Below are positions 1 to 64,000 of a stretch of DNA of 64,000 bases, one piece after another. Positions within the stretch are counted from its first letter, which is position 1. Each line of letters begins with the position of its first letter. Source of the stretch: an uncultured Planctomycetia bacterium (GTDB taxonomy: Bacteria; Omnitrophota; Gorgyraeia; Duberdicusellales; 4484-171). Location of the stretch: the NCBI GenBank assembly GCA_964629655.1, contig CAZVQU010000001.1, positions 612,056-676,055 on the forward strand, read 5' to 3'. The notes under the pieces were generated by a model. The model was not told the origin of the DNA. It ran no database searches and worked only from the letters and a program-made list of their open reading frames with translations. The position numbers and the translations under genes are program-made.

Positions 1-683
1 ATGCTTCCAGGATTCAACAAGTCTCCTTTTCCTGAGAAGTAGTCAAGGGTAGGAAATTGCCCAAGAGCAGCTATGCAATTGTCTTGGAATCCCAGGCAGA
101 AATAAGTAGCCTTATTCTCTTTATGCCCTTCTTCATCAAAGGAAAGGGTTGGTTTAAGGAATATTCCATACTTATCTAGATGGATACGGTTGAGAAGACT
201 GCTTACATGGCGATGGTCTCTTAAGGTATTTTCACCTCTGCCATAAAGAGGAATTAGAGAAGTCGGGGTTATGTTGATACTTTTTGAGCCCCTGTTGGTT
301 ACCTTAACTGACATTACTTCAACTGCCAAGAGTGAGGGAACAAAATTTAAAATTTCTATATCCAGGGGGCCAGATTTTTTTGTTAGTTTATGATAAAGAA
401 AACCTGCTTCTAGCTTATCATTGTGAGGGTCGGATAGTCTTATTATCTTATTATTTGCCTTTATAAAGAATTCTCGGCGGCAGAGGAGGTTGTTCTTAAC
501 ATCAACTATGCTTGCTGGCGGGGTAAGAAAATGACTATTGTCAGTCTTTATGTCTCCTCCCAAATTAGGGCTTATTGAGCTTAAGAGAGTGCCATCTTTA
601 TTAGTGAGAGGAAAGTAGAGATTATAATCCTGGGGGGCCTCGACAGTAAAAGTCCCTTTGTTATCAATGAATTTATAGATCAT
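1..683 (-). CDS. Hypothetical protein, 5'-truncated by the window edge. The N-terminus weakly resembles the N-terminal domain of GH94-type glycoside phosphorylases.
   Basis: Reverse-strand ATG at 681-683 (cat on + strand) gives an open frame to position 1 with no stop (MIYKFIDNKGTFTVEAPQDYNLYFPLTNKDGTLLSSISPNLGGDIKTD...). The pattern F.D...Y.IT.P.TP...NYLGN / ISN.GGG is loosely matched by eye. It is absent from the ORF track because there is no stop in the window. Confidence 0.35.
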   Translation of the reverse strand, partial: MIYKFIDNKGTFTVEAPQDYNLYFPLTNKDGTLLSSISPNLGGDIKTDNSHFLTPPASIVDVKNNLLCRREFFIKANNKIIRLSDPHNDKLEAGFLYHKLTKKSGPLDIEILNFVPSLLAVEVMSVKVTNRGSKSINITPTSLIPLYGRGENTLRDHRHVSSLLNRIHLDKYGIFLKPTLSFDEEGHKENKATYFCLGFQDNCIAALGQFPTLDYFSGKGDLLNPGS

Positions 684-840
684 TTTTACCTTTAATATAC
701 CTGTATTATTGCATACTTATTGGAATATATTCTACAACAAAACTTAGGTTTTTCCCAAGTATTTTTTAAGCCATCAACGATTCGAGCCTAAGGGGCTTTA
801 AGTTGATTTTTAGATACATCCTGATATAATCTTAAACAGA

Positions 841-1971
841 ATGCGAAAAAGTATATTTTTTCTCCTAATTCTCCTAATTCTTCCGATATCTTCCTTTGCT
901 CAAAAAAAGGTAACTGCTACCCTATTCTACTCTACTCATTGTAAAGTCTGCCATGAGTTAAGAGAAGAATTCTTACCCCAAATAGAGGAAAAATATAAAG
1001 GGAGTCTGGATTGGCAGAAGTTTAATACTGCCGAGGATACCGACAGTTTAAGTTTGCTTATATCATTGAGCGAGCAATTTAATTTAAAACAAGCCCTGGT
1101 TCCCAGTATTCTGGTTGGCGATACTATTTTAGTCGGCAAAAAGGATATCGAGAATGGTCTGGAAGCAGCTATAAGAATAGCTCTAGAGACTAAAAAGAGT
1201 CCGTTATCTTTTCTAAGGACAGATGTAGTGGACTTTTTCAAGAAATTTTCTGTATTTACTGTAATCGGAAATGGTTTAATAGACGGAATAAATCCTTGTG
1301 CTTTTGCGGTAATTGTATTTTTCATATCATTCTTAGGTGTCTATGGCTACAAAAGGAGAGAGATAATTTATGTCGGAACGTTCTATTGCCTGGCAGTATT
1401 TATTACCTACCTTTTAATAGGCCTAGGTTTTTTTAACTTTTTCTACTCCCTTGAGCAGGTTTATTGGATTATAAAAGCTTTCTATTACTTCGTAGCTGCC
1501 TTCTGTTTTTTAATGGCCATAGCTGCCCTTTATGACTACTATAAATTCAAAAAGACTGGCCATTCCCAAGAGGCAATCCTGCAACTGCCAAAATTCTTAA
1601 GAAAAAGAATAAATATTGTTATTGGTTCAAGGATGCGGGAGAAAAAAGGCGGGATATGGGGCTTATGCATTAGCTCCTTTATCGTTGGCTTTCTGGTTTC
1701 TTTATTAGAGGCAGTATGCACAGGGCAGGTTTATCTTCCAACCATTGTTTTTATTTTGAAAAATACTAGCTTAAAGTTAAAGGCAGCTACCTATCTTTTT
1801 CTCTACAATTTCATGTTTATCCTTCCTTTAATAGTTATCTTTCTGCTTTCTTTGGCTGGGGTCAGTTCAGCAAAATTCAACAATTTCTTAAAGAAGAATA
1901 TAGGCCGGATAAAGATTTTAATGGCTTTGGTATTCTTCTGTTTGGGTTTTTTTATATTAGTTTTAAGTTAA
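841..1971 (+). CDS. Thiol:disulfide interchange protein. An N-terminal thioredoxin-like domain is fused to a CcdA/DsbD-type transmembrane domain.
   Basis: Signal peptide, then a CxxC motif (HCKVCH) in a Trx-like fold. This is followed by a polytopic membrane domain carrying the two conserved CcdA cysteines (INPCAF in TM1 and CTGQVY later). Confidence 0.65.
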   Translation: MRKSIFFLLILLILPISSFAQKKVTATLFYSTHCKVCHELREEFLPQIEEKYKGSLDWQKFNTAEDTDSLSLLISLSEQFNLKQALVPSILVGDTILVGKKDIENGLEAAIRIALETKKSPLSFLRTDVVDFFKKFSVFTVIGNGLIDGINPCAFAVIVFFISFLGVYGYKRREIIYVGTFYCLAVFITYLLIGLGFFNFFYSLEQVYWIIKAFYYFVAAFCFLMAIAALYDYYKFKKTGHSQEAILQLPKFLRKRINIVIGSRMREKKGGIWGLCISSFIVGFLVSLLEAVCTGQVYLPTIVFILKNTSLKLKAATYLFLYNFMFILPLIVIFLLSLAGVSSAKFNNFLKKNIGRIKILMALVFFCLGFFILVLS

Positions 1972-1981
1972 ACTTCCCCTG

Positions 1982-3244
1982 ATGAATCTACCTTATTTAG
2001 TCTTTTCTGATAAAAAAGGAAAAATCTATCACCATCCTTATCTAAGGATGAGTGTTTCCTCTTTAGAAAAAGTCAGCCTGCCTAAGGAAACCGAGCTAAT
2101 TAGATTACCTGCAGGAAGTACCCTTTTTTATCTTCCCGAGCGCCAGACGATAGGCTTTAACCCAAAGAAGCAACAGTTCGAAGTATTAGATAAGTTTAAA
2201 GGCAGAGAGGTCTTTGCAGTCTCGGCATTTCCTATTCCGGCATTCTTGCGATTACATAACCCAGCTTGTATAACTACCAGTGCAAAGAAGATACTTCCCC
2301 TTTGGGCTTATGCAGCTTGCGGTTATTACAGGGGTAATTTCTATATAACGGCCAAGAGAATAGATAGAAGAGTTCGCCAGAGCCCCCGGTTCTACGACAA
2401 TAAGTTAATTGGTGAGAGGGTGAGAGCCTTCCTCAGAAAGTATCCCGACAGTCGTCTTTATAGGCATTTGGCTAATTGTGCCCTTAATTATAATTGTTTA
2501 GCAGCAAAGAATCTTTTTCTTCAAAGATGGGAAGCACCTCTGCCTACAGCAAGGTCTTGCAATGCCCGGTGTATTGGTTGTCTTAGCCATCAAGAGTCAG
2601 ATTGTGCATCGTCACATCAGAGAATAAGTTTTAGGCCCAGGGTAGATGAGGTATCGGAAGTCATGGCTAATCATTTGAAAGTAGCACCAGAAGCAATAGT
2701 TAGTTTTGGCCAAGGTTGCGAAGGAGAGCCTCTGCTTGAGAGCGACTTAATCACCAAGAGCATAATAAAGGTAAGAGAGAGCGTCGGCAGAGGTACTATA
2801 AATATAAATACAAATGCTAGTGTTCCCAAAAAAATAGAGATGCTTTGCCGGGCCGGTATGGATTCTTTTCGGGTTAGCCTAAACAGCCCCGATGAGAAAC
2901 TCTACAATCTCTACTTTCGGCCCAAAGGCTATAAGTTTTCAGATCTGGTAAAATCAATAGCAATAGCTAAGAAGTATAAGAAGTTTGTTTCAATAAATTT
3001 ATTTACCTTCCCGGGACTTTCTGATTCGTCCCAGCAGATAAAGTCTTTGGTCAAATTCGTAAAAAATACCGGCATTGATATGATTCAGTGGCGTAACTTA
3101 AATATAGATCCCAACTATTACCTAAAGCATATTCCACACAGGAGACTAAACCCTCAGGGAGTCCTTTGCCTCCTGGATACGATAAAGAGGGAATTCCCTA
3201 GCCTAAAGCATGGCTATTTTAACCTCCCCAAAGAGAGTTTCTGA
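1982..3244 (+). CDS. Radical SAM domain protein with an N-terminal extension of about 150 aa of unknown function
   Basis: CNARCIGC (CxxxCxxC) radical-SAM cluster motif in the middle of the protein. Downstream there is a TIM-barrel-like G-rich region (FGQGCEGEPLL). The start is 11 nt after the preceding gene. Confidence 0.6.
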   Translation: MNLPYLVFSDKKGKIYHHPYLRMSVSSLEKVSLPKETELIRLPAGSTLFYLPERQTIGFNPKKQQFEVLDKFKGREVFAVSAFPIPAFLRLHNPACITTSAKKILPLWAYAACGYYRGNFYITAKRIDRRVRQSPRFYDNKLIGERVRAFLRKYPDSRLYRHLANCALNYNCLAAKNLFLQRWEAPLPTARSCNARCIGCLSHQESDCASSHQRISFRPRVDEVSEVMANHLKVAPEAIVSFGQGCEGEPLLESDLITKSIIKVRESVGRGTININTNASVPKKIEMLCRAGMDSFRVSLNSPDEKLYNLYFRPKGYKFSDLVKSIAIAKKYKKFVSINLFTFPGLSDSSQQIKSLVKFVKNTGIDMIQWRNLNIDPNYYLKHIPHRRLNPQGVLCLLDTIKREFPSLKHGYFNLPKESF

Positions 3245-3283
3245 CCCTTCTAATCTCCCTCTAAAAAATTTTTATTTTTCTCC

Positions 3284-3311
3284 TTGACAAGAGGAAAATG
3301 CGTGGTATATT
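3284..3311 (+). promoter_or_regulatory. Sigma70-like promoter for the sulfur/siroheme operon
   Basis: TTGACA at 3284-3289, a 16-nt spacer, then an extended -10 TGgTATATT ending at 3311. Confidence 0.4.
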
Positions 3312-3438
3312 CTAATTACTAGGGAAGCAATAGAAATAGTAGTAATTGATAAATGGTAATGTTCTGGGGGCTTATTGGGTCTCTATTTTTTTAAAGATAT
3401 TCACTATTAATCTGATAGAAAAGGTAGTATTAATACAT

Positions 3439-3660
3439 ATGGAACATCCTAAAAGATCAGCGGTAAAGGCTTTAACCTGGCGGATTATAGCATTTCTGGT
3501 GACTATAATTGCCGTCTATATCTATAGCCGAGATGTTAAGGAAGCTCTTGTTATAGGAATAAGCGCTAACTTTGTAAAAATATTTTTATATTACATCCAT
3601 GAAAGAATTTGGAATAGAGTTAAATTTGGCAGGGTAAAGATTCCAGAGTATCAGATTTAA
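3439..3660 (+). CDS. DUF2061-family small membrane protein. The ORF track begins at 3346; the ATG at 3439 is the more likely start.
   Basis: KALTWRIIAF...YIHERIWN matches the DUF2061 core, and there are two hydrophobic helices. This family characteristically sits beside PAPS/APS reductase genes. Confidence 0.5.
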   Translation: MEHPKRSAVKALTWRIIAFLVTIIAVYIYSRDVKEALVIGISANFVKIFLYYIHERIWNRVKFGRVKIPEYQI

Positions 3661-3692
3661 AGTTTATTACACAAAGAAAGAGGAGGTTTGAG

Positions 3693-4403
3693 ATGAGTCT
3701 ATTAGGTAAGAGAGAAGACCTAAAAATATTGGTTGAAAAGTTGAATTTTAAGGAGAAGGTTGAGCGTTCCTTAGCCCTTATTGAGGAGGCTTACCAGAAG
3801 TATCGAAATGGTTTAGTTGTCGCTAACAGTCTGGGCAAGGATTCAGTTGTAGTTTGGGATCTCGCCAAGCGGGTTAATCCAAAAATACCGGGGTTCATAG
3901 TAACTACAAGATTTAAACCCAAAGAGACCATCCAATTCATGGATGAAGAGGTAGCAAGATATCCGGAATTAAAGGTGTACAAGAATGATATTGAAATACC
4001 TGATAAGTTGTATGAGACCGATCCCGACCGGTGTTGTGATTTATTAAAGGTCGAACCAGTAAAGCGTGCAGTAGAAGAGTTAAAGGTTACTTGTTGGGTT
4101 ACCGGCCTGCGCTGTACAGAAGGCCGTACCCGTACAGATTATGGAGAGGTTGAAGAGAGGGACAAGGGGTTGATTAAACTGAATCCAATTCTTATTTGGA
4201 AAGAGAGAGAAGTATGGCAGTATTTAGCTCTTTATGGAGTTAAGGTAAATCCTTTGTATGGTGAGGGGTATAGGTCTTTAGGCTGTCAACCCTGCACTAA
4301 GATTACCAATGATGATAACGAGCGGGCTGGACGCTGGATAGGTACTAGTAAGTGTGGCGGAGAGTGTGGAATTCACACTCGGCCTTTAAAGGCAGAAAAG
4401 TAG
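3693..4403 (+). CDS. cysH: Phosphoadenylyl-sulfate / adenylyl-sulfate reductase (thioredoxin-dependent, Fe-S type)
   Basis: PP-loop SLGKDSVV, a CC...CxxC cysteine set (DRCCDLL and GCQPCT) typical of [4Fe-4S] APS reductases, and a C-terminal ECGIH motif. The RBS is AGGAGG. Confidence 0.8.
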   Translation: MSLLGKREDLKILVEKLNFKEKVERSLALIEEAYQKYRNGLVVANSLGKDSVVVWDLAKRVNPKIPGFIVTTRFKPKETIQFMDEEVARYPELKVYKNDIEIPDKLYETDPDRCCDLLKVEPVKRAVEELKVTCWVTGLRCTEGRTRTDYGEVEERDKGLIKLNPILIWKEREVWQYLALYGVKVNPLYGEGYRSLGCQPCTKITNDDNERAGRWIGTSKCGGECGIHTRPLKAEK

Positions 4404-4417
4404 GCAGGGAGGGGGAG

Positions 4418-4891
4418 ATGGATTACCTTCCGATTGCAATAAACCTAAGGAATAAGCGAGTAATCGTGGTTGGCGGCGGAGGAGTTGCTCAGCGTAAGAT
4501 TAAGACTCTTCTGGATGCTAAGGCTTTAGTGGTTATCATCGCCCCAGAGGTAACCTCTAGAATCAGGTTGTTAATCAATAAAGGAACTATTAACTGGAAG
4601 AGCCGCAGAGTACAGGAGTCGGACATAAGAGAGGCTAAGCTGGTTGTCGCTGCTACTGATAGTGAAGAGGTCAACAAAGATATAAGCCGCTGGGCTAGGC
4701 AGTCTAAGATTTTAGTTAACGTTGCCGACAGACAACTAATCAGTGATTTTATTTCACCGGCTCTTTTGCAGCAGCATAAGGCACTTATTGCTGTGTATAC
4801 CGACGGTAGGGACCCGGTGCTCTCGAGAGATCTAAAGAATTATCTGAAGGAGAAGTGGGATGATTTTTTATTGTTTAGGAATAGATCATAA
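4418..4891 (+). CDS. sirC: Precorrin-2 dehydrogenase / sirohydrochlorin ferrochelatase (the siroheme synthase N-terminal-type domain). The track start at 4352 is probably too early.
   Basis: Rossmann motif VIVVGGGGVAQRK near the N-terminus, as in CysG-N and SirC. A GAGGGGGAG RBS sits before the ATG at 4418. Confidence 0.7.
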   Translation: MDYLPIAINLRNKRVIVVGGGGVAQRKIKTLLDAKALVVIIAPEVTSRIRLLINKGTINWKSRRVQESDIREAKLVVAATDSEEVNKDISRWARQSKILVNVADRQLISDFISPALLQQHKALIAVYTDGRDPVLSRDLKNYLKEKWDDFLLFRNRS

Positions 4892-5879
4892 AAGGACAAA
4901 ATTAGAGGTTCGAGAAGTAGTCTCGAGGAAGCGAGATTTAATAGCTCGTTTTTGGCAGAGTCTTAATCAAGCCTCGGCAGTACTGTTTACTTGTAATAGG
5001 GCTGAGTTGTACGGCGTTGCCCCAAACCCGTCCTCTATGGCTAGTGCTGTTAATGCCTTAAGAAGAGAATTCCCAATTCTTTTTAGAGATGCTTATTTAA
5101 GGCAGGGTAAGGAAAGAGTGATTAGGCATGCTTTGGAATTAGCTTCTGGTTTGCATTCGCAAATTCTAGGCGAGCCCCAGATACATCAACAGTTGAGTTC
5201 TTGGGTAAGGCAGAGTTCAGTTTCTCAAGTAATTAAAGATCTCTGGGTTAAGGTTTTGCCCTTGGCCCAGGATATAAGAGCCAAGTTAGGCTTAAGCGCA
5301 GAGGAGACCGACATTGCTGACATTGTCTTAGGTGATTTAGCTTATCATTGTTCGGCTAAACCAAAAGAAATTGTAGTGGTGGGTACCGGTAAGATTGCCG
5401 GGCTTATCGCTGAGGGGAGAATACCCGGGGTTAACTTATGCTTTGTTTCTCGGAAAAGGGAGAGTAAGGCAAAACAACTAGCCAAAGCCTCAGGCGGGAG
5501 AGCTATTTTGTTTGATGATTTGCTTGATGTCCTTACTTCTGCTGATAGCCTAATAAGTGCAACAACTAGCCCTCATTATATATTAGCAAGAGAAGAGCTT
5601 CTAAAAGTTGTTAAAAGGAGAGATAAACTTCTTTATATCTACGATTTGGCCGTGCCTAGAGATATTGAGCCTAAGATAAGAGATATTCAAGGAGTTTCAT
5701 TGCAAAACCTCGATGATTTGGATCTCCTTTTTAAAGAACATAAGAGAAAATTAAGGCATTGTGTCCGGCAAACAGAGCCCCTTATCGAAGAATCAATAAG
5801 AACTATTGAGGAGGAATTTTATGAATCTTCTTATCAGGGCCGGCACCAGGCCGAGCTCATTAGCCTTAAGGCAGGCTGA
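4860..5879 (+). CDS. hemA: Glutamyl-tRNA reductase. It is short: the usual C-terminal dimerisation region is reduced.
   Basis: N-terminal LGIDHKRTKLEVRE (the HemA catalytic motif) and a central NAD(P)-binding VVGTGKIAGL. Confidence 0.8.
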   Translation: MIFYCLGIDHKRTKLEVREVVSRKRDLIARFWQSLNQASAVLFTCNRAELYGVAPNPSSMASAVNALRREFPILFRDAYLRQGKERVIRHALELASGLHSQILGEPQIHQQLSSWVRQSSVSQVIKDLWVKVLPLAQDIRAKLGLSAEETDIADIVLGDLAYHCSAKPKEIVVVGTGKIAGLIAEGRIPGVNLCFVSRKRESKAKQLAKASGGRAILFDDLLDVLTSADSLISATTSPHYILAREELLKVVKRRDKLLYIYDLAVPRDIEPKIRDIQGVSLQNLDDLDLLFKEHKRKLRHCVRQTEPLIEESIRTIEEEFYESSYQGRHQAELISLKAG

Positions 5880-6474
5880 AGAGATTGAACAACGCTTTAA
5901 GGATATTAGCTTTGTTCGGGTTACGATTGAGACAAAAGGGGATAAAGATAAGATAACTTCCTTAACTTTAAGAGAGAATAGTAATTTCTTTACCGATGAG
6001 CTCGAAGAAGCTCTATTAAATAAGGAAATCGATATTGCTATACATAGTGCCAAAGATTTAGAAGAGGATATTCGGCCAGAGTTAATCATAGCGGCAACCA
6101 CTAAGTCGATAAATGAATTTGACTGTTTAGTCTCTCGGGGAAACTTCACCTTGGGTACGCTTCCGGTAAACTCAAAAGTTGGCACCAGTAGTATTAACAG
6201 GCGTAAGGGAATAATAAATTACCGTAACGATTTAATTTGCAAGGATATACGCGGCAACATTGAGGAAAGATTAGCCCAATTAGACCGGGGTGATTTTGAT
6301 GCCATTGTGGTTGCCCAGGCAGCTTTGATAAGATTAGGTTTAGAAGCTTTAAAGTTTCATATTATCCCTTTTGAGATTATTAGACCTCATCCTTTGCAAG
6401 GCCGGCTAGCAATACAGATTTTAAAAGAGAGAGAAGATTTAGCTAATATTTTTAAAGAGTTAGATGGTAAATAA
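5821..6474 (+). CDS. hemC: Porphobilinogen deaminase, domains 1-2 only; the cofactor-binding domain 3 is missing (see findings)
   Basis: IRAGTRPSSLALRQA matches the HemC N-terminus, and the end of domain 1/2 (PLQGRLAIQ) is recognisable. There is an RBS GAGGAGG before the ATG at 5821. The track start at 5806 lies inside hemA. Confidence 0.7.
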   Translation: MNLLIRAGTRPSSLALRQAEEIEQRFKDISFVRVTIETKGDKDKITSLTLRENSNFFTDELEEALLNKEIDIAIHSAKDLEEDIRPELIIAATTKSINEFDCLVSRGNFTLGTLPVNSKVGTSSINRRKGIINYRNDLICKDIRGNIEERLAQLDRGDFDAIVVAQAALIRLGLEALKFHIIPFEIIRPHPLQGRLAIQILKEREDLANIFKELDGK

Positions 6475-7219
6475 AAAAGGTAAAGTATATATAGTAGGGG
6501 CAGGTCCGGGGGACCCGGAATTAATCAGTTTGAAAGGATTAAAAGCTTTAATGCGTGCTGACTGTCTGCTTTATGACTTTCTCTCAGCCCCGGAGTTACT
6601 AGGAGAGGCTAAGTCTTCTTGTGAGAAGATCTGTGTTGGGAAGGCTGATCGATTGCATTTAAAAGAGCAAGACCAGATAAACAAATTGCTATACGAGAAG
6701 TCTCTTGTCTTTGAAAATGTAGTTCGCCTTAAGGGCGGAGATCCGTTCATTTTTAGCCGTGGACACGAAGAGGCAAGATATCTTATTGGTAAGGGTGTAG
6801 AAGTTGAAGTTATTCCCGGGATAACTTCAGCTATCGCCGCAGCCGAAAGCTTTGGCATACCTTTGACTATTAAGAATCGGATATCATCAGTAGCTATACT
6901 AACCGGCAGGAAGAAAGATCCTAAGGCCAAGATTGACGCTCCCTGTTGCGGTACACTTATCTATCTAATGGCTGTTGCTAATATAGCTAATGTTGTTAAA
7001 GCTTTACGCCGGAGTAAAAGAAGCGAGGATACTCCTTGTGCTTTTATAGAGAAAGCAAGCAGAAAGGACTCTCGAGCTGTTTTTGCAACTATTAAGACTA
7101 TAGAGAAAAAGGCTCATAAGTTTAATGTTCGACCGCCAGCAGTGCTAGTTGTCGGCGAAGTGGTAAAAAGGGGTAAGAGAATTCAAGATGAAGGCTCTAG
7201 AGGAAATAAGACTCAATAA
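6464..7219 (+). CDS. cobA: Uroporphyrinogen-III C-methyltransferase (SUMT)
   Basis: VYIVGAGPGDPELISLKGL SAM-binding motif and the tetrapyrrole methylase fold. There is no fused HemD domain. Confidence 0.85.
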   Translation: MVNKKGKVYIVGAGPGDPELISLKGLKALMRADCLLYDFLSAPELLGEAKSSCEKICVGKADRLHLKEQDQINKLLYEKSLVFENVVRLKGGDPFIFSRGHEEARYLIGKGVEVEVIPGITSAIAAAESFGIPLTIKNRISSVAILTGRKKDPKAKIDAPCCGTLIYLMAVANIANVVKALRRSKRSEDTPCAFIEKASRKDSRAVFATIKTIEKKAHKFNVRPPAVLVVGEVVKRGKRIQDEGSRGNKTQ

Positions 7220-8135
7220 GTGGAAGAGTATCTCAGTTAGGAAGCTGATTTACCCTTTGTTTGTAAGGGAGGGTAGAGGAGTGATTGAAGAAATTTCTTC
7301 TATGCCCGGGGTCTATAGATTTTCCCCAGATACTTTAATTAGTGAAGTAGCAAACCTTGAGAAACTAGGCCTTGAATATCTATTGATTTTTGGAATACCT
7401 GAGAATAAAGATTGGCAAGGAAGTTCTGCTCTCAAGAATAGTAATGTTGTCAGTGAGTCAGTACGATTAGTAAAGAAGTGTTTTCCTCAAATTAAAGTCA
7501 TTACTGATATATGCTTATGCGCGTATACTTCTCATGGGCATTGTGGAGTTATCAGAGATGGAGCCAGGGAGATAGATAGTCAGGCTACTCTAGGAGCTAT
7601 CTCTGAGATGGCTTTGTTACATGCTCAAGTCGGCGCAGATTACGTTGCTCCTTCTGCTATGGCTAATACTCAAGTGCAGGCCATAAGGAGAACTTTAGAT
7701 AGCCAAGGTTATCAATATACCAAAATTATGGGATATTCAGCTAAGTTTGCTTCTAATTTTTATGGTCCGTTCAGAGATGTTGCTGACTCAGCTCCTCGGT
7801 TTGGCAACCGGCATGGATACCAGCTTAATTATAGCGATAGCAAAGCTGCACTGTCTAAGGTTGAACAAGATATAAAGGAGGGGGCAGATATTGTTATGGT
7901 GAAGCCGGCTCTTGGATATTTGGATATAGTGAAGAAAGTTAAGAGTGAATTTAGCTATCCTTTGGCAGTTTACAATGTAAGCGGAGAGTATGCTATGGTT
8001 AAGGCTGGAGCTGGGGTCGGGTCTTGGGATGAAAAAGAGATGGTGTTTGAGATTATAAGTTCAATAAAACGGGCTGGTGCAGATTTTATTATTACCTACC
8101 ATGCAAAAGATATAGCGGGATGGTTGAGGAAATAG
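7188..8135 (+). CDS. hemB: Porphobilinogen synthase (ALA dehydratase), zinc type
   Basis: Cys-rich zinc site DICLCAYTSHGHCG and an active-site Lys region. Confidence 0.85.
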   Translation: MKALEEIRLNKWKSISVRKLIYPLFVREGRGVIEEISSMPGVYRFSPDTLISEVANLEKLGLEYLLIFGIPENKDWQGSSALKNSNVVSESVRLVKKCFPQIKVITDICLCAYTSHGHCGVIRDGAREIDSQATLGAISEMALLHAQVGADYVAPSAMANTQVQAIRRTLDSQGYQYTKIMGYSAKFASNFYGPFRDVADSAPRFGNRHGYQLNYSDSKAALSKVEQDIKEGADIVMVKPALGYLDIVKKVKSEFSYPLAVYNVSGEYAMVKAGAGVGSWDEKEMVFEIISSIKRAGADFIITYHAKDIAGWLRK

Positions 8136-8137
8136 GG

Positions 8138-9397
8138 ATGAAAAGAGATACAAAGAATAGAGCACTTTTTGACCGGGCTAAGGAACATCTAGTTGGTGGG
8201 GTAAATAGTCCGGTGCGTTCGTTTAACTATATTGGTGCAGAGCCAATATTAATTAAACAAGGCAAAGGCTCTAGAGTTTTCGACTATGACCGAAATAGTT
8301 ATATTGATTATGTTCTTTCGTTCGGGGCTTTATTCTTAGGCCATGCTCATAAAAGAGTTGTCAAAAGCATAAGGAGAAGAGCAAAAAAAGGCTTTGGATT
8401 TGGGGCTACGAGTTTTGAGGAGATAGAACTGGCAAGATTAATTAGTGAAGCGATTCCAGTTTTGGAGAAAATCCGTTTTGTTAATTCTGGGACTGAAAGT
8501 CTGATGAGTGCAATTCGTTTGGCAAGAGGTTATACCGGCAGAGAAAAAATAGTAAAATTTAACAATGCCTATCACGGACATGCTGATTACCTTTTAACTA
8601 AAGGTGGGTCAGGCTTAGCTACCTTAAATATATCTAGTAGTCAGGGTGTACCCGATGATTTTATAAAACATACAATTGTGTTAGATTGCGCCGATAAGGC
8701 TTTGATAAAGGAGACATTTCAAAAACATGCTCAAGATATAGCCGCAGTCGTTATAGAACCAATAGGCGGAAATTACGGGGTGGTTAGGCCTGATAAAGGT
8801 TTTCTTCAATATTTAAGAGAGATCACCCAAAGATATAAAGCCCTACTCATATTTGATGAGGTTATTACAGGTTTTAGATTTAGATTTGGCTCGGTAGCAG
8901 AAATTTTTGGGGTTTGTCCGGATTTAATTTGTTTGGGGAAGATTATTGGCGGAGGATTACCAATAGGTGCTTTTGGCGGCAAGAGAAACATTATGGATAA
9001 ACTCGCTCCCCTAGGAGAAGTCTACCAAGCATCAACCTTTGCTGGAAATCCGATTGTGATGAAAGCAGGATTTGCTACTCTGAGTGCATTGGCATCGCTT
9101 AAGGATAGGTATAGCTTAGTAGAGCAATTGGCCGGCGAACTCGTATATAGCTTTAAGCAAGTAGCTAAACACCACAATATTGATTTAACAATATCTAGTT
9201 ATCGGACAATGTTCAGCTTAAAGTTTAAACAAAAGAATAAATTCCGTTTGTTTTACAAGAGAATGCTTGAAGAAGGAGTCTATCTTGCTCCTTCGGAATT
9301 TGAGGCGAACTTTTTGTCTTTCGCACACACCAAGAGAGATGTCGAGGAGACAAAACAGGCGGCTAGGAGAGCCTTTAAGAGTATAAGTATATATTAG
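8138..9397 (+). CDS. hemL: Glutamate-1-semialdehyde 2,1-aminomutase
   Basis: LVGGVNSPVRSF N-terminal motif and a class-III aminotransferase fold. The ATG at 8138 is preferred over the track start at 8120. Confidence 0.85.
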   Translation: MKRDTKNRALFDRAKEHLVGGVNSPVRSFNYIGAEPILIKQGKGSRVFDYDRNSYIDYVLSFGALFLGHAHKRVVKSIRRRAKKGFGFGATSFEEIELARLISEAIPVLEKIRFVNSGTESLMSAIRLARGYTGREKIVKFNNAYHGHADYLLTKGGSGLATLNISSSQGVPDDFIKHTIVLDCADKALIKETFQKHAQDIAAVVIEPIGGNYGVVRPDKGFLQYLREITQRYKALLIFDEVITGFRFRFGSVAEIFGVCPDLICLGKIIGGGLPIGAFGGKRNIMDKLAPLGEVYQASTFAGNPIVMKAGFATLSALASLKDRYSLVEQLAGELVYSFKQVAKHHNIDLTISSYRTMFSLKFKQKNKFRLFYKRMLEEGVYLAPSEFEANFLSFAHTKRDVEETKQAARRAFKSISIY

Positions 9398-9415
9398 GTA
9401 AAGAGAGAGGATGAG

Positions 9416-10132
9416 ATGAGTGAGAAAAATATTGACTATGGTGGTTTAAAGAAACGAGGGTTTTTAAGAGAAAGACAAGAAGGCTTCTTTACTCTGAGAA
9501 CACGTGGGCCTTCAGGAAATTATAGCCAGAAGCACTTAGCAGGCTTAGCTAAAATTTCAGAGGACTATGCTCGAGGGTTTGTCCATCTTACGGTTCGTCA
9601 AGGAATCGAGATTCCTTTTATAAAGTTTGAACATATATTAAAAGTTGAGAAAGAAGTAAACCGGCTCGGTGTTAAGTTCGGGACTTCCGGGCTGCGTTTG
9701 AGAGCTACTACTGCCTGTCCGGGCAGCAATTGGTGCAAAAGTGGTCTTGTTGATACCTTTTTTCTTTTTAACCGGATAGAAGAAAAGGGAATCAGTTGTG
9801 GTTTAGAATTGCCGCATAAATTTAAAATTGTTATTTCCGGGTGCCCCAATACTTGTACAAGGGTTCAAGCCTCTGAGATAGGAATTCATGGAGCAGTGGA
9901 TGCAGAGAGTCCGGATAAAAGAATTGGCTATTGTCTATATTTAGGTGGGTGTGGCGGAAAGACTCCGCGTATCGGATTTAAGCTAAGTAAAATTTTTACT
10001 GAAGATGAGGTTCTATCCGTGATTGAGAGGGTAGTTATTTTCTATAAAGAAAATGCTAAGCCACGCCAACGCTTTGCTTTGTTGATTGAGGAGATCGGTA
10101 AGGATAATTTCTTAAAGCAAATAGGCTTTTAA
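9416..10132 (+). CDS. Small siroheme-dependent sulfite/nitrite reductase hemoprotein (low-molecular-weight assimilatory type)
   Basis: Nitrite/sulfite reductase ferredoxin-like half-domain with the siroheme-[4Fe-4S] cysteine motifs TACPGSNWC and SGCPNTC. The RBS is AGAGAGG. Confidence 0.65.
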   Translation: MSEKNIDYGGLKKRGFLRERQEGFFTLRTRGPSGNYSQKHLAGLAKISEDYARGFVHLTVRQGIEIPFIKFEHILKVEKEVNRLGVKFGTSGLRLRATTACPGSNWCKSGLVDTFFLFNRIEEKGISCGLELPHKFKIVISGCPNTCTRVQASEIGIHGAVDAESPDKRIGYCLYLGGCGGKTPRIGFKLSKIFTEDEVLSVIERVVIFYKENAKPRQRFALLIEEIGKDNFLKQIGF

Positions 10133-10160
10133 GACTAAAAAGAATAGATATTATTGCTTC

Positions 10161-10188
10161 TTGACAATTTTTTACTTAGTAATACAAT
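10161..10188 (+). promoter_or_regulatory. Sigma70-like promoter upstream of the Rrf2 regulator gene
   Basis: TTGACA 10161-10166, a 16-nt spacer, TACAAT 10183-10188. Confidence 0.45.
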
Positions 10189-10217
10189 TTGAATACTAAG
10201 ACTATTTAATTAATTGG

Positions 10218-10229
10218 ATTACTAGTAAT
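10218..10229. promoter_or_regulatory. Perfect 12-bp palindrome in the 5' leader of the Rrf2 gene (candidate autoregulatory operator)
   Basis: ATTACTAGTAAT is self-complementary. It is flanked by AATT and lies between the predicted -10 and the RBS GGGAGGAG. Confidence 0.35.
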
Positions 10230-10241
10230 TGGGAGGAGATT

Positions 10242-10682
10242 ATGAAAATTTCAACACGTACCAGATATGGAACAAGATTAATGCTAAGTCTAGCTTTAAA
10301 TTACGGTAAAGGACCATTTTTGTTGAAAGATGTTGCTGAGGGAGAACAGATCTCAGAAAAATATTTAAGCCAGATAATTATACCTTTAAAAGCTAAAGGG
10401 TTGGTGAATTCTTTTCGCGGTGCTCACGGAGGATATACTTTGGCAAAGGTGCCTTCTCAAATAAGTATCAAAGAAATAGTTGAAGCCTTAGAAGGAGGGC
10501 TTAATCTCGTAGGACGGGTCAAAGACGCTTCTTCTTGCAGCCAGGTCTCGATACGGGTTACTCACAATATTTGGAATGAGTTAAGTGAGAAAATGGCTAA
10601 GACGCTTGGTTCAATAACCTTAGATGATTTAGTGAAGGAGTCTAAGGCAAAAGGCAATAGGGTTTTAATGTACAACATCTAA
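10242..10682 (+). CDS. Rrf2-family transcriptional regulator (CymR/IscR-like)
   Basis: N-terminal wHTH TRYGTRLMLSLA...GPFLLKDVAE...ISEKYLSQII and the GGYTLAK motif. It has only two Cys, so it is probably not a cluster-binding IscR. Confidence 0.8.
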   Translation: MKISTRTRYGTRLMLSLALNYGKGPFLLKDVAEGEQISEKYLSQIIIPLKAKGLVNSFRGAHGGYTLAKVPSQISIKEIVEALEGGLNLVGRVKDASSCSQVSIRVTHNIWNELSEKMAKTLGSITLDDLVKESKAKGNRVLMYNI

Positions 10683-10693
10683 TAGGCCATAGC

Positions 10694-10711
10694 TTGTTAA
10701 ATAGTTAACAA
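10694..10711. promoter_or_regulatory. Inverted repeat TTGTTAA-ATAG-TTAACAA immediately upstream of the ThiI-like gene start
   Basis: 7-bp arms with a 4-nt spacer, ending 5 nt before the ATG at 10716. It could be an operator or an RBS-occluding hairpin. Confidence 0.3.
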
Positions 10712-10715
10712 TATA

Positions 10716-11705
10716 ATGAAAGCAATTGCCTTATTCTCCGGTGGACTGGATAGTACCTTAGCGATAAAGACCATTACTGAACAAGGGGTAGATGTTATAG
10801 CCTTGAATTTCTTTACTCCCTTCTGTCGTTGCGAGAGGTCAAAAGGCTGTGGGTCATTAATCAAGGATATGGCTAAGGAGCTTGGCGTAAAGATAAAAAT
10901 GGTTTGTTTAGGCCAGGATTATTTAGATATGATAAAAGACCCCGAACATGGATATGGTAAAAATATCAATCCCTGTATTGATTGTAGAATATTTAAGTTT
11001 AGACGAGCTAAAGGGGTTATGAAAGAAGAAGGGGCATCTTTTGTTATTACCGGGGAGGTCTTAGGACAAAGGCCGATGTCTCAGCATCGCCAGGCTTTGC
11101 GAACAATTGAAACCAAGGCCGGTCTAGAAGGGTTGGTTTTAAGACCTTTGTCGGCAAAGCTTTTTGCTCCTACTATAGCTGAAGAGCAAGGATGGGTAAG
11201 GAGAGAGGATTTACTGGAGATAAGTGGCAGGACTCGGAAGCCTCAGATTCGGTTAGCTTCTCATTGGGGGATAAAGAATTATCCTTGTCCAGCTGGAGGC
11301 TGTCTCTTAACAGATCATCATTTTTGCCAAAGACTAAAGGATCTTCTTAAACACGAAGAAATTAATATTAATAATACCGAGCTTTTAAAACTTGGCAGGC
11401 ATTTTCGCCTGAATCCTAAATTCAAACTAATTGTAGGCAGAGACGAAAAGGAAAACCAGAAGATTTTAAACTTAGCTCAAGAAGGAGATTTTTGCTTTGA
11501 ACCTAAAGATTTGCCAGGACCAACAGGAATCGGCAGGGGCCAACTTGATGAATCTGTAAAGATATTGTCTTCTCGGATAATAGCCCGTTACACTTCTCAA
11601 GAAGAAAAAGTAGATGTATTAGTCAGAACTATTCCCCAGAACCGGGGAGAAACCCTTTCTGTGAAGGCTATCGGCCAAGAGAAGATTAGAGAATACATAA
11701 TCTAA
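10716..11705 (+). CDS. ThiI-like PP-loop ATP pyrophosphatase / sulfurtransferase that lacks a THUMP domain and carries a Cys cluster
   Basis: [11 protein letters not shown]-loop in the first 15 residues. [14 protein letters not shown] and LRPL match the ThiI adenylation domain. Extra cysteines (CRCERSKGC and PCIDC) suggest a sulfide-dependent enzyme with an [Fe-S] cluster. Confidence 0.6.
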
Positions 11706-11730
11706 GCATACAGTGAAAAAGGAGGATAAA

Positions 11731-12642
11731 ATGAACATTGCCGAAAATATCACTCAACTAGTAGGGAATACTCCTTTGGTGAAGCTAGGCAAGCTCAGTG
11801 CCGGGATTGATGCTACCTTAGTAGTCAAACTAGAGTCTTTTAACCCTTGTTCAAGCGTTAAAGACAGAATTGGGTTGGCGATGATAGAAGATGCTGAGAG
11901 GAAGGGAAAGATTAACAAAGATACCGTTATTGTTGAACCGACTAGCGGCAATACCGGGATTGCTTTGGCTTTTGTCTGTGCTCAAAGAGGATATCGATTG
12001 GTTTTAACTATGCCCGAGAGCATGTCTTTGGAGAGAAGAAAACTACTATCCTGGTTTGGTGCCGAGCTAGTTTTGACACCGGCTGAGGGAGGGATGAAAG
12101 GTGCGATTGAAGAGGCCGAGGAGCTTCTTAAAAAGTATCCTAATGCTTTTATGCCCCAACAATTTAAGAACCCGGCTAATCCTAAAATACACCAAGAGGT
12201 TACAGCTGAAGAGATTTGGCGCGATACTAATGGGGAAATTGATATTTTAATCTCCGGTGTTGGTACCGGAGGAACAATTACCGGCGTAGCGGAGGCTCTT
12301 AAGAAAAAGAAGCCTGAGTTTGAAGCAATCGCTTTAGAGCCAGCAAAATCTCCTATTCTCTCTGGCGGTAAACCCGGTTCACACAAGATCCAAGGCATTG
12401 GCGCAGGTTTTGTTCCTGAGGTATTAAGGAGAGATTTAATAGATGAGATAATTTGCATAGAGGATGAAGATGCAATCTCTATGGCTGATCGGATTGCAAA
12501 AGAGGAAGGAATCCTGGTAGGGAATTCTAGCGGAGCAGCAGTCTGGGCCGGTTTAGAAATTGCTAGGCGTCCAGAAAATAAAGGTAAACTTATTGTAGTA
12601 ATCTTACCAGATACAGGGGAGAGATACTTATCTACTTGGTAG
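11731..12642 (+). CDS. cysK: Cysteine synthase (O-acetylserine or O-phosphoserine sulfhydrylase, PLP-dependent). The track start at 11713 is a GTG; the ATG at 11731 follows AAAAGGAGG.
   Basis: [10 protein letters not shown], the SVKDRIG PLP-lysine motif, and the GTGGT glycine loop. Confidence 0.8.
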
Positions 12643-12671
12643 TAAGTAACCCTGTAATATCAAGGAGGTGA

Positions 12672-13889
12672 ATGATGTCTAAGACAATAGCTGAGATTAA
12701 TGAAAAGATTAAGAAAGGGCAGGTGGTTGTTGTCACTGCTGAGGAGATGATAGGAATCGTTAAAGAAAAAGGAGCTAAAGCTGCGGCCGAAGAAGTGGAT
12801 GTAGTAACTACAGCTACCTTTGGCCCAATGTGTTCTTCAGGTGCCTATCTCAACATCGGGCATGCTAAGCCTAAGATAAAGCTAGGTGGGGGAAAGACTA
12901 CCCTAAATAAAATTGATACATATGCGGGTTTTGCTGCAGTTGATCTTTACATTGGAGCAACTGCCCTAGCTGACGATGATCCCAGGAATAAAGTTTTTCC
13001 GGGAAAATTCAAGTATGGCGGTGGGCATGTAATTGAAGATTTAGCAGCCGGGAAAGATATTGTTTTAGAGGGTGCTGCTTATGGGACAGATTGCTATCCA
13101 GGTAAAGAGCTTAAGACACTGATTAACATAAAAGACATCAACGAAGCAGTGCTTTTCAATCCTAGGAATCTGTATCAAAATTACAATATTGCTGTTAACT
13201 TATCTGACAAGACCATTTATACCTATATGGGAACCTTAAGACCAAAGGTAGGCAATGCAAACTATTGTAGTGCTGGACAACTTTCCCCATTTCTTAATGA
13301 CCCTCTTTACAGAACTATTGGTATTGGTACCAAGATATTCTTAGGCGGAGGCATTGGTTATGTTTCTTGGTGGGGAACTCAACATAATCCTGGAGTTAAG
13401 AGAGCTGACAATAAGACTCCTCTTACGCCAGCAGGAACAGCTGCTGTTATTGGTGACTTAAAACAGATGAGCGATAAGTGGCTTAAGGGGGTTAGTTTCT
13501 TAGGGTATGGAGTAACTCTTAGTGTGGGAATTGGTGTACCTATTCCGATACTCGATGAAGAAATGGCTCAGTTTACTGCTGTATCTGATGATCAACTCTC
13601 TGCGAGCATAGTCGATTATAGTAAAGCTTACCCTCAAGGAATTCCTGAATCTTTAGGAAGAGCTACTTATGCGGAACTTAAAACTGGGAAAATAACTGTA
13701 AGAGGAAGAGAAGTTCCTACCGGGGCAATATCAAGCTATCCTAAGGCAAGAGAGATAGCTGATGAACTTAAAACCTGGATTAAGAAAGGCGACTTTCTTT
13801 TGACTGAGCCAGTGGCTGAATTTCCCGGCCCGGATTCGGGATACAAATTTAAACCTTTAAAGGTCAGAGAAGTAAAAGGAGGTAAGTAG
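12672..13889 (+). CDS. COG1900/DUF39-family protein (the methanogen MA1821-type enzyme for sulfide-dependent homocysteine formation)
   Basis: About 400 aa with the characteristic Gly-rich blocks (KLGGGKTTLN, KYGGGHVIEDL, FLGGGIGYVSWWG). The RBS is AAGGAGG. Confidence 0.6.
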   Translation: MMSKTIAEINEKIKKGQVVVVTAEEMIGIVKEKGAKAAAEEVDVVTTATFGPMCSSGAYLNIGHAKPKIKLGGGKTTLNKIDTYAGFAAVDLYIGATALADDDPRNKVFPGKFKYGGGHVIEDLAAGKDIVLEGAAYGTDCYPGKELKTLINIKDINEAVLFNPRNLYQNYNIAVNLSDKTIYTYMGTLRPKVGNANYCSAGQLSPFLNDPLYRTIGIGTKIFLGGGIGYVSWWGTQHNPGVKRADNKTPLTPAGTAAVIGDLKQMSDKWLKGVSFLGYGVTLSVGIGVPIPILDEEMAQFTAVSDDQLSASIVDYSKAYPQGIPESLGRATYAELKTGKITVRGREVPTGAISSYPKAREIADELKTWIKKGDFLLTEPVAEFPGPDSGYKFKPLKVREVKGGK

Positions 13890-13891
13890 TT

Positions 13892-14299
13892 ATGTACTCC
13901 AAAAAAATAGTTCTACACTTTCCTTCCGATCTTGTTAACAAGTCGATAATTTATAGATTATCAAAAGACTTTGATTTAGAGTTCAATATTCTCAAAGCTC
14001 TTGTTAATCCTGACGAGGAAGGATTGATGGTCCTTGAGCTAAAGGGTGAGAAAGATGAGTATACCAGAGCAGTAAAATACCTAGAAAAAGAGAAGGTTAG
14101 AATTCAGACCTTATCTAAAGATGTAATTCGCGATGAAGATAAGTGTGTTGATTGCGGATTATGTGTCGCTGTCTGTCCGGTAGAGGCCTTTGAAGTAGAT
14201 TCTGATTCAAGAAAGATAGAATTCCACGACGATAAGTGTATTGCTTGTGAGATGTGCGTGAAAGTTTGTCCTTACAAGGCTATGGAGGTAAACTTCTAA
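13892..14299 (+). CDS. NIL-domain ferredoxin with 2x[4Fe-4S] (the MA1822-type partner of COG1900)
   Basis: N-terminal NIL-like domain (about 75 aa), then CVDCGLCVAVCP and CIACEMCVKVCP. The start is 3 nt after the previous stop. Confidence 0.6.
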   Translation: MYSKKIVLHFPSDLVNKSIIYRLSKDFDLEFNILKALVNPDEEGLMVLELKGEKDEYTRAVKYLEKEKVRIQTLSKDVIRDEDKCVDCGLCVAVCPVEAFEVDSDSRKIEFHDDKCIACEMCVKVCPYKAMEVNF

Positions 14300-14308
14300 G
14301 CGAAATTT

Positions 14309-14581
14309 ATGGCAGTAATAAGAATACCTTTGTTATTTCAAGAGGCAGTAGGTGGAGCTACCCAATTAGAGGTTAAGGCAGATAATATTAGCGAGTTGAT
14401 TGGTAACTTAACTAATGAATTTCCTGATCTCAAAGAGAAATTCTATGATACCCAAGGGAGTTTAAGTAAGTTTATCAACATCTATGTTAATGGGGAAGAT
14501 TCCCGGTTTTTAGAAGGCGAGAAAACTCACCTCAATGATAGAGATATCATAGATATTATTCTTCCTATTGCCGGAGGGTAG
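14309..14581 (+). CDS. ThiS/MoaD/CysO-family sulfur-carrier protein ending in Gly-Gly
   Basis: 90 aa with a beta-grasp-like composition. The C-terminal ...LPIAGG stop is the hallmark diglycine for adenylation and thiocarboxylation. Confidence 0.6.
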   Translation: MAVIRIPLLFQEAVGGATQLEVKADNISELIGNLTNEFPDLKEKFYDTQGSLSKFINIYVNGEDSRFLEGEKTHLNDRDIIDIILPIAGG

Positions 14582-14596
14582 GAAAGATTAATTAAG

Positions 14597-15379
14597 ATGG
14601 CACTTAGTCAAGAACAACTCACCAGATACCGGCGAAATATAACCATTCCGGCCATAGGCAGCAAGGGTCAAGAAAAGCTTCTTAACTCGAAGGTGTTAAT
14701 TATTGGTACCGGTGGCCTAGGCTCATCTTGTGCCTATTATTTAGCCGCTGCCGGCATTGGAAAGATTGGCCTAGTTGATTTTGATTTGGTAGAATTAGAT
14801 AACTTGCAGAGGCAAATTCTTCATGCAACCAGAGATATTGGAAAGTCGAAGGTTATATCCGCCAAAGATAAGCTTAACAATCTCAATCCCGAGATAGAGA
14901 TTACTCCCCATAAAGTTAAGTTATCTTCTGAGAATATATTAGATATTGTTAAAGACTATTTGTTATTAGTAGAGTGCTCAGATAACTTTTTAACAAAATA
15001 TCTATTAAATGATACCGCTATTCTTACTAAAAAACCATTGTTCTATGCAGCAGTGTTAAGATTTGAGGGTCAAGCTATGACTATTCTTCCCAGGCAGACT
15101 GCCTGTTATCGCTGTCTATTCCCTAAACCACCCTCCGAAAACGAATTCATCTCACCCAAAGATGCCGGGATTCTAGGAGCTGTTGCTGGGACGATAGGGT
15201 TGGTCCAGGCCAACGAAGTCTTAAAATACATTCTAAATATAGGAGAATTATTGACCAATAAGCTCTTAACTTTTGATTCTCTTGCTACAACTTTTAAGAA
15301 AATAAAAGTTCAGCCTAATCCGAGTTGTCCGGTATGCGGCCAAAATCCTACAATAAGAGAGATTACCGGCAGTAAATAA
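14597..15379 (+). CDS. ThiF/MoeB/HesA-family E1-like adenylyltransferase with a zinc CxxC...CxxC motif and no rhodanese domain
   Basis: LIIGTGGLGSSCAYYLAAAGIGKIGLVDFD nucleotide-binding motif, plus ACYRC and SCPVC. Confidence 0.8.
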   Translation: MALSQEQLTRYRRNITIPAIGSKGQEKLLNSKVLIIGTGGLGSSCAYYLAAAGIGKIGLVDFDLVELDNLQRQILHATRDIGKSKVISAKDKLNNLNPEIEITPHKVKLSSENILDIVKDYLLLVECSDNFLTKYLLNDTAILTKKPLFYAAVLRFEGQAMTILPRQTACYRCLFPKPPSENEFISPKDAGILGAVAGTIGLVQANEVLKYILNIGELLTNKLLTFDSLATTFKKIKVQPNPSCPVCGQNPTIREITGSK

Positions 15380-15486
15380 CTCTTCCTGAATGATCAAATA
15401 CAAGGATTGTAAATATATTTAAATCTGGTAGAATATCGCTTGCGTTAGATAGGTAAAGTTAGATAAATTCAAAGTAAGGGGGAGAT

Positions 15487-16272
15487 ATGACCAAGAAGAT
15501 TTTTAGTAGTGTAGGAGAAAAAGAAGTTACCCGGGCAATTGTCGATGAATTTTCAAAGCAGTTCTCAGAGTATACTGAGAGTGATGTAATTATTATTGGT
15601 GCTGGCCCCAGTGGACTTATGGCTGGTAAAGAATTAGCGCTCGCAGGGCTTAAAGTGCTTATTGTCGAGAGAAATAATTACCTTGGCGGCGGTTTCTGGA
15701 TTGGCGGTTATCTTATGAATAAACTTACCGTAAGGGCACCGGCTGAAGAAATTCTAAAAGAGCTGGGAGTTCCTTACAAAGAAACTAATCCCGGGCTTTT
15801 TGTTGCTGATGGCCCCCATGCTTGCTCTAAGCTTATTGCTGCTGCTTGTGATGCCGGGGTTAAAATAGCTAATATGACTGTCTTTGAAGATATTGTCTTA
15901 AGAGAGAAAAATCGTGTAGCTGGCGCAGTAATTAACTGGACTCCGGTTCAAGCCTTACCGCGGCAAATTACCTGCGTTGATCCGGTAGCTATAGAGGGAA
16001 AGATTGTGATTGATGCTACCGGCCATGATGCGATGGTTTGCCAGAAGATGGAAGAAAGAGACCTGCTTAAAACTAGAGGCTATGGAGCAATGTGGGTTGA
16101 GCGCTCTGAGGATTTATTGGTTGAGCATACCGGCGAAGTATCTCCTGGCCTCATAGTCATTGGTATGGCGGTATCGACTATGTATGGGCTTCCTCGAATG
16201 GGCCCTACTTTCGGCGGAATGCTTCTTTCCGGTAAAAGAGGCGCTGAAGTTGTAAAAGAAAAATTAAAGTAG
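15487..16272 (+). CDS. thi4: Thi4-family thiazole synthase. By eye it is the non-suicide, sulfide-dependent type: the yeast catalytic Cys position reads Thr in ...IDATGHDA....
   Basis: FAD-binding [10 protein letters not shown] and the conserved VAGAVINWT...CVDP...IDATGHDA block. The RBS is AAGGGGGAG. Confidence 0.75.
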
Positions 16273-16284
16273 TCTAAGAATAAA

Positions 16285-17103
16285 ATGTCTAGGCGAAGTC
16301 ATCCCGCCAGGGGTACCATTTCTTCTATTTATCTTTATGGGAGTAGTGGCCTGCCAGAGTATAAAGCAGAAGAAATCACCGACTACCTAAAAAACATATA
16401 TCCTAAAGCAAAAACAGAGCAGAGAGGAGATTTCTTCTCCTTCTTGCTTAAAAGTCCGGACTCTCCTGATATTGAGGAGCTTGCCAGAAAAATTACCTGC
16501 TCCCGGGTTCATAGCGTTAGTGAGCAGCTGAAAGAGTTTTCACCCCTTCCCTTAGAGATTGAATATGAGAAAAAAAGGCTTTTGGGGAATAAACAACTAA
16601 AGGGTGTAATCTACGATGGTTTTCATTTACAAAAAATCTGCAGAGAGCTTCTTGGCTTAAAGGAATTTAAACCTTCATCCTGCCATATAATATTTACCAA
16701 CCAGCTATTAGCTAGTTTCGATAGCAATGATCGGCGCTATCATGTCAGAGTCGGTATCTATGGCCGGCCTAATATCATCTCTGTTCCGGGATTAGTAGAA
16801 GCTTTAGCTAAGCCTAAGGAGTACTACATAAAGATGCAGATGGGTGAGGATACCTTGACCTTAAGTCAGGAATTTAAAGGAGAGATTATCGAGTATGAAG
16901 ATACCCGGATTACAGAATTATTAAAAGGTTATTGCCTTCAAGCCCTTTTCTATCACTTGACCGGAGATCCTTTTTGCTCCGATAAAAAATGCCGCCTTTA
17001 TAATGCTCATTGGCAAAAGGAAGCAATCGAAGCCCAGATAGAGGCTGAGTATGAATTTTGCCTCAAGCATGCTGAGATTACTTCACAGTGGAAAAATAGA
17101 TAA
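16285..17103 (+). CDS. Hypothetical protein with conserved Cys/His (possible metal site). It weakly resembles archaemetzincin-type CX4C motifs.
   Basis: 272 aa, no TM segments. Cys/His-containing motifs are CHIIF, H(V)RVGIYGRP and FYHLTGDPFCSDKKCRLYNAHW. It sits between thi4 and the csoR promoter. Confidence 0.35.
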   Translation: MSRRSHPARGTISSIYLYGSSGLPEYKAEEITDYLKNIYPKAKTEQRGDFFSFLLKSPDSPDIEELARKITCSRVHSVSEQLKEFSPLPLEIEYEKKRLLGNKQLKGVIYDGFHLQKICRELLGLKEFKPSSCHIIFTNQLLASFDSNDRRYHVRVGIYGRPNIISVPGLVEALAKPKEYYIKMQMGEDTLTLSQEFKGEIIEYEDTRITELLKGYCLQALFYHLTGDPFCSDKKCRLYNAHWQKEAIEAQIEAEYEFCLKHAEITSQWKNR

Positions 17104-17145
17104 TAAATACAAGGTATTTCTAAGACGGAAAAGATTACTTTTATC

Positions 17146-17176
17146 TTGACATACCCTAGGGGGGTATGGTATAAAT
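17146..17176 (+). promoter_or_regulatory. Promoter with an embedded CsoR-type operator (GC-rich inverted repeat ATACCC-TAGG-GGGGTAT)
   Basis: TTGACA 17146-17151 overlaps ATACCCTAGGGGGGTATGG, and TATAAAT at 17170-17176 is the -10. The repeat arms ATACCC and GGGTAT are reverse complements. It lies 58 nt upstream of csoR. Confidence 0.55.
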
Positions 17177-17233
17177 GGTTTAGGGATAATAGAGATATAA
17201 CAAGGGTATTGGTTTTAAAATACGAGGTGATAA

Positions 17234-17515
17234 ATGGCGCATAAAACAACTCATAGTGAAAATTTGATTGCTCTGCGAAGAATTGAGGGCCAGATTAAAG
17301 GTATCCAGAAAATGGTTGAAGAAAAGAAATATTGTATAGATATCGTCAATCAGGTTCATGCTTCAATAAGTGCTCTTCGCCGAGTAGCTGAGAAAATTCT
17401 CTCTAAACATATGGAACATTGCGTAGTAGATGCCATAAAGGGGAAATCAGAGTCGCAAAGAAAAGAAAAGATAGATGAGGTAATGAGTGTAATAAGAAAA
17501 ATACATAAGATATGA
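17234..17515 (+). CDS. csoR: CsoR/RcnR/FrmR-family metal-sensing transcriptional repressor
   Basis: 93 aa, all-helical. Conserved Cys (KYCIDI) and the H-x-x-x-C pair (HMEHC) sit at CsoR Cu(I)-ligand positions. The RBS is GAGGTG. Confidence 0.75.
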   Translation: MAHKTTHSENLIALRRIEGQIKGIQKMVEEKKYCIDIVNQVHASISALRRVAEKILSKHMEHCVVDAIKGKSESQRKEKIDEVMSVIRKIHKI

Positions 17516-18528
17516 GAGTAGCTAAAACAATTTTTATCTTGACCTTTATTTTAAGCCTAACAGTTCTACATAACGAAATAAAAGCAGGCTCTCTTTACAA
17601 GGAAATAAATATTATTGGTGGTTATTCCGATCTCAACAAATCGGTTGGTAAGGATAATAGGTCATTAAAGAATTCAATTGGCTTTGAGTATTATGATAAG
17701 TTTTCTGACCAATACGGAGATTATTTAACTGCCGATCTTCAAGTGAGATTAGCTTATGATTCTTTAAAGAATTCCAATGATGCCTGGGCTCTTGAGGTTC
17801 ACAATGCTTTTCTAGATTACAAATTAGGCTTAGGTAAGGCTTTACGTGTAGGGCATTTTGATCCCTCATTTGGGCTTGAACCGGTTCTGGATACGCACGG
17901 TACTTTATTCCAGACCTTAGCTCGCAAGAACATTGGTTTTAAAAAAGATTGGGGCACTGGCATAAGAGGTATTCTTGGTGAGTTTGACTATGAACTTTCT
18001 GCTCAAATTGGCTCGGGGATGGGTATTGAGAGAAAAGACGGAAGTTTTTTGCTCAGTAGCAGGCTCGGGACAGCCCAGGATAGAGATTTTCAATACGGGA
18101 TATCTTTGCTCTATGGTGAAGTGCTTGCCAGTAACGAAACAAAGACTATTCCGGCCCCGGAGCTTATCTCAAACCAGGCTATTCTTAAGAAGAGGATAGG
18201 TTTAGATGGCCAATATTCATCCGGCCCTTATCTACTAAAGGGAGAGTTAGTTTATGGCCAGGATTCCAACGATGATATTCTGGGATCGCTCCTTGAGGTT
18301 GATTACGTTCCTCGGTCTATTCAAGAGTTAGAATTTAAACTGCAAGGTCAGTTTTTCTCAAAAGATTTAGGAAATTCTAATCTTCAAGATATAATTGTTG
18401 GCGCTGGATTGGGCTACAAGCTTAATTCTGACCTTACTCTACGGTTAGCTTATTTTCATGATTTTCGCTCATCAAGCGTAGATAAGGATAGGCAGGTGCT
18501 TTTGCAAGTATACTATTATGGGCTTTAA
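17512..18528 (+). CDS. Putative outer-membrane beta-barrel protein (porin-like)
   Basis: Signal peptide, alternating amphipathic beta-strand pattern with many Y/G/D/N, and a C-terminal aromatic end ...VYYYGL. It overlaps the csoR stop by 4 nt. Confidence 0.45.
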   Translation: MRVAKTIFILTFILSLTVLHNEIKAGSLYKEINIIGGYSDLNKSVGKDNRSLKNSIGFEYYDKFSDQYGDYLTADLQVRLAYDSLKNSNDAWALEVHNAFLDYKLGLGKALRVGHFDPSFGLEPVLDTHGTLFQTLARKNIGFKKDWGTGIRGILGEFDYELSAQIGSGMGIERKDGSFLLSSRLGTAQDRDFQYGISLLYGEVLASNETKTIPAPELISNQAILKKRIGLDGQYSSGPYLLKGELVYGQDSNDDILGSLLEVDYVPRSIQELEFKLQGQFFSKDLGNSNLQDIIVGAGLGYKLNSDLTLRLAYFHDFRSSSVDKDRQVLLQVYYYGL

Positions 18529-18529
18529 G

Positions 18530-19213
18530 ATGAGAAAATTTATTTTAAGTTTAATGCTGTGTTTTTTATCAACTTTTGCTTACTCTGATGATGCGTCTGC
18601 AGCAGTTGGCTGTACCTTAAACGACCCGGATCGTGATGTAATCCGTATTTTCCCAGAATCTACCGGTTATCGAACTGATTTTATAAGCATAAAGGAGAAG
18701 GGTGGGGAGATTTTAGCAGAAGAAATAGAAAAGAAGCTCGGCGATAAACTAGATTCTGCTTATGAGTCTTTAGATGTGCCTTATTCTTACTATACCATTC
18801 TTAAAGGCATGGAGGTCATTGGCTACATTCATGGTGTTAACCAGAAAGGAACTTTTGGAGGAATACAGATTATCTTAGCCAGTGATTTAGAGGGTAAGAT
18901 AATAAATCTTTATTATCAGAAGATATCTTCTCCTGAGGCCAGTAAATTTAGAAACAAAAGATTTGTTGACCAGTTCACAGGACTAACACTGGCAGATTTC
19001 TATCGTCATGATGCTTTAGGGGGTAACGAATATTCTTATGACAAAATAGCAGAAATCAAAGATCCAAGCGAAAACAGCAATCAAGATTTTAAAGCCACCT
19101 TAAGAGGCATAAAGAAGAATTTAATCTTACTTGATGAGTTTATATTAAATAGTAAGTATGATCAGGATTATAACAAGATTAATAAAGGAGGTAATAATGA
19201 GAGTGATGATTAG
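18530..19213 (+). CDS. Secreted protein with an FMN-binding-like domain (similar to the NosR/RnfG/NqrC periplasmic domain). The flavinylation motif is not evident.
   Basis: Signal peptide MRKFILSLMLCFLSTFAYS. The core GVNQKGTFGGIQIILASDLEGKIINLYY...FVDQFTG fits an FMN_bind domain. The track start at 18518 precedes the porin stop. Confidence 0.4.
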   Translation: MRKFILSLMLCFLSTFAYSDDASAAVGCTLNDPDRDVIRIFPESTGYRTDFISIKEKGGEILAEEIEKKLGDKLDSAYESLDVPYSYYTILKGMEVIGYIHGVNQKGTFGGIQIILASDLEGKIINLYYQKISSPEASKFRNKRFVDQFTGLTLADFYRHDALGGNEYSYDKIAEIKDPSENSNQDFKATLRGIKKNLILLDEFILNSKYDQDYNKINKGGNNESDD

Positions 19214-19568
19214 CATTTCAGTATGTCTATTGATTATTTTCACCGGAGCATTAATAAGTGGGTGTGGCCGCTTAGAAGAGTATGGAGAAAGAATCTCCAA
19301 TCAAGAAATCACAAAAATTAGTGATATTCTCAAGAAACCAAAGAGTTATGACCAGAAAACACTTATTATTGAGGGCAAGATCATGGTTGAATGTCCTGCT
19401 GGCTGTTGGTTTACTTTAAGAGATGACTCAGGAGTTATCTATGTTGACCTTGGGCCTTCAGGGTTTGCCATAGCTCAGCATACAGGAGATGAGGTTTTAG
19501 TCGTTGGAGAGATTGTAGATAAGAAACCAAATCCAATAATGATCGGAAAAGGGGTGAAGATAAAATGA
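19197..19568 (+). CDS. Small lipoprotein, OB-fold-like, with a CxxGC motif
   Basis: AGGAGG RBS, then an ATG at 19197. There is a lipobox LISGC. The motif ECPAGCWF is followed by beta-rich sequence. The track start at 19158 is upstream of the RBS. Confidence 0.45.
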   Translation: MRVMISISVCLLIIFTGALISGCGRLEEYGERISNQEITKISDILKKPKSYDQKTLIIEGKIMVECPAGCWFTLRDDSGVIYVDLGPSGFAIAQHTGDEVLVVGEIVDKKPNPIMIGKGVKIK

Positions 19569-20749
19569 AATTAGCAATATTAGCCTTTAAGAATCTCAAA
19601 AGAAAAAAGATTCGTTCTTTCCTGACCATAGGAGGAGTTGCTATTGCTGTGGCGGTGTTAGTGAGCCTGATGGGTTTCAATCTTGGCTATCAAAAAGCTC
19701 TAGGCAGTGATATTGATAAGATGGGATATCAGCTCTTAGTTACTGCCAAAGGGTGTCCTTATGAGGCTGCAACGTTAATGTTAAAGGGCGGCGGCGGGTT
19801 ACGCTACATGGAAGAGGATGTATACAATAAGATTGTCCAAGATAGCCGTATAGACAAAGTCACTCCTCAATTAATATACACTGTCTTTGATCCTCAAAGA
19901 AGCGAAGGCCAAGGTGGCTTTGCGATGTACATGGGGATTTTAGATTCTTATCTGGAGTTAAAACCTTGGACTAAATTTAAGAGTGGCCGATGGTTTTCTG
20001 GTGAGGATGTTGAAGAGGTTGTTATGGGCTATGAGGCTGCCGAGGTTGAACAACGTTTGGTTGGTGATAAAATTTTCATTCCAGGCATTGATAGAGTTCT
20101 TAAAGTCGTAGGTATATTTGATAGAACCGGCACCCAAGATGACGGAGTGATATTTTTACCTCTAGCAACTTCACAAAGGATATTTAACCTTCCTGCTAAA
20201 TTAACTGGAATTGGCATAAAGTTAAAAGACATAAGAAAATTAGCAGAGTTTGAAGAAGATTTGTATGATGAGCCAGGCATCCAGGTAATCAGCATGGCTC
20301 AAGTAAGGGGAACAATTCTTAATCTCATATCTTCGGCAAAGATTTTAGTAAACTCAGTAGCGGTAATAGCTATTTTTATAGCAATAATCGGAGTAATAAA
20401 TACTATCCTAATGTCTGTATTTGAGCGAACTCAAGAAATTGGCGTAATGAAAGCTATTGGTGCTTCCAAGCTAGATATTTTTCAAATTATCTGGATCGAA
20501 ACAACTCTTATTTGTGTCTTAGGCGGGGTTGCCGGCAGCCTCGTAGCTATTTTAGGCGGAAACGTAATTGAGCACATATTAAAACAAATCTTGCCTTATG
20601 CTCCTAGTGGGAAGTTAGTGCTTATTACTCCAAATCTTCTCCTAGCCTCATTCCTCGGGGCTATTATTTTGGGATTGATCTCAGGGATTTACCCGGCAGC
20701 TCGGGCAGCATCAATGAGACCGATTGAGGCAATCAGGCGCGGAGGATAA
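19565..20749 (+). CDS. ABC transporter permease of the FtsX/MacB/LolCE family
   Basis: TM1, then a periplasmic domain of about 220 aa, then three C-terminal TM helices with the conserved FtsX region (LMSVFERTQEIGVMKAIGAS). Confidence 0.8.
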   Translation: MKLAILAFKNLKRKKIRSFLTIGGVAIAVAVLVSLMGFNLGYQKALGSDIDKMGYQLLVTAKGCPYEAATLMLKGGGGLRYMEEDVYNKIVQDSRIDKVTPQLIYTVFDPQRSEGQGGFAMYMGILDSYLELKPWTKFKSGRWFSGEDVEEVVMGYEAAEVEQRLVGDKIFIPGIDRVLKVVGIFDRTGTQDDGVIFLPLATSQRIFNLPAKLTGIGIKLKDIRKLAEFEEDLYDEPGIQVISMAQVRGTILNLISSAKILVNSVAVIAIFIAIIGVINTILMSVFERTQEIGVMKAIGASKLDIFQIIWIETTLICVLGGVAGSLVAILGGNVIEHILKQILPYAPSGKLVLITPNLLLASFLGAIILGLISGIYPAARAASMRPIEAIRRGG

Positions 20750-20752
20750 AAT

Positions 20753-21445
20753 ATGAGTGAGTGTATAGTAAGAGGGAAAAAACTAAAAAAAATATATAGG
20801 CTTCCAGCTGAGGACATTGTTGCCTTGAAAGGAATAGACTTTGAAATCCAAAAGGGTGAGTTTGTGGCTGTTATTGGTCCTTCTGGTGCTGGCAAAACTA
20901 CGCTTCTTAATCTCATCGGGTGCTTAGACGGAGTCTCTTCAGGTAATTTAGAGGTCTTAGGATATGATTTATCTAAAGCCAAAGAGAAACATTTGCCTAA
21001 AATACGGAGGAAGAATATCGGGTTTATATTCCAGGAATTCTATTTAATTCCTTCTTTAACTGCTTTGGAGAACGTAGAGCTTTCTTTGCATTTTTCTAGG
21101 CTACCTAAAGAGAACGGCAGAGCAACAGAGATTTTGAAAAGTGTCGGATTGGGAAAACGAATTAACCATTTTCCTAGAGAGCTTTCCGGAGGCGAGATGC
21201 AAAGAGTTGCGATTGCCAGAGCTTTAATTACTTCTCCAGAGATACTTTTAGCTGATGAACCCACAGGAAATTTAGATACTAGAAACACTCAAGGAATTTT
21301 TAGCCTTTTCAGAGAGCTAAATCAAACTGAGGGCATAACTATAGTAGTAGCAACCCATAATATTAAGTTTGGTTATCAATCCGATAAGGTTATCCATTTA
21401 GTTGATGGTAATATTGACAGAGAAGAGAGGATAAAGCATGGATAA
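20753..21445 (+). CDS. ABC transporter ATP-binding protein (MacB/LolD type)
   Basis: Walker A GPSGAGKTT, signature LSGGEMQRV, Walker B LLADEPTG, H-loop ATHN. Confidence 0.85.
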   Translation: MSECIVRGKKLKKIYRLPAEDIVALKGIDFEIQKGEFVAVIGPSGAGKTTLLNLIGCLDGVSSGNLEVLGYDLSKAKEKHLPKIRRKNIGFIFQEFYLIPSLTALENVELSLHFSRLPKENGRATEILKSVGLGKRINHFPRELSGGEMQRVAIARALITSPEILLADEPTGNLDTRNTQGIFSLFRELNQTEGITIVVATHNIKFGYQSDKVIHLVDGNIDREERIKHG

Positions 21446-22130
21446 AGCTATTGAGGCTATCAATTTAAAGAAATACTACACTCGGGGTTCAGAACTGGTT
21501 AAGGCTCTTGATGGAGTTAACATTGCCATAAGAAAAGGTGAAATTATCTCGATAGTCGGGCCGTCTGGCTCAGGTAAGACGACTTTACTTAATTTGGTCA
21601 GCTGTCTGGATCTGCCAACTGACGGAAATATAAAGATAAACGGAGAGGATATTACTAAATTTAAAGAGTCGCAGCTAATTGAAATCAGGCGAAAAAACTT
21701 AGGCTTTATTTTTCAACAGTTCCATCTTATACTTACCTTAACAGTTAGAGAGAACGTAGAGTTACCGTTAATTTTTGCTAAGAAAAATATAAATGCAAAG
21801 AAGATTTCTCAAACCTTAGAAAGAGTCGGGTTAAAAGGGAAAGAAAACCTCAGAGTTGATACCTTAAATGGAGGGGACAAGCAGAGAGTAGCTATTGCCC
21901 GTGCCCTTGTGAATGATCCCAAGATCCTTATTGCCGATGAGCCTACTGGAGAGCTGGAGACAGAAGTCCGCAACTCTATTTTAGATCTTTTTAGAAAGTT
22001 AGCCCAGTCAGGTTTAGCGATTGTTGTTGCGACTCATGATCTAGAGCTTGCTGAGGCCGCGGAGAGAATAATCTATCTTCAGGATGGTAAAATAGTATCA
22101 AAGTCTGAATCAAGCCTGTACTTTAGTTAA
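21438..22130 (+). CDS. Second ABC transporter ATP-binding protein, with a variant signature motif
   Basis: Walker A GPSGSGKTT, signature LNGGDKQRV (Ser to Asn), Walker B ILIADEPTGELE. It overlaps the upstream ATPase by 8 nt. Confidence 0.8.
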   Translation: MDKAIEAINLKKYYTRGSELVKALDGVNIAIRKGEIISIVGPSGSGKTTLLNLVSCLDLPTDGNIKINGEDITKFKESQLIEIRRKNLGFIFQQFHLILTLTVRENVELPLIFAKKNINAKKISQTLERVGLKGKENLRVDTLNGGDKQRVAIARALVNDPKILIADEPTGELETEVRNSILDLFRKLAQSGLAIVVATHDLELAEAAERIIYLQDGKIVSKSESSLYFS

Positions 22131-22138
22131 AGGAGAAA

Positions 22139-23113
22139 ATGAAAAGAGCAGAGAGAGACGCAGATTGTATAATCCTCAAGGAATTAAAGGATAATGATGG
22201 TTATACTTCCGGAGAAGAGTTAGCCAACAAGCTAAAGATTAGCCGTCAGGCTTTATGGAAGCATATTGGCAAGCTTACTGATAAAGGTTATGACATTGTA
22301 GCCATTCCTCATCTAGGGTATAAGCTTATTTCCTGTCCTGATAAATTTTATCCTTGGGAAATTCAATATAATTTAAACACTCATTTTATCGGCAAAGAGA
22401 TTCACCATCAGGAGATAATAGATTCTACTCAAGATTTCACTTGGCAATTAGGGTTGAAAGGGGCAGCAGAGGGCACAGTAGTATTTGCCGAGACCCAGAA
22501 AAAGGGGAGAGGTCGTATCCAGAGGCAGTGGATTTCTCCGCGAGGAGGAATTTATTTCTCACTACTCCTAAAGCCTTACTTTCTTTCTATCCAGGAGGTT
22601 CCTCAAATCACTCTCCTTATTGCTTTAGGTTGTCTGCGCGGTATAAAAAAAGCAACCGGTGTAGAGTGTTCAGTGAAATGGCCTAATGATATTTATCTTA
22701 AAGGAAAAAAGTTAGGCGGAATACTTTGTGAAATGAATGCTGAGGCTGATAGAATTCATTTTGTAGTAGCAGGCCTAGGTATTAATATTAACTCTAAAGA
22801 CCTGCCTCTTCAGGCCACTTCCTTATTCCTAAATTTAAAGAAGAAAGTGTCACGGGTAGAGATTGCTAAAAGAATACTTGAAGAAATAGAAGTTTGCTAT
22901 CGACAGGCCCAAGGTGAAGGATTTTCTAATTTGCTTAAAGAATGGAGTCGATTTTGTTCTCTCTGGGGCAAACGGATAAAAGTAAAGGTTTTTAACAAAC
23001 GGATAGAGGGTGAAGCTGCCGGAATAGATGAGAAAGGATATCTACTCCTGCGTAAAGACAATGGCCTGGTAGAGAAAGTTTCTGCCGGCGACGTTACAAA
23101 ACTTGCTCTCTGA
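22139..23113 (+). CDS. birA: Bifunctional biotin-[acetyl-CoA-carboxylase] ligase / biotin operon repressor
   Basis: N-terminal HTH (SGEELANKLKISRQALWKHI), a BPL catalytic domain with the GRGRxxxxW-like motif KKGRGRIQRQW, and a C-terminal SH3-like tail. Confidence 0.8.
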   Translation: MKRAERDADCIILKELKDNDGYTSGEELANKLKISRQALWKHIGKLTDKGYDIVAIPHLGYKLISCPDKFYPWEIQYNLNTHFIGKEIHHQEIIDSTQDFTWQLGLKGAAEGTVVFAETQKKGRGRIQRQWISPRGGIYFSLLLKPYFLSIQEVPQITLLIALGCLRGIKKATGVECSVKWPNDIYLKGKKLGGILCEMNAEADRIHFVVAGLGININSKDLPLQATSLFLNLKKKVSRVEIAKRILEEIEVCYRQAQGEGFSNLLKEWSRFCSLWGKRIKVKVFNKRIEGEAAGIDEKGYLLLRKDNGLVEKVSAGDVTKLAL

Positions 23114-23152
23114 AATTCCTAGCTCGGGAAGGTTGAGTTTTAAGGAGATTTA

Positions 23153-23590
23153 GTGAAAAAAGCAATAAGCTGCGTTATCGTACTTTTCATATTGTTTGGT
23201 GGATCGCAAGCATTTAGCGAATCAGGACCAAGAATTAAACTTAGTGAAGAATATTGGGATTTCGGCCAATTAAAAGAGCCAGAGATAGCTGAGAAAGTAT
23301 TTTTGGTAGAAAATACCGGGGATCGGGATTTGGTAATCAAGACTATTCTTACGACTTGCGGGTGCGTTACTACAGAAATTTCTTCAAACAACATTGGCCC
23401 TCAAAGCAGTGAAGAGTTAAAGGCGATTTACAATACAAAAGGGAAATCTTTTGGCAGGGACAGTAAGGATATTTATGTTGTTTCTAATGATTTATTCAAT
23501 CCCAGGATGAGAATCACGATTGAGGCAACGATTATATCGGACGAGGATTACTCTAGGCAAGATTTGTTAGAAAAAGGAGGAAGAAAATGA
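23153..23590 (+). CDS. Secreted DUF1573-domain protein
   Basis: GTG start after AAGGAG, and a signal peptide. The DUF1573 motif is VENTGDRDLVIKTILTTCGCVT. Confidence 0.5.
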   Translation: MKKAISCVIVLFILFGGSQAFSESGPRIKLSEEYWDFGQLKEPEIAEKVFLVENTGDRDLVIKTILTTCGCVTTEISSNNIGPQSSEELKAIYNTKGKSFGRDSKDIYVVSNDLFNPRMRITIEATIISDEDYSRQDLLEKGGRK

Positions 23591-24273
23591 TTAGGGCGGT
23601 AAAAATTATTATTATTTCACTTATTGTATTTTCTAATAGCATTGCTTTTGCTGATATTAAAGAAGATATTTATTCGAAATTAAAATGCTGCAGTTGCCCC
23701 AAGCTATTTGCATCTTGTTCTTGTAGGCACTCTAAAGAGATAAAAGCATATATCGATACTTTTCCGGAGAAAGCCTTAAGCCAAGAAGAGATCCTCGTAA
23801 AAATAGCAAAGAAATTTGGCTTAGATACCATCGTTGACCCGGAATCAAGAAAGCTAGTTGAGAAAGAATTGATAGCTGAGGTTGGGGAAAAACGACCAGA
23901 GATCTTCATCGATCCTACCCGATACAACTTAGGAGAAGTTAGTAAAGCCAGTGGGGAATTAAGGGTCGAGGTAAAATTACAAAATAAGGGTAGGAGGAAA
24001 TTGAAGATAACCGATTTAAAGCCATCGTGCCCTTGCACTACGGTTAAATTGAAAAAAAAGAAATACATCAGCCCTGCTTTTGGGACCAAAGGCGCAAAAC
24101 CAGGCTGGGCGGTAAGCATAAGACCCAAAGAAGTAGGAGAGCTGATTATAATTGTCGACCTCAATCATGCCAGTATCGATTTGGGAGGGATGCTAAGAAC
24201 GATTGAGGTTAAAAGTAATGACCCCTTGAAACCCTCAATTAAGATAGAATTAGAAGCTCAAATAATAGAGTAA
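23587..24273 (+). CDS. Secreted protein with an N-terminal Cys-rich stretch and a C-terminal DUF1573 domain
   Basis: Signal peptide, then CCSCPKLFASCSCRH, later LQNKGRRKLKITDLKPSCPCTT. The RBS is AAAGGAGG. Confidence 0.5.
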   Translation: MIRAVKIIIISLIVFSNSIAFADIKEDIYSKLKCCSCPKLFASCSCRHSKEIKAYIDTFPEKALSQEEILVKIAKKFGLDTIVDPESRKLVEKELIAEVGEKRPEIFIDPTRYNLGEVSKASGELRVEVKLQNKGRRKLKITDLKPSCPCTTVKLKKKKYISPAFGTKGAKPGWAVSIRPKEVGELIIIVDLNHASIDLGGMLRTIEVKSNDPLKPSIKIELEAQIIE

Positions 24274-24325
24274 CCATTAGAGCAATCTAAAAGCCTGCAT
24301 GTGAGTTGAATCTTTCCTTTTGAAA

Positions 24326-24357
24326 TTGTAAACCTTTAGTGTTAAAATGGGTGACAA
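24326..24357. promoter_or_regulatory. Candidate BirA operator (bioO): TTGTAAACC half-site with a degenerate partner GGTGACAA
   Basis: TTGTAAACC at 24326-24334 equals the left half-site of E. coli bioO. About 15 nt downstream, GGTGACAA approximates GGTTTACAA. It sits directly at the bioB start. Confidence 0.35.
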
Positions 24358-25265
24358 TGGAGATAAAATCTTTATTAAACCTACCAATACCGGAGTTACT
24401 CTCTTTAGCCAATAAGACTCGAAAAGACTATTTAGGCTCTAAGCTAGAATTATGTAGCATTATAAATGCTAAATCCGGTTATTGTAACCAAGATTGTAAG
24501 TTCTGTGCTCAGTCAACTCATCACTCCGCTGATATAGCTACCTATCCTTTAAAAAGAAAAGAAGAAATTCTAAAGGCTGCCAGGAAGGCAAAGGATATTG
24601 GAGCTGAGAAGTTTGGTATTGTAACCAGTGGAAACTGTTTAGAGGCTAAAGAGCTAGAGGAAATAATTTTAGCAATTTCCGAGATAAAAAAAGAAATCGG
24701 TATTATTGTCTGCGCTTCTCTAGGAGCCTTAAAGGAGGATGAGCTAAAGAGATTAAGAGAAGCCGGCCTCACCCGTTATCATCATAATATTGAAACCTCG
24801 CCACGATTTTACAAACAAATTGTTTCAACTCATGATTTTAGTCAGAGAATCGACACAGTAAGAGCTGCCAAAGCAGCCGGCTTAGAGGTCTGTAGCGGCG
24901 GTATAATCGGTATCGGTGAGACTTGGCAAGATAGAATTGATATGGCTCATACTTTGAAAAGGCTAGATGTAGATTCAGTGCCGATAAACATTCTGGTTCC
25001 GATAAAAGGAACTTCCCTAGAGAATTTAAAGCCGATTTCCTGCAATGATGTTATTAGAACTTTATGTATTTTTAGAGTAATTTTAAAAGATAAACTTATA
25101 AAGATAGCAGCCGGAAGAGAGAGCGCTTTAGGAGATTTCCAAGGTCTAGGTTTTATGGCCGGAGCCAATGGAATGCTTATTGGAGGCTATTTAACTGTTA
25201 AGGGAAGGGAACTTGAAGCTGACTATAAGCTTATAGAAGAAGTAAAAAAATTATGGGACGAATAG
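24357..25265 (+). CDS. bioB: Biotin synthase
   Basis: Radical SAM YCNQDCKFC, plus downstream Cys for the [2Fe-2S] cluster. The ATG at 24357 (MEIKSLLN) is preferred over the track's GTG at 24339. Confidence 0.9.
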   Translation: MEIKSLLNLPIPELLSLANKTRKDYLGSKLELCSIINAKSGYCNQDCKFCAQSTHHSADIATYPLKRKEEILKAARKAKDIGAEKFGIVTSGNCLEAKELEEIILAISEIKKEIGIIVCASLGALKEDELKRLREAGLTRYHHNIETSPRFYKQIVSTHDFSQRIDTVRAAKAAGLEVCSGGIIGIGETWQDRIDMAHTLKRLDVDSVPINILVPIKGTSLENLKPISCNDVIRTLCIFRVILKDKLIKIAAGRESALGDFQGLGFMAGANGMLIGGYLTVKGRELEADYKLIEEVKKLWDE

Positions 25266-26413
25266 AAGAATTCTTAAAGATAAGGAAACAAGATAATCTG
25301 TTAAGAGTCTTAAAGCCGGCGACTTCCCGGGGCCAGGGATTAAGGTCCTCAGATGGCAGAGAGTATATTGATTTATCTTCTAATGATTACTTAGGTTTTT
25401 CAACTGATCCTAAATTAAAGGCAGCTGCAAAATATTGGATAGATAAATTAGGCGTAGGCTCATCAGCTTCCAGGCTTTTAAGCGGAGATTCAGATATTTA
25501 CCACGAACTAGAAGAAAAAACAGCTCAATTTAAAGGTAAAGAAAGAGCCTTAATTTTTAACTCCGGTTATCAGGCTAATGTCGGTATAATTAGTGCTTTT
25601 TGTCACAGAGGCGATGTTATCTTTTCCGATAAGCTAAACCATGCCAGCATAATTGACGGAATAGTCTTGTCTCGGGCTAAACCTTTGCGTTTTTTACATA
25701 ATGACCTAAACCACCTAGAGCAATTATTAAAGGAGCAGAGACATAAGTTTAAGGAAGCATTGATAATAACCGAGAGCGTATTTAGTATGGATGGCGATAA
25801 GCCGGCATTAGGAGAATTAGTTAACTTGAGGAAAAAATACAATTGTAGATTAATCGTAGATGAGGCTCATGCTACCGGGATATTTGGTAAGAACGGAGCC
25901 GGTGTAGCTGAAGAAGAGGGAGTAGTTAAAGAAGTAGACTTAATAATGGGTACATTTAGCAAGGCTTTGGGAAGTTTTGGCGGTTATGTTGCTTGTTCAA
26001 AAGTTTTAGTTGATTACCTAATAAACACAGCTAGAAGTTTTATATACTCTACAGCTCTTCCACCTTCGGTAATTGCAACTAATTTAGCTAGCTTAGAATT
26101 AGTAGAAGAGGAACCGCAGCGCAGAAGAGGCCTTATTAGTAATGCTGATTATTTTCGCAAGAATTTAAAAGAAGCAGGATTTAAAGTAAAAGGGTCATCC
26201 CAGATAGTGCCGGTGATTGTCTCCGATAATCAGAGAGTAGTCAAGGCTAGCAAAGAGCTGCAGAGAAAAGGTTACTGGGCTCTCCCGATACGTCCACCGA
26301 CTGTGCCCCAAGGAGAATCTCGGTTAAGGTTTTCATTAACTCACCATCATTCAAGAGAAATATTAGGGAAACTAGTTAAAGACTTATGCAAAACCCGAGT
26401 TTTAAATATTTAG
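25253..26413 (+). CDS. bioF: 8-amino-7-oxononanoate synthase
   Basis: Class-II aminotransferase; the PLP-Lys region is GTFSKALGSFGG. Confidence 0.85.
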   Translation: MGRIEEFLKIRKQDNLLRVLKPATSRGQGLRSSDGREYIDLSSNDYLGFSTDPKLKAAAKYWIDKLGVGSSASRLLSGDSDIYHELEEKTAQFKGKERALIFNSGYQANVGIISAFCHRGDVIFSDKLNHASIIDGIVLSRAKPLRFLHNDLNHLEQLLKEQRHKFKEALIITESVFSMDGDKPALGELVNLRKKYNCRLIVDEAHATGIFGKNGAGVAEEEGVVKEVDLIMGTFSKALGSFGGYVACSKVLVDYLINTARSFIYSTALPPSVIATNLASLELVEEEPQRRRGLISNADYFRKNLKEAGFKVKGSSQIVPVIVSDNQRVVKASKELQRKGYWALPIRPPTVPQGESRLRFSLTHHHSREILGKLVKDLCKTRVLNI

Positions 26414-27069
26414 ACCGGGGCCAGAAGAAAACTATTCTGCTTATCCCGGGTTGGGCCACTGACTGCAGGATTTTTGATTCACTGAATCTGAAATTTAATT
26501 ATTTACTACCCCTTGATTTTTTCCCCCTTACCTTTGAGAATAGCGTTCTTAATACTTTGGAGGAGAAGGGGATAGAGAAGATTTCTCTATTAGGCTGGTC
26601 CTTAGGTGGATTCCTGGCAGCTGAGTTTGCCTCAAAGCATCCTAAGCTAGTCGAAGAGCTAGTCTTAGTAAGCATAAGGAAGAAGTATAAAAAGGAGGAT
26701 ATAGAGGAAATAGGAGAACTTCTTAAAAAGAGCAAGAAGGGTTATCTTTACAAGTTCTATGGGCAGTGTTTCTCGAAAAAGACAAGCTTAAGCTGGTTTA
26801 AGAAAAACTTACTTAAAAGTTATTGTGAGAGGTTCGATTTAGAATATTTACTCAAGACCTTAGATTATCTAGAGAAATCTTGGATAAATACTCAAGAGTT
26901 ATCCGGGATAGGAAGAATAAAGATTATCCACGGAGAGAATGATAAAATAGCGCCTGTTGATGAAGCTAGAGAAGTTAAGGAAGCTATAGCAGGTGCTGAG
27001 TTAATAACTATTAAAGATTGCGGCCATATTCCTTTTTTAGAAGAGGATTTAGGTAAGTATATATGGTAA
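26386..27069 (+). CDS. bioH: Alpha/beta-hydrolase, BioH-like pimeloyl-ACP methyl ester esterase
   Basis: Nucleophile elbow GWSLGG, and an Asp/His near the C-terminus (GENDK...CGHIPF). Its position between bioF and bioC supports the call. Confidence 0.6.
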   Translation: MQNPSFKYLDRGQKKTILLIPGWATDCRIFDSLNLKFNYLLPLDFFPLTFENSVLNTLEEKGIEKISLLGWSLGGFLAAEFASKHPKLVEELVLVSIRKKYKKEDIEEIGELLKKSKKGYLYKFYGQCFSKKTSLSWFKKNLLKSYCERFDLEYLLKTLDYLEKSWINTQELSGIGRIKIIHGENDKIAPVDEAREVKEAIAGAELITIKDCGHIPFLEEDLGKYIW

Positions 27070-27830
27070 ATAAAAGAGTAATAGAAGAAAATTTCTCAAA
27101 GCATGCCCGGGATTATGATCAGCACTCAAGAATTCAGAATCTCTGTGCTTCTATGCTTATTAAGGAAGTTAATGCTAATGGTTTCTCAAGTATTTTAGAT
27201 ATTGGCTGTGGGACCGGAAATTACACTAGGCTTCTTAAGAGTAGATTTCCCCAGGCTAAGATAAAAGCCGTAGATATATCAGCTGAGATGATTAAAGTTG
27301 CCAAGGAGAAGCTTGGGTCCGAAGACGTAGAATTCATTGTTGCTGATGCCGAAAGCCTTAGTCTAGAGGAAGAGTTTGATCTGATAAGTTCTAATGCCAG
27401 TTTCCAGTGGTTTGGGGATTTGAAATCAGATTTAACGAGATACAAACAAGCTCTTAGTAAGGGAGGTTTTATTTTATTCTCTACCTTTGGCCCGGAGACT
27501 TTTTTCCAGCTGCATAGCTGTCTGGAGGAGTTTCTCGGTAAGCCTCTTTCGATAAGCGCCAGTAATTTTTTAAAAAGAGAAGAGGTAGAGACTATATTAA
27601 AAGGTATTTTTTCCGAGGTCGTAGTAAAAGAAGAGATTTACAATCAAAATTATAATTCATTATTAGAATTACTAGAAAGCTTAAGGTGCACCGGGACAAG
27701 AGGCGATGGTTTAAGAGGGGAAATCTTCTGGACTCCTCGAAGGATAGCCTCAATAGAGAAGATTTACAGGGAGAGGTTTAAAAATATAGTGGCTACTTAT
27801 CAGATGTTTTTTTGTCGAGGTAGAGTATGA
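27063..27830 (+). CDS. bioC: Malonyl-ACP O-methyltransferase
   Basis: SAM-binding ILDIGCGTGNYT, and its position in the bio operon. Confidence 0.75.
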   Translation: MVNKRVIEENFSKHARDYDQHSRIQNLCASMLIKEVNANGFSSILDIGCGTGNYTRLLKSRFPQAKIKAVDISAEMIKVAKEKLGSEDVEFIVADAESLSLEEEFDLISSNASFQWFGDLKSDLTRYKQALSKGGFILFSTFGPETFFQLHSCLEEFLGKPLSISASNFLKREEVETILKGIFSEVVVKEEIYNQNYNSLLELLESLRCTGTRGDGLRGEIFWTPRRIASIEKIYRERFKNIVATYQMFFCRGRV

Positions 27831-28522
27831 GAGGGATTTTTGTTACCGGAACAGATACCGGGGTAGGTAAGACGATTGTAACCGGTTTATTGGCCAAGTT
27901 TCTAAATGATAAGGGTTATAGAGTCATAACTCAAAAGTGGGTTGAGACCGGTTCAATAGGCTTTTCTAAAGATGTCAGCCTTCATTTAAAGTTGGCTGAT
28001 AAGAGGAAGAAAGAGTTTAAGAATTATCTCTCGGATATTTCTCCCTATACTTTTAAATTTCCGTCTTCTCCTCATCTTGCTTCAAGCCTGGAGAGGAGAA
28101 AGATAAGCACAGAAAGGATAAAAAAAAGTTTTGGGTCCTTACAAAAAACTTTTGACTTTGTAATGGTTGAAGGAATAGGAGGGGCCTTAGTTCCCTTGAA
28201 TAGGAGAAAATTAGTAATAGATGTAGCTAAAGAATTAAATCTCCCAGCGTTAGTTGTAGTTGGCAATAAGTTAGGGGCGATTAATCACACTCTTCTGACC
28301 ATAGAAGCTCTTAAAGCTAGAAAGATGAGAATAGTCGGAGTTGTATTCAATAATTTAAACGATAATAAAGAAAATAATATAATCTTAAAAGATAACCCTA
28401 AGATAATAGAGGTAATAAGCGGCCAGAAGTCTTCGGGAAGTTTGCTCTGGACTAAAGATACAGATAGATTGTGTAAAAGTTTTAAGAAAATAGGTAAAAA
28501 GATATTATCTAATTTAAAATAA
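27827..28522 (+). CDS. bioD: ATP-dependent dethiobiotin synthetase
   Basis: N-terminal P-loop GIFVTGTDTGVGKT. Confidence 0.85.
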   Translation: MRGIFVTGTDTGVGKTIVTGLLAKFLNDKGYRVITQKWVETGSIGFSKDVSLHLKLADKRKKEFKNYLSDISPYTFKFPSSPHLASSLERRKISTERIKKSFGSLQKTFDFVMVEGIGGALVPLNRRKLVIDVAKELNLPALVVVGNKLGAINHTLLTIEALKARKMRIVGVVFNNLNDNKENNIILKDNPKIIEVISGQKSSGSLLWTKDTDRLCKSFKKIGKKILSNLK

Positions 28523-28532
28523 ATATTGAAGA

Positions 28533-29873
28533 ATGGATAAGTGGATTAGAAAAGATCTAAAATACATTTGGCATCCTTACACTCAGGCTAAGGACTGTGA
28601 GAAGTTTCCTCCGATTCTAATTGAGAGAGCAAAGGGAATAAAACTCTATGATAACAAGGGAAATTGTTACTATGATACTATATCCAGCTGGTGGTGTAAT
28701 ATCCACGGCCATAACCACCCAAAGATAAACAAGGCTATTAGCACTCAGCTAAATTCCTTTGAACACGTCTTATTTGCCGGTTTCACCCATAAGCCGGCAA
28801 TTAAATTAGCCGAGCAATTGGTTGCAATTATCCCGAATAATTTAACTAAAGTCTTCTTCTCTGACAATGGCTCAACAGCAGTTGAAGTGGCATTGAAGAT
28901 GTCATTTCAATATTGGCAGAATATTGGAAAAAACAAAAAGACAAAATTCCTATCTTTAGATTCTGGTTATCATGGTGATACCATCGGAGCGATGAGCGTA
29001 AGCGGAGTGGATTTATTTAATAAGACCTTCTCACCTCTTTTCTTTAAGAGTTTTAAAGCTGCTTCGCCTTATTGCTATCGGTGTCCGGTAGGAAAAGATA
29101 AATCTACTTGTAGCATCGAGTGCATAAACTCCTTAGAAACTATACTAAGAAAAAGGAGCAAAGAAATTGCTGCTTTGATTTTAGAACCAATGGTTATGGC
29201 TGCCGGGGGTATGATTATTTATCCTGCCGAGTATCTTAACAAGGCTGCTGGATTAGCTAAGAAGTATAATATTCATTTAATTTTGGATGAAGTAGCCAGT
29301 GGTTTTGGACGGACCGGAAAGATGTTTGCCTGTGAGCATGCAAAGGTAAAGCCAGATTTTATCTGCCTTTCAAAAGGAATAACCTCAGGCTATCTTCCCT
29401 TTGCAGCAACCTTAACCACCAATAAAATCTACAATCTGTTTTATGGAGATTATGAAAAAAGAAAGACTTTCTATCATGGCCATACTTATACGGCTAATCC
29501 TATTTCCTGTGCAGCAGCTTTAGCCAGTTTGAAGGTATACAGTCAGGAGAATACTTTAAAAAAGATTAATAAGCTTATTCCCGAATTTCACAAAAGGCTG
29601 GAAGCTTTTAAAGGCCTGCCTTTAGTCGGTGATGTAAGATGTATAGGCATGGTCGGAGCAACAGAGCTGGTAAAGAATAAGAAGACAAAAGAACCTTTTG
29701 GCCTAAAAAATAGAATAGGATTAAAAGTTTACCAAAGAGGCTTGGAGCAGGGGCTTATTTTGCGTCCCCTAGGTAGTATTGTCTATTTTTTTCTACCCCT
29801 ATGTATAAAAAAGGGCCAGATCATTGAGGTCCTAGATAAGACCTACCGGATTATTAAGAGTTTAAGAAAATAG
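28533..29873 (+). CDS. bioA: Adenosylmethionine-8-amino-7-oxononanoate aminotransferase
   Basis: Class-III aminotransferase; WHPYTQ N-terminus and the ILDEVASGFGRTGKMFA PLP-Lys motif. Confidence 0.85.
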   Translation: MDKWIRKDLKYIWHPYTQAKDCEKFPPILIERAKGIKLYDNKGNCYYDTISSWWCNIHGHNHPKINKAISTQLNSFEHVLFAGFTHKPAIKLAEQLVAIIPNNLTKVFFSDNGSTAVEVALKMSFQYWQNIGKNKKTKFLSLDSGYHGDTIGAMSVSGVDLFNKTFSPLFFKSFKAASPYCYRCPVGKDKSTCSIECINSLETILRKRSKEIAALILEPMVMAAGGMIIYPAEYLNKAAGLAKKYNIHLILDEVASGFGRTGKMFACEHAKVKPDFICLSKGITSGYLPFAATLTTNKIYNLFYGDYEKRKTFYHGHTYTANPISCAAALASLKVYSQENTLKKINKLIPEFHKRLEAFKGLPLVGDVRCIGMVGATELVKNKKTKEPFGLKNRIGLKVYQRGLEQGLILRPLGSIVYFFLPLCIKKGQIIEVLDKTYRIIKSLRK

Positions 29874-29874
29874 G

Positions 29875-29918
29875 TTGACAGAAGCTAGATTTTAGCTATA
29901 ATTGATTTTGAATTTCAA
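29875..29918 (+). promoter_or_regulatory. fur promoter (TTGACA, 16-nt spacer, TATAAT) overlapping a candidate Fur box TTGAATTTCAA
   Basis: TTGACA 29875-29880 and TATAAT 29897-29902. The AT-rich near-palindrome TTGAATTTCAA at 29908-29918 recurs upstream of feoB. Confidence 0.4.
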
Positions 29919-29935
29919 TATCAATAGGAGGGAAT

Positions 29936-30385
29936 ATGTTAGAAGAAAGAACCATACTTATCTACTTTTTAAGGCAAAAGGGGTTAAAGCTTACCCGGCA
30001 GAGAGAAGAGATTCTAGAGGCTTTTCTTAATATCGAAGAGCACCTTAGCACCGAAGATCTTTACAAAGTTGCCAAACGTAAAAACCCCAGCATTGGCCAT
30101 GCCACAGTCTTTCGAACCTTAAAGCTTCTAATTGAGGCTGGTATAGCTAAGGAGGTATATTTAGGTGATAGGAGGGTACAGTTTGAACATGCACATGGGC
30201 ATCGGCACCATGATCATTTAGTCTGTCAATCTTGTTCAAAACTAATAGAGACTGCAGACTCTGAGATTGAGAGGCTGCAAGATGATCTATGTAAGAAATT
30301 TGATTTTACCCCGATGAGCCACAGGCTTCAGATATTTGGAGTATGCAAAGAGTGCAGGGGGAGGGGGAAAAGTAAGGGAGAATAA
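29936..30385 (+). CDS. fur: Ferric uptake regulator family protein
   Basis: wHTH plus an HxHxxH metal site (HAHGHRHHDH) and the CxxC pairs CQSC and CKEC. Confidence 0.8.
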   Translation: MLEERTILIYFLRQKGLKLTRQREEILEAFLNIEEHLSTEDLYKVAKRKNPSIGHATVFRTLKLLIEAGIAKEVYLGDRRVQFEHAHGHRHHDHLVCQSCSKLIETADSEIERLQDDLCKKFDFTPMSHRLQIFGVCKECRGRGKSKGE

Positions 30386-30412
30386 GGATATTTTTTTAAA
30401 GTATAACTGAAA

Positions 30413-30423
30413 TTGAATTTCAA
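30413..30423. promoter_or_regulatory. Second copy of the TTGAATTTCAA motif (candidate Fur box) upstream of feoB
   Basis: Exact 11-mer shared with 29908-29918, embedded in AAATTGAATTTCAAAAT, 30 nt upstream of the feoB ATG. Confidence 0.3.
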
Positions 30424-30452
30424 AATCAAGAAGGGGTAAGAGGTAAGGATTA

Positions 30453-32417
30453 ATGAGTCTAGCAAAAGTTGTCATTGTTGGTGCACCCAACGTAGGCAAA
30501 TCTTCAATTTTTAATAATTTGAGCGGCCGTTATGCTACGGTTTCAAATTACCCCGGGACTACGGTTGAGCTTTTCAAAGCAAATATAAATATAGGCAGTA
30601 GACAGTTTCAGTTGATAGATACTCCGGGAATGTATTCTTTTCTCCCTTTAAGCGAAGAAGAGAGAATCGCCAGGCTTATCTTGTTTAAAGATAACCCTGA
30701 GCTGGTTATTCATGTTGGGGCTGCAAAGGACCTGGAGAGAACTCTGCCTTTAACCTTACAGCTTATTGAGGCTGGTCTTCCGGTTATTTTAGTATTAAAT
30801 ATTATCGATGAGGCTAGCAAAGCCGGTATATCTATTGATATTGAGAAGTTAGAGAAAACCTTAGGAATCCCGGTTGTTGCTACAGTTTCGGTAAGGGGTG
30901 AGGGCATAAGAGAACTGAAGAAAAAAATAGAACAAGTTTTAAGCTCAAAGGAATCAGCATTACCCATAAAGAAAGAGCCGTTGGTCAAATACACTCCGCC
31001 TATCGAAGAAGCTATTAAAAGAATAAATCAAGAACTAGGGGGAAGCTATTCTCTAGATAAGAATATCTTAAGCTTGCTATTATTAGAGGGCGATAGAGAA
31101 ATTTATGAGCTAGTTAAGGAAAAGCAGGACCGAGAAAATTTAGAAGAGATAGAAAGGATAAGGAATCGGGCTAGGGAAAAGTCATCTCAACCGATAGAAT
31201 ATTCAATCAATCTGGCTTTGAGAAGAAGGACCGAGACGATTATCAGGAACGTAGTAAGAGAGAAGAAGAGAAAAACCAGGAATATCTCACGTGTTTTAGG
31301 AGAGCTAACCTTAAGGCCTGTTGTTGGAATACCTTTGCTGGGCTGCTTTCTTTATTTTGGTATATATAAATTAGTTGGAGAGTTCGGCGCCGGAGTCTGT
31401 GTAGATTTTTTGGAGACCAAGGTATTTGGAAACTATATTAATCCTTTTTTTGTCTCTATTTTTGATAAATTAATACCTTTTGAGTGGATTAAATCACTTT
31501 TTGTCGGAGAATACGGAATAATCACCCTAGGTATTCGTTATGCTATTGCTATTGTTCTTCCTATTGTCGGAATATTCTTTTTTGTGTTTAGTTTTGCTGA
31601 AGATACCGGTTATCTGCCGCGGGTAGGAGCTATGATGGATAGAATGTTTAAAAAAATTGGCTTAAGCGGAAGAGCTGTTATTCCTATCGTTTTAGGATTA
31701 GGCTGTGATACTATGGCTACGATGGTAACTCGAATTCTGCCGACTAAGCGAGAAAGAATAATTGCTACTCTCCTGCTCTCATTGAGTGTTCCTTGTTCGG
31801 CCCAGTTAGGGGTTATAATCGCTGTACTTTCAAAGCAACCCGGAGCATTAGCTCTATGGTTTTTAGTTATTCCAGCAGTATTTGCAACCACCGGGTTTTT
31901 TCTTAATAAGGTTTTAAAAGGAAAGCGCCCAACGTTTCATATTGAACTTCCTCCTTTGCGTATGCCTCGGATAAGCAATATTTTTACCAAGACCTACACT
32001 AGGTTAAAGTGGTATTTTCAAGAAGTATTGCCGATATTTATCTGGGCTAGCGTATTAATTTGGCTTGGTAAAATCACTAAAGTTTTTGATTTTATAATTT
32101 CAATGTTAGCTTATCCGGTAAGGCTCATCGGTTTGCCCTTAGAGATGGCTAAAATTTTCTTATTCGGCTTTTTCAGAAGAGACTACGGTGCTGCCGGACT
32201 TTATGACTTGGAAAAACAAGGGCTGCTTTCAGGCCGGGAAATAATCGTTGCCGCAGTAGTTCTAACTCTTTTTCTGCCTTGTATCGCCCAGTTCTTAATG
32301 AATATAAAGGAAAGGGGTATTAAATTTGCCATGGGTATAGCAGTCTTTATTTTATTTTTTTCTTTTTCAATAGGATTTATTTTAAATAAAATATTAGTAA
32401 TTTGGGGGGTGAATTGA
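30453..32417 (+). CDS. feoB: Ferrous iron transport protein B
   Basis: N-terminal G domain GAPNVGKSS, DTPG and NIID motifs, and a large polytopic C-terminal domain with gate motifs. Confidence 0.9.
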   Translation: MSLAKVVIVGAPNVGKSSIFNNLSGRYATVSNYPGTTVELFKANINIGSRQFQLIDTPGMYSFLPLSEEERIARLILFKDNPELVIHVGAAKDLERTLPLTLQLIEAGLPVILVLNIIDEASKAGISIDIEKLEKTLGIPVVATVSVRGEGIRELKKKIEQVLSSKESALPIKKEPLVKYTPPIEEAIKRINQELGGSYSLDKNILSLLLLEGDREIYELVKEKQDRENLEEIERIRNRAREKSSQPIEYSINLALRRRTETIIRNVVREKKRKTRNISRVLGELTLRPVVGIPLLGCFLYFGIYKLVGEFGAGVCVDFLETKVFGNYINPFFVSIFDKLIPFEWIKSLFVGEYGIITLGIRYAIAIVLPIVGIFFFVFSFAEDTGYLPRVGAMMDRMFKKIGLSGRAVIPIVLGLGCDTMATMVTRILPTKRERIIATLLLSLSVPCSAQLGVIIAVLSKQPGALALWFLVIPAVFATTGFFLNKVLKGKRPTFHIELPPLRMPRISNIFTKTYTRLKWYFQEVLPIFIWASVLIWLGKITKVFDFIISMLAYPVRLIGLPLEMAKIFLFGFFRRDYGAAGLYDLEKQGLLSGREIIVAAVVLTLFLPCIAQFLMNIKERGIKFAMGIAVFILFFSFSIGFILNKILVIWGVN

Positions 32418-32418
32418 A

Positions 32419-33066
32419 ATGCATAAATTATCAGATGCCGAGGAGGAGATATTAGAATCTCTATGGATTGAGATTGAAGAGAAGAAGGAAAGACCTAGTA
32501 CTCGGGTCTTAAAGGATGAGCCAGCCTTTAAGGAATTAGTAGAGAAGGGGTTAATTGACATAAATAAGAGTGACTTTTTCACTAAAGAAGGATTAAAAGA
32601 AGCCAGAGGCTGTGTCCGGCGGCATCGTTTAGCTGAAAGGCTTGTTGCTGATGTATTGGACGTAAGGGACCCTTTAATGCATGAGGCAAGCTGTAAGCTT
32701 GAGCACGGCTTGCACTATGGCTTAGAAGATAATGTTTGCACTCTTCTTGGACATCCTAAGGTTTGCCCTCATGGTAAAAGCATACCGGCTGGAGCTTGCT
32801 GCCGGAGTTTTGAAAAGATTCCCAAGAGATTAATTGTTACCTTGCACAATATGGCTGCCGGCGATAGCGGTAAGATAAGCTATATAAATACTCACGATAG
32901 TGAAATCTTAAAAAAGCTAATCTCAATGGGCATTCTCCCCGGAAATAAGATAAAATTACTTCACCGTTTTCCGTCATTTGTATTTGAAATGGATAACTCC
33001 TCTTTTGCTGTTGATAAAGATTTAGCTGAGAATATTCATGTTCTTCTATTAAAAGGGGAAAAATAA
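32419..33066 (+). CDS. DtxR/MntR-family metal-dependent repressor with a C-terminal FeoA/SH3-like domain
   Basis: RRHRLAERLVADVL...HEASCKLEH...CPHGKSIP matches the DtxR metal-binding/dimerisation core. The C-terminal GDSGKISYI...GILPGNKIKLL is FeoA-like. The gene starts 1 nt after the feoB stop. Confidence 0.6.
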   Translation: MHKLSDAEEEILESLWIEIEEKKERPSTRVLKDEPAFKELVEKGLIDINKSDFFTKEGLKEARGCVRRHRLAERLVADVLDVRDPLMHEASCKLEHGLHYGLEDNVCTLLGHPKVCPHGKSIPAGACCRSFEKIPKRLIVTLHNMAAGDSGKISYINTHDSEILKKLISMGILPGNKIKLLHRFPSFVFEMDNSSFAVDKDLAENIHVLLLKGEK

Positions 33067-33083
33067 GTAAAGAGGAGGGTTTT

Positions 33084-33482
33084 ATGAACCAGAAGGTAGA
33101 GGTAAAATTCTTAAGCAAAGATAAATTTGAAGTTAGAGCAGTATCTTCAGCAACTACAATCTATGTTGATAAAAAAGAGCCTGATAGTATTCCCTCCGGG
33201 CCAAATCCTTTAGAACTTTTTCTCTCATCGTTGGCTTCCTGCACTGGAGTTTTTGCTAAAAAGTACTTAGAACGCCACAATTTAGAGTTTAAAGAGTTAA
33301 GAGTAGAGGCCCAAGCAGAGTTTACCACGCAGGCTCCGATGAGATTAACTAAGATAAAGGCCAAGGTTCATACTGACGCCGATTTAGGAGATAAGAGAGA
33401 AGTTTTTCTAAGATTCATCGAGGGCTGCCCGATTCACAATACCGTTCTTTACACTAGCAAGATAGATATCGAATTAAGCTAG
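33084..33482 (+). CDS. OsmC/Ohr-family peroxiredoxin-like protein
   Basis: GPNPLELFLSSLASCTG motif with the catalytic Cys. The RBS is AGAGGAGGG. Confidence 0.8.
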   Translation: MNQKVEVKFLSKDKFEVRAVSSATTIYVDKKEPDSIPSGPNPLELFLSSLASCTGVFAKKYLERHNLEFKELRVEAQAEFTTQAPMRLTKIKAKVHTDADLGDKREVFLRFIEGCPIHNTVLYTSKIDIELS

Positions 33483-34331
33483 CAGAGTTGAGCCGTCACA
33501 ATTAGCAGTATTTAAACTATTAAATCCTTCCCGGCAGCTAGAGAATTTTAACTTCTCGCTAAGGGCGATTTCTCTTACCTTATTTATTAAATCTTTCCTT
33601 AAAGTTTGCGGCAGATAAGTATAGCCACCAATTTTTTCTCCTTGCTTAAGATAAAGCTTCTGCCATAATTCTTTATATTCGGGGAAAGCAACAACCATTC
33701 TTTTAAAGTTATCAGGCTTTACCTTATAAGTAGAGGCAATGACTTGTTTTGCTCCTGCTATTTTGATTTTTCTTATTGAGTCTTTAATTTCTTCGGTATT
33801 TAAGGGGTAAATTAAAGGATCAAGCCGAACAGCTACCGGTAGATATGAAGCGAGCTCCCTAACTGCTTTTAATCTTTCTTGAGGGGAGCAAGAGCGAGGT
33901 TCTAATTTTCTTGCTAATTCTTTATCTAGGGTAGTAAGGGAAATACTGGCTACTATTTTTTTAAAACTTTTTAATATATCTAAATCCCTTAAGATCAGAG
34001 AGGACTTTGTGACAATATTTATGCTCAGATCATGTTTTCCCATTATCTTTAAAGCAGCTCGAGTTAAGCCTAGCTCTTCCTCGAGGGGAAGATAAGGGTC
34101 AGAAGAGTTAGCCATGGCGATGAGAGAATCTTTAGGGATTTTATCGATTTCCTTCTCCAGCCTTTTTAAAAAGTCTTTTTTCTCGCGTGGTTGGTAAAAG
34201 TCTCTTATATATGATGAAGCATAGCAGTAGAGGCAATTGTGAGAACAACCAGTATAGGCTGATAAGCTATATTTAGCCGGGCAGGTACATAGATTGCCTT
34301 TCCAAGGGTCAAATCTGGTAATTAAGCTCAT
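33474..34331 (-). CDS. Radical SAM protein of the SPL / DNA-photolyase-like family
   Basis: GCSHNCLYC (CxxxCxxC) near the N-terminus and the family-typical length and composition. Convergent with osmC; the two overlap by 9 nt. Confidence 0.6.
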   Translation of the reverse strand: MSLITRFDPWKGNLCTCPAKYSLSAYTGCSHNCLYCYASSYIRDFYQPREKKDFLKRLEKEIDKIPKDSLIAMANSSDPYLPLEEELGLTRAALKIMGKHDLSINIVTKSSLILRDLDILKSFKKIVASISLTTLDKELARKLEPRSCSPQERLKAVRELASYLPVAVRLDPLIYPLNTEEIKDSIRKIKIAGAKQVIASTYKVKPDNFKRMVVAFPEYKELWQKLYLKQGEKIGGYTYLPQTLRKDLINKVREIALSEKLKFSSCREGFNSLNTANCDGSTLLA

Positions 34332-34426
34332 ATCTTATCTTATTTTAGGTAAACAGAAGGGCAAGTCAATGATTTCCTAGAATTTGAATTTTGTGCTATA
34401 ATTAGGCAAAGAAAAGGAGGTGGGTT

Positions 34427-34786
34427 GTGATAGCTAAGATCATTGGAACCATTTGGGTTATCTGGGGTATTTTAATTCTTGTTAAACCGGAAATTTTACA
34501 GAAGAAGTTGCAGACAAAAGGGCTCAAAAAGCTAAAAAAGAACCTATTTTTACTGACATTATTTCTTTCAATCACTTTGATTATAGCCTCTTTTAAGGCC
34601 GAGGGTTTATTGCCCAAGGTATTGCTAGTTTTGGGTATTATAGGTATATTTAAGGCTTTCATTTTTCTTAAATCTAAAGCTTCTGATAAGCTGATAGCCT
34701 TCTCAAGCAACCTTTCTTTAACTGTTTATCGCCTCGCAGGGGCAGTTTATATTGCTATTGGCTTTAGTATAATGAAATTTCTCTAA
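34427..34786 (+). CDS. Small integral membrane protein (three predicted TM helices); GTG start
   Basis: AAGGAGG RBS 7 nt before the GTG at 34427, with hydrophobic helices. The antisense ORF 34402-34710 is rejected. Confidence 0.4.
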   Translation: MIAKIIGTIWVIWGILILVKPEILQKKLQTKGLKKLKKNLFLLTLFLSITLIIASFKAEGLLPKVLLVLGIIGIFKAFIFLKSKASDKLIAFSSNLSLTVYRLAGAVYIAIGFSIMKFL

Positions 34787-34868
34787 AATTTCACTATCCA
34801 GATTTAGCCTTTTTATCTAAAGCTATTTGTGGTATCATAAAATTTACCTAAAATAGGTATTTTAGCGT

Positions 34869-36485
34869 ATGAGTAGCAAATATTCTTTTAAATCTGTGAT
34901 TTTCGACCTCGACGGCGTGATTACCAAGACTGCCCTTGTTCATGCAGCAGCCTGGAAAGAGGCTTTTGATCAGTATTTACGCTTAAGAGAGTCAAGAGAC
35001 AAAGAGCCTTTCGCTGAGTTTACTCACCAAGATGACTATCTTCCCTATGTTGATGGAAAACCTCGCTACAAAGGGGTAAAGAGCTTTCTAGAGTCAAGAA
35101 ACATCAATATTCCTTATGGTGAGCCAACTGATTCTCCGGATGCCGAGACTATTTGCGGCATAGGGAATAATAAGAATGCAAAGTTTTGTCAGGTCTTAAA
35201 AGCTAAGGGAGTTGAGGTTTATCCTTCAACTATTGAATTAATCAAAGAATTAGAGGCTTCAGGGGTAAAAATAGGAGTAGCTTCTTCTTCAAAAAACTGC
35301 AAAGAGATTTTAGAAGTTGCTGAAATTGAAAATTTCTTCAAAACAAGAGTAGATGGTGTAGTCTCAGTACAACTGGGCCTTAAGGGAAAACCCGAAGGAG
35401 ATATCTTTACAACAGCAGCTTTTAATCTTGGAACTATACCAGCTGAGTCGATAGTTGTTGAAGACGCGTCTTCAGGGGTAGCAGCCGGGCGTAATGGCGG
35501 GTTTGGCTTAGTCATCGGTCTAGCTAGAGAGAAGAATCAGAAAGAATTACTCGAGAATGGAGCCGATTTAGTAGTTACTGACCTATCAGAGATAAACTTA
35601 GAGTTAATCGAGCAGTGGTTTCATAAGAAGCCGAGAGATTTACTCCAAAATTGGGACAAGCAGAGTGAGAGAATAGAGTCTTTAGAGGGCAAAGAGAAAG
35701 AAACCGGAGCAATTATTAACCCTTCTTATCTGGGTAGCGGAAAATCTTACCTCTTTAGCGGAAAAAAAATAGTTTTCTTCCTGGATTATGATGGAACTCT
35801 AACACCGATAGTTTCCCGTCCCGAGCTAGCAGTGATTTCTAGCCAGATGCAGGATATGATAAAGAAATTATCCCAAAAATATACTACTGCGATTGTAAGC
35901 GGGAGAATGAGAGAGGATGTTGAGAAGCTTGTCGGTATTCAAGGATTAATCTATGCCGGAAGCCACGGCTTTGATATCAAGGGTCCACAAGTTACGATGG
36001 TGCAGCCACAGGCTAAAGAAACTATACCGTTAGTTTCTAAGATAATTGAAAGGTTAAAAAAAGAATTATCTAATCTTGAGGGCTTGATAATAGAGGAGAA
36101 GAAATTTAGCGTAGCTGTGCATTATCGTCTGGTCGAGAGAGAAGAAATCCCGGCAATAAAGACTTTAGTTGGCGGGTTGATCCAAGAGAATAAGTCTTTA
36201 CGTTTGATGAAGGGGAAAAAAGTCTTTGAGATCCTTCCAGCTATAGATTGGAATAAAGGTAAGGCTGTAAAGTGGGTAATGAATGCCTTAGGGATTAACT
36301 GGGAAGATTTTTCTGTAATTTATATAGGAGATGACACAACCGACGAGGATGCTTTCAGAGTAGTTGCTACTCGCGGAATGAGTATTTTGGTTTCGGATAA
36401 ACCCAAAGCTTCGGCGGCTGATTTTGTGTTGTCTTCGCCAAAACAAGTAAAGGAATTATTTGAAAGAGTCCTCACAACTACTTAA
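34869..36485 (+). CDS. Fusion protein: beta-phosphoglucomutase (HAD) N-terminal domain plus trehalose-6-phosphate phosphatase (OtsB-like) C-terminal domain
   Basis: N-terminal domain: FDLDGVIT, KIGVASSSKN, VEDASSGVAAG (beta-PGM motifs I-III). C-terminal domain: FFLDYDGTLTPIV and GDDTTDEDAF (OtsB motifs). Confidence 0.8.
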   Translation: MSSKYSFKSVIFDLDGVITKTALVHAAAWKEAFDQYLRLRESRDKEPFAEFTHQDDYLPYVDGKPRYKGVKSFLESRNINIPYGEPTDSPDAETICGIGNNKNAKFCQVLKAKGVEVYPSTIELIKELEASGVKIGVASSSKNCKEILEVAEIENFFKTRVDGVVSVQLGLKGKPEGDIFTTAAFNLGTIPAESIVVEDASSGVAAGRNGGFGLVIGLAREKNQKELLENGADLVVTDLSEINLELIEQWFHKKPRDLLQNWDKQSERIESLEGKEKETGAIINPSYLGSGKSYLFSGKKIVFFLDYDGTLTPIVSRPELAVISSQMQDMIKKLSQKYTTAIVSGRMREDVEKLVGIQGLIYAGSHGFDIKGPQVTMVQPQAKETIPLVSKIIERLKKELSNLEGLIIEEKKFSVAVHYRLVEREEIPAIKTLVGGLIQENKSLRLMKGKKVFEILPAIDWNKGKAVKWVMNALGINWEDFSVIYIGDDTTDEDAFRVVATRGMSILVSDKPKASAADFVLSSPKQVKELFERVLTTT

Positions 36486-38913
36486 AAGTACTAATATCGA
36501 AACTTCACCTCCTTGGGCAATAGTCTATGAGAGGTTTGAGCCGGCCGAGGAAGCTTTAAGGGAAGCGCTCTGCACATTAGGTAATGGTTACTTTGCAACC
36601 CGAGGCGCTGTCTCTGAATCAGTAGCTTCCAAGATCCACTATCCGGGAACCTATATTGCTGGGCTCTACAATCGCCTGGCAACTCACATAGCCGGCAGGA
36701 CAGTTGTTAACGAAGATATGGTGAATTGTCCTAATTGGATCTTTTTAACCTTTAAGATCGGCGATAGTGAGTGGTTTTATCCTTCAATGACCAGAATACT
36801 CTCCTTTAAGCAGAAACTTGATATGCGAAAAGGCATATTAAGTAGAAAAATCCGTTTTCAGAATCGAAAAGGGCATAAGACTTTTGTTGAGATGAATAGG
36901 ATTGTGCATATGGATAATCCTCATTGCGGGGCTTTTGAATATATTATTATTCCTGAAAATTACAATGAGTGGATTACTGTGAGGACAATGCTCGATGGCA
37001 CTGTACTTAATACCGGTGTAGAGAGGTATCGTCAGCTTAACTCTAAGCATTGGAAAGCTTCCTCTTTGGGTAGCTTTGAGAGAAACGGAATATTTCTTTC
37101 AATGAAAACTAGCCGCTCAAAGATTGAAGTTGCCGAGGCTGCCAAGACTCGGGTTTTTGCTTCTGAGAGAGAGATAAAGCCTGGTATCCGGCATCTTATG
37201 AAAGGTAAAGAGAGAATTGGTCAAGAGTTTAAATTTTTTGCCCGAGCAAGATCATCCTATCGAATTGAGAAAATAGTTTCAATTTATACCTCTAAGGATG
37301 AAGATGCCAGCGATCCGGTTTCAAGCTCAATTGCCTCTCTAAGGAAGCCACAGCGTTTTAAAAAACTACTTAAGACTCATCAGAAGAGGTGGGAGGAACT
37401 TTGGAAGAAGTTTGACATAAAAATCGAAGGCCATACCTTTTCACAGCGGATACTACGTTTTCATATCTTTCATCTCCTTCAAACTGCTTCTTTGCACAAT
37501 GTGAAGATTGACGCCGGCCTTCCGGCTCGAGGTTTGCATGGTGAAGCTTATCGTGGGCACATATTCTGGGATGAAATTTTTGCCATGCATTTGTATGATT
37601 TACACCTCCCTGATATTACCAAGGCCCTACTTCTTTATCGCTATAGGCGTCTTCCTAAAGCTAGAGAATATGCCAAGGAAGAAGGCTATAAGGGTGCGAT
37701 GTTTCCTTGGCAGAGTGGTTCTTCAGGCAAGGAAGAGACCCAAACAGTTCACTTAAACCCTCTTTCCGGTGAGTGGGGTCCTGACTATAGCCATCGCCAG
37801 AGGCATATTTCTTTTGCTATTTGCTACAATACTTGGCAGCATTGGAAGAGAACCGGTGATTTCGGCTTTTTAGTCCGTTATGGAGCTGAGATGATTCTTT
37901 CGATTGCCCGTTTTTGGGGAAGCTTGGTAAGGTACGACTCAAGTGAGGGAAGGTATTACACCAAGGGCGTTATGGGTCCGGATGAGTTTCATGAAAAGCT
38001 TCCCGGTTCATCGAGGCCAGGGTTAAAAGATAATGCTTATACTAATTTTATGGTTACTTGGACCTTGCTTAAAGCCCAAGAAGTTATTCGTCTTTTGCCC
38101 GAAGGCGGTAAGAGGCGGATTATGAAGAAGCTAAAGTTGGAGCAGAAAGAGCTTGCACGATGGGATAGGATTGCACATAAGATGAAGATAATAATAAACG
38201 ATAAAGGTATTATAAGCCAATTTGACGGTTATTTTGATTTAAAAGAATTAGATTGGCAGGGTTACAAGAGTGAATATGAGAATATCCAGAGGCTGGATAG
38301 GATTCTAAAGGCTGAAGGTGAATCACCGGATGCTTACAAGGTTTCAAAGCAGGCTGATCTACTAATGATATTTTACCTTCTGCCTCTTTTTGAGATAGAA
38401 GCTATTTTTAAAAGATTAGGTTATAATCTTGACAAAGATACTCTAAGAAAGAATTATAATTATTATGTCAGAAGAACTTCTCATGGCTCAACGATGAGCA
38501 AGGTTACTCATTGTTTTATTGCTCAAGCTTTAGGTAAGCCGAAAAGAGCCTGGGAGGGATTTCTGGATGTTCTTGAGTCAGACATTTATGATACCCAAGG
38601 TGGGACCACGCCTGAGGGCATTCATGTCGGAGTTATGGGTGGTTCTATTGATGTAGTCATAAGGGGTTTTGCCGGGGTGCGTATTGCTGAGGATAGAATT
38701 ATTGTTGAACCCAGGCTGCCCTTGAAGTGGCGTAGCATGAAATTCGGGTTTGTCTATAAAGGAATATGGATCTCGTTAATAATTACTAAACGCCAGGTAT
38801 CAGTCTTGGTCCAAGGCCAAATTACTATCCCGATAGAAATCAATGGTAAGGCCTATTATCCTCTCCTAGATAAGGTTTTAAAGGTTCCTTTCCGGAGAAA
38901 ACGCGTCAAATAA
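36460..38913 (+). CDS. Glycoside hydrolase family 65 disaccharide phosphorylase (trehalose / trehalose-6-P / kojibiose phosphorylase type); TTG start
   Basis: LGNGYFATRG N-terminal motif, YRGHIFWDE, the catalytic-acid region GVMGPDEFHE, and a C-terminal beta-sandwich. Confidence 0.8.
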   Translation: MKESSQLLKSTNIETSPPWAIVYERFEPAEEALREALCTLGNGYFATRGAVSESVASKIHYPGTYIAGLYNRLATHIAGRTVVNEDMVNCPNWIFLTFKIGDSEWFYPSMTRILSFKQKLDMRKGILSRKIRFQNRKGHKTFVEMNRIVHMDNPHCGAFEYIIIPENYNEWITVRTMLDGTVLNTGVERYRQLNSKHWKASSLGSFERNGIFLSMKTSRSKIEVAEAAKTRVFASEREIKPGIRHLMKGKERIGQEFKFFARARSSYRIEKIVSIYTSKDEDASDPVSSSIASLRKPQRFKKLLKTHQKRWEELWKKFDIKIEGHTFSQRILRFHIFHLLQTASLHNVKIDAGLPARGLHGEAYRGHIFWDEIFAMHLYDLHLPDITKALLLYRYRRLPKAREYAKEEGYKGAMFPWQSGSSGKEETQTVHLNPLSGEWGPDYSHRQRHISFAICYNTWQHWKRTGDFGFLVRYGAEMILSIARFWGSLVRYDSSEGRYYTKGVMGPDEFHEKLPGSSRPGLKDNAYTNFMVTWTLLKAQEVIRLLPEGGKRRIMKKLKLEQKELARWDRIAHKMKIIINDKGIISQFDGYFDLKELDWQGYKSEYENIQRLDRILKAEGESPDAYKVSKQADLLMIFYLLPLFEIEAIFKRLGYNLDKDTLRKNYNYYVRRTSHGSTMSKVTHCFIAQALGKPKRAWEGFLDVLESDIYDTQGGTTPEGIHVGVMGGSIDVVIRGFAGVRIAEDRIIVEPRLPLKWRSMKFGFVYKGIWISLIITKRQVSVLVQGQITIPIEINGKAYYPLLDKVLKVPFRRKRVK

Positions 38914-39015
38914 TCCTTTTTTAACTATTTTTTTCGCTTTTGGAAGATTTTTCTTTATGCTATAATAAGGCTTCAAAATTCTATATAGGTATATTATATA
39001 AAAGATAGGTTAAGA

Positions 39016-39666
39016 GTGGCTAAAGTGTCTAAAAAAATAGGTTGGGAGATAGCAAAGACAATTTCCTTTCCGATACTTCTTTTTCTGCTATTTTTAAGCG
39101 CTTATGCATTTTACAAACTAAGAGTAGCGTCTTATGTATCGGTCGAACTACAGGAAGATTTAAAAAAGTATCTTCTGACCATAGTGATTATTATAATAGG
39201 TTTTATTATCAAAAGGGTTATTGCCGGAGTCTCAACCTGGTATAAGGAGAATATTGCTTCTAAGACAGCTAGTAGTCTGGATGATCAGTTAATTCCTATC
39301 GCCAGACGACTATTAAAAGTTGCGGTTTGGATTGTCGTTCTTTTAATTATCCTGCCTCTTTACGGAATCGATATAAGTGCCTTAATTACTGCCTTAGGAG
39401 TAAGTTCTTTAGCGATTGCCTTGGCTGCCAAAGATACCATTGCCAATATTATTTCCGGGTTTATGATTATGATTGACAGGCCTTTTAGGATAGGTGATAG
39501 AGTTAAGATTCCTTCAGGAGAAGTGGTCGATGTTTTAGAAATCGGAGTAAGGCGTTCAAAGTTTTTATCCCAAGATAAAGCGATAGTAATTGTACCTAAT
39601 TTAGAGTTAAGCAAAAGCAAAATCATCAACTATACTTACGGAGAAGAGAGGAATGCCAAAGACTAA
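39016..39666 (+). CDS. Small-conductance mechanosensitive channel (MscS family); GTG start
   Basis: N-terminal TM helices, then the conserved MscS beta-domain (IISGFMIMIDRPFRIGDRVKI...GEVVDV). Confidence 0.7.
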   Translation: MAKVSKKIGWEIAKTISFPILLFLLFLSAYAFYKLRVASYVSVELQEDLKKYLLTIVIIIIGFIIKRVIAGVSTWYKENIASKTASSLDDQLIPIARRLLKVAVWIVVLLIILPLYGIDISALITALGVSSLAIALAAKDTIANIISGFMIMIDRPFRIGDRVKIPSGEVVDVLEIGVRRSKFLSQDKAIVIVPNLELSKSKIINYTYGEERNAKD

Positions 39667-41986
39667 AGATATCTATTCTAACTATATCAATGATGAGCTC
39701 TGGTTGATAAAGGAGACCGGGTGGGCAAAGGAGTCTCAGAGTGTGAAAGAGTCCCAGTTCTCTTTGGGTAATGGCTATTTAGGCACAAGAGGTATTTATG
39801 AGGAGATACCTTATGATTGCGCACCGGGAACTTATATCGCTGGGATTTATGACAAGATGGCTTCTCAGGTCTCTGAAATGGTCAATTTTCCCAATCCAAT
39901 TAACTTTAAGTTTGCTGTTGGGGGTGAGAAGCTTGGCTTAATCGCTATGGATACAATTGACCATAAGAGAATTCTTAATATGAAAAAGGCTGTGTTAGCA
40001 AGGCATACTATATATAAAGATAGCAAAAATAGATGCTATGATTACCAGTCAGCAAGATTCATTTCCCGACACGATAAAAATATAGGAGTTATGCAAATAG
40101 CATTAACCCCTTTAGATTCTGCCTGCGTATTGGATGTAAATACTGGTATCGATACTTCTGTTTCTAATGTTGGAGTTTTAACCGAGGGCCGGAAAAAGCA
40201 TTTTCGTATCAAGGAGCTAGGCCAGTATAAGGGGGCTGGTTTTCTTATTCAGGAAACCTTTGAGAAAAAATACACGGTAGTATATTGGGCCGGGTTTTAT
40301 TATCATATCAATAATAAAAAAGTATTGCCTAAGGATAATATATTTAGTCTTAAACTTAAGAAGAACCAGACAGTGGTGTTCACTAAGGTATTTTGTATAA
40401 AACATTACCCTTCCAAAGGCAGTCACGCAGCTCAAAAAAGAGATGCTTTTAATATATTCCACAAGTCTTTTAAGAGTGATTTTTCAACCCTTCTTAAAAA
40501 CCATATTGATGCCTGGGATAAACTATGGAAGAGGGCCGATGTTGTTATTGAGGGGACAGCTAATATTCAGCAGAATATGCGTTTCAATATATATCATATG
40601 CTCACCTGCCTTCATTGCGATAATGGGTTTTCAAGTATTGGTGCAAGAACCTTAAGTGGCGAAGGATATCGGGGACACATATTTTGGGATGCAGAGATTT
40701 TTCTCCTGCCGTTTTATCTCTTTACTTTTCCTAAAGCAGCAAAGAATATGCTTCTCTATCGCTACCAAAGGTTAGAAGAATCAAGAAAAATCGCTAAAGG
40801 GAATGGCTATAAAGGTGTGCAGTTTGCCTGGGAGTCAGCCGGTACCGGGGAAGAAGAGACTCCAACCTGGGCTATAGATATTGACCGGACAATTATCAAG
40901 ATACATACCCATAAGATGGAGCACCATTTAACTGCTGATATTGCTTATGCTATTAACAAGTATTATATAGCTACTGGTGATGATAAATTTATGCAAGATG
41001 CTGGATATGAAATGCTTATAGAGACAGCAAGATTCTGGGCTTCACGGGTTAAGTATAATAAGAAGAAGGATAAGTATGAGATCAAACAGGTTATTGGCCC
41101 GGATGAGTTTCACGTTGCCGTAGATAATAATGCTTTTACCAATATGATGGCTAAGTGGAATTTATTATTGGTAGTTAAGATGCTGGAGAGGCTAAAGAAA
41201 AAAGCTAAAGTTTACAATAAGATAAGTAAAAAATTAGATTTAAAAGATAAGGAAATAAAGTCCTGGAAGAGAATCGCTTCCAAGATAATTACTCGGATGA
41301 ATAAGAAGAATATCATTGAACAGTCTGATGGTTTTTTTAAATTAAAAAAAGTCGCTCTTAATAGAACCGATGAGAACGGTATTCCGCTTATACCTTCAAA
41401 GATAAGAGCAAAGGATTTAGGCAAGACTCAGATAGTAAAGCAGGCCGATGTTTTAATGCTTATTTATCTACTTGGTGATATATTCAGTGCAAAGACAAAA
41501 CTTGCTAACTATGATTTTTATATCTCTCGTACAGTACATAAGTCTTCTCTAAGTGCTCCGATGCATGCTTTCATTGCTTCTGAGGTTGGAGATTTACAGA
41601 GGGCCTATAGTCTTTTTAATGTTGCTATGCGCACAGATATAAGTAATCTTTACGGAAATACTGCCGAGGGAGTCCATGCTGCATCTTTGGGAGGTACCTG
41701 GCAGGCTCTGGTTTTTGGTTTTGGTGGGGTTGTTATTAGGAATAGTGAATTATTTATAAATCCTCGCATGCCCCGTTCTTGGCGTAAGCTTAAGTTTTCT
41801 TTAAGTTGGCGAGACAGCTTAATCAAATTGCAAGTAACTAACGATATCATAAAGATAAAAGTATCTTGCTCTAAGCACAAAAAGACAAAAATAGGCATAT
41901 TTGATAAGTTGAGGATTATCAAAACCAACAAAATTCATACTTTCAAAAGGCATATTCATGGAGCGGTGAAGGAGGCGTATTACTAA
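39653..41986 (+). CDS. Second GH65-family disaccharide phosphorylase
   Basis: LGNGYLGTRG, YRGHIFWDAE and QVIGPDEFH motifs. About 30% identical by eye to the upstream GH65. Confidence 0.8.
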   Translation: MPKTKDIYSNYINDELWLIKETGWAKESQSVKESQFSLGNGYLGTRGIYEEIPYDCAPGTYIAGIYDKMASQVSEMVNFPNPINFKFAVGGEKLGLIAMDTIDHKRILNMKKAVLARHTIYKDSKNRCYDYQSARFISRHDKNIGVMQIALTPLDSACVLDVNTGIDTSVSNVGVLTEGRKKHFRIKELGQYKGAGFLIQETFEKKYTVVYWAGFYYHINNKKVLPKDNIFSLKLKKNQTVVFTKVFCIKHYPSKGSHAAQKRDAFNIFHKSFKSDFSTLLKNHIDAWDKLWKRADVVIEGTANIQQNMRFNIYHMLTCLHCDNGFSSIGARTLSGEGYRGHIFWDAEIFLLPFYLFTFPKAAKNMLLYRYQRLEESRKIAKGNGYKGVQFAWESAGTGEEETPTWAIDIDRTIIKIHTHKMEHHLTADIAYAINKYYIATGDDKFMQDAGYEMLIETARFWASRVKYNKKKDKYEIKQVIGPDEFHVAVDNNAFTNMMAKWNLLLVVKMLERLKKKAKVYNKISKKLDLKDKEIKSWKRIASKIITRMNKKNIIEQSDGFFKLKKVALNRTDENGIPLIPSKIRAKDLGKTQIVKQADVLMLIYLLGDIFSAKTKLANYDFYISRTVHKSSLSAPMHAFIASEVGDLQRAYSLFNVAMRTDISNLYGNTAEGVHAASLGGTWQALVFGFGGVVIRNSELFINPRMPRSWRKLKFSLSWRDSLIKLQVTNDIIKIKVSCSKHKKTKIGIFDKLRIIKTNKIHTFKRHIHGAVKEAYY

Positions 41987-43182
41987 TGGGGACAAATAGT
42001 CTCAGTATCGCTCATTTTCACTGGGGATTCCCTCCGATAATTGGTGGAGTAGAGACTCATCTTACTATACTCTTACCCCAACTAGTGAAGTTAGGCCATA
42101 AGGTCAGCTTACTTACTGGTTCAATAGAAGGCTCTAAAGCGAGGTCTAAATATGAGGGGGCCCAGATTTACCGGACTCCGATTATGGATTTAAACTGGCT
42201 CTACAAACGGGGCTTAAGTGGTTTGGAAGAAGAGATCAAGAAAACTTTTGCTTCTTTTCTAGAGGATAGCCGTCCTGACATTGTTCATGTTCACAATATG
42301 CATTATTTTAGTCAAATTCATGTCAAGACCTTGGAGGGCCTGAGCAAGAAAAGAGGAATTCCCTTTGTTCTTACTGCCCATAATGTTTGGGATGACATCC
42401 TTTTTCTGGAGCTGACCCATAGGATAGATTGGTCCCAGATTATTGCTGTAAGCCACTTTATAAAAAAGGAAATTATCGGTATCGGCATAGATGATAAGAA
42501 GATTACTGTTGTTCACCATGGGGTAGATCAGGATAGGTTTACTCCCGGAGTAGATACAAAAGCAATATTAGCTAAGTATCCGCAACTTAAGGGTAAGAAA
42601 GTAATATTCCATCCGGCCCGGATTGGTTTAGCTAAAGGTTGTGATTTTAGCATTAAAGCTATGAACATAGTGAGACAGAAGAATCCTGATGCTTTGTTGG
42701 TTCTGGCCGGATCGAAAAACATTATTGATTGGGGAGGCAGCCAACAGAAAGACATTGCTTATTTGGTAGATTTGATAAAACACTTTGATATGGATGATAG
42801 TGTTTTGATAGATATGTATACCCTAGATGAGGTAAAGGAACTATATGAGGTAAGCGATATTTGTCTCTACCCTTCTTCTGCGCCTGAACCTTTCGGGTTA
42901 ACTATGCTTGAGGCTATGTCTATGGCTAAGCCGATGATCGTTACCAATATGGGGGGAATGCCCGAAATTATTAAGCATGGGATTAACGGCTTTGTTGTCC
43001 CGGTTAGGGATTTTGAGGCTATGGCAGGAAAGGTATGCCAATTGTTAGAGGATACAAAATTAAAAGAAAGGTTTGGCTATACCGGAAGACAAATGGTTGA
43101 GTCACAGTATACTAAAGAAAAAGTGACCGAGGAGACCCTGGGGGTTTATAAAAAAGTGATGAGTAGCAAAATAAGGAGTTAG
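41986..43182 (+). CDS. GT4-family (GT-B) glycosyltransferase
   Basis: N-terminal GGVETH, and a C-terminal EPFGLTMLEAMSMAKPMIVTNMGG...E motif (the GT4 E-x7-E region). The start overlaps the upstream stop. Confidence 0.75.
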   Translation: MGTNSLSIAHFHWGFPPIIGGVETHLTILLPQLVKLGHKVSLLTGSIEGSKARSKYEGAQIYRTPIMDLNWLYKRGLSGLEEEIKKTFASFLEDSRPDIVHVHNMHYFSQIHVKTLEGLSKKRGIPFVLTAHNVWDDILFLELTHRIDWSQIIAVSHFIKKEIIGIGIDDKKITVVHHGVDQDRFTPGVDTKAILAKYPQLKGKKVIFHPARIGLAKGCDFSIKAMNIVRQKNPDALLVLAGSKNIIDWGGSQQKDIAYLVDLIKHFDMDDSVLIDMYTLDEVKELYEVSDICLYPSSAPEPFGLTMLEAMSMAKPMIVTNMGGMPEIIKHGINGFVVPVRDFEAMAGKVCQLLEDTKLKERFGYTGRQMVESQYTKEKVTEETLGVYKKVMSSKIRS

Positions 43183-43183
43183 A

Positions 43184-45067
43184 GTGACTAAAGATTATTC
43201 CAATTTTTTAAAGGGGAAATTAAGTAAGGAGAGTTTTGAGAAGCTTTTGGCTTTAGAAAATTCTAAGGTTATTGACTTTGTTGGAGAGTATGTGGAGCTT
43301 TGTAACCCGGATTCAGTTTTTATCCGCACAGATACTCTTGCCGATTCAACTTACCTAAGAGAAAAGGCTAAGGCTTTGAGTGAAGAGAAGAGTTTAAAAA
43401 TCCAAGGCCACACAATTCATTTTGATAGCCCGCTTGATCAGGCCCGAGATAAAAAGAATACCAAGTATCTTGTCTCTAAAGACCTAAAGGCTCAAAGCTA
43501 TTTAAATAGTCTTGATTATGACCAGGGGACGGCTGAGGTAAGAGGGATATTAAAGGATATCATGAAGGGCAAAGAGATGTTTGTGTGTTTCTTCTGTTTA
43601 GGCCCGGTTGATTCTGACTTTTCGATTTTAGCAGTGCAGATTACTGACTCCTCTTATGTAGTCCACTCCGAGGATATCCTTTATCGACCAGGCTATGAGC
43701 AGTTGAAGAAAAACAAAGGCCAGGGAGAATTTTTTTCGTTTGTGCATTCGGCCGGAGTTTTAGAGAATAATGTAAGTAAAAATGTAGATAAACGAAGAGT
43801 GTATATTGACTTGGAGAATAATTTAGTCTATAGCGTAAATACTCAATACGCCGGTAATACCGTAGGTTTGAAAAAACTTTCCCTAAGGCTTGCCATAAAA
43901 AAGGCTTACCAGGAAGGCTGGCTTGCTGAGCATATGTTCGTAATGAATGTTGCAAGAGAAGACGGAAAAAAGGCTTATTTTTGCGGAGCTTATCCCAGCA
44001 TGTGTGGTAAGACTTCTACAGCTATGCTTCAGGGCGAATCAATTATCGGAGATGATATAGCTTATTTGCGAGCCAAAGACGGCAAAGCTTATGCTGTAAA
44101 CGTAGAGAGGGGTATTTTTGGTATTATCAAAGATGTAAATCCTAAAGATGATCCAGTGCTGTTTGAATCTTTGACTAAGCAAGGAGAGGTTATCTTTTCT
44201 AATATTTTAATCGATGAAGACAAGGAAGTCTTCTGGATTGGCAAGAGCAAGGAAGTCCCTCCCAGAGGGATCAATTATGCTGGAGCCTGGAGACCGGGGC
44301 AAACTAACGCCGAAGGCGGGGAAATTACGCCATCGCATAAGAATGCTCGTTACACTATAAGATTAAAAGATTTAAAGAATGTAGACGAGAATTTAGAAAA
44401 ACCCCAAGGGGTTGAGGTCAAAGGGCTAGTTTACGGTGGAAGAGATTCTGACACCTCTGTTCCCGTAGAACAAGCTTTATCTTGGCAGCAGGGGATTATT
44501 ACTAAAGCAGCAAGCCTAGAGTCAGAGACAACAGCTGCTACTTTAGGCAAGGAAGGAGTAAGAGTCTTTAACCCTATGGCTAATATGGATTTTTTATCCA
44601 TTCCTCTGGGAAAATATATAGAGGCAAATTTAGGATTTGCCGAAAAACTAACCGAGGAGCCTCTGATATTTTCAGCCAACTACTTCTTAAGAAATAAGAA
44701 TGGTGAGTTTTTAAATGGAATTCAAGATAAACGGGTTTGGCTTAAGTGGATGAGATTGCGATCCGAAAGCTCGGTAAAGGCGTTAATAAGCCCGACAGGA
44801 TTAATACCCGAATATCGAGATTTAAAGAAACTGTTCAAAGAGATTCTAGATAAAGATTATAGTGAAGCTGAATATGTTGAGCAGTTTACCATAAGAATAC
44901 CAGAGAATCTGGCAAAGATAGAGAGAATTAAAAGTATCTATAAAAAATTAGAGGGAATCCCTTCTGGGCTTTTTACTGAATTAGATGCTCAAAGTGAGCG
45001 CTTAAAAGAAGCTCAAAAGGGAAATGGAGATTATATTAATCCTACAAATTTATCTTGTGAGGTGTAG
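43184..45067 (+). CDS. pckG: Phosphoenolpyruvate carboxykinase (GTP-dependent); GTG start
   Basis: Kinase-1a motif [17 protein letters not shown], and the size and overall pattern of GTP-PEPCK. Confidence 0.75.
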
Positions 45068-45069
45068 CT

Positions 45070-45951
45070 ATGAGTAATGATTTAGGACCGAGGAGTTTAA
45101 AACTGTTTAAAAAAGGAAAAGTGAGGAATGTTTATAATTTAGGAGAGCAATTGTTAATGGTTGCTACTGACAGGATATCTTGTTTTGACTCTGTTTTAGC
45201 TACCCCGATTCCTGATAAAGGGAAAATTCTAACTCAAGTTTCCTTATTTTGGTTTTCATTCTTAAAAGACACAGTAGAAAACCATCTTATCTCAACAAGC
45301 CTAGAAGATCTACCCGATTCGGTCGAAGATAAGAATAAGTTAGAAGGGCGCTTTATGATTACTAAGAAGTGCGAGGTTATACCTTTTGAGTGTGTAGTTA
45401 GAGGTTATCTTTCTGGTTCAGGGTGGAAAGAATACAAAGCTAAACAAAGCGTTTGTGGGATAGAGTTGCCGGCTGGTTTAAAAGAGTCAAGTAAATTAGC
45501 CGAGCCTATCTTTACCCCGGCCACTAAAGCTGAAACCGGGCATGATGAGAATGTAAGTTTTGATTATATGAAGAATTCGATAGGAGAAGATTTAGCTAAC
45601 AGGGTAAGAGACACCAGCATTGCTATTTACAACAAGGCTGCCGAATATGCCCAAAGTAAAGGCGTGATTATTGCTGATACCAAGTTTGAATTTGGTATTT
45701 ATGGCGATACATTCATCTTAATTGATGAAGTTTTAACTCCCGATTCGTCTCGTTTCTGGCCCAAGGATGATTATGAACCTGGAAGGCCACAGGCAAGTTT
45801 TGATAAACAATTCGTTCGTGATTATCTAGAAATTTCCGGTTGGGATAAGACCCCTCCTGCTCCTGTCTTACCCGATGGGGTAGTATCTAAGACTCAAGAG
45901 AAGTACAAGCAAGTTTTGAAGATGCTTACTGGTAGTGATTTCGCCGAATAG
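45070..45951 (+). CDS. purC: Phosphoribosylaminoimidazole-succinocarboxamide synthase
   Basis: GKVRNVY...[19 protein letters not shown] synthetase motifs. Confidence 0.85.
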
Positions 45952-46039
45952 TATTGACAATTGCCAGATATATAGTATTTTATAGTATCATCTTATATTT
46001 ATTAATATTACCAAGAGTTAAGTAAAAAAAGCAGGAATA

Positions 46040-46831
46040 ATGGAGATAGTAGTCTGCATAAAACAAGTCCCCGGTACCACAGATGTAAAGATTAACCCTG
46101 AGACTAATACCTTAATAAGGGAAGGGGTTGAGTCTATCATTAATCCTTTTGATATGTATGCTATCGAGGAAGCAGTAAGATTAAAAGAGCGTTTCGGCGG
46201 TCATGTATCAGTTATTACTATGGGGCCACCTCAAGCCGAGGCTGCTTTAAGAGAGGCTATTTCTTTGGGTATAGATTCAGCAATCCACCTTTGCGATAGA
46301 GCCTTTGCCGGCTCAGATACCTGGGCTACAAGTTTAATCTTAGCTAAAGCTATTGAGAAAATCAATAATTGTGATTTAGTAATTTGTGGCAAACAAGCCT
46401 CAGATGGAGATACTGCTCAGGTAGGCCCAGGTATAGCTACTCACCTCAATCTGCCTCAGGCTACTTATGTTCGCAGAGTAGACTCTGTACATCTTGACAC
46501 TGCCCCTAAAATTATGGTGGTAGAGAGATTGCTTGAGGAAGGTTATGAATTAATAGAGCTTGGACTGCCAGCACTGATTACAGTAGTAAAAGAAATAAAT
46601 GAACCAAGATTACCCTCACTAAGAGGGAAGATGAGTTCGAGAAAGGCTGAAATTGCTCTTTGGGGTAATAAGGATTTGGGTTTGTCTGAAAATCAGATCG
46701 GCCTGAATGGTTCGCCTACTCAAGTAGTTAAGATATTCACACCACCCCACAAAGAGGGTGGAAAGACTTTCCAGGGAGAACCTCAGGAAATAGTAGACAA
46801 ACTATTTGAAGAGATAAAAGATATACTATGA
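46040..46831 (+). CDS. etfB: Electron transfer flavoprotein beta subunit
   Basis: MEIVVCIKQVPGT N-terminus, as in EtfB/FixA. Confidence 0.8.
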   Translation: MEIVVCIKQVPGTTDVKINPETNTLIREGVESIINPFDMYAIEEAVRLKERFGGHVSVITMGPPQAEAALREAISLGIDSAIHLCDRAFAGSDTWATSLILAKAIEKINNCDLVICGKQASDGDTAQVGPGIATHLNLPQATYVRRVDSVHLDTAPKIMVVERLLEEGYELIELGLPALITVVKEINEPRLPSLRGKMSSRKAEIALWGNKDLGLSENQIGLNGSPTQVVKIFTPPHKEGGKTFQGEPQEIVDKLFEEIKDIL

Positions 46832-48021
46832 GTGGCATAAAAATAATTTTAGATAAGTGTGTTGGCTGTGGCCTTTGCCTTAAAGCTTGTCCTCTGGCAG
46901 CTATAGAGCTAAAAGAGATGAAGGCGATAATTGATTTAGATAAGTGCAATCTCTGTGGTGCTTGTATAGAGAGTTGTACTTTTAAGGCTATCAAAATTGA
47001 ACGCAAGGCAATAGTACAAGATGATATATCAAGCTACAAAGGCGTCTGGGTGTTTGCTGAGCAAAGAGATGGCATTATTGCTTCAGTAGTATTTGAGCTT
47101 CTGGCAAAGGCAAAAGAGTTAGCTGGAGATCTTAATACTTATGTTGGAGCAGTATTCCTTGGTTCGGGGATATCAGATAAAGCCGAAGAGTTGATCCATC
47201 GTGGGGCTGATAAGGTATTTGTTGTTGATTCACCAGTGCTGGAGCACTATATTGCTGAGAATTATACCAAAGCTATATCAGGGCTAATTGGAAAACATAA
47301 GCCCGAGATTTTCTTAGCCGGAGCTACTACTACCGGAAGAAGCTTGGTTTCAAGAATAGCTGTAAATATTTATACCGGCCTAACCGCTGATTGCACCGGT
47401 TTAGATATTGATAAAGAGAAGAAAATTCTGATCCAGACTCGTCCGGCCTTTGGTGGTAATATTATGGCTCAGATCATATCTCCAAACTATAGGCCTCAGA
47501 TGGCGACAGTCCGGCATAAGGTAATGCCTGAGGCTAGCGCCGATACCTCAAGAAAGGGTGAAATTATTCAAGAGAGTTTTGATCAGAACTTGCAGGATAA
47601 AAGGATAAAATTTTTGGATTTTATAAAGGAAGCTATTTCTACTGTAAATTTATCTGAAGCTGATATAATTGTTTCTGGCGGCCGAGGCTTGGGTGAAGGA
47701 AAGAATTTTGCTTTGATAGAAGAGTTGGCAGAATGCTTAGGCGCTGCCGTAGGTTCTTCAAGAGCTAGCGTAGATGCCGGCTGGATACCTTATTCTCATC
47801 AGGTCGGACAGACCGGACGAACTGTATGTCCCAAGATATATATTGCTTGCGGCATATCCGGTCAAATTCAACACTTAGTTGGCATGCAATCATCAAAGAC
47901 AATCATTGCTATCAATAAGGATCCTGATGCTCCGATATTTAAAGTTGCAGATTACAGTATTGTTGGAGATCTTTTTAAAATTATTCCCCTCTTAATCAAG
48001 AAACTAAAAGAGGGCCAATAA
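46828..48021 (+). CDS. etfA: Electron transfer flavoprotein alpha subunit with an N-terminal 2x[4Fe-4S] ferredoxin domain (FixB-like)
   Basis: CVGCGLCLKACP and CNLCGACIESC, then the EtfA FAD-binding domain (...ACGISGQIQHLVGM). Confidence 0.8.
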   Translation: MSGIKIILDKCVGCGLCLKACPLAAIELKEMKAIIDLDKCNLCGACIESCTFKAIKIERKAIVQDDISSYKGVWVFAEQRDGIIASVVFELLAKAKELAGDLNTYVGAVFLGSGISDKAEELIHRGADKVFVVDSPVLEHYIAENYTKAISGLIGKHKPEIFLAGATTTGRSLVSRIAVNIYTGLTADCTGLDIDKEKKILIQTRPAFGGNIMAQIISPNYRPQMATVRHKVMPEASADTSRKGEIIQESFDQNLQDKRIKFLDFIKEAISTVNLSEADIIVSGGRGLGEGKNFALIEELAECLGAAVGSSRASVDAGWIPYSHQVGQTGRTVCPKIYIACGISGQIQHLVGMQSSKTIIAINKDPDAPIFKVADYSIVGDLFKIIPLLIKKLKEGQ

Positions 48022-48042
48022 GGTTCGTTTTAAAACAGCTGT

Positions 48043-51000
48043 ATGTATTTAAAAGAATTAGAAATTTTTGGTTTCAAATCCTTCCCTGAAAAGACTTCTC
48101 TTAAATTTGAGTCAGGAATAACCGCAGTAGTGGGCCCCAATGGTTGTGGTAAATCCAATGTATTTGATGCTGTTAAGTGGGCTTTAGGAGAGCAGAGTCC
48201 TAAGTCTTTGCGGGGCACGAAGATGGAGGATATCATTTTTAACGGCACTGAGCGTCAGTCTCCATTAAATTATGCGGAAGTTGGTTTAACTTTTTGCAAC
48301 GAGGATAAGTATTTGCCTATAGATTATAAGGAAGTATCAGTTGCCCGCCGTCTTTATCGCTCCGGTGAGAGCCAATACTTTATAAATAAAAATATAGTCA
48401 GGTTAAAAGATGTTCAAGAGCTGTTCATGGGAACCGGTATCGGAGAAGCTACTTATTCTTTTGTTGAGCAGGGCAAGATCGAAATCTTCCTAAGCTATAA
48501 GCCTGAAGACAAGCGGTTAATATTTGATGAGGCTAGCGGAATAGTAAAGTATAAGGAGAGAAAGAGAGAGACTTTACGCCGGTTGGCTGAAGCTGATGAA
48601 AACTTACTCCGCTTGGAAGATATTCTTTTTGAAGTAAGAAGACAAATACGTTATCTCGACAGGCAGGTCGCTAAAGCAAAGAAATATAAGCAAGTTCAGG
48701 AAAATCTTGTTGAAGTTGAGAAGAAAATCGCTTCTGTTCAATTTTTAGAGTTAGAAGGAAAAATCGGTAAACTCAACCAGGAATTAAGTCTTTTTGAAGA
48801 TAAAGAAAAGGGTAAGGAGGCTCAGCTGCAGGAGGTTAGTAACCGTTGGGAGGAGTTAAACCATCAGCTAAGGCTCCTAAGAAACAAACTGGAAGAAGCC
48901 GCAACCGACATAGTCTCTTTGAACGGTAGAATAGAAAGTTCTGACAGTCATATTAATGTTGATCAACAGAGAATAAGGGAGTTAGAGCAACGAGGTGCTA
49001 ATCTTGAAATGGCCCGTACTAATCTTAACCAGAGATTGCGGTTGCAAGAGCAGAGGAGCCAGGAAGAAGCAGTACGGATGCAAGCTATTAAAGCAGATTT
49101 GGAAGAATTAGAGAAGAGCGTTGAGAGGAAGTTTCAGGAAAAAGAGAGCATTAAGGCAGAAGTAGATAGTGCCAAACGGGAAGTTAATGAGGCCAAGACA
49201 AAGGTATTGGATTTAGAGAGCAAAAGAGTCCAATTTCAAAATACTCTTATTGAAACTCAGACTAAATCAGCTTCTTTAACCAATAGAAAGAAGAGATTGC
49301 TTCTAGATAAGGCCAAGTTGGATACCTTGTTAACAGAGAATAAGGATAATCTAGGATTAGTCAGCGAAGAATCCAAGAAAGTCGAGGATGAGTTAAAAGT
49401 CTTACAGGAAGCAAGAAGCGGCCTAGCCCAAAAAGAAAAAGAATTGGCTGCCTCGATAGAAGATTTACGGTCGAAATTAGTAGACAAAGAGAAAGAACTT
49501 TTAGAGTTAAGAGCTTCCTATGATTTTCTAAAAGATTTAAAGATAAAATATGAAACTTTTTCAGTCCAGAAGAAAGTTACTGTTATCTTTGATGAAGAGC
49601 CAAAAAATATCAATAAGTTAGTTGCTTCTTTGCAGGATGTAGAGTTTAAAAAAGATGGTCGAGGGTTTATCGCCCAGATAGAAGCTAAGGTCGTTTCTTT
49701 TGAAGAGAAGCAATTAGAAGACAAAATCGCTCTTACCGAAAGCCAAATTGAAGGAATAAAGCAAGAGCAAGAAAGCCTAGGCCGGCAGAAAGCTGAGCTT
49801 AGCAAAGATCTTGCAAGTGAAAATACTCAAATTGAAGAGGTAAGGGTAAAAGTACAGCAGAGTTCCCAAGAGAAGGATGGCTTGGCTCGAGAGGTTGAGC
49901 GTCTGGAAGAAGAATCAGAACTTCTCGCTCAGGAAGAAAAGTCTACCCTTGATGATGTTGAGGATTGTGAAAAAAAGCAGAAAGAAATCGAGGATGAATT
50001 AGCGCTTTATCAGGGGAATTTAGATGCGGCCAATGAGAGCTTATCCGTTGCTCATGAAGTTATAACCAACGGTTTAGAGAGAATAAAGAATATAGACCTT
50101 GAGTCAACCCGTGACATTGCTCAGAAGCAATCCTTGCATAAGGAGAGCGAAGCTTTAGAGTCTAAAGTCACACTCTTTCAGGATGAGATAAATAACATTA
50201 AACGTAATTTAGAAGGAGTTGATAAAGAAGGAGAGGAAGGGAAGCTCAAGATTAGCTCTTTCAATAGCCAGATTGAGAGCTTAAAGGCAAAAATAGAGGA
50301 AGATAAGCTCAAAATAGAGGAGCGGATAAAAGGAAAGCAAGGTTTAGAGGAAGAGGAGATATCTTCAAATAAGGATATTGATAAGGTTAAAGAAGATATC
50401 CAAGGCCTGGAGAAAGAAGCCCAAGCCTTACGTGACTCTGCTTATAATAAGAAATTAGAGATTCAAAGTTTAGAATATGAGAAGGAGAAGGTGAGAGATT
50501 ATCTGCGTCAGGTTTATCAGGTTGAGTTTGATGCTCAAGGTCAGCCCGAAGTTCAAGAAGACATAAATACTCTTTCAACCGAGAAAGAAAAGTTACAAAA
50601 ACGGGTTAGGTCTTTGGGTGAGGTTAACCTGGTAGCTATCGAGGAGTTTGAAGAGCTCAAAAAACGTGAACAGTTTTTAGATAGCCAGAAGCAAGATCTA
50701 ATTATCTCCAAAGAGAGCCTAAAGAAAGCAATTTCAAAGATTAACCGTACCTCACGAGAACTCTTCCTAGATACTTTTGGCAAAATAGAACAGGAGTTCA
50801 AGAAGAATTTCAGGTTCTTATTTAATGGCGGTAGAGCCAATCTTATTCTTATTGATAGAGATAATATTTTAGAGTCAGGGGTTGAGATTGAAGTTCAACC
50901 CCCGGGAAAGAAATTGCAGAATGTTTCTCTTCTTTCAGGAGGAGAAAAATCCCTAACAGCCATAGCTTTAATTTTTGCCATTTTTACGGTAAGACCGTCT

Positions 51001-51225
51001 CCTTTATGCGTTCTTGATGAAATAGATGCTCCTTTAGACGAGGCTAATGTTGATAGGTTTAATCATCTCTTAAAGGAATTTGCTTCTTATTCCCAGTTTA
51101 TTTTAATTACCCACAATAAGAAGACTATGAGTAATGCTGATGTCTTGTATGGTGTTACTATGCAGGAGAAGGGTATTTCTAAATTAGTATCAGTAAAGTT
51201 TGCCGCTGAAAAAATTCCTTCCTAA
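48043..51225 (+). CDS. smc: Chromosome segregation protein SMC
   Basis: N-terminal LEIFGFKSF...VVGPNGCGKSN Walker A, long coiled coils with a hinge, and a C-terminal LSGGEKSLTA signature plus Walker B LDEIDAPLDE. Confidence 0.85.
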   Translation: MYLKELEIFGFKSFPEKTSLKFESGITAVVGPNGCGKSNVFDAVKWALGEQSPKSLRGTKMEDIIFNGTERQSPLNYAEVGLTFCNEDKYLPIDYKEVSVARRLYRSGESQYFINKNIVRLKDVQELFMGTGIGEATYSFVEQGKIEIFLSYKPEDKRLIFDEASGIVKYKERKRETLRRLAEADENLLRLEDILFEVRRQIRYLDRQVAKAKKYKQVQENLVEVEKKIASVQFLELEGKIGKLNQELSLFEDKEKGKEAQLQEVSNRWEELNHQLRLLRNKLEEAATDIVSLNGRIESSDSHINVDQQRIRELEQRGANLEMARTNLNQRLRLQEQRSQEEAVRMQAIKADLEELEKSVERKFQEKESIKAEVDSAKREVNEAKTKVLDLESKRVQFQNTLIETQTKSASLTNRKKRLLLDKAKLDTLLTENKDNLGLVSEESKKVEDELKVLQEARSGLAQKEKELAASIEDLRSKLVDKEKELLELRASYDFLKDLKIKYETFSVQKKVTVIFDEEPKNINKLVASLQDVEFKKDGRGFIAQIEAKVVSFEEKQLEDKIALTESQIEGIKQEQESLGRQKAELSKDLASENTQIEEVRVKVQQSSQEKDGLAREVERLEEESELLAQEEKSTLDDVEDCEKKQKEIEDELALYQGNLDAANESLSVAHEVITNGLERIKNIDLESTRDIAQKQSLHKESEALESKVTLFQDEINNIKRNLEGVDKEGEEGKLKISSFNSQIESLKAKIEEDKLKIEERIKGKQGLEEEEISSNKDIDKVKEDIQGLEKEAQALRDSAYNKKLEIQSLEYEKEKVRDYLRQVYQVEFDAQGQPEVQEDINTLSTEKEKLQKRVRSLGEVNLVAIEEFEELKKREQFLDSQKQDLIISKESLKKAISKINRTSRELFLDTFGKIEQEFKKNFRFLFNGGRANLILIDRDNILESGVEIEVQPPGKKLQNVSLLSGGEKSLTAIALIFAIFTVRPSPLCVLDEIDAPLDEANVDRFNHLLKEFASYSQFILITHNKKTMSNADVLYGVTMQEKGISKLVSVKFAAEKIPS

Positions 51226-51233
51226 ACTCTTTT

Positions 51234-52382
51234 TTAAATAAGAACTACTCTATTTTTTCCTCTTTTCTTGGCCTTGTATAAGGCTTGGTCGGCTTTTTCA
51301 ATCAAGATTTTTTTATTCGGCGAGTCTTCGGGGTAGGAAGCAATTCCGATACTAATAGTAAATTTGCTTCTCAGGATTCTTTTATTTTCTACCGATTTTC
51401 TTATTCTTTCACCGAGTAAGGCCGCTTCTTCTTTATTATTGGCCGGTAAGATAAGTGCGAATTCCTCTCCGCCATAACGGCAGATAATATCGATTTTGCG
51501 GCAATTCTCCCTAAAGACTTCTGCTATTCTTTTTAAAGCTTCATCACCTTGGGTATGGCCGCGGGTATCATTAAATTTTTTGAAATCATCAATATCAATC
51601 ATCATTAATGATAAGGCAAGAGAGGTTGTGTTCGATTTGGCTATTTCTTCATCTAGGCGATATTGAAAGTATCCGTAGTTCCAAAGAGAGGTCAAAGGAT
51701 CAGTGTGAGATCGGGTTAAGGTACTTTCAAAACTCTGGGAGTTTTCTAAAGCCCCTTGAGCCTGTTCCATAAACATAGTAAAGATTTTTATGTCGTCACC
51801 GCTTATAGGGTTTTTAGTGATATAGTTATCTACTACTACCACTCCGGTAGGTTTGCCTTTTATCCAGAGAGAAAAGATAAGGAATTCTCCAAGATCCAGA
51901 CTTTTTACTAAAGAATCATTCTTTAGCTTTCTTTCATTACCTTTAACCCAGGCAACATCTTTTTTATAGAGGGTATCAAAAATTAATCCTCCTTTTTTGT
52001 TTAAAGGAAAGGACAAGGACTTAACCAGTTCCATAAATTTTGGTTTTTCTTTGTTTTCTTTTATATGGTTATAATTGGCGATTAAGTCATAGAGGTTCTT
52101 TTTTTCTTCTTCAATGTTATGCCAGATTTGGGTTGCTTCCTGGCTGTCCATCGGGCCAATACCCATAAAACCGTTTATCTTTTTACCTTTTTCATCGACA
52201 AAGAAAATAACTGCTCGGTTGAATCTTAAGCCCTCATTGGCAGTTAAGCCGGTTAAGATAATATAAGTTATTTCATCAAGTCGCAGGGTTGTCCGCATTG
52301 CCTTGGTCAGTTCATAGAAGACATATAGCTGGGAGCGGGCTTTTTCTAACTCTTCTTTGAGTTTGCTTATTTCTTTATTCAT
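51234..52382 (-). CDS. GAF-domain diguanylate cyclase (GGDEF)
   Basis: N-terminal GAF-like region, and a C-terminal GGDEF domain with RYGGEEF and an RxxD-like I-site region. Confidence 0.8.
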   Translation of the reverse strand: MNKEISKLKEELEKARSQLYVFYELTKAMRTTLRLDEITYIILTGLTANEGLRFNRAVIFFVDEKGKKINGFMGIGPMDSQEATQIWHNIEEEKKNLYDLIANYNHIKENKEKPKFMELVKSLSFPLNKKGGLIFDTLYKKDVAWVKGNERKLKNDSLVKSLDLGEFLIFSLWIKGKPTGVVVVDNYITKNPISGDDIKIFTMFMEQAQGALENSQSFESTLTRSHTDPLTSLWNYGYFQYRLDEEIAKSNTTSLALSLMMIDIDDFKKFNDTRGHTQGDEALKRIAEVFRENCRKIDIICRYGGEEFALILPANNKEEAALLGERIRKSVENKRILRSKFTISIGIASYPEDSPNKKILIEKADQALYKAKKRGKNRVVLI

Positions 52383-52589
52383 CCTAAGCTATTAAATAGC
52401 ATATTTATTAACAAAAGTCAAACTCCGATTGAGGCCAGGCCTCACCCCTGAATGTAACCGTTTTCAAAACACTCCCTAGATAGCCTAAAATCCTTACTTT
52501 TATATGTTATATTTATATGGTATCCATCCTATGGGGATAGGTTGGGAAATCCGAGACAAAATTTTGAGAATCCGATAATTAGGGATAAA

Positions 52590-52742
52590 ATGCTGCTATA
52601 TTTAGCAAAACGAAGAGCTAATGTACATTTTAAGCTGATTTTAGCCATTGTGGCTATAGCTTTTGTTATTGCTATTCTTTCAGCTCATCTTCCTAAGTCA
52701 ACAATTACTGATAGTAAGATAAGACCTATAGTTCAGCTTTGA
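52590..52742 (+). CDS. Possible small single-pass membrane protein (low confidence)
   Basis: ORF with a hydrophobic helix ILAIVAIAFVIAILSA; its stop overlaps the next gene's start. The track's TTG start at 52542 lacks an RBS. Confidence 0.2.
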   Translation: MLLYLAKRRANVHFKLILAIVAIAFVIAILSAHLPKSTITDSKIRPIVQL

Positions 52743-52747
52743 GCTAT

Positions 52748-54982
52748 ATGCCTGGGCCTACAGAGCTCATTAATACAACCTCAGATTTTAACCTTCCAAC
52801 CTTAAAAGGAATACAAGTCTATCCTGACAATCCTTTTAAATTTGACTTTATTATCGATGAAGAAGATACGAAGTTTAGCCAGGATAAAATTAAGCAGGAA
52901 TCAACTAAGCTAATTAACTACTTTCTAGCTTCAATAACCATACCTGAAGAGGACTTGTGGGTTAATTTAAGCCCTTATGAGCAAGACAAGATAATCCCCA
53001 AAGAATTAGGCCTAACTAATATGGGAAAAGACTTGTTAGGAGAAGATTATATCCTGAAGCAACTACTTGCTTCATTAACCTATCCCCAGAGCCCTCTGGG
53101 TAAGCGCTTCTGGAAAAAGGTTTACCAGAGGGCTCAACAATTATTCGGGACCACCAAAATTCCTATAAATACCTTTAACAAAATCTGGATAGTGCCGGAT
53201 AAGGCCCTAATCCATGAAGACGATAATAGGGCTTTTATCAAACAAGCAAATCTTAAAGTAATGCTTGAGGAGGATTATCTTTCCTTTGAGAACAGGCAGC
53301 CGGTAACAGATAGCGGAGAAAAGATAGCAGGAGATATCGAATTAAGCGAAGAAGACGAAAAAGGCATTAATAACTTTTCCTTATCGATAATGAGAGAAAT
53401 AGTCCTTCCGGTAATAGAAGAAGAGGTGAATAACGGCGAAAACTTCGCACATCTTCGTCAAATATATCATTCTCTTATTTTGGCTACTTGGTTCAAACAA
53501 AGGCTTAAGCAAAGCTTGTTTAATAGAATCTACATCGATAAGAAGAAGATAAAAGGCATAGACACAAGCGATCCGCAAATTAAAGAAAAAATCTACAACC
53601 AATACGTCCAAGCCTTTAAAAAGGGCGTATATAATTATATCCAGAAAGACTACGATCCTTCTTCAGGTAAGTATATCAGTAGAAAATACTATTCCGGAGG
53701 TTTTGACGGAACCGCAGTAAGTTCGGCGATTACCACTTCTAAATTGCCCAGGGACTTTTCATTAGAGATAATAACCAGTTCTCCGCTAAAAATGGAAATA
53801 GAGTTAGAGCCTTTTGGGGGCAGTTCGGGCGGAGTCGGTATAGGCGAAGGTATAGGAGGAACGGGCAGAGGTGAAGGTCCGGGCGTTGGCGGCGGGCAGA
53901 TAAAAATAGAAGAACTTGAGAAAGAAAATCTTGCTTCTTCGGCGATGGAGGACAAAAACTTGGCTTCCACCCAGCCTTTTACTTATTCAGACTGGCAGAA
54001 TATCCTTTCACAGCACGGTCTTCAAAAAGCAAATATAGAGCATGTTAAAAGAAATGTAAGGGCGGTGGAATACTTTGCGGAACAAGAAGGATTAGATGAC
54101 ATCGACAAAGAGATACTTGAGGCTGCTCTTTGGTTGCATGATATATCCAAAGATAATCCCCTTGAAGACTATATTCCTGAAAACGAAAAATTAGCAAGCA
54201 CGCTAAGATTATTAGTGCATCATTTGGAAGGTGCTGATATCGCAGGAGAAATACTTGCGCAGAATGGTTACGATGAAGAATTTGTGAAACAAGTTAAAAA
54301 CATCATCGTTAAGCACATGGGCCCACTTCAGGGGTCTATTCCTTTTGGTGATAGAAGCGTAGGATTTATGGAGTTGACTCGTTTAGTACACTCAGAGAAT
54401 ATTGGAAAAGCACTCAATGAATCAAGCGTAGCAAGAAAGGGGAAACTCTTGGAATATATAGCTCAACTTAAAAAAGGATTTCCCCAACCAAAAGAGGAAA
54501 GAGAAGATAAAAAAGGAGAAGATAAATTGGCGAGAATAGCCCGTGATATAGACCTTCTTGATTTAGCAGCAGATGGAATAACTAAAGTAGTACATCTGCG
54601 TCAGACTGATTCAGGGTTCTTTAAAAATGGGAGACCAGAAACCATAAAGGAATCATTTGATTCTGCACTGGAGAGCGCAGAATCTGTCCGTAAAAACTTA
54701 TACGCAAATAGCGCAGGACAGATAATAGAAGAGTTAGTCAAGCGTATAGGGAAGTTCAAAAGAGAAGCAGAAAAAGTTTTCATTTCCTTAGAAGAAAGAT
54801 TCCCGGTGGAAGCAAAACCTTCAGAAGAAATATTCAACCGTCGGTCAGAAGAGTCTAAAAAATTATATGATGGGTATGTAAAAAAGAATGAAGTTAGGTA
54901 TGATGGGATATTAAAGATCGGGAAATTCGCTTCTTCGGCGGTGGAAAATCAAAACGTACTTTATTATCGGTTCAGGAGTTGA
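52748..54982 (+). CDS. Large multidomain protein: an unrecognised N-terminal domain (about 350 aa), a Gly-rich linker, and a C-terminal HD-superfamily phosphohydrolase domain
   Basis: HD motifs ALWLHDISKD and VHHLEGADIAGE, plus KHMGP, in the C-terminal third. The linker is FGGSSGGVGIGEGIGGTGRGEGPGVGGGQ. The N-terminal region had no match I could recognise. Confidence 0.5.
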   Translation: MPGPTELINTTSDFNLPTLKGIQVYPDNPFKFDFIIDEEDTKFSQDKIKQESTKLINYFLASITIPEEDLWVNLSPYEQDKIIPKELGLTNMGKDLLGEDYILKQLLASLTYPQSPLGKRFWKKVYQRAQQLFGTTKIPINTFNKIWIVPDKALIHEDDNRAFIKQANLKVMLEEDYLSFENRQPVTDSGEKIAGDIELSEEDEKGINNFSLSIMREIVLPVIEEEVNNGENFAHLRQIYHSLILATWFKQRLKQSLFNRIYIDKKKIKGIDTSDPQIKEKIYNQYVQAFKKGVYNYIQKDYDPSSGKYISRKYYSGGFDGTAVSSAITTSKLPRDFSLEIITSSPLKMEIELEPFGGSSGGVGIGEGIGGTGRGEGPGVGGGQIKIEELEKENLASSAMEDKNLASTQPFTYSDWQNILSQHGLQKANIEHVKRNVRAVEYFAEQEGLDDIDKEILEAALWLHDISKDNPLEDYIPENEKLASTLRLLVHHLEGADIAGEILAQNGYDEEFVKQVKNIIVKHMGPLQGSIPFGDRSVGFMELTRLVHSENIGKALNESSVARKGKLLEYIAQLKKGFPQPKEEREDKKGEDKLARIARDIDLLDLAADGITKVVHLRQTDSGFFKNGRPETIKESFDSALESAESVRKNLYANSAGQIIEELVKRIGKFKREAEKVFISLEERFPVEAKPSEEIFNRRSEESKKLYDGYVKKNEVRYDGILKIGKFASSAVENQNVLYYRFRS

Positions 54983-56172
54983 AGATTGAAGATGTTATGC
55001 CAAGAGGAGGCTCTATTGACAAAGACTATTTTGAGGCCATAAAGGATGTCTTGAGAAGACGTGGCTATATCCTGACCGGAATTCTTAACTTACCGGGAGG
55101 GTCGGTTGATAAGGGATTAACCGGAAATCAAGCCGATGTATTTAGGGGAGTTAAGACTGCCGAAGGCCAAATAGCAGAAAAGGTTGTGGTTAAGATTGAT
55201 CCTGCTTGGAGATCTCCGGATAGAGATGTTCTCACGACTGGTAACTATTCAAGGGAGGTTGGAGAACATTATGGAGAATTATCAAATGGCCAAAAACGCT
55301 ATTTGCAAGATTCAGAAAAGTTTATTAATATTCAAATGGCAGATAATATAACCATCGTAGTTGATGGGCACACGATAAATTTAGCTGTTCAAGTCATAGA
55401 TGAATGGGATGGGGAAGAGATAGCGAACTATTTAGAAAAACACGATAATTTATCAAGCGATTTTGTTCCAACTTTATTAAGCGAATTTTCTGGACTTTTT
55501 CAGGTGGTGGGCGATTTAATTAATTCGGGGATGTCCTATGGTGATTTCTTAGGAGCAGAAAGGCTTCGAAATGTTCTTGTGAATGATAAAGGAGAAACTA
55601 TTGTTATTGATTTAGATTTAATAACAGACGTAGATAGTGCCCCTGATTTTTGGCGCGATAAGCTTCGAATGAGTACTTTAAGAGGTCTAATAAAAGCAAT
55701 AGCAAATACATTGGAAACTATTCAAGAAAGTAAAGTAGAGGGCAAGGATGCGAAGAGCATATTAAATAAGGCAATAAGAACATTAGAACTTGAGCATTCA
55801 CGCGTGGAGTCTAATTTTCGTTACGTCGTAGATGATAGAAAACCCTTTGTAGATAAAACTAGAGAACTTGCTGAGTTCATGGCAGGTATTGCCCAGCAAT
55901 ATGAAGGATCTGCCTCTTCGGCAATAGCAGAGGCGAAGCAAGGCTTAACATTCACAGAACGTGACTGGGAGAAAGGCGGGATTGATTTGAATCCTGACAA
56001 TATGGATATGGAAATAAGAGGGCAGGGAGCGAGTAGCCCGATTATGGATATCCCTTTTGATATTCAAAATTTTCAGGGCTTTACCTTCCAAATTATCAGG
56101 ATAGAGCCGATTAAAGACTTGAGCAATCTATTCGGAGTTCCTCAGGAAAAAGAAGTTAGTTCCTTACCTTAG
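54979..56172 (+). CDS. Hypothetical protein with a protein-kinase-like motif arrangement (atypical kinase or pseudokinase). It is translationally coupled to the HD-domain gene.
   Basis: Gly-rich loop LPGGSVDKG, then VVVKI (a VAIK-like Lys), RNVLVNDKG (catalytic-loop-like) and TIVIDLDLITD (DFG-like). A 4-nt ATGA overlap joins it to the upstream gene. Confidence 0.4.
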   Translation: MKIEDVMPRGGSIDKDYFEAIKDVLRRRGYILTGILNLPGGSVDKGLTGNQADVFRGVKTAEGQIAEKVVVKIDPAWRSPDRDVLTTGNYSREVGEHYGELSNGQKRYLQDSEKFINIQMADNITIVVDGHTINLAVQVIDEWDGEEIANYLEKHDNLSSDFVPTLLSEFSGLFQVVGDLINSGMSYGDFLGAERLRNVLVNDKGETIVIDLDLITDVDSAPDFWRDKLRMSTLRGLIKAIANTLETIQESKVEGKDAKSILNKAIRTLELEHSRVESNFRYVVDDRKPFVDKTRELAEFMAGIAQQYEGSASSAIAEAKQGLTFTERDWEKGGIDLNPDNMDMEIRGQGASSPIMDIPFDIQNFQGFTFQIIRIEPIKDLSNLFGVPQEKEVSSLP

Positions 56173-56241
56173 ATTTGTAACTATCTTTAACAAAGGCTTT
56201 GAACACTTTAACTTTTGTCATTATCTGGTAAAATAACCGAG

Positions 56242-57282
56242 ATGATTAAGGATATTTTTAACGTTTCTCAGTATGATTTCCAAACCCCTAAGAGCTTAAT
56301 AGCCCAAGAGCCGGCTAGCCCCAGAGATAGTTGCCGGCTTCTTGTTTTAGACCGCAAGAATTCTTCTTTAGAGACAAGGGTTTTTAGAGATATAGTCGAT
56401 TACCTTAAAGGAGGGGATATCCTTGTTTTAAACAATACCAAGGTAATTAGAGCTAAGCTTTTAGCCAGAAGAAGTAGTGGAGCTAAGATAGAGATATTGT
56501 TGCTTGCTGAGTTGGAAAAGGGGATTTGGGAGGCTTTAGTCAGGCCGGGAAAACGGGCGAGAGTAGGTGAGACTATTAGCTTTGAACCAGAGAATTGTAA
56601 AGCCAAAATTGTTAACAAAACTCCTAGCGGTTCAAGAATTCTAGATTTCAGGCCCTTAGATGTAGATAATTTTATCTCTAAAGTAGGAGCAGTACCCCTT
56701 CCGCCCTATATAAAAAAGGAAATTCAGGATCCTGGTGACTACCAGACTGTTTATGCCAAGCGTAAAGGCGCAGTGGCTGCGCCTACGGCAGGCTTACACT
56801 TTACCCCTGAGTTAATAAAAACAATAGAAGAAAAAGGTGTAAAGGTGCTTTTCATAACTCTTCACTGCAGTTTAGCTACTTTTCGTCCGGTAAAGTGCGA
56901 GGATATCCGCAATCATCAAATAGAGTCAGAGTGGGTAGAGGTTGGCCCTTTAGTTGCTAAAAGCATAAACAAGGCTAAGAAAAACCAACAGAGAATAATT
57001 GCCGTAGGAACAACTGCAGTTAGGTCTTTGGAGTCAGCGGTTTCTTCAGGCGAAAGCTCTCTGGTTAAGGCTTTTTGCGGCCCAACCAATCTTTATATTA
57101 CTCCTGGTTATAAATTCAAAGTGGTCGACGCTCTTATTACTAATTTCCATACTCCTTCTTCTACTAACCTCATCTTGGTTTCGTCTTTTGCTAAGCCTTC
57201 CCTGATAAGGCAAAGCTATGCTTACGCTAAGGGTGAAAAATTCCGCTTTTACAGCTTTGGTGACGCCATGTTGATCCTCTAA
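56242..57282 (+). CDS. queA: S-adenosylmethionine:tRNA ribosyltransferase-isomerase
   Basis: YDFQTPKSLIAQEP...RDSCRLLVLD N-terminal motif. The ATG at 56242 is preferred over the track start at 56215. Confidence 0.85.
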   Translation: MIKDIFNVSQYDFQTPKSLIAQEPASPRDSCRLLVLDRKNSSLETRVFRDIVDYLKGGDILVLNNTKVIRAKLLARRSSGAKIEILLLAELEKGIWEALVRPGKRARVGETISFEPENCKAKIVNKTPSGSRILDFRPLDVDNFISKVGAVPLPPYIKKEIQDPGDYQTVYAKRKGAVAAPTAGLHFTPELIKTIEEKGVKVLFITLHCSLATFRPVKCEDIRNHQIESEWVEVGPLVAKSINKAKKNQQRIIAVGTTAVRSLESAVSSGESSLVKAFCGPTNLYITPGYKFKVVDALITNFHTPSSTNLILVSSFAKPSLIRQSYAYAKGEKFRFYSFGDAMLIL

Positions 57283-57341
57283 ATTTACCTAACATATTTA
57301 ATATCAAAGAGTTGTAGAAAATAAAAAAAATGGCTGTTTTC

Positions 57342-57370
57342 TTGACGAGCTGCTCTGTTTCAATTATAAT
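57342..57370 (+). promoter_or_regulatory. Sigma70-like promoter upstream of the EF-G paralog
   Basis: TTGACG 57342-57347, a 17-nt spacer, TATAAT 57365-57370. AAAGGAG RBS before the ATG at 57395. Confidence 0.45.
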
Positions 57371-57394
57371 AAAAACTTAAATAAAGGAGCTGCC

Positions 57395-59401
57395 ATGCAG
57401 AGTGATGTAATGAAAAAAAGGACTTTTCTTGTTTGTGGTCATGCCCAATCCGGTAAAACTTCCCTTAGTGAATCCATCCTCTTTAAATCTAAAGCTATTT
57501 CCCGCCTAGGCAAAGTAGACAATGAAACTTCTACTAGCGATTATGAAGATGACGAAAAAAGAAGAAAGAGTTCGATTAATTTATCGGTCTTAGGAGCTGA
57601 CTATAAGGGAAATTCTTTACAATTCATCGATACCCCGGGATATCTTGACTTTATCGGAGAGTTGATAACTAGTGTTCAAGCTGTAGATTTTGCTATTATC
57701 GTGGTCGATGCTATAGAGGGAGTTGGGGTAGGAACAGAGAAAGCCTGGAATATTCTAAAGGAAAAGAATATACCTTGCTTATTTTTTATTAATAAGCTTG
57801 ATAAGGAGAATACTGACTATAAGAAAACTTTAGATGATATAAGAACAAATTTAACTAAGAATGCTGTGAACATGGGCCTTGTCGACGGAAAAAATGTAGT
57901 TAATATTTTAAAAAATAAAGACAAAGATGCTTCAGCTTACAGCAAGATCGTAGAGATGGCTGCTGAAAGCGATGATGCCTTGGTAGAGAAATATCTAGAG
58001 ACCGGAGAATTATCAGAGGCAGAATTTATTCCGGCCCTTAAAAAAGCTATTCTTAATTCTGGAGTTTTTCCGGTAGTCGGGGGAATAGCTACCCAAGAAG
58101 CAGGTGTTGATTGCCTTCTTGATTTGATTGTTGATATTATGCCCTCAGTAGGCGAATCCTTACCTCGGCAGGCTAAGGATAAAGCCTCTCAAGACATAAG
58201 TATTGAGCCTAAGATAGAGGCTCCTTTTTCAGCCCAGGTCTTTAAGACTGTTATTGATCCTTTTGTCGGCCAGCTTACTATTTTTAGAGTATTTTCCGGT
58301 AAGTTGAGCTCTAATAGTGAGTTCTTTAATGCTACTAAGGGCTCAAAAGAGAAGTTTGGCCAGATTTATTTTCTACAAGGCAAGCAGCAGGTAGCCCAGG
58401 AAGCAGTTTCTGCCGGGGATATCGGCGCAGTGGCGAAATTAAAAAGTGCTAAAACTCAGGATACCATTTGTGTATCTTCCCGAGTTGTGGAGTTTCCCAA
58501 GCTGGAGTTTCCTTCTCCGGCTTATTCGGCATCGGTTAAGCCTAAGACCCGTCAGGATGAAGATAAAATATCTTCGGCCTTGCAGCGCCTAACCAGTGAA
58601 GATCCTACTTGCAGCACGTCTCTTGATGCTCAGACTAAAGAGCTTATCATATCCGGTATGGGCGAGTTACATATTAAGGTAATCATCGACAGGATGAAGA
58701 GAAAATATAATGCTAACGTAGAATTAGGTACACCTAAAGTTCCCTACCTTGAAACTCTCACCAAATCAATTCAGGTTTCTTACAAGCATAAAAAACAAAC
58801 CGGAGGCCGTGGCCAGTATGGGGATGTGTCCATAGAAGTAGAACCTTTAGAGAGAGGAAAAAAATTCGAATTCGTTAATAAGATTGTCGGCGGAGCAATC
58901 CCCCGTAATTTTATTCCTTCTGTAGAAAAAGGCTTGCATAGAGCAATGAGCGAAGGATTTATAGCCGGGTATCCAATGGCAGATATACGGGTAACGCTTT
59001 TCGACGGCTCTTACCATCCGGTAGATTCTTCGGATATGGCCTTTCAAATTGCCGCGTCTCATGCTTTAAAGAAAGCTTTTGAGCAAACTGGCGGTGTGTT
59101 GCTGGAGCCGGTTATGAATGTAGAAATAGTTGCCCCTGAAGAAGTTATGGGGCAAATTACCGGAGATATAAATAGCCGGCGAGGTCGGGTGATGGGAATA
59201 GAAGCTAAGGGTAAGAATGAAGTTGTTAAAGCCAGGATTCCTTTAGCCGAGATGTTTAAATATGCTTCAGACCTGCGTTCAGTTACTGGCGGACGAGGCA
59301 GCTATTCAATGAGTTTTTCTAATTATGATATTGTTCCGGCTCGGATTGCTCAAGGGATTGCCGAGAAAGCAAAGCAAGCCAAGCAGGAGAAACATGCCTA
59401 A
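57395..59401 (+). CDS. Elongation factor G-like translational GTPase (EF-G paralog)
   Basis: G1 GHAQSGKTS, G3 DTPGYLDF, G4 NKLD, and EF-G domains II-V. It is 668 aa, slightly shorter than canonical EF-G. Confidence 0.8.
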   Translation: MQSDVMKKRTFLVCGHAQSGKTSLSESILFKSKAISRLGKVDNETSTSDYEDDEKRRKSSINLSVLGADYKGNSLQFIDTPGYLDFIGELITSVQAVDFAIIVVDAIEGVGVGTEKAWNILKEKNIPCLFFINKLDKENTDYKKTLDDIRTNLTKNAVNMGLVDGKNVVNILKNKDKDASAYSKIVEMAAESDDALVEKYLETGELSEAEFIPALKKAILNSGVFPVVGGIATQEAGVDCLLDLIVDIMPSVGESLPRQAKDKASQDISIEPKIEAPFSAQVFKTVIDPFVGQLTIFRVFSGKLSSNSEFFNATKGSKEKFGQIYFLQGKQQVAQEAVSAGDIGAVAKLKSAKTQDTICVSSRVVEFPKLEFPSPAYSASVKPKTRQDEDKISSALQRLTSEDPTCSTSLDAQTKELIISGMGELHIKVIIDRMKRKYNANVELGTPKVPYLETLTKSIQVSYKHKKQTGGRGQYGDVSIEVEPLERGKKFEFVNKIVGGAIPRNFIPSVEKGLHRAMSEGFIAGYPMADIRVTLFDGSYHPVDSSDMAFQIAASHALKKAFEQTGGVLLEPVMNVEIVAPEEVMGQITGDINSRRGRVMGIEAKGKNEVVKARIPLAEMFKYASDLRSVTGGRGSYSMSFSNYDIVPARIAQGIAEKAKQAKQEKHA

Positions 59402-60090
59402 TGAAAATATTTAATCTTGGCCTTGAGATTGAGCCGGGTAAACATGAATATAGACTTGAGGCGGTGGAAAAATTAGTTGAGAAGTTCTCTCCTAAAAAAA
59501 TATCTCCTTACTCGGTTGAATTTATTGACAGTGAGCCTGAAAGCGCTGATGCGATTGTATTTGATCTTAGCAAAAAATTAGACCTTATCCTAATTGATTT
59601 AGAGAAAATAGAGAAGAGACTCTTAAGGGCCGAAGATGAAGCTGAAAAAGTTCTTCTCACTAAGGCACAAAAATTTCTAGAAGAAGAAAAGCTGCTTTTT
59701 GATATTGAGTTTATCCCTGGTGAGGTAGAGACCTTTAAGCTGTTGCAGCTAGTTACTTTCAAACCGTCCTTAGGGGTAGATAAGGTTAGTGATATTGATG
59801 AGCTGATAGGGAAGGTCATTGATAAATCTGACACACTTTTGTTTTTTACCGCCGGCAAAAAGGAAGTTCATGTTTGGAGTATAAAGAAGGGCGAAAATAT
59901 CCTAGAAGCTGCCGGTAAAATCCATAGCGATTTAAAACGGGGGTTTATAAAAGGCGAAATCACTAATTGCAAGGATTTAGATAGTTTTTTTAATATGGCT
60001 GAAGCCCGCTCACGGGGATTCTCAAAAATAGTCGATAGAGATTATATTGTCCAAGAGGGAGATATAATTGATATAAGGTTTAATGTTTAA
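59401..60090 (+). CDS. YchF/OLA1-like protein lacking a functional GTPase P-loop (degenerate G domain). The coiled-coil and TGS-like C-terminus are retained.
   Basis: The C-terminus (LLFFTAGKKEVHVWSIKKGENILEAAGKIHSDLKRGFIKGEI ... DYIVQEGDIIDIRFNV) aligns closely with the YchF TGS domain. The N-terminus reads MKIFNLGLEIEPGKH instead of GLPNVGKST. Confidence 0.6.
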   Translation: MKIFNLGLEIEPGKHEYRLEAVEKLVEKFSPKKISPYSVEFIDSEPESADAIVFDLSKKLDLILIDLEKIEKRLLRAEDEAEKVLLTKAQKFLEEEKLLFDIEFIPGEVETFKLLQLVTFKPSLGVDKVSDIDELIGKVIDKSDTLLFFTAGKKEVHVWSIKKGENILEAAGKIHSDLKRGFIKGEITNCKDLDSFFNMAEARSRGFSKIVDRDYIVQEGDIIDIRFNV

Positions 60091-60092
60091 GT

Positions 60093-61607
60093 ATGTTAAA
60101 AATTAGAAGAGCCTTAATAAGTGTTTGGGATAAAAAAGGAATAGCTGATTTTGCTAAGAAGTTAGCTGAGCTCGGTATTGAGATAGTTTCTACCGGGAAA
60201 ACCGCTACCCTTCTGCGTAGAGCCGGAGTCTCAGTCAAAGATGTCGCGACTTTGACTTCTTTCCCTGAGATACTTTCAGGGAGAGTGAAGACCCTCCACC
60301 CTAAGGTATTCGGAGGTATCCTGGCTAATAAGAAACATCCTTTACATATGGAAGAGATAAGAGGCTTAGGTATCCAGCCGATGGATATGGTAGTGGTTAA
60401 TCTTTATCCTTTTGTTGAGAAGGCAAAAGAGAAGTTAAGTTGGGATGAAATGATAGAATATATAGATATTGGCGGGCCGTCAATAATAAGAGCTGCAGCC
60501 AAGAACTTCAAAAACATTGCTTGTATTAGTGATTCACGACAATATAAGTTGATTTTAGGAGAGCTTCAGAAGAATAAAGGATTTGTGTCCGAGCAAACTT
60601 TAAAAGGTTTAGCCGAGAATGCTTTTTATACTACCAAAGAGTATGATAATGCTATTCATAATTACTTTAAGGGTAAGGACGTCTTTAGCTGGAATCTAGA
60701 AGAAGCCCACTCCTTGCGTTATGGAGAAAATCCTCACCAGAAGGGTGCTTTATTCAAGGTGGTTGATTTTAATAACGTAAAATTTAAACAATTCCAGGGC
60801 AAAGCTTTATCCTATAATAATTTCCTTGATTTAGATACAGCTATGCAGCAGGCAAAAGAGTTCAATGAACCAGCAGCTGTTATCGTTAAACATGCTTCTA
60901 TTTGCGGAGTAGGGGCTGATAAGAAATTAGTTTCAGCCTATAAGAAAGCATACCAGGCTGATAAGATCTCCAGTTTTGGAGGAGTCATTGCTTTAAATAA
61001 AAAGGTAGATAGAGAGACCGCTAGCCAAATCTTAAAGAGTGAATTTAAAGAGTGCGTCATTGCTGTCTCTTATTCCAAAGAAGCCTTGAAGATTTTCTCA
61101 GCTAAGAAGAACCTGCGAGTTCTCGAGGCTGATTTTACTCAAAAGGCAGGCTCTAAAGATATAAAGACTACAATTTTCGGTTATCTTGTTCAGGGCCGGG
61201 ATTCTTTGACCTTGGATAAAAGTAACTTAAAGGTGGTAACTCGCAGGAAGCCTACTCAACGCGAACTCAAAGACCTGATATTTGCTTGGAAGATAGCTAA
61301 GTGGGTAAAGTCTAATGCTATTGTTGTAGCTAAGAATAATTCTGTTTTGGGTATTGGAGGAGGCCAGCCTTCAAGAGTTGGAGCAGTAAAGATAGCTTTA
61401 AGCAAAGCTAAAACATCTCCGCGTTTGGCAGTATTAGCTTCTGATGGATTTTTTCCTAAAGAAGACTCGATAAAGGTTGCTTACAAAAAAGGAATTAAAG
61501 CTATAATCCAGCCCGGAGGTTCGATAAAGGACAAGGATATTATAGAAGCATGTGATAAGCTAGGTATAAGTATGGTTTTCACAGGCATCCGTCACTTCCG
61601 CCACTAA
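60093..61607 (+). CDS. purH: Bifunctional AICAR transformylase / IMP cyclohydrolase
   Basis: MGS-like N-terminus (RALISVWDKKGI) and a C-terminal AICARFT domain. Confidence 0.9.
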   Translation: MLKIRRALISVWDKKGIADFAKKLAELGIEIVSTGKTATLLRRAGVSVKDVATLTSFPEILSGRVKTLHPKVFGGILANKKHPLHMEEIRGLGIQPMDMVVVNLYPFVEKAKEKLSWDEMIEYIDIGGPSIIRAAAKNFKNIACISDSRQYKLILGELQKNKGFVSEQTLKGLAENAFYTTKEYDNAIHNYFKGKDVFSWNLEEAHSLRYGENPHQKGALFKVVDFNNVKFKQFQGKALSYNNFLDLDTAMQQAKEFNEPAAVIVKHASICGVGADKKLVSAYKKAYQADKISSFGGVIALNKKVDRETASQILKSEFKECVIAVSYSKEALKIFSAKKNLRVLEADFTQKAGSKDIKTTIFGYLVQGRDSLTLDKSNLKVVTRRKPTQRELKDLIFAWKIAKWVKSNAIVVAKNNSVLGIGGGQPSRVGAVKIALSKAKTSPRLAVLASDGFFPKEDSIKVAYKKGIKAIIQPGGSIKDKDIIEACDKLGISMVFTGIRHFRH

Positions 61608-61643
61608 ATTTTTCTTTCCCCCAAGTTTACTCACAAGAGGGAT

Positions 61644-62990
61644 ATGATTGATAAATACCAAAAAGCAAAAGGTTATTTAGATTCTTTTCTGGATTACGAG
61701 AAGATTTCCTACTTTCCCTACAAGCGTTCTTTCAATTTAGAAAGAATGCGCATTTTGCTTAAGCATCTAAAGATTCCCTATCAGGAGCTAAAAGTAATTC
61801 ATATCGCTGGTACAAAGGGTAAGGGTTCCACCGCTCACTTCCTAGCTTATTTACTTGCTGCCTCTGGCTTTAGAGCAGGACTGTTTACTTCACCGCATCT
61901 TTTTAATTTCAGGGAAAGAATTCAGATAGTTGAAAATTTAGAGTCTAAAGCCCAAAGCAGTTTGATTTCTAAGAAAGATCTCTGCAAGATTGTTGAAGAA
62001 TTCAGATCTGGCCTAAAGAATTTAGAAACCTTGGCTCAAAATTTAGGCCAGGTAACTTTCTTCGAACTCCTTACTGCTGTTGCCTTTAAGTATTTCCTCC
62101 AGAAGCGTCTAGACTTTGTTATTTTAGAGAGCGGTTTAGGCGGAAGATTAGATTCTACCAACGTGGTTAATCCCTTAGTCAGCATAATCACTCATATCGG
62201 CTATGATCATACTGATAAATTAGGAAAAAAGTTGGCTGAGATTGCTAACGAAAAAGCAGGGATTATAAAGAGAAATACACCTGTAATATGTTCAGTGCAG
62301 CGGCCGTCTTGCCTGGAGGCGATTAAGAATAAATGTAAGAGTAAGGGTGCTCGGCTCCTTCTTCTTGGGCGAGATTTCAAAACCGAGAATATAAGGTTTA
62401 AACAGGAGCATACTTTTTTTAATTTTAGATTCAATAGCTTTGCTTTGGGAGATTTAAAAATTAATCTTAAAGGAGAGCGTCAGGTTGAGAATGCATCTTT
62501 AGCCTTAGCCGCAATCTCCCTTTTAGAGACCAAAGGGATAGTAAGAAAAAAAATAGACTATAAAGGCGGGCTTAAGGCATCTCGTATTCCGGGAAGATTT
62601 GAGGTTGTAAAGAAATCTCCTTTGACTATTGTCGATATTGCTCATAATGTTTCTTCATTCAAAGCTTTAAGGAATAGCCTAGGCAGATACTTTCCGCAAA
62701 AGAAGATTATTTTAATATTTGCCTGTTCTCAAGATAAAGATGCTAAGAATATGCTTAAGGAAATAGACTATTCTTACCTTATCCTTACTCATTTTAATAA
62801 TCCTCGGTCTCAGGAGCCTCTAAAACTTGTAAGAATGGTTAGGCCCGAGAAGGTTTGCCTGGCTGGAAATATAGGAGAAGCTTTGAAGCAGGCTAGGCAA
62901 AAGTATAAACACAATTCGGCTATTGTTATTAGTGGTTCTTTATTCTTGGTAAGTGAGGCTATCGAGCTCTTACGATTACAAGGCAATTAA
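61644..62990 (+). CDS. folC: Folylpolyglutamate synthase / dihydrofolate synthase
   Basis: Mur-ligase P-loop IHIAGTKGKGST, plus the central and C-terminal Mur ligase domains. Confidence 0.85.
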   Translation: MIDKYQKAKGYLDSFLDYEKISYFPYKRSFNLERMRILLKHLKIPYQELKVIHIAGTKGKGSTAHFLAYLLAASGFRAGLFTSPHLFNFRERIQIVENLESKAQSSLISKKDLCKIVEEFRSGLKNLETLAQNLGQVTFFELLTAVAFKYFLQKRLDFVILESGLGGRLDSTNVVNPLVSIITHIGYDHTDKLGKKLAEIANEKAGIIKRNTPVICSVQRPSCLEAIKNKCKSKGARLLLLGRDFKTENIRFKQEHTFFNFRFNSFALGDLKINLKGERQVENASLALAAISLLETKGIVRKKIDYKGGLKASRIPGRFEVVKKSPLTIVDIAHNVSSFKALRNSLGRYFPQKKIILIFACSQDKDAKNMLKEIDYSYLILTHFNNPRSQEPLKLVRMVRPEKVCLAGNIGEALKQARQKYKHNSAIVISGSLFLVSEAIELLRLQGN

Positions 62991-63038
62991 ACAAAAGAGA
63001 CTGGATTTTTTAGTAATTACCTATAAAATACTCTTACT

Positions 63039-64000
63039 ATGAGTGAATTTAGATTAAAGGATTACAAGTTAGGGGATACCATTGCTGCTATTGCTACTTT
63101 TCCCGGAAAATCTGCTTTAGGAGTAGTTAAGGTTTCCGGCCTCAAGGCATTGGCAATCGCATCTAAGATATTTAAGCCCCAGAGAAAGAAGAATATTAGG
63201 CAGGTAAAGACCCATACTCTTCACTATGGATGGATTGTAGATAAGCCTAAAATTTGTTTGGCAAAGCCTCGGTGTAGGCAGACCCCGGCGGGGAAGGAAA
63301 AAACAGTAGATGAGGTTCTATTAAGTGTTATGCGCAAGCCTTCCACTTACACTAAAGAAGATGTTATTGAAATCTCTTCTCACGGAGGAGTAGCAGTATT
63401 AAATAAGATTTTAGAGTTAGTATTAAAGCAAGGGGCTCGGCTGGCTCTACCCGGTGAGTTTACTTACCGGGCTTTGCTCGGGGGAAGAATTGACCTTCTC
63501 CAAGCCGAGAGCATTCGAGGAATCGTTGATGCTAAGAGCGAAAATGCCCTTGCTTTGGCTTCTTCGCAATTAAGAGGCCAAGCAACTTTAAAGCTAAAGC
63601 AATTAAAGAGTGAGTTAAAAGAATTGTTCGTTCAAACTGAGAGTGTGATAAATTTCCCTGAGGATGATGTTGATATTTCTTCTTTGAACTTAGAGATGAG
63701 AGTAGAAGCCCTGGCTAAGGAAGTAGATGATCTTACCGAAGGCAGCCGGGAAGCAGAGATTATGCGTGAGGGGTTTAAATGTGTTATTTGCGGTAAGGCT
63801 AATGTCGGCAAATCTACCCTGTTTAATCGGCTGCTTAAAGAAGAGAGAGTTATAGTTAGTAGATTTTCCGGCACTACCCGTGATGTTGTTGAAGAGACTA
63901 TAAATATAAGGGGAGTTCCTTTGCGGATTTACGATACTGCCGGAATCATTGAACCCAAAGATTTAATCACTAAGAAAGCTTTAAAAAAGGCCTTAAGAAT
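63039..64000 (+). CDS. mnmE: tRNA modification GTPase MnmE, 3'-truncated by the window end
   Basis: The N-terminal domain ([15 protein letters not shown]...ISSHGG), a helical domain, and the G domain start ([22 protein letters not shown]). The frame is open to the window edge. Confidence 0.85.

Follow-up and report, generated by a model that had tools for sequence, protein, structure and literature searches.

A predicted three-unit sulfur-assimilation supercluster with a CymR-like Rrf2 regulator in an uncultivated Omnitrophota bacterium

Described systems related to the locus

Clusters that group Cys-type Thi4 thiazole synthases with DUF6775, ThiS, ThiF, CysK, CysI, ThiI/MnmA and HcyBio have been reported by Oliveira-Filho et al. 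(ACS Omega 2026, PMC13325395; preprint bioRxiv 10.1101/2025.09.23.678117), with an Omnitrophica genome among the test cases. The locus described here lies in a 64-kb window (the whole stretch of DNA analysed, 64,000 nt) from an uncultivated Omnitrophota bacterium, and is a good example of this gene mix: DUF6775 immediately follows a Thi4 with an active-site Cys, ThiS and ThiF adjoin, and CysK, sulfite reductase, a ThiI-like PP-loop protein and HcyBio fall within a ten-gene neighbourhood. The combination, described in a sequence-only reading as no textbook operon, is indeed not textbook, but had already been reported in 2025–26 (PMC13325395). Some regulatory detail goes beyond that paper, namely an Rrf2 regulator ('Rrf2' is nowhere in its text), a predicted operator and a predicted split into three units, as does the presence, in other phyla, of His-type Thi4 at this locus. 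The clustering of Cys-type Thi4, DUF6775, ThiS and ThiF was reproduced in L095–L098.

Protein-thiocarboxylate routes are known from Wolinella (HcyS/HcyF/HcyD/MetY/Sir), M. tuberculosis (CysO/CysM/Mec/MoeZ) and Streptomyces (MetO/MetM). For the regulator, the nearest model is the CymR-CysK complex of Bacillus subtilis and S. aureus; in the latter, the Ile-terminated tails of CymR and CysE dock into the CysK active site (bioRxiv 10.1101/2024.09.19.614015). [quoted passage not shown] Proteins joining ThiI to NFACT-R (DUF814) were predicted by Burroughs and Aravind in 2014 to form an alternative tRNA s4U8 pathway, with TusA reported as partner (PMC4075521); no member of this fusion family is characterised in the literature searched. 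The [4Fe-4S] enzyme TtuI has CXXC+C cysteines and uses sulfide directly (PMC9825150).

Gene content and layout

The features of the locus, with positions counted from the start of the window, are:

3284–3311, +, promoter-like site of the upstream operon: TTGACA, 16 nt, TATATT, with TGg before it (read from the sequence)
3316–3345, unstranded, weak operator-like site directly after the -10 box (PWM, 3.1 bits)
3401–3430, unstranded, strong predicted Rrf2 operator TCACTATTAATCTGATAGAAAAGGTAGTAT, located 9 nt before DUF2061 (PWM)
3439–3660, +, DUF2061, a small membrane protein whose gene opens the upstream operon (PF09834, E = 1.7e-16)
3693–4403, +, CysH, APS/PAPS reductase, with CC...CxxC motif and ECGIH in the translation (PF01507)
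4352–9397, +, full siroheme pathway, six genes (Pfam; NCBIfam TIGR01470, TIGR01469): SirC/CysG-N 4352–4891, HemA 4860–5879, HemC 5806–6474, CobA 6464–7219, HemB 7188–8135, HemL 8120–9397
9416–10132, +, small (238 aa) siroheme-[4Fe-4S] sulfite/nitrite reductase-like protein (PF03460 and PF01077)
10161–10188, +, promoter-like site of the Rrf2 operon: TTGACA, 16 nt, TACAAT (11/12), invariant in nine close relatives
10174–10229, unstranded, predicted diverged autoregulatory operator region, including the palindrome 10218–10229 (PWM, inverted repeats, 27-locus comparison)
10242–10682, +, Rrf2-family regulator, CymR-like, single Cys (C99), C-terminal tail VLMYNI (profile and sequence comparison)
10716–11705, +, ThiI/TtuI-like PP-loop ATPase with NFACT-R_2, SGGLDS motif (profiles; PMC4075521, PMC9825150)
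11713–12642, +, CysK, O-acetylserine sulfhydrylase A (TIGR01139, 464 bits, cut-off 351)
12672–13889, +, L-ASST catalytic subunit (COG1900a/DUF39/HcyBio), no CBS domains (PF01837, 491 bits)
13892–14299, +, NIL-ferredoxin subunit, two CxxCxxCxxxCP motifs (PF09383 and Fer4 families)
14309–14581, +, ThiS/MoaD-type sulfur carrier, 90 aa, C-terminus ...AGG (PF02597)
14597–15379, +, ThiF/MoeB-type E1 adenylyltransferase, no rhodanese domain, CxxC...CxxC pair (PF00899, 258 bits)
15407–15434, +, internal promoter-like site before Thi4: TTGTAA, 16 nt, (TGg)TAGAAT (sequence)
15487–16272, +, Thi4 thiazole synthase, Cys-type ('suicide') class, active-site C163 (PF01946, 240 bits)
16285–17103, +, DUF6775/DUF7001, archaemetzincin-like fold, Cys3His site C231, C236, C259, H262 (sequence and fold comparison)

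ORF calling gave the Rrf2 gene at 10242–10682 followed by seven co-directional genes, the last ending at 16272. Every assignment previously proposed for these eight genes was borne out by Pfam and NCBIfam, including the COG1900/DUF39, NIL, ThiS, ThiF and Thi4 domains. The order is syntenic in relatives, and ten or more related metagenome contigs have it complete: Rrf2 > PP-loop > CysK > Hcy > NIL > ThiS > ThiF > Thi4 > DUF6775, with CysH...Sir upstream, occurs in L085–L094, and also in L081 and L082. The core Rrf2 > CysK > Hcy > NIL is found in 41–54 of 80 loci, taken at species level across several phyla, and the content of the Rrf2 operon differs greatly across lineages, with NifS, IscU, LarE, Grx, TrxR and His- or Cys-type Thi4 coming and going. 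Since 55 of the 60 listed ORFs (>=120 aa) in the window share the plus strand, and of the five on the minus strand several lie within plus-strand genes, co-directionality carries no weight as operon evidence, which consists of short spacers and conserved synteny. Spacers are 2–33 nt inside the predicted units and 107–109 nt between them; across 10242–16272 the one gap outside the shorter range is the 107 nt preceding Thi4.

The island is larger than 10242–16272, with DUF2061, cysH, the siroheme genes and the small sulfite reductase directly upstream and DUF6775 downstream. The explanation that fits best, and that we consider probable, is that this stretch is the middle of a sulfur-assimilation supercluster of ~14 kb (~3284–17103) on the Omnitrophota chromosome, comprising three transcription units. 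Unit 1 (DUF2061-cysH-sirC-hemA-hemC-cobA-hemB-hemL-sir) would convert APS/PAPS to sulfite and then sulfide, and would also supply the siroheme required by its sulfite reductase. CysH scored 172.5 bits against NF002537 (cut-off 154), each siroheme-pathway gene overlaps or abuts the next, and the translation of the small reductase carries a CPGSNWC...CPNTC motif; this last gene is syntenic in L001, L081, L082, L085 and L089, and DUF2061 in L081, L089 and L090. As the Rrf2 island is contiguous with the cysH, siroheme and sulfite reductase genes and has a predicted operator in common with them, the cell can generate its own sulfide. The idea of a sulfur-incorporation module under Rrf2 therefore holds, but placing it in a sulfide-rich anaerobe is too simple. 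No ATP sulfurylase is visible. Unit 2 (rrf2, PP-loop/NFACT-R, cysK, hcyBio, NIL-ferredoxin, thiS, thiF) would consume the sulfide of unit 1, and unit 3 (Cys-type thi4 and DUF6775), with its own promoter, would make thiamin thiazole. The locus would thus combine sulfide production with the incorporation of that sulfide into cysteine, homocysteine, tRNA and vitamin B1.

CysK is predicted to form cysteine from O-acetylserine and sulfide. In the PDB it matches M. tuberculosis CysK1 best (2q3b, E = 3e-129), and a CysM identity was rejected because this match and TIGR01139 both indicate the sulfide-using CysK1/OASS-A type. The COG1900 and NIL-ferredoxin pair would produce homocysteine from aspartate semialdehyde and sulfide. 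Like MA1821/MA1822, it shows PF01837 at full length, the invariant Cys54 with a second conserved Cys (C54 and C141 are invariant across 79 orthologues) and an adjoining NIL + 2x[4Fe-4S] protein, whose gene starts 2 nt after the Hcy gene and is Hcy-adjacent in 54 of 80 loci. Unlike the known L-ASST, the catalytic subunit is without a CBS pair and the two genes are embedded in an Rrf2/CysK operon; a COG2122/PRK04334 gene, present in Dehalococcoidia loci, is absent from this locus. The PP-loop enzyme, a predicted [4Fe-4S] binder, may thiolate RNA, most likely yielding tRNA s4U. Its N-terminal half is ThiI-like and its C-terminal domain is NFACT-R_2, which replaces THUMP, and it shares with the ThiI + NFACT-R proteins and with TtuI of Methanococcus and Pyrococcus the SGGxDS motif, the CXXC+C triad (C87-x-x-C90 and C196, all invariant) and the lack of a rhodanese domain. 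Unlike in the report on that family, no TusA gene neighbours it, and it lies between rrf2 and cysK.

Thi4 is of the Cys type: its ITC163VDP segment aligns onto the methanococcal active-site His, and the sulfide-using His class was rejected because the active-site residue is Cys. The further claim of the sequence-only reading, that all the enzymes install sulfur from sulfide or a thiocarboxylate, is unproven for Thi4, since C163 marks the nominally 'suicide' class. DUF6775 adjoined only Cys-type Thi4 in the loci compared. It differs from archaemetzincin (AmzA; PDB 2x7m, 3zvs, 3lmc) in lacking the catalytic HEXXH, the positions of which are not conserved, in having His and not Cys as fourth ligand, and in an additional N-terminal region of ~100 residues.

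The Rrf2 regulator and its predicted operators

The regulator matches the Rrf2 profile PF02082 (125 bits), and its 124 bits against the NCBIfam CymR equivalog model fall below the cut-off of 195. It had been called CymR/IscR-like; the IscR part was rejected because the cluster ligands are missing, with one Cys here against three in most orthologues, and the CymR part is upheld by a tail of the CysK-docking type. As in the CymR-CysK complex, it belongs to the winged-helix Rrf2 family and lacks the three cysteines that serve as cluster ligands, its C-terminal tail reads aromatic residue, any residue, Ile, and it co-occurs with a type-A CysK, with predicted control of sulfur-assimilation genes. 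It differs from that complex in sharing one operon with cysK and in operator sequence. A [YF]-x-I-COOH tail occurs in 35 of 36 Rrf2 genes that cysK follows and in 4 of 15 that it does not (Fisher test, no phylogeny correction). Most orthologues of other lineages keep both the three cysteines and the tail, which suggests regulators that take dual input, from a cluster and from CysK. The present Rrf2 would be a cluster-less, CymR-type repressor that docks by its Y-N-I tail into the active site of CysK, and the Rrf2-CysK complex would bind CTACTAA-N10-TTAGTAG-type operators before unit 1 and at the rrf2 promoter. O-acetylserine, accumulating under sulfide shortage, would release the complex. No cysE gene occurs within the 64-kb window.

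An operator PWM trained only on other lineages was scanned over the window, with shuffles as control. The site at 3401–3430 is the best match in the 64 kb (23.3 bits, against shuffle maxima with a mean of 9.5, sd 2.9 and maximum of 16.4), and the same operator precedes DUF2061-cysH in L001, L081, L089 and L090 (21–24 bits). The promoter-like site at 3284–3311 matches in position the promoters that precede Rrf2 in other loci; in the weak site that follows it (3316–3345), the right half AATAGTAGTAATT is perfect and identical to the L008 operator, and the left half is poor. The second and third matches of the window (13.8 and 13.4 bits, all others being <=6.0) lie in the Rrf2 promoter region, with scores inside the shuffle-maximum range. 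The half-sites there are TTAGTAA (10176–10182, over the -10 box), ATACTAA (10193–10199) and TTACTAG (10219–10225), in a non-canonical arrangement with half-sites 19 nt apart rather than 10, kept in nine sequences, all from close relatives. Two palindromes had been proposed as Rrf2 sites, and both are present, ATTACTAGTAAT at 10218–10229 and TTGTTAA-ATAG-TTAACAA at 10694–10711. The first overlaps a phylogenetically conserved operator half-site; even close relatives do not conserve the second. Palindromes of these sizes are as frequent in the AT-rich window as chance predicts, or nearly so: it contains 20 perfect 12-mers against 22.4 +/- 5.5 expected, and 62 repeats with seven-nt arms against 45 +/- 9, about 2 sd above.

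Candidate clients of ThiS and ThiF

ThiF would adenylate ThiS-GG, enabling conversion to the thiocarboxylate, for which Thi4, the homocysteine enzyme and the PP-loop thiolase are candidate clients. Our tentative preference is for Thi4, possibly beside others, as proposed by Oliveira-Filho et al. The two genes are missing at the locus in L001 and L002, the two nearest GTDB representatives, and L002 retains Thi4-DUF6775. Physically they adjoin the Hcy/NIL unit, with a promoter-like site between them and Thi4, and this element (15407–15434) is conserved in L085–L094 amid diverging flanks.

It is unlikely that ThiS and ThiF instead serve amino-acid synthesis, with the thiocarboxylate as sulfide carrier for the COG1900/NIL-ferredoxin enzyme or CysK and not Thi4, although thiS begins 9 nt past the NIL-ferredoxin gene in one unit, the 107-nt gap between thiF and thi4 is promoter-like, and NIL-Fd > ThiS > ThiF is retained in the less closely related Omnitrophota genome L097. 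Among solved structures the carrier is closest to CysO (3dwg_C, E = 1.3e-10), and distant ThiS relatives (34% identity) adjoin MetX-like and PLP enzymes and ThiF in L084. As in the CysO-CysM-Mec-MoeZ and HcyS-HcyF-HcyD-MetY-Sir pathways, there is a CysO-like GG carrier, a ThiF-type E1 and, as in Wolinella, a sulfite reductase inside the cluster, but unlike in those pathways there is no JAMM protease (ThiS is already GG-terminated), no CysM/MetY-type acceptor, CysK being of the CysK1/OASS-A type, and no E1 rhodanese domain. Moreover, ThiS is adjacent in none of 80 L-ASST-anchored species loci, ThiF is within 10 kb in only three of them, and L-ASST of methanogens and Desulfovibrio needs no such carrier (PMC12068725, PMC5764234).

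Just as doubtful is the reading without any dedicated relay, in which a common regulator and free sulfide gathered the genes, Thi4 is single-turnover, and ThiS-ThiF are a general carrier (e.g., for molybdopterin) inserted at the locus in one lineage. The highly variable operon content would fit this, as would the restriction of ThiS-ThiF at the locus to the present clade and L097, and the sole ThiF-family model passed by ThiF is that of the MoeB subfamily, PRK05690 (267 bits, cut-off 266). Against it, ThiS and ThiF are among the commonest partners in Cys-type Thi4 clusters of >400 genomes, where ThiG is absent, and an Omnitrophica Thi4 complemented E. coli better with host thiF and thiS (PMC13325395). 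Nor are there molybdopterin genes within the 64-kb window.

Thi4 is also preferred as client to the PP-loop/NFACT-R enzyme. Thermus ThiF-type E1s are common to several pathways, and a TtuA/TtuB/TtuC-like RNA thiolation, passing a ubiquitin-like thiocarboxylate to a [4Fe-4S] PP-loop thiolase, would suit an enzyme that shares one predicted transcription unit with thiS and thiF, carries the CXXC+C motif seen in cluster-dependent thiolases and is without a rhodanese domain or the TusA partner reported for its family, but it is very improbable, as eight loci (L001, L002, L003, L014, L016, L023, L057 and L062) have the PP-loop gene but not ThiS-ThiF and the related [4Fe-4S] TtuI enzymes take inorganic sulfide directly.

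Gene content and extent of the island

Assembled from known enzyme families, the locus is a clear and extended case of a cluster type published in 2025–26. Oliveira-Filho et al. (PMC13325395) surveyed more than 400 Cys-type Thi4 neighbourhoods, found DUF6775 clustered with Thi4 in two-thirds of cases, listed ThiF, CysK, ThiS, NifS, ThiI, CysI, NifU, MnmA and HcyBio as other neighbours, and reported representative genomes that lack ThiG. The biosynthetic parts are individually known and their clustering has been described; what is new here is a three-unit architecture (DUF2061–cysH–siroheme genes–sir, then rrf2 to thiF, then thi4–DUF6775), a predicted CymR-like regulon with its operator, and a predicted CysK-docking tail on the regulator.

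Genes of the sulfur cluster, in order (window positions)
3439–3660: DUF2061 protein
3693–4403: CysH, APS/PAPS reductase
4352–9397: complete siroheme route (SirC, HemA, HemC, CobA, HemB, HemL)
9416–10132: siroheme-type sulfite reductase, 238 aa
10242–10682: Rrf2 regulator; seven more genes, co-directional with it, run on to 16272 (ORF calling), namely:
PP-loop enzyme: ThiI-like PP-loop (residues 2–145) and NFACT-R_2 (227–328), no THUMP (Pfam/NCBIfam)
CysK: TIGR01139, 464.1 bits (cut-off 351)
HcyBio/DUF39 (Hcy): PF01837, 490.7 bits, full length (profile positions 1–349 of 349)
NIL-ferredoxin: PF09383 and two 4Fe–4S motifs; begins 2 nt 3' of the Hcy gene
ThiS/MoaD: 90 aa, PF02597 beta-grasp domain; ORF ends in PIAGG and a stop codon
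ThiF/MoeB: 260 aa, PF00899, 257.7 bits; PRK05690, 267.3 bits (cut-off 266)
Thi4: PF01946, 239.9 bits
16285–17103: DUF6775/DUF7001, 12 nt downstream of Thi4

The sequence-only reading had described an Rrf2-fronted island of seven sulfur-incorporation genes at 10242–16272. Each of its domain assignments, Rrf2 included, was confirmed by Pfam and NCBIfam, and the island is present as described, but it extends further both upstream, where the genes from DUF2061 to the sulfite reductase overlap or abut one another, and downstream, to DUF6775. Beyond DUF6775 lie a CsoR and ABC module and then BirA with a biotin operon. The co-directionality of the genes is real but has no evidential weight, because 55 of the 60 listed ORFs of at least 120 aa in the window are on the + strand; the evidence for an operon is instead the short spacers and the synteny. 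No riboswitch (TPP, SAM or other) was found at the Rfam gathering threshold anywhere in the window, and a permissive scan of 3200–17600 gave only two matches, both at chance level, so riboswitch control was rejected.

Over the whole window, the + strand carries nearly all of the genes and the GC skew stays positive, with a monotonic rise in cumulative skew; this pattern is consistent with a position within one replichore, far from origin and terminus. Just upstream of the sulfur cluster lie two genes. The product of the first (841–1971, 376 aa) matches nothing in Pfam or NCBIfam, and that of the second (1982–3244, 420 aa) is a radical SAM protein that resembles MoaA only weakly. Both are syntenic with the sulfur cluster in two relatives (L081, L089), and in another (L003) a radical SAM gene, its product 82% identical to the 1982–3244 protein, directly precedes Rrf2.

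Enzyme families and synteny

[quoted passage not shown] In MA1821, Cys54 is essential and the second conserved cysteine is Cys131 (PMC12068725); in the window protein, C54 and C141 are invariant across 79 orthologues. With its full-length domain, conserved cysteines and adjoining NIL-ferredoxin partner, the Hcy protein is the predicted L-ASST catalytic subunit, which would convert aspartate semialdehyde and sulfide into homocysteine.

A 2014 study predicted that fusions of PP-loop and NFACT-R domains act as an alternative tRNA s4U8 synthase, with TusA as the usual genomic neighbour (PMC4075521). This large family gave at least 8000 matches, and no experimental work on it was found in the literature search. 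The window enzyme has an SGGLDS motif, and its C87-x-x-C90 and C196 are invariant in 20 homologues. In the archaeal TtuI a CXXC+C motif binds a catalytic [4Fe–4S] cluster, and the enzyme uses inorganic sulfide (PMC9825150). The window enzyme shares the PP-loop and CXXC+C motif with this class (TtuI/ThiI class 2, [4Fe–4S] U8-tRNA sulfurases) but, whereas the latter carry an N-terminal THUMP domain, it has no THUMP match and instead ends in NFACT-R_2 (PF18297, 80 bits).

The CysK is of type A (OASS-A), with CysM models below their cut-offs and CysK1 of M. tuberculosis (2q3b) as top PDB match, and being of the CysK1 type it makes cysteine synthesis of the CysO/CysM type unlikely; the closest solved structure to the window ThiS is CysO. 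A MoeZ/MoeBR-type E1 was rejected, as the 260-aa ThiF has no rhodanese match, in contrast to the ThiF of L083, which carries such a domain.

The nearest genome loci belong to Candidatus Omnitrophota MAGs, with the Hcy protein 83% identical in one of the two nearest GTDB representatives (L001). With the Hcy gene as anchor, 80 species-level loci were compared: NIL-ferredoxin lies downstream in 54, CysK upstream in 45 and Rrf2 upstream in 41, and Thi4 is nearby in 29. These loci are labelled Omnitrophota, Dehalococcoidia, Planctomycetes, Deltaproteobacteria, Spirochaetota and Aerophobetes, and other frequent members are NifS, IscU, the NifU C-terminal domain, LarE, glutaredoxin, thioredoxin reductase and BirA. 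A metagenome scan with ThiS gave two distant loci only, and it was a protein search followed by contig look-up that yielded ten metagenome contigs (L085–L094) with the exact order Rrf2, PP-loop, CysK, Hcy, NIL, ThiS, ThiF, Thi4 and DUF6775, preceded by CysH to Sir; their ThiS and Thi4 are 82–88% and 94–97% identical to those of the window. The upstream half of the order is present in two further loci (L081, L082), and ThiS–ThiF are absent from the locus in both nearest representatives (L001, L002). Since the domain searches succeeded and the order is syntenic, the island stands. Overall, the sequence-only interpretation is upheld in its assignments and synteny, and falls short on the Thi4 class, the island's extent, the IscR likeness and one of two proposed palindromic sites.

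Several variations were seen among the relatives. In other Omnitrophota (L006–L076, e.g., L020:11573–12454), the NIL-ferredoxin gene is followed by a LarE-family sacrificial sulfur transferase (TIGR00268, 336 bits), NifS and IscU, in place of which the window's clade has the PP-loop/NFACT-R gene and ThiS–ThiF. In the NCBI MAG contig L087 (11194–11962), Thi4 is called as two ORFs of 210 and 57 aa in an otherwise identical locus, which may be a frameshift or assembly error. Between DUF6775 and BirA the window (17234–22130) has CsoR, two unknown proteins and a MacB/ABC transporter, the corresponding segment of L089 (12901–20080) has a YHS/cupredoxin protein, CsoR and an RND efflux system, and L085 (at 12850) has nothing; this looks like a swappable copper-resistance insertion site. 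Further on (22139–33066) the window carries BirA and a full biotin operon (bioB, bioF, a hydrolase, bioC, bioD and bioA), then Fur, FeoB and DtxR–FeoA, and in L097 (7954–11461) a Fur–FeoB–DtxR–OsmC–radical SAM block directly follows DUF6775. The neighbourhood is one of cofactor and metal genes, and its ends are conserved.

The Rrf2 regulator and its predicted operators

Most Rrf2 orthologues carry the C-x(6–8)-C-x(5–6)-C ligand set of cluster-binding Rrf2 proteins, but the window protein has a single cysteine, C99, and that of L001 has none, the cluster cysteines having been lost in both. The regulator had been read as CymR/IscR-like. An IscR identity is rejected because only one of the three ligand cysteine positions (Cys92/Cys98/Cys104/His107-type) is filled, leaving the [2Fe–2S] ligands missing, and TIGR02010 reaches only 100 bits (cut-off 208). 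As an Rrf2 winged helix (PF02082) without the Cys3 cluster ligands it resembles CymR, although it scores 123.9 bits with the CymR equivalog NF047409, below the cut-off of 195.

The C-terminal tail of the window protein, VLMYNI, is of the form [YF]-x-I. When 51 Rrf2 genes in the loci were scored for this terminus, it was present in 35 of the 36 that are followed by cysK within three genes and in 4 of the 15 that are not (Fisher's exact p = 3e-7, uncorrected for phylogeny); an Elusimicrobia Rrf2 protein encoded before Thi4, not cysK, is without it. The CysK active site of S. aureus accommodates the C-terminal peptides of both CymR (EDLDGYMFYI) and CysE (ending in DDYII), and the key contacts are made by their terminal Ile (bioRxiv 10.1101/2024.09.19.614015). 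Because the cluster cysteines are lost, the tail tracks cysK and the S. aureus tails dock in CysK, we infer a CymR-like mechanism, in which a CysK–Rrf2 complex would be the repressor and O-acetylserine the inducer. No paper linking Rrf2 to DUF39/L-ASST was found in the literature searched. The analysis points to CysK-docking Rrf2 regulators in several uncultivated anaerobic phyla, and it offers a concrete predicted operator and two target promoters for testing. Most cysK-adjacent Rrf2 proteins (L002, L003, L008, L010, L019, L028 and about 30 others) combine the three-Cys motif with the Y-x-I tail, which suggests that they may be two-input regulators, responding to Fe–S status and O-acetylserine.

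In about 27 loci, a TTGACA-type promoter upstream of Rrf2 is immediately followed by an inverted repeat with the consensus CTACTAA-N10-TTAGTAG, and in Dehalococcoidia a different palindrome, TTGTTGAC-N-GTCAACAA, occupies the same position. A generic inverted-repeat test of Rrf2 upstream regions and a consensus scan with mismatches were uninformative in AT-rich DNA and were replaced by a position weight matrix (PWM), trained solely on lineages outside the window's clade and scanned over the 64-kb window (maximum in shuffles: mean 9.5, sd 2.9, highest 16.4).

Predicted operators in the window
3401–3430: 23.3 bits, 9 nt before DUF2061–cysH
10190–10219: 13.8 bits, Rrf2 promoter
10199–10228: 13.4 bits, Rrf2 promoter
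Best remaining match: 6.0 bits, outside the sulfur-cluster promoters

In a scan of all loci (1.29 Mb), 32 sites reached at least 15 bits: 27 precede Rrf2, many of them being training sites of the PWM, four precede DUF2061–cysH (L001, L081, L089, L090), and one, at position 204 of L007, is unassigned, coinciding with the beginning of the extended Rrf2 ORF called in that locus. At the Rrf2 promoter of the window the site has diverged: its half-sites ATACTAA and TTACTAG lie 19 nt from each other, and a third, TTAGTAA, overlaps the −10 box.

Palindromes had been proposed as Rrf2 sites at 10218–10229 and 10694–10711. Both are present; in a window of 61% A+T, palindromes this long occur at, or close to, the frequency expected by chance. 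The first overlaps the right half-site of the Rrf2-promoter operator, but as its right arm varies in close relatives (AGTAAT, AGTATT, AGTGTT, AGTGAT), the half-site and not the palindrome is the conserved unit. The second was discarded, being unconserved in relatives with 64–86% identical PP-loop proteins and of a kind of repeat that is common in the window. A separate promoter-like element, TTGTAA-16-(TGg)TAGAAT, precedes Thi4 at 15407–15434 and is conserved amid diverging flanks; the PWM scan predicted no operator there. The spacer of this element contains a perfect 12-nt palindrome, TAAATATATTTA (15410–15421), which is imperfect in L089–L091 and may be due to chance.

Thi4, DUF6775 and the client of ThiS–ThiF

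An active-site His is the hallmark of sulfide-using, catalytic Thi4 (PMC8454699). Residue C163 of the window Thi4 (ITCVDP) aligns with this His (GLHIDP) in the methanococcal structures 4y4m and 4y4n, so a catalytic, sulfide-dependent Thi4 (EC 2.4.2.59), which has His or another non-Cys residue at that position, was rejected. By fold and active-site Cys, the protein is assigned to the Cys-type ('suicide') class, EC 2.4.2.60, for which a single turnover that leaves the Cys as dehydroalanine would be expected, and C163 is kept in all relatives with 63–97% identity. His-type Thi4 proteins, with 36–46% identity to that of the window, occur near Hcy in 22 of the compared loci, in many of them directly upstream of it (e.g., L049:9234, L060:9228), and therefore both Thi4 classes have been recruited to the same sulfur operon. 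In many of these His-type loci (within L003–L074, other lineages) Thi4 is placed inside the Rrf2/CysK operon, and never with DUF6775.

DUF6775 adjoins Cys-type Thi4 only, including in contigs of Elusimicrobia, Chloroflexi and WOR-3, and has been proposed as a possible metal chaperone (PMC13325395). The published structural result was reproduced on the window's own protein (AF2 model, mean pLDDT 92.7), in which C231, C236, C259 and H262 are invariant. Also invariant are E91, E95, H153, R155, E172, K214, Y216 and H242, which may mark a functional site. Only the fold matches that of archaemetzincin peptidases (HEXXHXXGX3C), an identity that was rejected because there is no HEXXH and the aligned His is not conserved, being Q or Y in relatives.

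Which enzyme ThiS–ThiF serve can be argued from several sides. Complementation by an Omnitrophica Thi4 worked better in an E. coli host without thiG than in one without thiG, thiF and thiS, and ThiS-thiocarboxylate has been proposed as an alternative sulfur donor or repair agent (PMC13325395). ThiF lies within 7 kb in three of four independent DUF6775 loci. This proximity, with the published clustering and complementation, favours Thi4 as the client, a tentative choice to which we give a little less than an even chance. It is unlikely that ThiS–ThiF serve amino-acid synthesis: for L-ASST as client, thiS is tightly linked to the NIL-ferredoxin gene and a promoter separates thiF from thi4, but none of the 80 L-ASST loci has an adjacent ThiS. 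A general-purpose carrier, or no relay at all, is given the same low probability. That the pair feeds RNA thiolation by the PP-loop enzyme, for which the sole support is membership of the same operon, is very improbable. L097 was rejected as proof of an independent ThiS–ThiF–Thi4–DUF6775 module without L-ASST, since an assembly gap, visible as a run of N, immediately precedes it.

With Thi4 as the client, it could be speculated that ThiS–ThiF, possibly with DUF6775, make the nominally suicidal Cys-type Thi4 a multiple-turnover enzyme, a proposal that we regard as somewhat unlikely as a whole. ThiS-thiocarboxylate would be made with sulfide from the co-regulated sulfite reductase and would either donate the thiazole sulfur or repair dehydroalanine, with the whole supply chain under a CymR-like repressor that senses sulfur status via CysK. 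Suicide Thi4 is among the most expensive enzymes in plants and fungi, and both enzymologists and crop engineers would value a natural system in which a Cys-type Thi4 stays catalytic. With a sulfide source, carrier, E1, Thi4 and DUF6775, the locus is a compact candidate operon for Thi4 turnover.

Two other DUF6775/Thi4 loci have CysO/CysM/Mec-like sets nearby: L095 (13136–14783) Prok-JAB, a PLP enzyme and ThiF, and L098 (370–4475) ThiS, two PLP enzymes, a ThiS–ThiF fusion and a stand-alone NIL domain.

Follow-up and report, generated by a model that had tools for sequence, protein, structure and literature searches.

The stretch of DNA analyzed here (64,000 nucleotides, hereafter the window) derives from Candidatus Omnitrophota, in keeping with the bacterial host named in the original prediction, and carries two adjacent sulfur-metabolism genes on its forward strand. 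The first (12672-13889) encodes a 405-aa protein that is covered end to end by the Pfam model PF01837 (HcyBio, COG1900/DUF39; model positions 1-349 of 349, protein residues 18-377), with an E-value of 2.6e-147 and a score of 490.7 bits (cut-off 26.2). Its glycine-rich blocks, KYGGGHVIEDL and IFLGGGIGYVSWWGTQHNP, contain G117 and G226, which are invariant columns in every subfamily aligned. The true start of this gene, referred to below as HcyBio, may be the second ATG (12675), which would give a protein of 404 aa, since nearly all homologues have this length and the spacing to the ribosome-binding site is better: within the site AAGGAGGT (12662-12669), GGAGG lies 6 nt from the second ATG and 3 nt from the first. 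A Pfam scan detected no CBS domain on HcyBio.

The second gene (13892-14299, forward strand) encodes a 135-aa NIL-ferredoxin composed of a NIL domain (PF09383, residues 6-71, E-value 2.9e-15), including the eponymous FNIL sequence, and a 4Fe-4S dicluster domain (Fer4_7, residues 84-130, E-value 3.6e-16). The latter contains two [4Fe-4S] motifs of the form CxxCxxCxxxCP, namely C85-x2-C88-x2-C91-x3-C95-P and C115-x2-C118-x2-C121-x3-C125-P. The original prediction had described this locus as a bacterial COG1900 plus NIL-ferredoxin pair of the methanogen type (MA1821/MA1822) for homocysteine synthesis. Both reading frames, the Gly-rich blocks and the fusion of a NIL domain to two [4Fe-4S] motifs were all recovered as proposed, with E-values that exclude chance, and the Pfam assignment, which had been suggested as a check, placed both proteins in the named families. 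One detail required correction: the intergenic gap is 2 nt instead of 3 nt, as 13889 is the last base of the HcyBio stop codon TAG and the ATG that follows begins at 13892. Given this gap, and a ribosome-binding site for NIL-ferredoxin located within the end of the HcyBio gene, the two genes are probably translationally coupled.

In the COG1900a subfamily two cysteines are nearly universal, corresponding to Cys54 (essential) and Cys131 of MA1821 in Methanosarcina acetivorans, the organism in which MA1821/MA1822 support the described methanogen route (PMC12068725). Cys54 (PMCSSG), Cys141 (GTDCYP) and Cys199 of HcyBio were invariant among 13 close bacterial orthologues aligned, and Cys54 and Cys141 aligned with two cysteines that lie 77 residues apart in a CBS-fused homologue, the same spacing as between Cys54 and Cys131 of MA1821. 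This homologue, a metagenomic protein of MA1821 architecture with which the methanogen-type comparison was made in place of MA1821/MA1822 themselves, shares 51% identity with HcyBio across the whole COG1900 domain, and the 134-aa NIL-ferredoxin encoded 3' of it aligned over its full length with the NIL-ferredoxin of the window (28% identity, E-value 7e-23). Among full-length non-bacterial representatives the closest was again of the HcyBio plus CBS type (51-54% identity), while the others of full length, two of which carry a fused ferredoxin domain, were 33-50% identical to HcyBio. The window thus resembles MA1821/MA1822 (and MJ0100) in gene order, COG1900a followed by a NIL-ferredoxin of about 135 aa, in the retention of both subfamily cysteines, and in the partner with its NIL domain and two [4Fe-4S] motifs. 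Unlike MA1821, HcyBio lacks the C-terminal CBS pair, which is a feature of the methanogen form and not of the family; the bacterial protein Dde_3007 likewise has no CBS domain (PMC4045070). Two further differences from the CBS-fused type are a 10-residue insertion (the DDDPRNKVFPGK region) N-terminal to the GGGHVIEDL block and Cys199, whose invariance in the close bacterial orthologues does not extend to that type.

COG1900 paralogues carry out analogous chemistry on different aldehydes, with the homocysteine enzyme perhaps able to replace the coenzyme M paralogue MMP16 in part (PMC12068725). The pair could accordingly be imagined to act on another aldehyde and to make another thiol, as MMP16 makes coenzyme M from sulfoacetaldehyde, and the lack of a methionine gene or SAM riboswitch near the pair would fit such a role. 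We nevertheless consider it highly improbable. The MMP16 model (TIGR03287, COG1900d) gave 102.6 bits on HcyBio, far under its cut-off of 363.95, both COG1900a-specific cysteines are kept, the partner resembles MA1822 in having a separate NIL domain, and coenzyme M biosynthesis genes are absent from the window. In addition, orthologues of 65-83% identity are spread across bacteria, among them Dehalococcoides and lineages of delta-proteobacteria for which a role in methionine synthesis has been inferred or proven. On the basis of identity, cysteines and model score, HcyBio is therefore assigned to the homocysteine subfamily COG1900a and not to the coenzyme M paralogues, and the agreement of these features with the published pathway supports the interpretation of the pair as COG1900 and NIL-ferredoxin homocysteine genes.

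The orthologues of 65-83% identity were encoded in metagenome-assembled genomes labelled as about ten bacterial lineages, several of these labels being the submitters' own. They included delta-proteobacterial proteins (approximately 67-73% identity to HcyBio), and the protein of Dehalococcoides mccartyi (locus L060) was 68% identical; the D. mccartyi counterpart DET0921 has been described as orthologous to Dde_3007, whose role is genetically proven (PMC4045070). Names on record for such orthologues are "homocysteine biosynthesis protein" (NCBI) and "L-aspartate semialdehyde sulfurtransferase" (JGI). A protein identical to that of the window was recorded solely on a Logan contig of 4.8 kb (run SRR24302411). 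The bacterial pathway was established by Desulfovibrio genetics in 2014 and 2018, in which DUF39 and NIL/ferredoxin mutants were methionine auxotrophs and homoserine was found not to be an intermediate (PMC4045070, PMC5764234). Its components are Dde_3007 (PMC4045070) and DvMF_1464 (DUF39), DvMF_0262 (NIL/ferredoxin) and DvMF_0044 (COG2122) (PMC5764234). Going by these descriptions, the window shares with Desulfovibrio a COG1900 protein without CBS domain and a NIL/ferredoxin partner. It differs in that its two genes are adjacent and probably translationally coupled, whereas in D. vulgaris the three genes have widely separated locus tags, and in that no homologue of COG2122/UPF0280, the third component needed in D. 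vulgaris, was detected in the 64-kb window (phmmer, E-value up to 10). COG2122 may sit elsewhere in the genome, since its D. vulgaris locus tag is likewise far from the other two (PMC5764234). The bacterial COG1900 plus NIL-ferredoxin pair is already known, being genetically established and routinely annotated, and its recognition here is correct and, for this reason, ordinary. A sequence search of the PDB with the COG1900 domain returned only chance matches to antibody chains (E-values 0.004-0.007) and no homologue of solved structure, and an AlphaFold2 model of the COG1900 subunit, computed from an alignment of 13 sequences that were all at least 71% identical, was unusable (mean pLDDT 36.9, pTM 0.32).

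The pair is located in a 14-kb sulfur-assimilation cluster comprising cysH, siroheme genes, a small sulfite reductase, Rrf2 and cysK. Its upstream part (3693-9397, forward strand) begins with an APS/PAPS reductase (3693-4403) and a siroheme synthase N-terminal domain (4352-4891), and also encodes HemA, HemC, a uroporphyrinogen methyltransferase, HemB and HemL, all assigned by Pfam and found in the same order in a related locus (L082). These genes are predicted to supply sulfite and the siroheme cofactor. They are followed by a small sulfite reductase of the siroheme type (9416-10132, forward strand, 238 aa; PF01077, E-value 9.6e-30; PF03460, E-value 1.8e-15), which occupies the same position in L082 and is the likely source of the sulfide used by CysK and the pair.

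The gap of 109 nt between the sulfite reductase and the following gene contains a sigma-70-like match on the forward strand (10161-10188; TTGACA, 16 nt, TACAAT, 11 of 12 consensus positions), a candidate operon promoter for which the position alone is suggestive, as such matches in the region were fewer than expected from shuffled sequence (21 versus 33.8). Immediately downstream lies a gene for an Rrf2-family regulator (10242-10682, forward strand; PF02082, E-value 3.3e-36), probably the gene that opens the operon and encodes its regulator. The best specific model for this protein was that of CymR, a regulator of cysteine metabolism, with 123.9 bits, under the cut-off of 195; an inverted repeat that might serve as its operator was sought upstream of the Rrf2 gene and none was found. 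The next gene (10716-11705, forward strand) encodes a fusion of a PP-loop ATPase with a ThiI/MnmA-like N-terminal domain (PF18297, E-value 1.5e-22) to an NFACT-R_2 RNA-binding domain (PF02568, E-value 6.4e-11). The product probably thiolates RNA and consumes sulfur as a co-transcribed neighbor of the pair, any joint action with which is putative. CysK (11713-12642, forward strand), 29 nt 5' of the pair, is of the O-acetylserine sulfhydrylase A type: TIGR01139 gave 464.1 bits (cut-off 350.95), and only cysK/cysKM models passed, with cysM models under their cut-offs. A terminator scan was uninformative on operon boundaries, as its 14 matches were at chance level (12.4 expected) and lay inside coding regions. 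Rfam yielded no match at the gathering threshold across the whole window, including no SAM or TPP riboswitch, and nothing credible at E-values up to 1 between 3000 and 17700.

Conservation of this arrangement was observed directly, as were the family assignments, conserved residues and operon layout. Neighborhoods were compared for the best 80 of at least 590 matches ranked by similarity, with genes taken as stop-to-stop open reading frames and score thresholds set by us. Within this set of the best 80 of at least 590, NIL-ferredoxin was directly 3' of HcyBio in 56 of the 70 loci whose downstream sequence extends for 1 kb or more, cysK was directly 5' of HcyBio in 37 of 64 loci, and Rrf2 was 5' of it in 27 of 56 loci (and also in loci L082, L086, L087 and L088), so that Rrf2, CysK, HcyBio and NIL-ferredoxin form the conserved core. 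Other neighbors were less frequent in the same best 80 of at least 590: of 38 loci with complete flanks, 9 had the PP-loop/NFACT-R_2 gene no more than 5 kb from HcyBio, and COG2122/UPF0280 was directly 3' of NIL-ferredoxin in 18 of 80 loci.

With high confidence, and judging from sequence, we interpret HcyBio and NIL-ferredoxin as the two subunits of an L-aspartate semialdehyde sulfurtransferase acting in the COG1900a homocysteine route of Candidatus Omnitrophota; the substrate, sulfur species, electron donor and regulation of the pair are those we infer from its relatives and its setting. In the proposed scheme, APS/PAPS reductase would provide sulfite, to be reduced to sulfide by the small siroheme sulfite reductase, whose gene is located a few kb upstream; the siroheme genes lie between the genes for these two enzymes. 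Sulfide would then enter two co-transcribed sinks, CysK for cysteine and HcyBio/NIL-ferredoxin for homocysteine, the latter converting L-aspartate-4-semialdehyde to L-homocysteine and bypassing homoserine. By analogy with the literature on orthologues, the aldehyde carbon would receive sulfur from the conserved Cys54 of the COG1900 protein, which probably takes it up as a persulfide, and the intermediate would be reduced by electrons that the small subunit relays via its two [4Fe-4S] clusters. Again by analogy, the NIL domain may bind methionine and provide feedback control. Direct sensing of SAM would be absent in HcyBio, as the catalytic subunit has no CBS domain, unlike the methanogen enzyme, and control of the pair would probably be transcriptional, through the CymR-like Rrf2 regulator that heads the operon.

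The pair may share homocysteine synthesis with a canonical route (MetX/MetY or MetA/MetB) encoded elsewhere in the genome, a reading that is compatible with the sulfurtransferase assignment and that we regard as possible but rather unlikely. In M. acetivorans, deletion of the enzyme caused no methionine phenotype, owing to a second pathway (PMC12068725). Against two routes, genes resembling metA, metX, metY or metB, which the original prediction had reported missing nearby, proved to be absent across all 64 kb (Pfam, open reading frames of at least 110 aa), an absence that is weak evidence on the genome, and the DUF39 route is the main one in Desulfovibrio (PMC4045070, PMC5764234); neither point speaks to the remainder of the genome. 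The window also contains no asd, metE or metH gene.

Downstream of the pair, 9 nt 3' of NIL-ferredoxin, is a gene for a ThiS/MoaD/SAMP-like sulfur carrier of 90 aa, followed after 15 nt by one for a ThiF/MoeB-type adenylyltransferase of 260 aa (together 14309-15379, forward strand; PF02597, E-value 1e-10; PF00899, E-value 9.9e-77). The carrier ends in AGG directly before its stop codon. The next two genes (15487-17103, forward strand) encode a Thi4 thiazole synthase (PF01946, E-value 2.8e-71), whose active-site motif ITC-VDP marks it as of the Cys ("suicide") and not the His type, and a DUF6775 protein (PF20565, E-value 1.7e-79).

Carriers of this kind donate sulfur in the protein-thiocarboxylate routes of Wolinella (HcyS/HcyF/MetY/HcyD) and Mycobacterium (CysO/CysM/MoeZ/Mec). 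The window resembles these in that genes for a sulfite reductase and a PLP sulfhydrylase share the cluster with those for a Gly-Gly ThiS-like carrier and a ThiF-like enzyme. It differs from them in that its sulfhydrylase is of the CysK and not the CysM or MetY type, in that no MetY or JAMM protease domain was detected in the window (Pfam, open reading frames of at least 110 aa), and in that carrier genes of the window type are not consistently linked to HcyBio across relatives. DUF6775 is reported to be without a classical HEXXH metal site (10.1101/2025.09.23.678117), and a thiocarboxylate methionine pathway is mentioned in PMC5764234.

HcyBio might receive its sulfur as the thiocarboxylate of the ThiS-like carrier, activated by the downstream ThiF, and not as free sulfide. 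The short gaps on one strand with no terminator in them and the carrier's terminal Gly-Gly, ready for adenylation, are in line with this idea, as are the same gene order in L082 and a ThiF gene directly 3' of NIL-ferredoxin in L043 and L074, or after a gap of 330 nt in L014. Moreover, the sulfur species used by this enzyme class is still described as unresolved (PMC12068725). We judge such a donor improbable, however, because among the best 80 of at least 590 matches only 2 of 38 loci with complete flanks had a ThiF gene up to 5 kb from HcyBio, and because the block is missing from the close relatives L001 and L086 and lies 5' of Rrf2 in L087, while the pair itself stays. ThiF serves here as the proxy for the carrier system, since a single-sequence phmmer search with the 90-aa ThiS-like query, which found it in L060 only, is too insensitive for short divergent ThiS proteins and underestimates their number. 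In L074, ThiF is followed by cysteine desulfurase-like and FdhD-like reading frames (judged by eye), suggesting another client, and the coenzyme M back-up role proposed for the M. acetivorans enzyme was seen only with exogenous sulfide (PMC12068725).

A recent preprint describes Thi4-ThiS-ThiF-DUF6775 clusters, around which CysK, CysI, ThiI and HcyBio recur, and reports, for a Candidatus Omnitrophica Thi4 that it assayed, complementation dependent on ThiF/ThiS (10.1101/2025.09.23.678117). The block downstream of the pair corresponds exactly to this module, its Thi4 being of the Cys type. The preprint is centered on Thi4 and does not address the working of the HcyBio pair, whereas in our comparison it is the pair that stays constant in the neighborhood, and not Thi4. 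As close relatives have the block in place, lack it or carry it elsewhere, and as it matches the Thi4-associated module of the preprint, it is probably not the sulfur donor for HcyBio; we judge ThiS and ThiF to belong with Thi4 and DUF6775, and rejected them as parts of the homocysteine system in our main reading. In a weaker version of the donor idea, one ThiS carrier would serve several clients of the operon, the homocysteine enzyme alongside the Cys-type Thi4 and the PP-loop/NFACT-R enzyme. A thiocarboxylate donor, if real, would identify the sulfur species on which this enzyme class draws and would make the pathway a cross between the COG1900 and the thiocarboxylate routes. For in vitro work on the sulfur species, the compact operon of Rrf2, CysK, HcyBio, NIL-ferredoxin, ThiS and ThiF would be a handy construct.

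Assignment of the pair to L-aspartate semialdehyde sulfurtransferase has little significance past correct annotation. It does aid the metabolic reconstruction of an uncultured phylum, as automated tools wrongly predicted methionine auxotrophy where the pathway went unrecognized (PMC5764234); our search of the literature on methionine or homocysteine synthesis in Omnitrophota returned nothing relevant. By this assignment, an Omnitrophota bacterium would carry an anaerobe-type, homoserine-independent route to homocysteine, wired together with cysteine synthesis into one large sulfur cluster. The same supercluster was also found in a relative at 84% identity.

The gene at 12672-13889 (+ strand) encodes a 405-aa protein matching PF01837 (HcyBio, equivalent to COG1900 and DUF39) along the full length of the model (E 2.6e-147). 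The following gene (13892-14299, +) encodes a 135-aa NIL-ferredoxin protein with a NIL domain at residues 6-71 (E 2.9e-15) and then a 4Fe-4S dicluster domain; the protein carries an 'FNIL' signature and, by sequence, two canonical CxxCxxCxxxCP motifs (Cys85-Cys95 and Cys115-Cys125). These Pfam assignments bear out the original prediction of a COG1900 protein next to a NIL domain fused to two [4Fe-4S] motifs, with the ORF positions as first read; the intergenic gap, put there at 3 nt, was measured at 2 nt. Since the GGAGG ribosome-binding site of the NIL-ferredoxin gene lies within the 3' end of the HcyBio gene, the two genes appear to be translationally coupled. The true HcyBio start may be the second ATG, at 12675, because the product would then have 404 aa, the length of almost every homologue, and the gene would be better spaced from its ribosome-binding site. 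Overall, the homocysteine-enzyme interpretation of the pair is supported.

COG1900 comprises several subfamilies, and the homocysteine enzyme COG1900a (MA1821 of Methanosarcina acetivorans), which keeps Cys54 (essential in vivo) and Cys131, is distinct from the coenzyme-M synthase MMP16 (COG1900d) (PMC12068725). Against the MMP16 model the window HcyBio scored 102.6 bits (cut-off 363.95 bits). Among 1.84 billion cluster representatives searched, 989 were related at E up to 0.001; 150 of these were listed, many of them shorter than 300 aa. The best full-length non-bacterial representative among the matches listed was P0122, a metagenomic protein of 504 aa with the HcyBio+CBS architecture described for MA1821 and MJ0100, sharing 51% identity with the window protein across the whole COG1900 domain. 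On its contig the P0122 gene overlaps by 4 nt a gene for a 134-aa NIL-ferredoxin, which is 28% identical to the window NIL-ferredoxin over full length (E 7e-23). Window residues Cys54 (PMCSSG) and Cys141 (GTDCYP) align with two P0122 cysteines separated by 77 residues, just as Cys54 and Cys131 are in MA1821; between its two cysteines the window protein carries a 10-residue insertion. Both window cysteines, together with a third, Cys199, are invariant in 13/13 bacterial orthologues aligned. A PDB sequence search returned no relative of the HcyBio domain, and an AlphaFold2 model (pLDDT 36.9) was too poor to use. The subfamily markers speak against the pair acting on a different aldehyde substrate, which we consider scarcely credible.

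The closest public proteins to the window HcyBio are 79-93% identical, the named ones belonging to Candidatus Omnitrophota/Omnitrophica MAGs, and the best species-representative locus (L001, an Omnitrophota MAG) stands at 83%. The only record of an identical protein is a 4.8-kb contig assembled from run SRR24302411, where the neighbouring genes are also the same. Identity to the Dehalococcoides mccartyi protein (L060) is 68%; in Dehalococcoides, DET0921-DET0919 was indicated as the homocysteine pathway (PMC4045070). Omnitrophota orthologues are named 'homocysteine biosynthesis protein' by NCBI and 'L-aspartate semialdehyde sulfurtransferase' by JGI, and PF01837 is titled 'Homocysteine biosynthesis enzyme, sulfur-incorporation'. 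The homocysteine-enzyme reading is thus the annotation a current pipeline would already assign; the bacterial system to which the pair belongs is known, genetically validated and annotated as a matter of routine, and the pair is ordinary within it.

Pfam/NCBIfam scans place the pair in an unbroken + strand series of about 13.4 kb (3693-17103) leading from sulfite formation to sulfur-containing products. It opens with an APS/PAPS reductase (3693-4403), a siroheme synthase N-terminal domain (4352-4891), HemA, HemC, uroporphyrinogen methyltransferase, HemB and HemL (4860-9397), and a small siroheme-type sulfite reductase of 238 aa (9416-10132). These are followed by an Rrf2 regulator closest to CymR (10242-10682), a PP-loop ATPase (ThiI/MnmA-like) fused to a C-terminal NFACT-R_2 RNA-binding domain (10716-11705), and CysK (11713-12642). 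Downstream of the pair lie a ThiS/MoaD-like carrier with a Gly-Gly C-terminal end (14309-14581), a ThiF/MoeB-like adenylyltransferase (14597-15379), Thi4 (15487-16272) and DUF6775 (16285-17103). The PP-loop/NFACT-R_2 protein is presumably an RNA-thiolation enzyme, but it receives no more specific assignment, its best NCBIfam matches falling far under their cut-offs. Gaps are 2-33 nt from the Rrf2 gene through ThiF, and 107-109 nt ahead of the Rrf2 gene and of Thi4. A sigma-70-like match (11/12) upstream of the Rrf2 gene, at 10161-10188, is only suggestive as a candidate promoter because the scan overall was not enriched over shuffles; a search of the sequence ahead of the Rrf2 gene for an operator-like inverted repeat gave nothing, and a riboswitch search of the window found none. 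Within the tetrapyrrole cluster, the HemA ORF (4860-5879, +) spans 339 aa, the HemC ORF (5806-6474, +; 222 aa) matches the N-terminal porphobilinogen deaminase domain only, being short also in the related locus L082 (called at 206 aa), and no uroporphyrinogen-III synthase (HemD) domain was detected among the scanned ORFs.

For comparison, the ORFs of 80 genome loci with HcyBio orthologues (65-83% identity, the best 80 of at least 590 matches) were searched with the window proteins, counting only loci with enough flank. Their MAG labels cover Omnitrophota, Planctomycetota, delta-proteobacteria, Dehalococcoidia, Spirochaetota, Elusimicrobia, Saganbacteria, Sumerlaeota, Aerophobetes and Actinomycetota. 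NIL-ferredoxin follows HcyBio directly in 56/70 loci, cysK directly precedes it in 37/64, and an Rrf2 gene lies upstream in 27/56; a PP-loop/NFACT-R gene occurs within 5 kb in 9/38 loci with full flanks. Of the close Omnitrophota relatives, L082 (84% identity) shows this supercluster in the same order, including ThiS-ThiF-Thi4-DUF6775, a block that L001, L086 (83%) and L088 (79%) lack; in L087 (81%), ThiS-ThiF lies 5' of the Rrf2 gene. What stays constant is therefore the unit Rrf2-(variable genes)-CysK-HcyBio-NIL-ferredoxin, with ThiS and ThiF, the carrier genes, as variable passengers. A COG2122/UPF0280 gene (above cut-off on PRK04334) directly follows NIL-ferredoxin in 18/80 loci; this three-gene unit is found mostly in Dehalococcoidia (e.g. 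L060 12225-12977, L008, L019, L020), and no COG2122/UPF0280 homologue occurs in the window's 64 kb. In L088 (CP070807.1, a complete Omnitrophota genome) the ORF after HcyBio (6218-6364) is called as a 49-aa NIL-only fragment, which suggests that the gene has a frameshift, that the assembly is faulty here or that the ferredoxin partner is decaying.

The variability of the carrier genes bears on the alternative that a ThiS-thiocarboxylate from the co-transcribed carrier is the sulfur donor, the most interesting one because the literature leaves the donor of this enzyme class unsettled (PMC12068725). We regard this as very unlikely: the ThiS/ThiF block comes, goes or moves among relatives, and ThiF lies within 5 kb of HcyBio in only 2/38 loci (a single-sequence search with the window ThiS was too insensitive for direct carrier counts). 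Moreover, the carrier genes would have Thi4 as a client instead of the homocysteine enzyme, which fits their variable presence. Cys-type Thi4 genes reportedly cluster with DUF6775, ThiF, ThiS, CysK, CysI, ThiI and, less often, HcyBio, and complementation of an E. coli thiG mutant by a Candidatus Omnitrophica Thi4 is reported to improve when host ThiF and ThiS are present (10.1101/2025.09.23.678117); the window block at 14309-17103 matches this module. The window Thi4, with Cys in the active site (ITC-VDP), is of the 'suicide' type. Sorted by the residue that precedes VDP, the Thi4 genes of related loci split cleanly into 9 Cys-type and 17 His-type (catalytic, sulfide-dependent), the latter usually directly upstream of HcyBio and, at several loci, with cysK on their other side (e.g. 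L006 6270-7049, L003, L009, L024, L035, L063). With Thi4 anywhere in 26/80 loci, thiazole synthases of both types are thus frequent neighbours of the pair. The setting of the window pair in a sulfur-assimilation cluster is tidy but expected, and was partly described before from the Thi4 side. In L074 (a delta-proteobacterial MAG; 4008-6758), NIL-ferredoxin is followed by ThiF, cysteine desulfurase-like and FdhD-like ORFs (by eye), without Thi4, another sulfur-relay set adjoining the pair.

Family membership, the catalytic-site cysteines, the cluster-binding motifs, the tight two-gene unit and the conserved link to cysK and Rrf2 are established directly, and the pair is, with high probability, an L-aspartate semialdehyde sulfurtransferase making homocysteine as follows. 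Judging from the genes present in the cluster, the small sulfite reductase, its siroheme supplied by the neighbouring genes, would reduce sulfite derived from sulfate, and the resulting sulfide would feed CysK and the pair in parallel. By analogy with studied orthologues (PMC12068725, PMC5764234), the substrate would be aspartate semialdehyde, with Cys54 taking up the sulfur, probably as a persulfide, and the adduct reduced via the two [4Fe-4S] clusters; the NIL domain may serve feedback by binding methionine. Regulation is probably transcriptional, by the Rrf2 protein. The Pfam scan found no CBS domain in the window HcyBio, as already noted for Desulfovibrio Dde_3007, so the enzyme would be unable to sense SAM in the way proposed for the methanogen form.

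The original prediction had also seen no metA/metX, metY or metB-like genes nearby, and this holds for the whole 64-kb window by Pfam scans of ORFs of at least 110 aa; the scans likewise found no metC, metE, metH or asd there. A second, canonical homocysteine pathway elsewhere in the genome, such as M. acetivorans has (PMC12068725), would be compatible with the sulfurtransferase reading; we consider it possible but less likely than not. The scans, in which no canonical homocysteine gene appeared, covered 64 kb of the genome.

Elsewhere the window encodes Fur/FeoB, two GH65 phosphorylases, PEPCK, ETF, SMC, QueA, EF-G, PurH and a complete-looking biotin operon (22139-29873, +: BirA, BioB, BioF, an alpha/beta hydrolase, a BioC-like methyltransferase, BioD and BioA). 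In L086 the biotin operon lies directly 3' of NIL-ferredoxin, which indicates the extent of variable DNA inserted downstream of the pair in the window. ORFs of 376, 338, 231, 136, 747 and 397 aa (841-1971, 17512-19568 and 52739-56172, +) gave no Pfam match at E 1e-6 to 1e-8. G+C content is about 39%, GC skew is positive in all 2-kb blocks (1-64000), and the + strand carries nearly every ORF of at least 110 aa, consistent with a location within a single replichore and very strong gene co-orientation.

Follow-up and report, generated by a model that had tools for sequence, protein, structure and literature searches.

The window, that is, the entire 64-kb stretch of DNA analysed here, contains a sulfur-assimilation operon in which a small sulfur-carrier gene and the gene for an adenylating E1 enzyme lie between the COG1900/NIL-ferredoxin pair and a Cys-type Thi4 thiazole synthase followed by a DUF6775 protein (Table 1). 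Loci from the surveys described below are referred to by L numbers.

Table 1. Genes and other features of the sulfur-assimilation region, with their positions in the window and the basis of each assignment
Feature	Position	Strand	Basis and remarks
PAPS/APS reductase	3693..4403	+	PF01507 E 7e-42; NAD_binding_7; annotation of syntenic L001
Siroheme and heme-precursor genes	4352-9397		3' of PAPS/APS reductase; supply sulfite reductase
Small (238-aa) siroheme-type sulfite/nitrite reductase	9416..10132	+	PF01077 E 1e-29; PF03460
Candidate sigma-70-like promoter	10161..10188	+	TTGACA-16-TACAAT, 11/12; consensus match only; 5' of Rrf2 gene
Rrf2-family (CymR/IscR-like) regulator, first in cluster	10242..10682	+	PF02082 E 3e-36
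ThiI/MnmA-like PP-loop ATPase with C-terminal NFACT-R_2	10716..11705	+	PF18297 E 1.5e-22; PF02568 E 6e-11
CysK-type O-acetylserine sulfhydrylase	11713..12642	+	TIGR01139, 464 bits against a cut-off of 351
COG1900/DUF39 (HcyBio) homocysteine-forming enzyme	12672..13889	+	PF01837 E 3e-147; conserved Cys54 and Cys141
[quoted passage not shown]
Sulfur carrier, 90 aa	14309..14581	+	Beta-grasp; CysO/MetO-like branch of ThiS/MoaD family; free C-terminal GG
Adenylating E1, 260 aa	14597..15379	+	MoeB/ThiF-type; PF00899 E 1e-76
Cys-type ("suicide-type") Thi4 thiazole synthase	15487..16272	+	PF01946 E 3e-71; TIGR00292, 257 bits
DUF6775/DUF7001 protein	16285..17103	+	PF20565 E 2e-79; archaemetzincin-like fold; site of 3 Cys + 1 His, no HExxH

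The Rrf2 gene, whose counterparts stand upstream of CysK-COG1900 in most COG1900 loci examined, is preceded by the best sigma-70-like match of the cluster and, further upstream, by the small sulfite/nitrite reductase, the likely source of sulfide, homologs of which are present in four MetM-carrier-E1 loci. COG1900, whose C54 and C141 are invariant in an alignment of relatives, directly precedes NIL-Fer, and the two lie side by side in most of the 80 COG1900 loci surveyed. The stop codon of NIL-Fer is 9 nt from the start codon of the carrier, and the gaps along carrier, E1, Thi4 and DUF6775 are 15, 107 and 12 nt. A weak promoter-like site lies in the 107-nt gap; since promoter-like sites were fewer than in shuffled controls and terminator-like sites about equally frequent, these scans do not discriminate. 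No TPP or SAM riboswitch was found at positions 9000-17600, and the only hit of the RNA search, to U7 (E 0.05, minus strand, within Thi4), was set aside as chance.

The CysK gene, 1.7 kb upstream of the carrier, encodes the sole PLP sulfhydrylase of the window, with M. tuberculosis CysK1 as its best PDB match (2q3b, 434 bits); a CysM-type enzyme was not found in the window. Searches of the full 64 kb likewise returned no JAB/JAMM homolog, MetM-like gene, second ThiS or ThiG, and the window holds neither MoaE, MoaA or other molybdenum-cofactor (Moco) genes nor a match to COG2122/UPF0280 (PRK04334-family), which follows NIL-Fer in 23 of the 80 COG1900 loci. With GG already at its C-terminus, the carrier would not require a JAMM protease. 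In Thi4, the motif ITCVDP aligns Cys-to-Cys with SCMDP of plant THI1 (1rp0), so that the active-site Cys is present, and His-type archaeal Thi4 proteins have LHIDP at this position of the alignment (for the metal-ligand numbering and the His of catalytic archaeal Thi4, see PMC8454699).

The carrier protein and its activating enzyme

Sequence-profile searches with the 90-aa product recovered Pfam ThiS (PF02597, E 1e-10, 42.4 bits against a cut-off of 22.5), placing it in the ThiS/MoaD superfamily, and the top match was M. tuberculosis CysO (3dwg_C, E 1e-13), followed by 4n6e_B (1.2e-13), with SAMP1 and MoaD behind. The structural ranking repeats that of the sequences: Foldseek searches with an AlphaFold2 model (pLDDT 71.8) gave a TM of 0.83 for both 3dwg_C and 4n6e_B, 0.74-0.85 for SAMP1 and 0.6-0.7 for MoaD and Urm1, with CysO thus ahead of MoaD and the thiamine-type ThiS a much poorer match than CysO. 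The NCBIfam models SAMP1 (43.9 against a cut-off of 60) and moaD_arch (39.4 against 49.5) both scored below threshold. The chain ends in LPIAGG directly before the stop codon, and the GG is invariant in the carrier and its 11 close homologs (12/12), which were obtained by a word-indexed search and are all at least 77% identical. Distant conservation was judged by an exhaustive search of representatives: of the 150 best, 142 have GG where the profile ends, and 52 of these stop exactly there. A genuine small beta-grasp sulfur carrier with a GG end is therefore well supported.

The E1 is covered by Pfam ThiF (PF00899) over residues 11-246, and Pfam and NCBIfam profiles detected no rhodanese or any other second domain over its 260 aa. 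Its nucleotide-binding glycine motif GTGGLGS and the motifs C170-Y-R-C173 and C244-P-V-C247 align, respectively, with the corresponding motif and the zinc cysteines of E. coli MoeB (1jw9, 182 bits). The NCBIfam MoeB subfamily NF004281 is passed narrowly (267.3 bits, cut-off 266), and the UbaA model gives 278 bits against a cut-off of 450. Pro187 occupies the crossover-loop position of MoeB Cys187 (equivalent to C184 of ThiF), and this cysteine is also missing from the related E1s of L171 and L174. The protein thus differs from MoeZ/Uba4-type E1s in the lack of a C-terminal rhodanese domain and from ThiF/UbaA-type E1s in the lack of the crossover-loop Cys; its identity as a rhodanese-less MoeB/ThiF-type E1 is well supported. 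The features that the preliminary description had read off the DNA, namely a GG-ending 90-aa frame followed by an E1 with CxxC...CxxC motifs and no rhodanese, are all present, and its expectations of a beta-grasp fold and a conserved GG terminus were borne out.

Both proteins belong to the CysO/MetO clade of amino-acid sulfur carriers and their E1s, and the pair almost certainly yields a protein thiocarboxylate, as predicted from sequence. A neighbour-joining tree of 90-aa carriers did not separate MetO-type from CysO-type proteins and put the window carrier on a long basal branch, with seven nearest neighbours that are all MetM-associated. Because of this tree, and because the positional ortholog in L171 is just 37% identical, inference from nearest neighbours is weak for so fast-evolving a protein.

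Gene neighbourhoods of the carrier, COG1900 and Thi4

To survey the contexts of the carrier we collected 80 loci of its nearest metagenomic relatives (36-53% identity for the nearest). These adjoin either a threonine-synthase-like (MetM-type) enzyme together with a NIL-domain ORF, or CysK/JAB; a MetM-like gene lies upstream in 54 loci and a CysK-like gene is present in 19, and about 70 of the 80 are MetM-like or CysK/JAB clusters. The analogy with CysO drawn in the preliminary description is thus apt in both sequence and context. COG1900, Thi4, DUF6775 and the PP-loop protein were found in none of the 80 loci. The NIL domain occurs in 36 of 45 MetM-type loci against 3 of 17 carrier loci of the CysK/JAB type (p = 1e-5), and one family of 3161 proteins has it fused to the carrier; NIL-domain proteins are apparently a regular, previously unreported part of MetM-type thiocarboxylate homocysteine clusters. 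Other Omnitrophota encode JAB-ThiS-CysK triads and also MetM-like-ThiS-NIL clusters. As the JAB-ThiS-linked enzyme of L087 is a TIGR01139 cysK too, the CysK type of the window sulfhydrylase does not argue against use of the carrier.

In the reciprocal survey, a clear same-family carrier was present in just 2 of the 80 COG1900 loci, L051 and the truncated L067, both from Dehalococcoidia and both with an E1. Five of the seven carrier matches near COG1900 were set aside: those of L009 (weak and 3' of an MnmA gene) and L027 (weak score), those of L023 and L048, which accompany cysteine desulfurases, and three tandem carriers of L075, which appear MoaD-like by their motifs. About 10 of the 80 loci, and 6 of 7 close relatives, have the PP-loop gene together with COG1900, independently of the carrier and E1.

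DUF6775 is the constant partner of Cys-type Thi4: it lies directly 3' of this gene in L023, L036, L051, L080 and L171, and its position as a neighbour of Thi4 has been described (PMC13325395). In Dehalococcoides mccartyi, E1-carrier-JAB is found immediately 5' of Thi4(Cys)-DUF6775. We further compared nine close Omnitrophota lineages, all of which have Rrf2-CysK-COG1900-NIL-Fer. Among these, the same-family carrier and E1 occur only where Cys-type Thi4 and DUF6775 follow, as in L171 (COG1900 84% identical), with the order NIL-Fer-ThiS-ThiF-Thi4(Cys)-DUF6775. In three of the nine, precisely the four genes from carrier to DUF6775 are missing between NIL-Fer and the genes that lie 3' of DUF6775 in the window or its relatives. 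L005 shares the gene order of the window for 14 genes up to and including NIL-Fer, misses the four and resumes at the CsoR gene; L176 has the same deletion pattern; and in L172 a 63-aa ORF separates NIL-Fer from biotin genes whose counterparts in the close relative L001 lie 3' of DUF6775. In L173 and L177 the Thi4 is of the His type, and carrier, E1 and DUF6775 are all missing. In L174, Rrf2-PPloop-CysK-COG1900 is accompanied by a short ThiS and a close E1 relative (310 bits), with no Thi4 within 7 kb. Outside the genus, 87 COG1900 loci were counted: an E1 is present in 4 of the 5 that have Cys-type Thi4 and DUF6775 and in 5 of the other 82 (Fisher p = 0.0003); these counts are small and come entirely from COG1900-centred loci, and genomes with no local copy may encode the carrier elsewhere. 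Together, these patterns suggest that carrier, E1, Cys-type Thi4 and DUF6775 form a four-gene unit that is gained or lost as a whole next to the Rrf2-CysK-COG1900-NIL-Fer operon.

The recipient of the carrier-borne sulfur

We tentatively favor the reading, which we hold to have a little less than an even chance of being right, that the carrier and E1 form a thiocarboxylate relay for the Cys-type Thi4. By family precedent, the E1 would adenylate the C-terminal glycine of the carrier, and sulfide would then attack the acyl-adenylate to give the thiocarboxylate; the lack of both a rhodanese domain and the crossover-loop Cys excludes a route through a persulfide or a thioester on this enzyme and points to sulfide attack. 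The sulfide would probably be supplied by the PAPS reductase and the small sulfite reductase of the same region. The thiocarboxylate most likely gives its sulfur to Thi4, either as the direct donor or by re-sulfuration or persulfidation of the active-site Cys, such that the enzyme is not consumed. This choice of client draws on gene neighbourhoods and one published pilot experiment. [quoted passage not shown] In E. coli delta-thiG, complementation by an Omnitrophica Thi4 was better with the host thiF-thiS intact, and sulfur transfer from ThiS to Thi4 was proposed for such clusters in 2026 (PMC13325395). The preliminary description had treated Thi4 as a bystander, which fits poorly with an enzyme of the Cys type for which a ThiS/ThiF relay has been put forward.

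Several observations count against Thi4 as the client. The sequence relatives of carrier and E1 lie in clusters for amino-acid synthesis, not for thiamine, and the structural match to thiamine-type ThiS is poorer than that to CysO. The carrier sits close behind NIL-Fer, with both the E1 and the 107-nt gap between it and Thi4. L174, too, retains a related E1 and ThiS with no Thi4 nearby.

The principal rival, that of the preliminary description, holds that the thiocarboxylate is the sulfur donor for homocysteine synthesis by COG1900/NIL-Fer, with CysK as a possible second client. In such a scheme, addition of the thiocarboxylate to aspartate semialdehyde would be followed by an acyl shift and an elimination that leave a thioaldehyde, and two-electron reduction through the ferredoxin would then yield homocysteine; the result would be a hybrid of the two known anaerobic routes. 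The placement of the carrier in the CysO/MetO clade with MetM-associated nearest neighbours speaks for this, as do the role of NIL as the hallmark partner of the carrier family in homocysteine-type clusters and its abutment here, as the L-ASST NIL-ferredoxin, on the carrier. L051 and L067 add COG1900 clusters with both proteins, L174 puts a related E1 and ThiS beside CysK-COG1900, and the JAB-ThiS-CysK triads of other Omnitrophota favor CysK; the customary sulfur-trafficking partner, COG2122, has no match in the window, and what gives sulfur to L-ASST in the cell is not settled in the literature (PMC12068725; PMC5764234). However, neither survey couples the two families (0/80 and 2/80), six of the nine close lineages keep CysK-COG1900-NIL-Fer with no nearby carrier or E1, and the carriers and E1s of close relatives track Cys-type Thi4 with DUF6775. 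Moreover, L-ASST in methanogens and Desulfovibrio runs on sulfide, a Cys54 persulfide and COG2122 (PMC12068725; PMC5764234), and the DUF39 and thiocarboxylate pathways have been treated as separate (PMC5764234). We therefore consider cysteine or COG1900 as client to be rather unlikely, though a serious contender. A wider version, in which the thiocarboxylate feeds COG1900/NIL-Fer and so merges the DUF39 and thiocarboxylate homocysteine pathways, NIL, which is found with this carrier family in MetM-type clusters and joined to ferredoxin in L-ASST, docks or regulates the carrier, and the same pool might sustain Thi4 in a multi-client, sulfide-buffering relay, appears doubtful.

It is improbable that the pair serves a MetM-like or CysM-like PLP enzyme encoded elsewhere in the genome, in which case it would sit here because sulfur-assimilation genes are gathered under the Rrf2 regulator. 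The nearest relatives of carrier and E1 do lie in MetM- or CysK/JAB-type clusters, and other Omnitrophota encode both kinds, but the partner enzyme is normally directly adjacent in this family (54/80), the window offers no MetM-like, JAB or second ThiS gene, and COG1900 and CysK already provide the organism with homocysteine and cysteine. Still further from the favored relay to Thi4 is a TtuB/TtuC-like pair giving sulfur to the PP-loop protein for tRNA thiolation, to which we assign a very low probability. A PP-loop ATPase with an RNA-binding domain in the same operon, and the weak carrier of L009 3' of an MnmA gene, are consistent with it; against it, the PP-loop protein occurs in none of the carrier-centred loci, accompanies COG1900 whether or not carrier and E1 are present, and is separated from the carrier by 2.6 kb and three genes. 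The same figures, and its RNA-binding NFACT-R_2 domain, tell against the converse suggestion of the preliminary description that this protein loads the carrier with sulfur. It is probably an RNA thiolase, that is, a sulfur consumer, judging from its domains; its PDB matches to ThiI and MnmA are weak, and a putative Fe-S cluster is suggested by its cysteine motifs.

A MoaD/MoeB molybdopterin pair or a SAMP/UbaA-like protein-conjugation system is, likewise, highly improbable. MoeB models are the top NCBIfam matches of the E1, the subfamily being just over its cut-off, followed by UbaA (the SAMP-activating E1), and the carrier matches SAMP1 and archaeal MoaD models; yet the latter two fall below their cut-offs, and CysO outranks MoaD in the structural comparison. 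With no Moco genes in the window, a role in Moco synthesis was rejected. Conjugation of the SAMP type needs the crossover-loop Cys, which this E1 lacks, and the window has no JAMM gene. An anti-phage ubiquitin-like system was also rejected, the PADLOC similarity being generic to the E1 domain.

If the carrier serves Thi4, the locus, with carrier, E1, Thi4 and DUF6775 in one block, would be a compact test case for catalytic turnover of "suicide" thiazole synthases, a question that matters for thiamine economics and crop engineering. If it serves COG1900, the long-sought physiological sulfur donor of L-ASST would be identified in at least some bacteria. The NIL protein in MetM-type thiocarboxylate clusters links two homocysteine routes via a shared module.

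Relation to known sulfur-transfer systems

The closest described arrangement is that of the Thi4(Cys)-DUF6775-ThiF-ThiS clusters (Oliveira-Filho et al. 2026, ACS Omega, PMC13325395), with which the window shares a Cys-type Thi4 followed by DUF6775 and an E1 and carrier in the same gene window; here, too, DUF6775 adjoins Thi4 and both ThiF and ThiS fall within the ten-gene window used there. Those clusters also list CysK, CysI, ThiI, BioB and HcyBio as neighbours, and an Omnitrophica example was tested. The carrier subfamily was not resolved in that work, whereas the window carrier is CysO/MetO-like and not thiamine ThiS-like; unlike in that description, the module abuts the NIL-ferredoxin of L-ASST. 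Transfer to Thi4 is a proposal in both cases.

CysO-CysM-Mec+/MoeZ of Mycobacterium tuberculosis and MetO-MetM of Streptomyces are thiocarboxylate routes to cysteine and homocysteine, respectively. The carrier best matches CysO (3dwg, 4n6e), and its relatives stand beside MetM-/CysK-like PLP enzymes, an E1 and JAB, but neither a MetM-like or CysM-type enzyme nor JAMM is encoded in the window, whose sulfhydrylase is of the CysK type, whose carrier ends at GG and whose E1 lacks the rhodanese domain of MoeZ. L-ASST (COG1900/DUF39 + NIL-ferredoxin + COG2122; MA1821/MA1822/MA1715) is represented by the two genes directly upstream, with the catalytic Cys of COG1900 and an adjacent NIL-Fer, and the NIL domain is common to L-ASST and MetM/carrier clusters. 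However, neither a ThiS-like carrier nor an E1 is part of L-ASST as defined or lies near most COG1900 loci, and COG2122 is absent from the window.

In ThiS-ThiF-ThiG and in 2-thiosugar synthesis by BexX/CysO, a MoeB/ThiF-type E1 makes the protein thiocarboxylate from which an enzyme of the thiazole-synthase type takes its sulfur, and BexX offers a precedent for a borrowed CysO-type carrier, 4n6e being the second-best structural match of the window carrier. The window Thi4, in contrast, is unrelated to these enzymes and differs in its chemistry, and the cysteine with which ThiF forms its acyl-disulfide intermediate has no counterpart in the E1. With respect to TtuA-TtuB-TtuC tRNA thiolation, the carrier and E1 show no genomic coupling to the PP-loop thiolase (0/80), and in the comparison with SAMP1/UbaA sampylation both proteins score below the equivalog level.

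The carrier and its activating enzyme

The carrier/E1 pair sits in a long co-directional sulfur cluster comprising, in order, PAPS reductase, siroheme and heme-precursor genes, a small sulfite reductase, Rrf2, a PP-loop protein with an NFACT-R_2 RNA-binding domain, CysK, COG1900 (DUF39/HcyBio, the homocysteine-forming enzyme), its partner NIL-ferredoxin (NIL-Fer), the carrier, the E1, Thi4 and DUF6775. The sole strong promoter-like site of the cluster lies upstream of Rrf2, and a riboswitch search of the cluster returned none. The rest of the 64-kb window holds no Moco, thiamine-pyrimidine, methionine-synthase, MetM-like or JAMM genes, and PADLOC reported no defence-system membership. The radical-SAM gene upstream also neighbours the cluster in the close relatives L173, L174 and L177, and YHS/cupredoxin genes at the post-module junction in L005, L171 and L176 suggest that the region beyond DUF6775 is a copper-related island. 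Only two real genes of the window (1-64000) lie on the - strand, and every 2-kb bin shows a positive GC skew, a pattern in keeping with one replichore and a very strong bias of genes to one strand.

Coordinates of features in the window and in compared loci
Feature	Locus	Coordinates	Strand	Match or remark
Carrier, 90-aa ORF ending IAGG	window	14309-14581	+	Pfam ThiS, E 1e-10, above threshold
E1, 260-aa ORF	window	14597-15379	+	Pfam ThiF, E 1e-76
PP-loop/NFACT-R_2 protein	window	10716-11705		
376-aa ORF, then 420-aa radical-SAM protein	window	841-3244		376-aa ORF without Pfam match; upstream of sulfur cluster
CsoR-type metal-sensing repressor, three ORFs (338, 231, 136 aa), MacB/FtsX-type ABC system	window	17234-22130		Directly after module; three ORFs without Pfam match
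PRK04334 ORF	L067	11649-12371		
PRK04334 ORF	L051	12225-12974		
PRK04334 ORF	L075	11930-12649		
112-aa ORF between carrier and JAB	L051	6223-6561		N-terminal threonine synthase/MetM, weak (TIGR00260, E 3e-5)
ThiS (78 aa, ending MGGG) and E1	L174	2005-3431		E1 310 bits vs window's E1; COG1900 81% identical
NIL-only domain	L096	1491-2011		No Fe-S motifs
NIL-only domain	L104	7989-8507		No Fe-S motifs

The preliminary description had read the pair as a ThiS/MoaD carrier ending in GG and a ThiF/MoeB-type E1 with a zinc motif and no rhodanese domain, and the domain matches confirm this. The two conditions it named as refuting, a fold other than beta-grasp and a GG terminus not conserved in orthologs, were both checked and do not hold. 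Besides its ThiS match, the carrier's AlphaFold2 model (pLDDT 71.8) superposes on CysO (3dwg_C and 4n6e_B) with a TM of 0.83, followed by SAMP1, MoaD-related proteins and Urm1, with thiamine ThiS far lower; sequence profiles rank its relatives in the same order. The GG is invariant across 11 close homologs. Of the 3800 relatives recovered by exhaustive profile searching, the best 150 keep the GG at the profile end in 142 cases, at the exact C-terminus in 52 of these and before short tails or fusions in the others. Some distant homologs (P0132, P0151 and P0232; P0208, P0216, P0229, P0238, P0263 and P0268) are tandem ThiS-ThiS proteins or ThiS-ThiF fusions, whose internal GG would need proteolytic release, or carry cysteine-rich tails (e.g., GG|CCCCCCL).

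The E1, in which ThiF is the sole domain found and rhodanese is absent, can be aligned over its full length to E. coli MoeB (182 bits). The two proteins share the CxxC zinc motifs (C170/C173 and C244/C247), and Pro187 occupies the position of the crossover-loop cysteine of MoeB and ThiF. The E1 would adenylate the carrier and, since it has neither a rhodanese domain nor that cysteine, sulfide would presumably attack the adenylated carrier directly.

Carrier relatives, COG1900 loci and the NIL domain

A carrier-centred scan of metagenome contigs yielded 80 loci with carriers 36-53% identical to that of the window. A threonine-synthase-like PLP enzyme of about 420 aa lies directly upstream of the carrier in 54 of them; 42 loci have an E1, 29 a JAB protease and 19 a CysK-like enzyme, and none has COG1900, Thi4, the PP-loop protein or DUF6775. 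The PLP enzyme scores as ThrC (TIGR00260, 300 bits), in line with a comment that threonine synthase is a common misannotation of MetM, the homocysteine synthase that depends on MetO thiocarboxylate (GapMind 2026). Because these neighbourhoods are MetM-like or of the CysK-JAB type, the carrier is a member of the CysO/MetO clade of amino-acid sulfur carriers. The carrier tree does not resolve the subtype, and rapid evolution (37% identity between the positional orthologs of the window and L171, whose COG1900 proteins are 84% identical) makes its nearest neighbours in sequence a weaker guide.

In 46 of the 80 carrier-centred loci (L091-L170; proteins P0139, P0176, P0193 and P0282-P0400) the carrier is fused or adjacent to a NIL-only ORF of about 80 aa that is devoid of Fe-S motifs and, where adjacent, most often begins 6-35 nt downstream. 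This ORF is specific to MetM-type clusters (36/45 vs 3/17 of the CysK/JAB type; p = 1e-5). The ThiS-NIL fusion family numbers 3161 proteins; in other Omnitrophota such fusions come after a MetM-like gene, with a JAB-ThiS-CysK triad and CysDNH further upstream. Both homocysteine routes, COG1900 and MetM-type, thus share a NIL domain.

The COG1900-centred scan (one genome per species) gave 80 loci from many phyla with the conserved core Rrf2-CysK-COG1900-NIL-Fer. In 23 of them (L067, L051, L075 and 20 further loci) NIL-Fer is followed by a PRK04334 ORF (NCBIfam; about 241 aa; no Pfam match), probably COG2122/MA1715-like, which the entire window and every carrier-centred locus lack. Published work regards DUF39 and protein thiocarboxylate as distinct pathways and names sulfide, a Cys54 persulfide and COG2122 as the means of sulfur delivery (PMC5764234; PMC12068725). 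With a sensitive family HMM, a carrier lies within 10 kb of COG1900 in just seven loci. Five of these matches are unconvincing or belong to other systems: that of L009 follows MnmA, those of L023 and L048 sit with cysteine desulfurases, that of L027 is weak and that of L075 looks MoaD-like. A clear same-family carrier is seen only in L051 (Dehalococcoides mccartyi) and the truncated L067. The order in L051 is Rrf2-E1-carrier(GG+NK)-ThrC-like fragment-JAB-Thi4(Cys)-DUF6775-CysK-COG1900-NIL-Fer; the fragment may be what is left of a MetM gene that COG1900 displaced.

The PP-loop protein, earlier put forward as the carrier's sulfur loader, travels with COG1900 independently of the carrier: with its NFACT-R_2 domain it recurs in Rrf2-CysK-COG1900 clusters (L005, L009, L012, L020, L056, L061, L062, L080, L084, L171 and L173-L177). 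It is probably a consumer of sulfur rather than a loader. A Fer4/AF_0155 protein (221-285 aa), absent from the window, precedes its gene in four close relatives.

Cys-type Thi4 and the four-gene module

The cysteine of the ITCVDP motif in the window's Thi4 aligns with the active-site cysteine of plant THI1 (SCMDP), whereas catalytic archaeal and Thermovibrio enzymes have histidine there (PMC8454699); hence it is of the Cys ("suicide") type. Near COG1900, Cys-type Thi4 occurs in 10 loci and His-type in 12. DUF6775 follows solely the Cys type, doing so in five of the 11 loci outside the genus that have it (L023, L036, L051, L080, L171). The His type (LH[VI]DP) usually lies directly upstream of COG1900, never with DUF6775, a window-type E1 or a window-family carrier. 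Among 87 COG1900 loci outside the genus, an E1 accompanies Cys-type Thi4 plus DUF6775 in 4/5 vs 5/82 otherwise (p = 0.0003).

Nine Omnitrophota lineages, the window's genus included, have COG1900 at least 79% identical, and all keep CysK-COG1900-NIL(-Fer). The module carrier-E1-Thi4-DUF6775 is present in the window's genus and L171; L005, L172, L175 and L176 have none of its genes, and L173 and L177 have a His-type Thi4 with no carrier, E1 or DUF6775. Gene order in L005 matches that of the window over 14 genes through NIL-Fer; exactly the module is then missing, and the match resumes at the CsoR gene. The exception is L174, with no Thi4 within 7 kb, where a short thiamine-type ThiS and a related E1 lie upstream of Rrf2-PPloop-CysK-COG1900-NIL-Fer; one E1 lineage thus pairs with two carrier types.

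Possible clients of the carrier and comparison with known systems

Presence and absence of the module in close relatives, co-occurrence with DUF6775, a published survey and a pilot experiment point to Thi4, which we tentatively take as the main client of the carrier and E1. The preliminary description had proposed donation to cysteine synthesis and/or to COG1900. The CysO/MetO ancestry stands in favour of an amino-acid client, and the best evidence is the NIL domain shared by both routes together with the carrier abutting NIL-Fer in the window; however, no carrier-centred locus contains COG1900, most COG1900 loci (all but two) lack a clear same-family carrier, and among close relatives the carrier and E1 track Cys-type Thi4 plus DUF6775. 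A COG1900/CysK client is the less likely of the two readings; a pool shared by several clients is compatible with both. An amino-acid enzyme encoded elsewhere in the genome would suit the same ancestry and is improbable. Roles in tRNA thiolation, given the absence of the PP-loop protein from carrier-centred loci, and in Moco synthesis or conjugation, given the lack of Moco genes nearby, are both highly improbable.

The survey, by Oliveira-Filho et al. (2026), covered >400 Cys-type Thi4 genes from 26 phyla (PMC13325395). [quoted passage not shown] An Omnitrophica Thi4 rescued E. coli delta-thiG more effectively with host thiFS present, and ThiS-thiocarboxylate donation or dehydroalanine repair was proposed (PMC13325395). 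That survey and our analysis agree independently. A literature search found no paper on the NIL-MetM-carrier association, which may be new, as may the assignment of a Thi4-linked carrier to the CysO/MetO clade and the gain or loss of the four-gene module as a block. The carrier/E1 pair itself is a new member of known families, in a cluster type already published in 2026 (PMC13325395).
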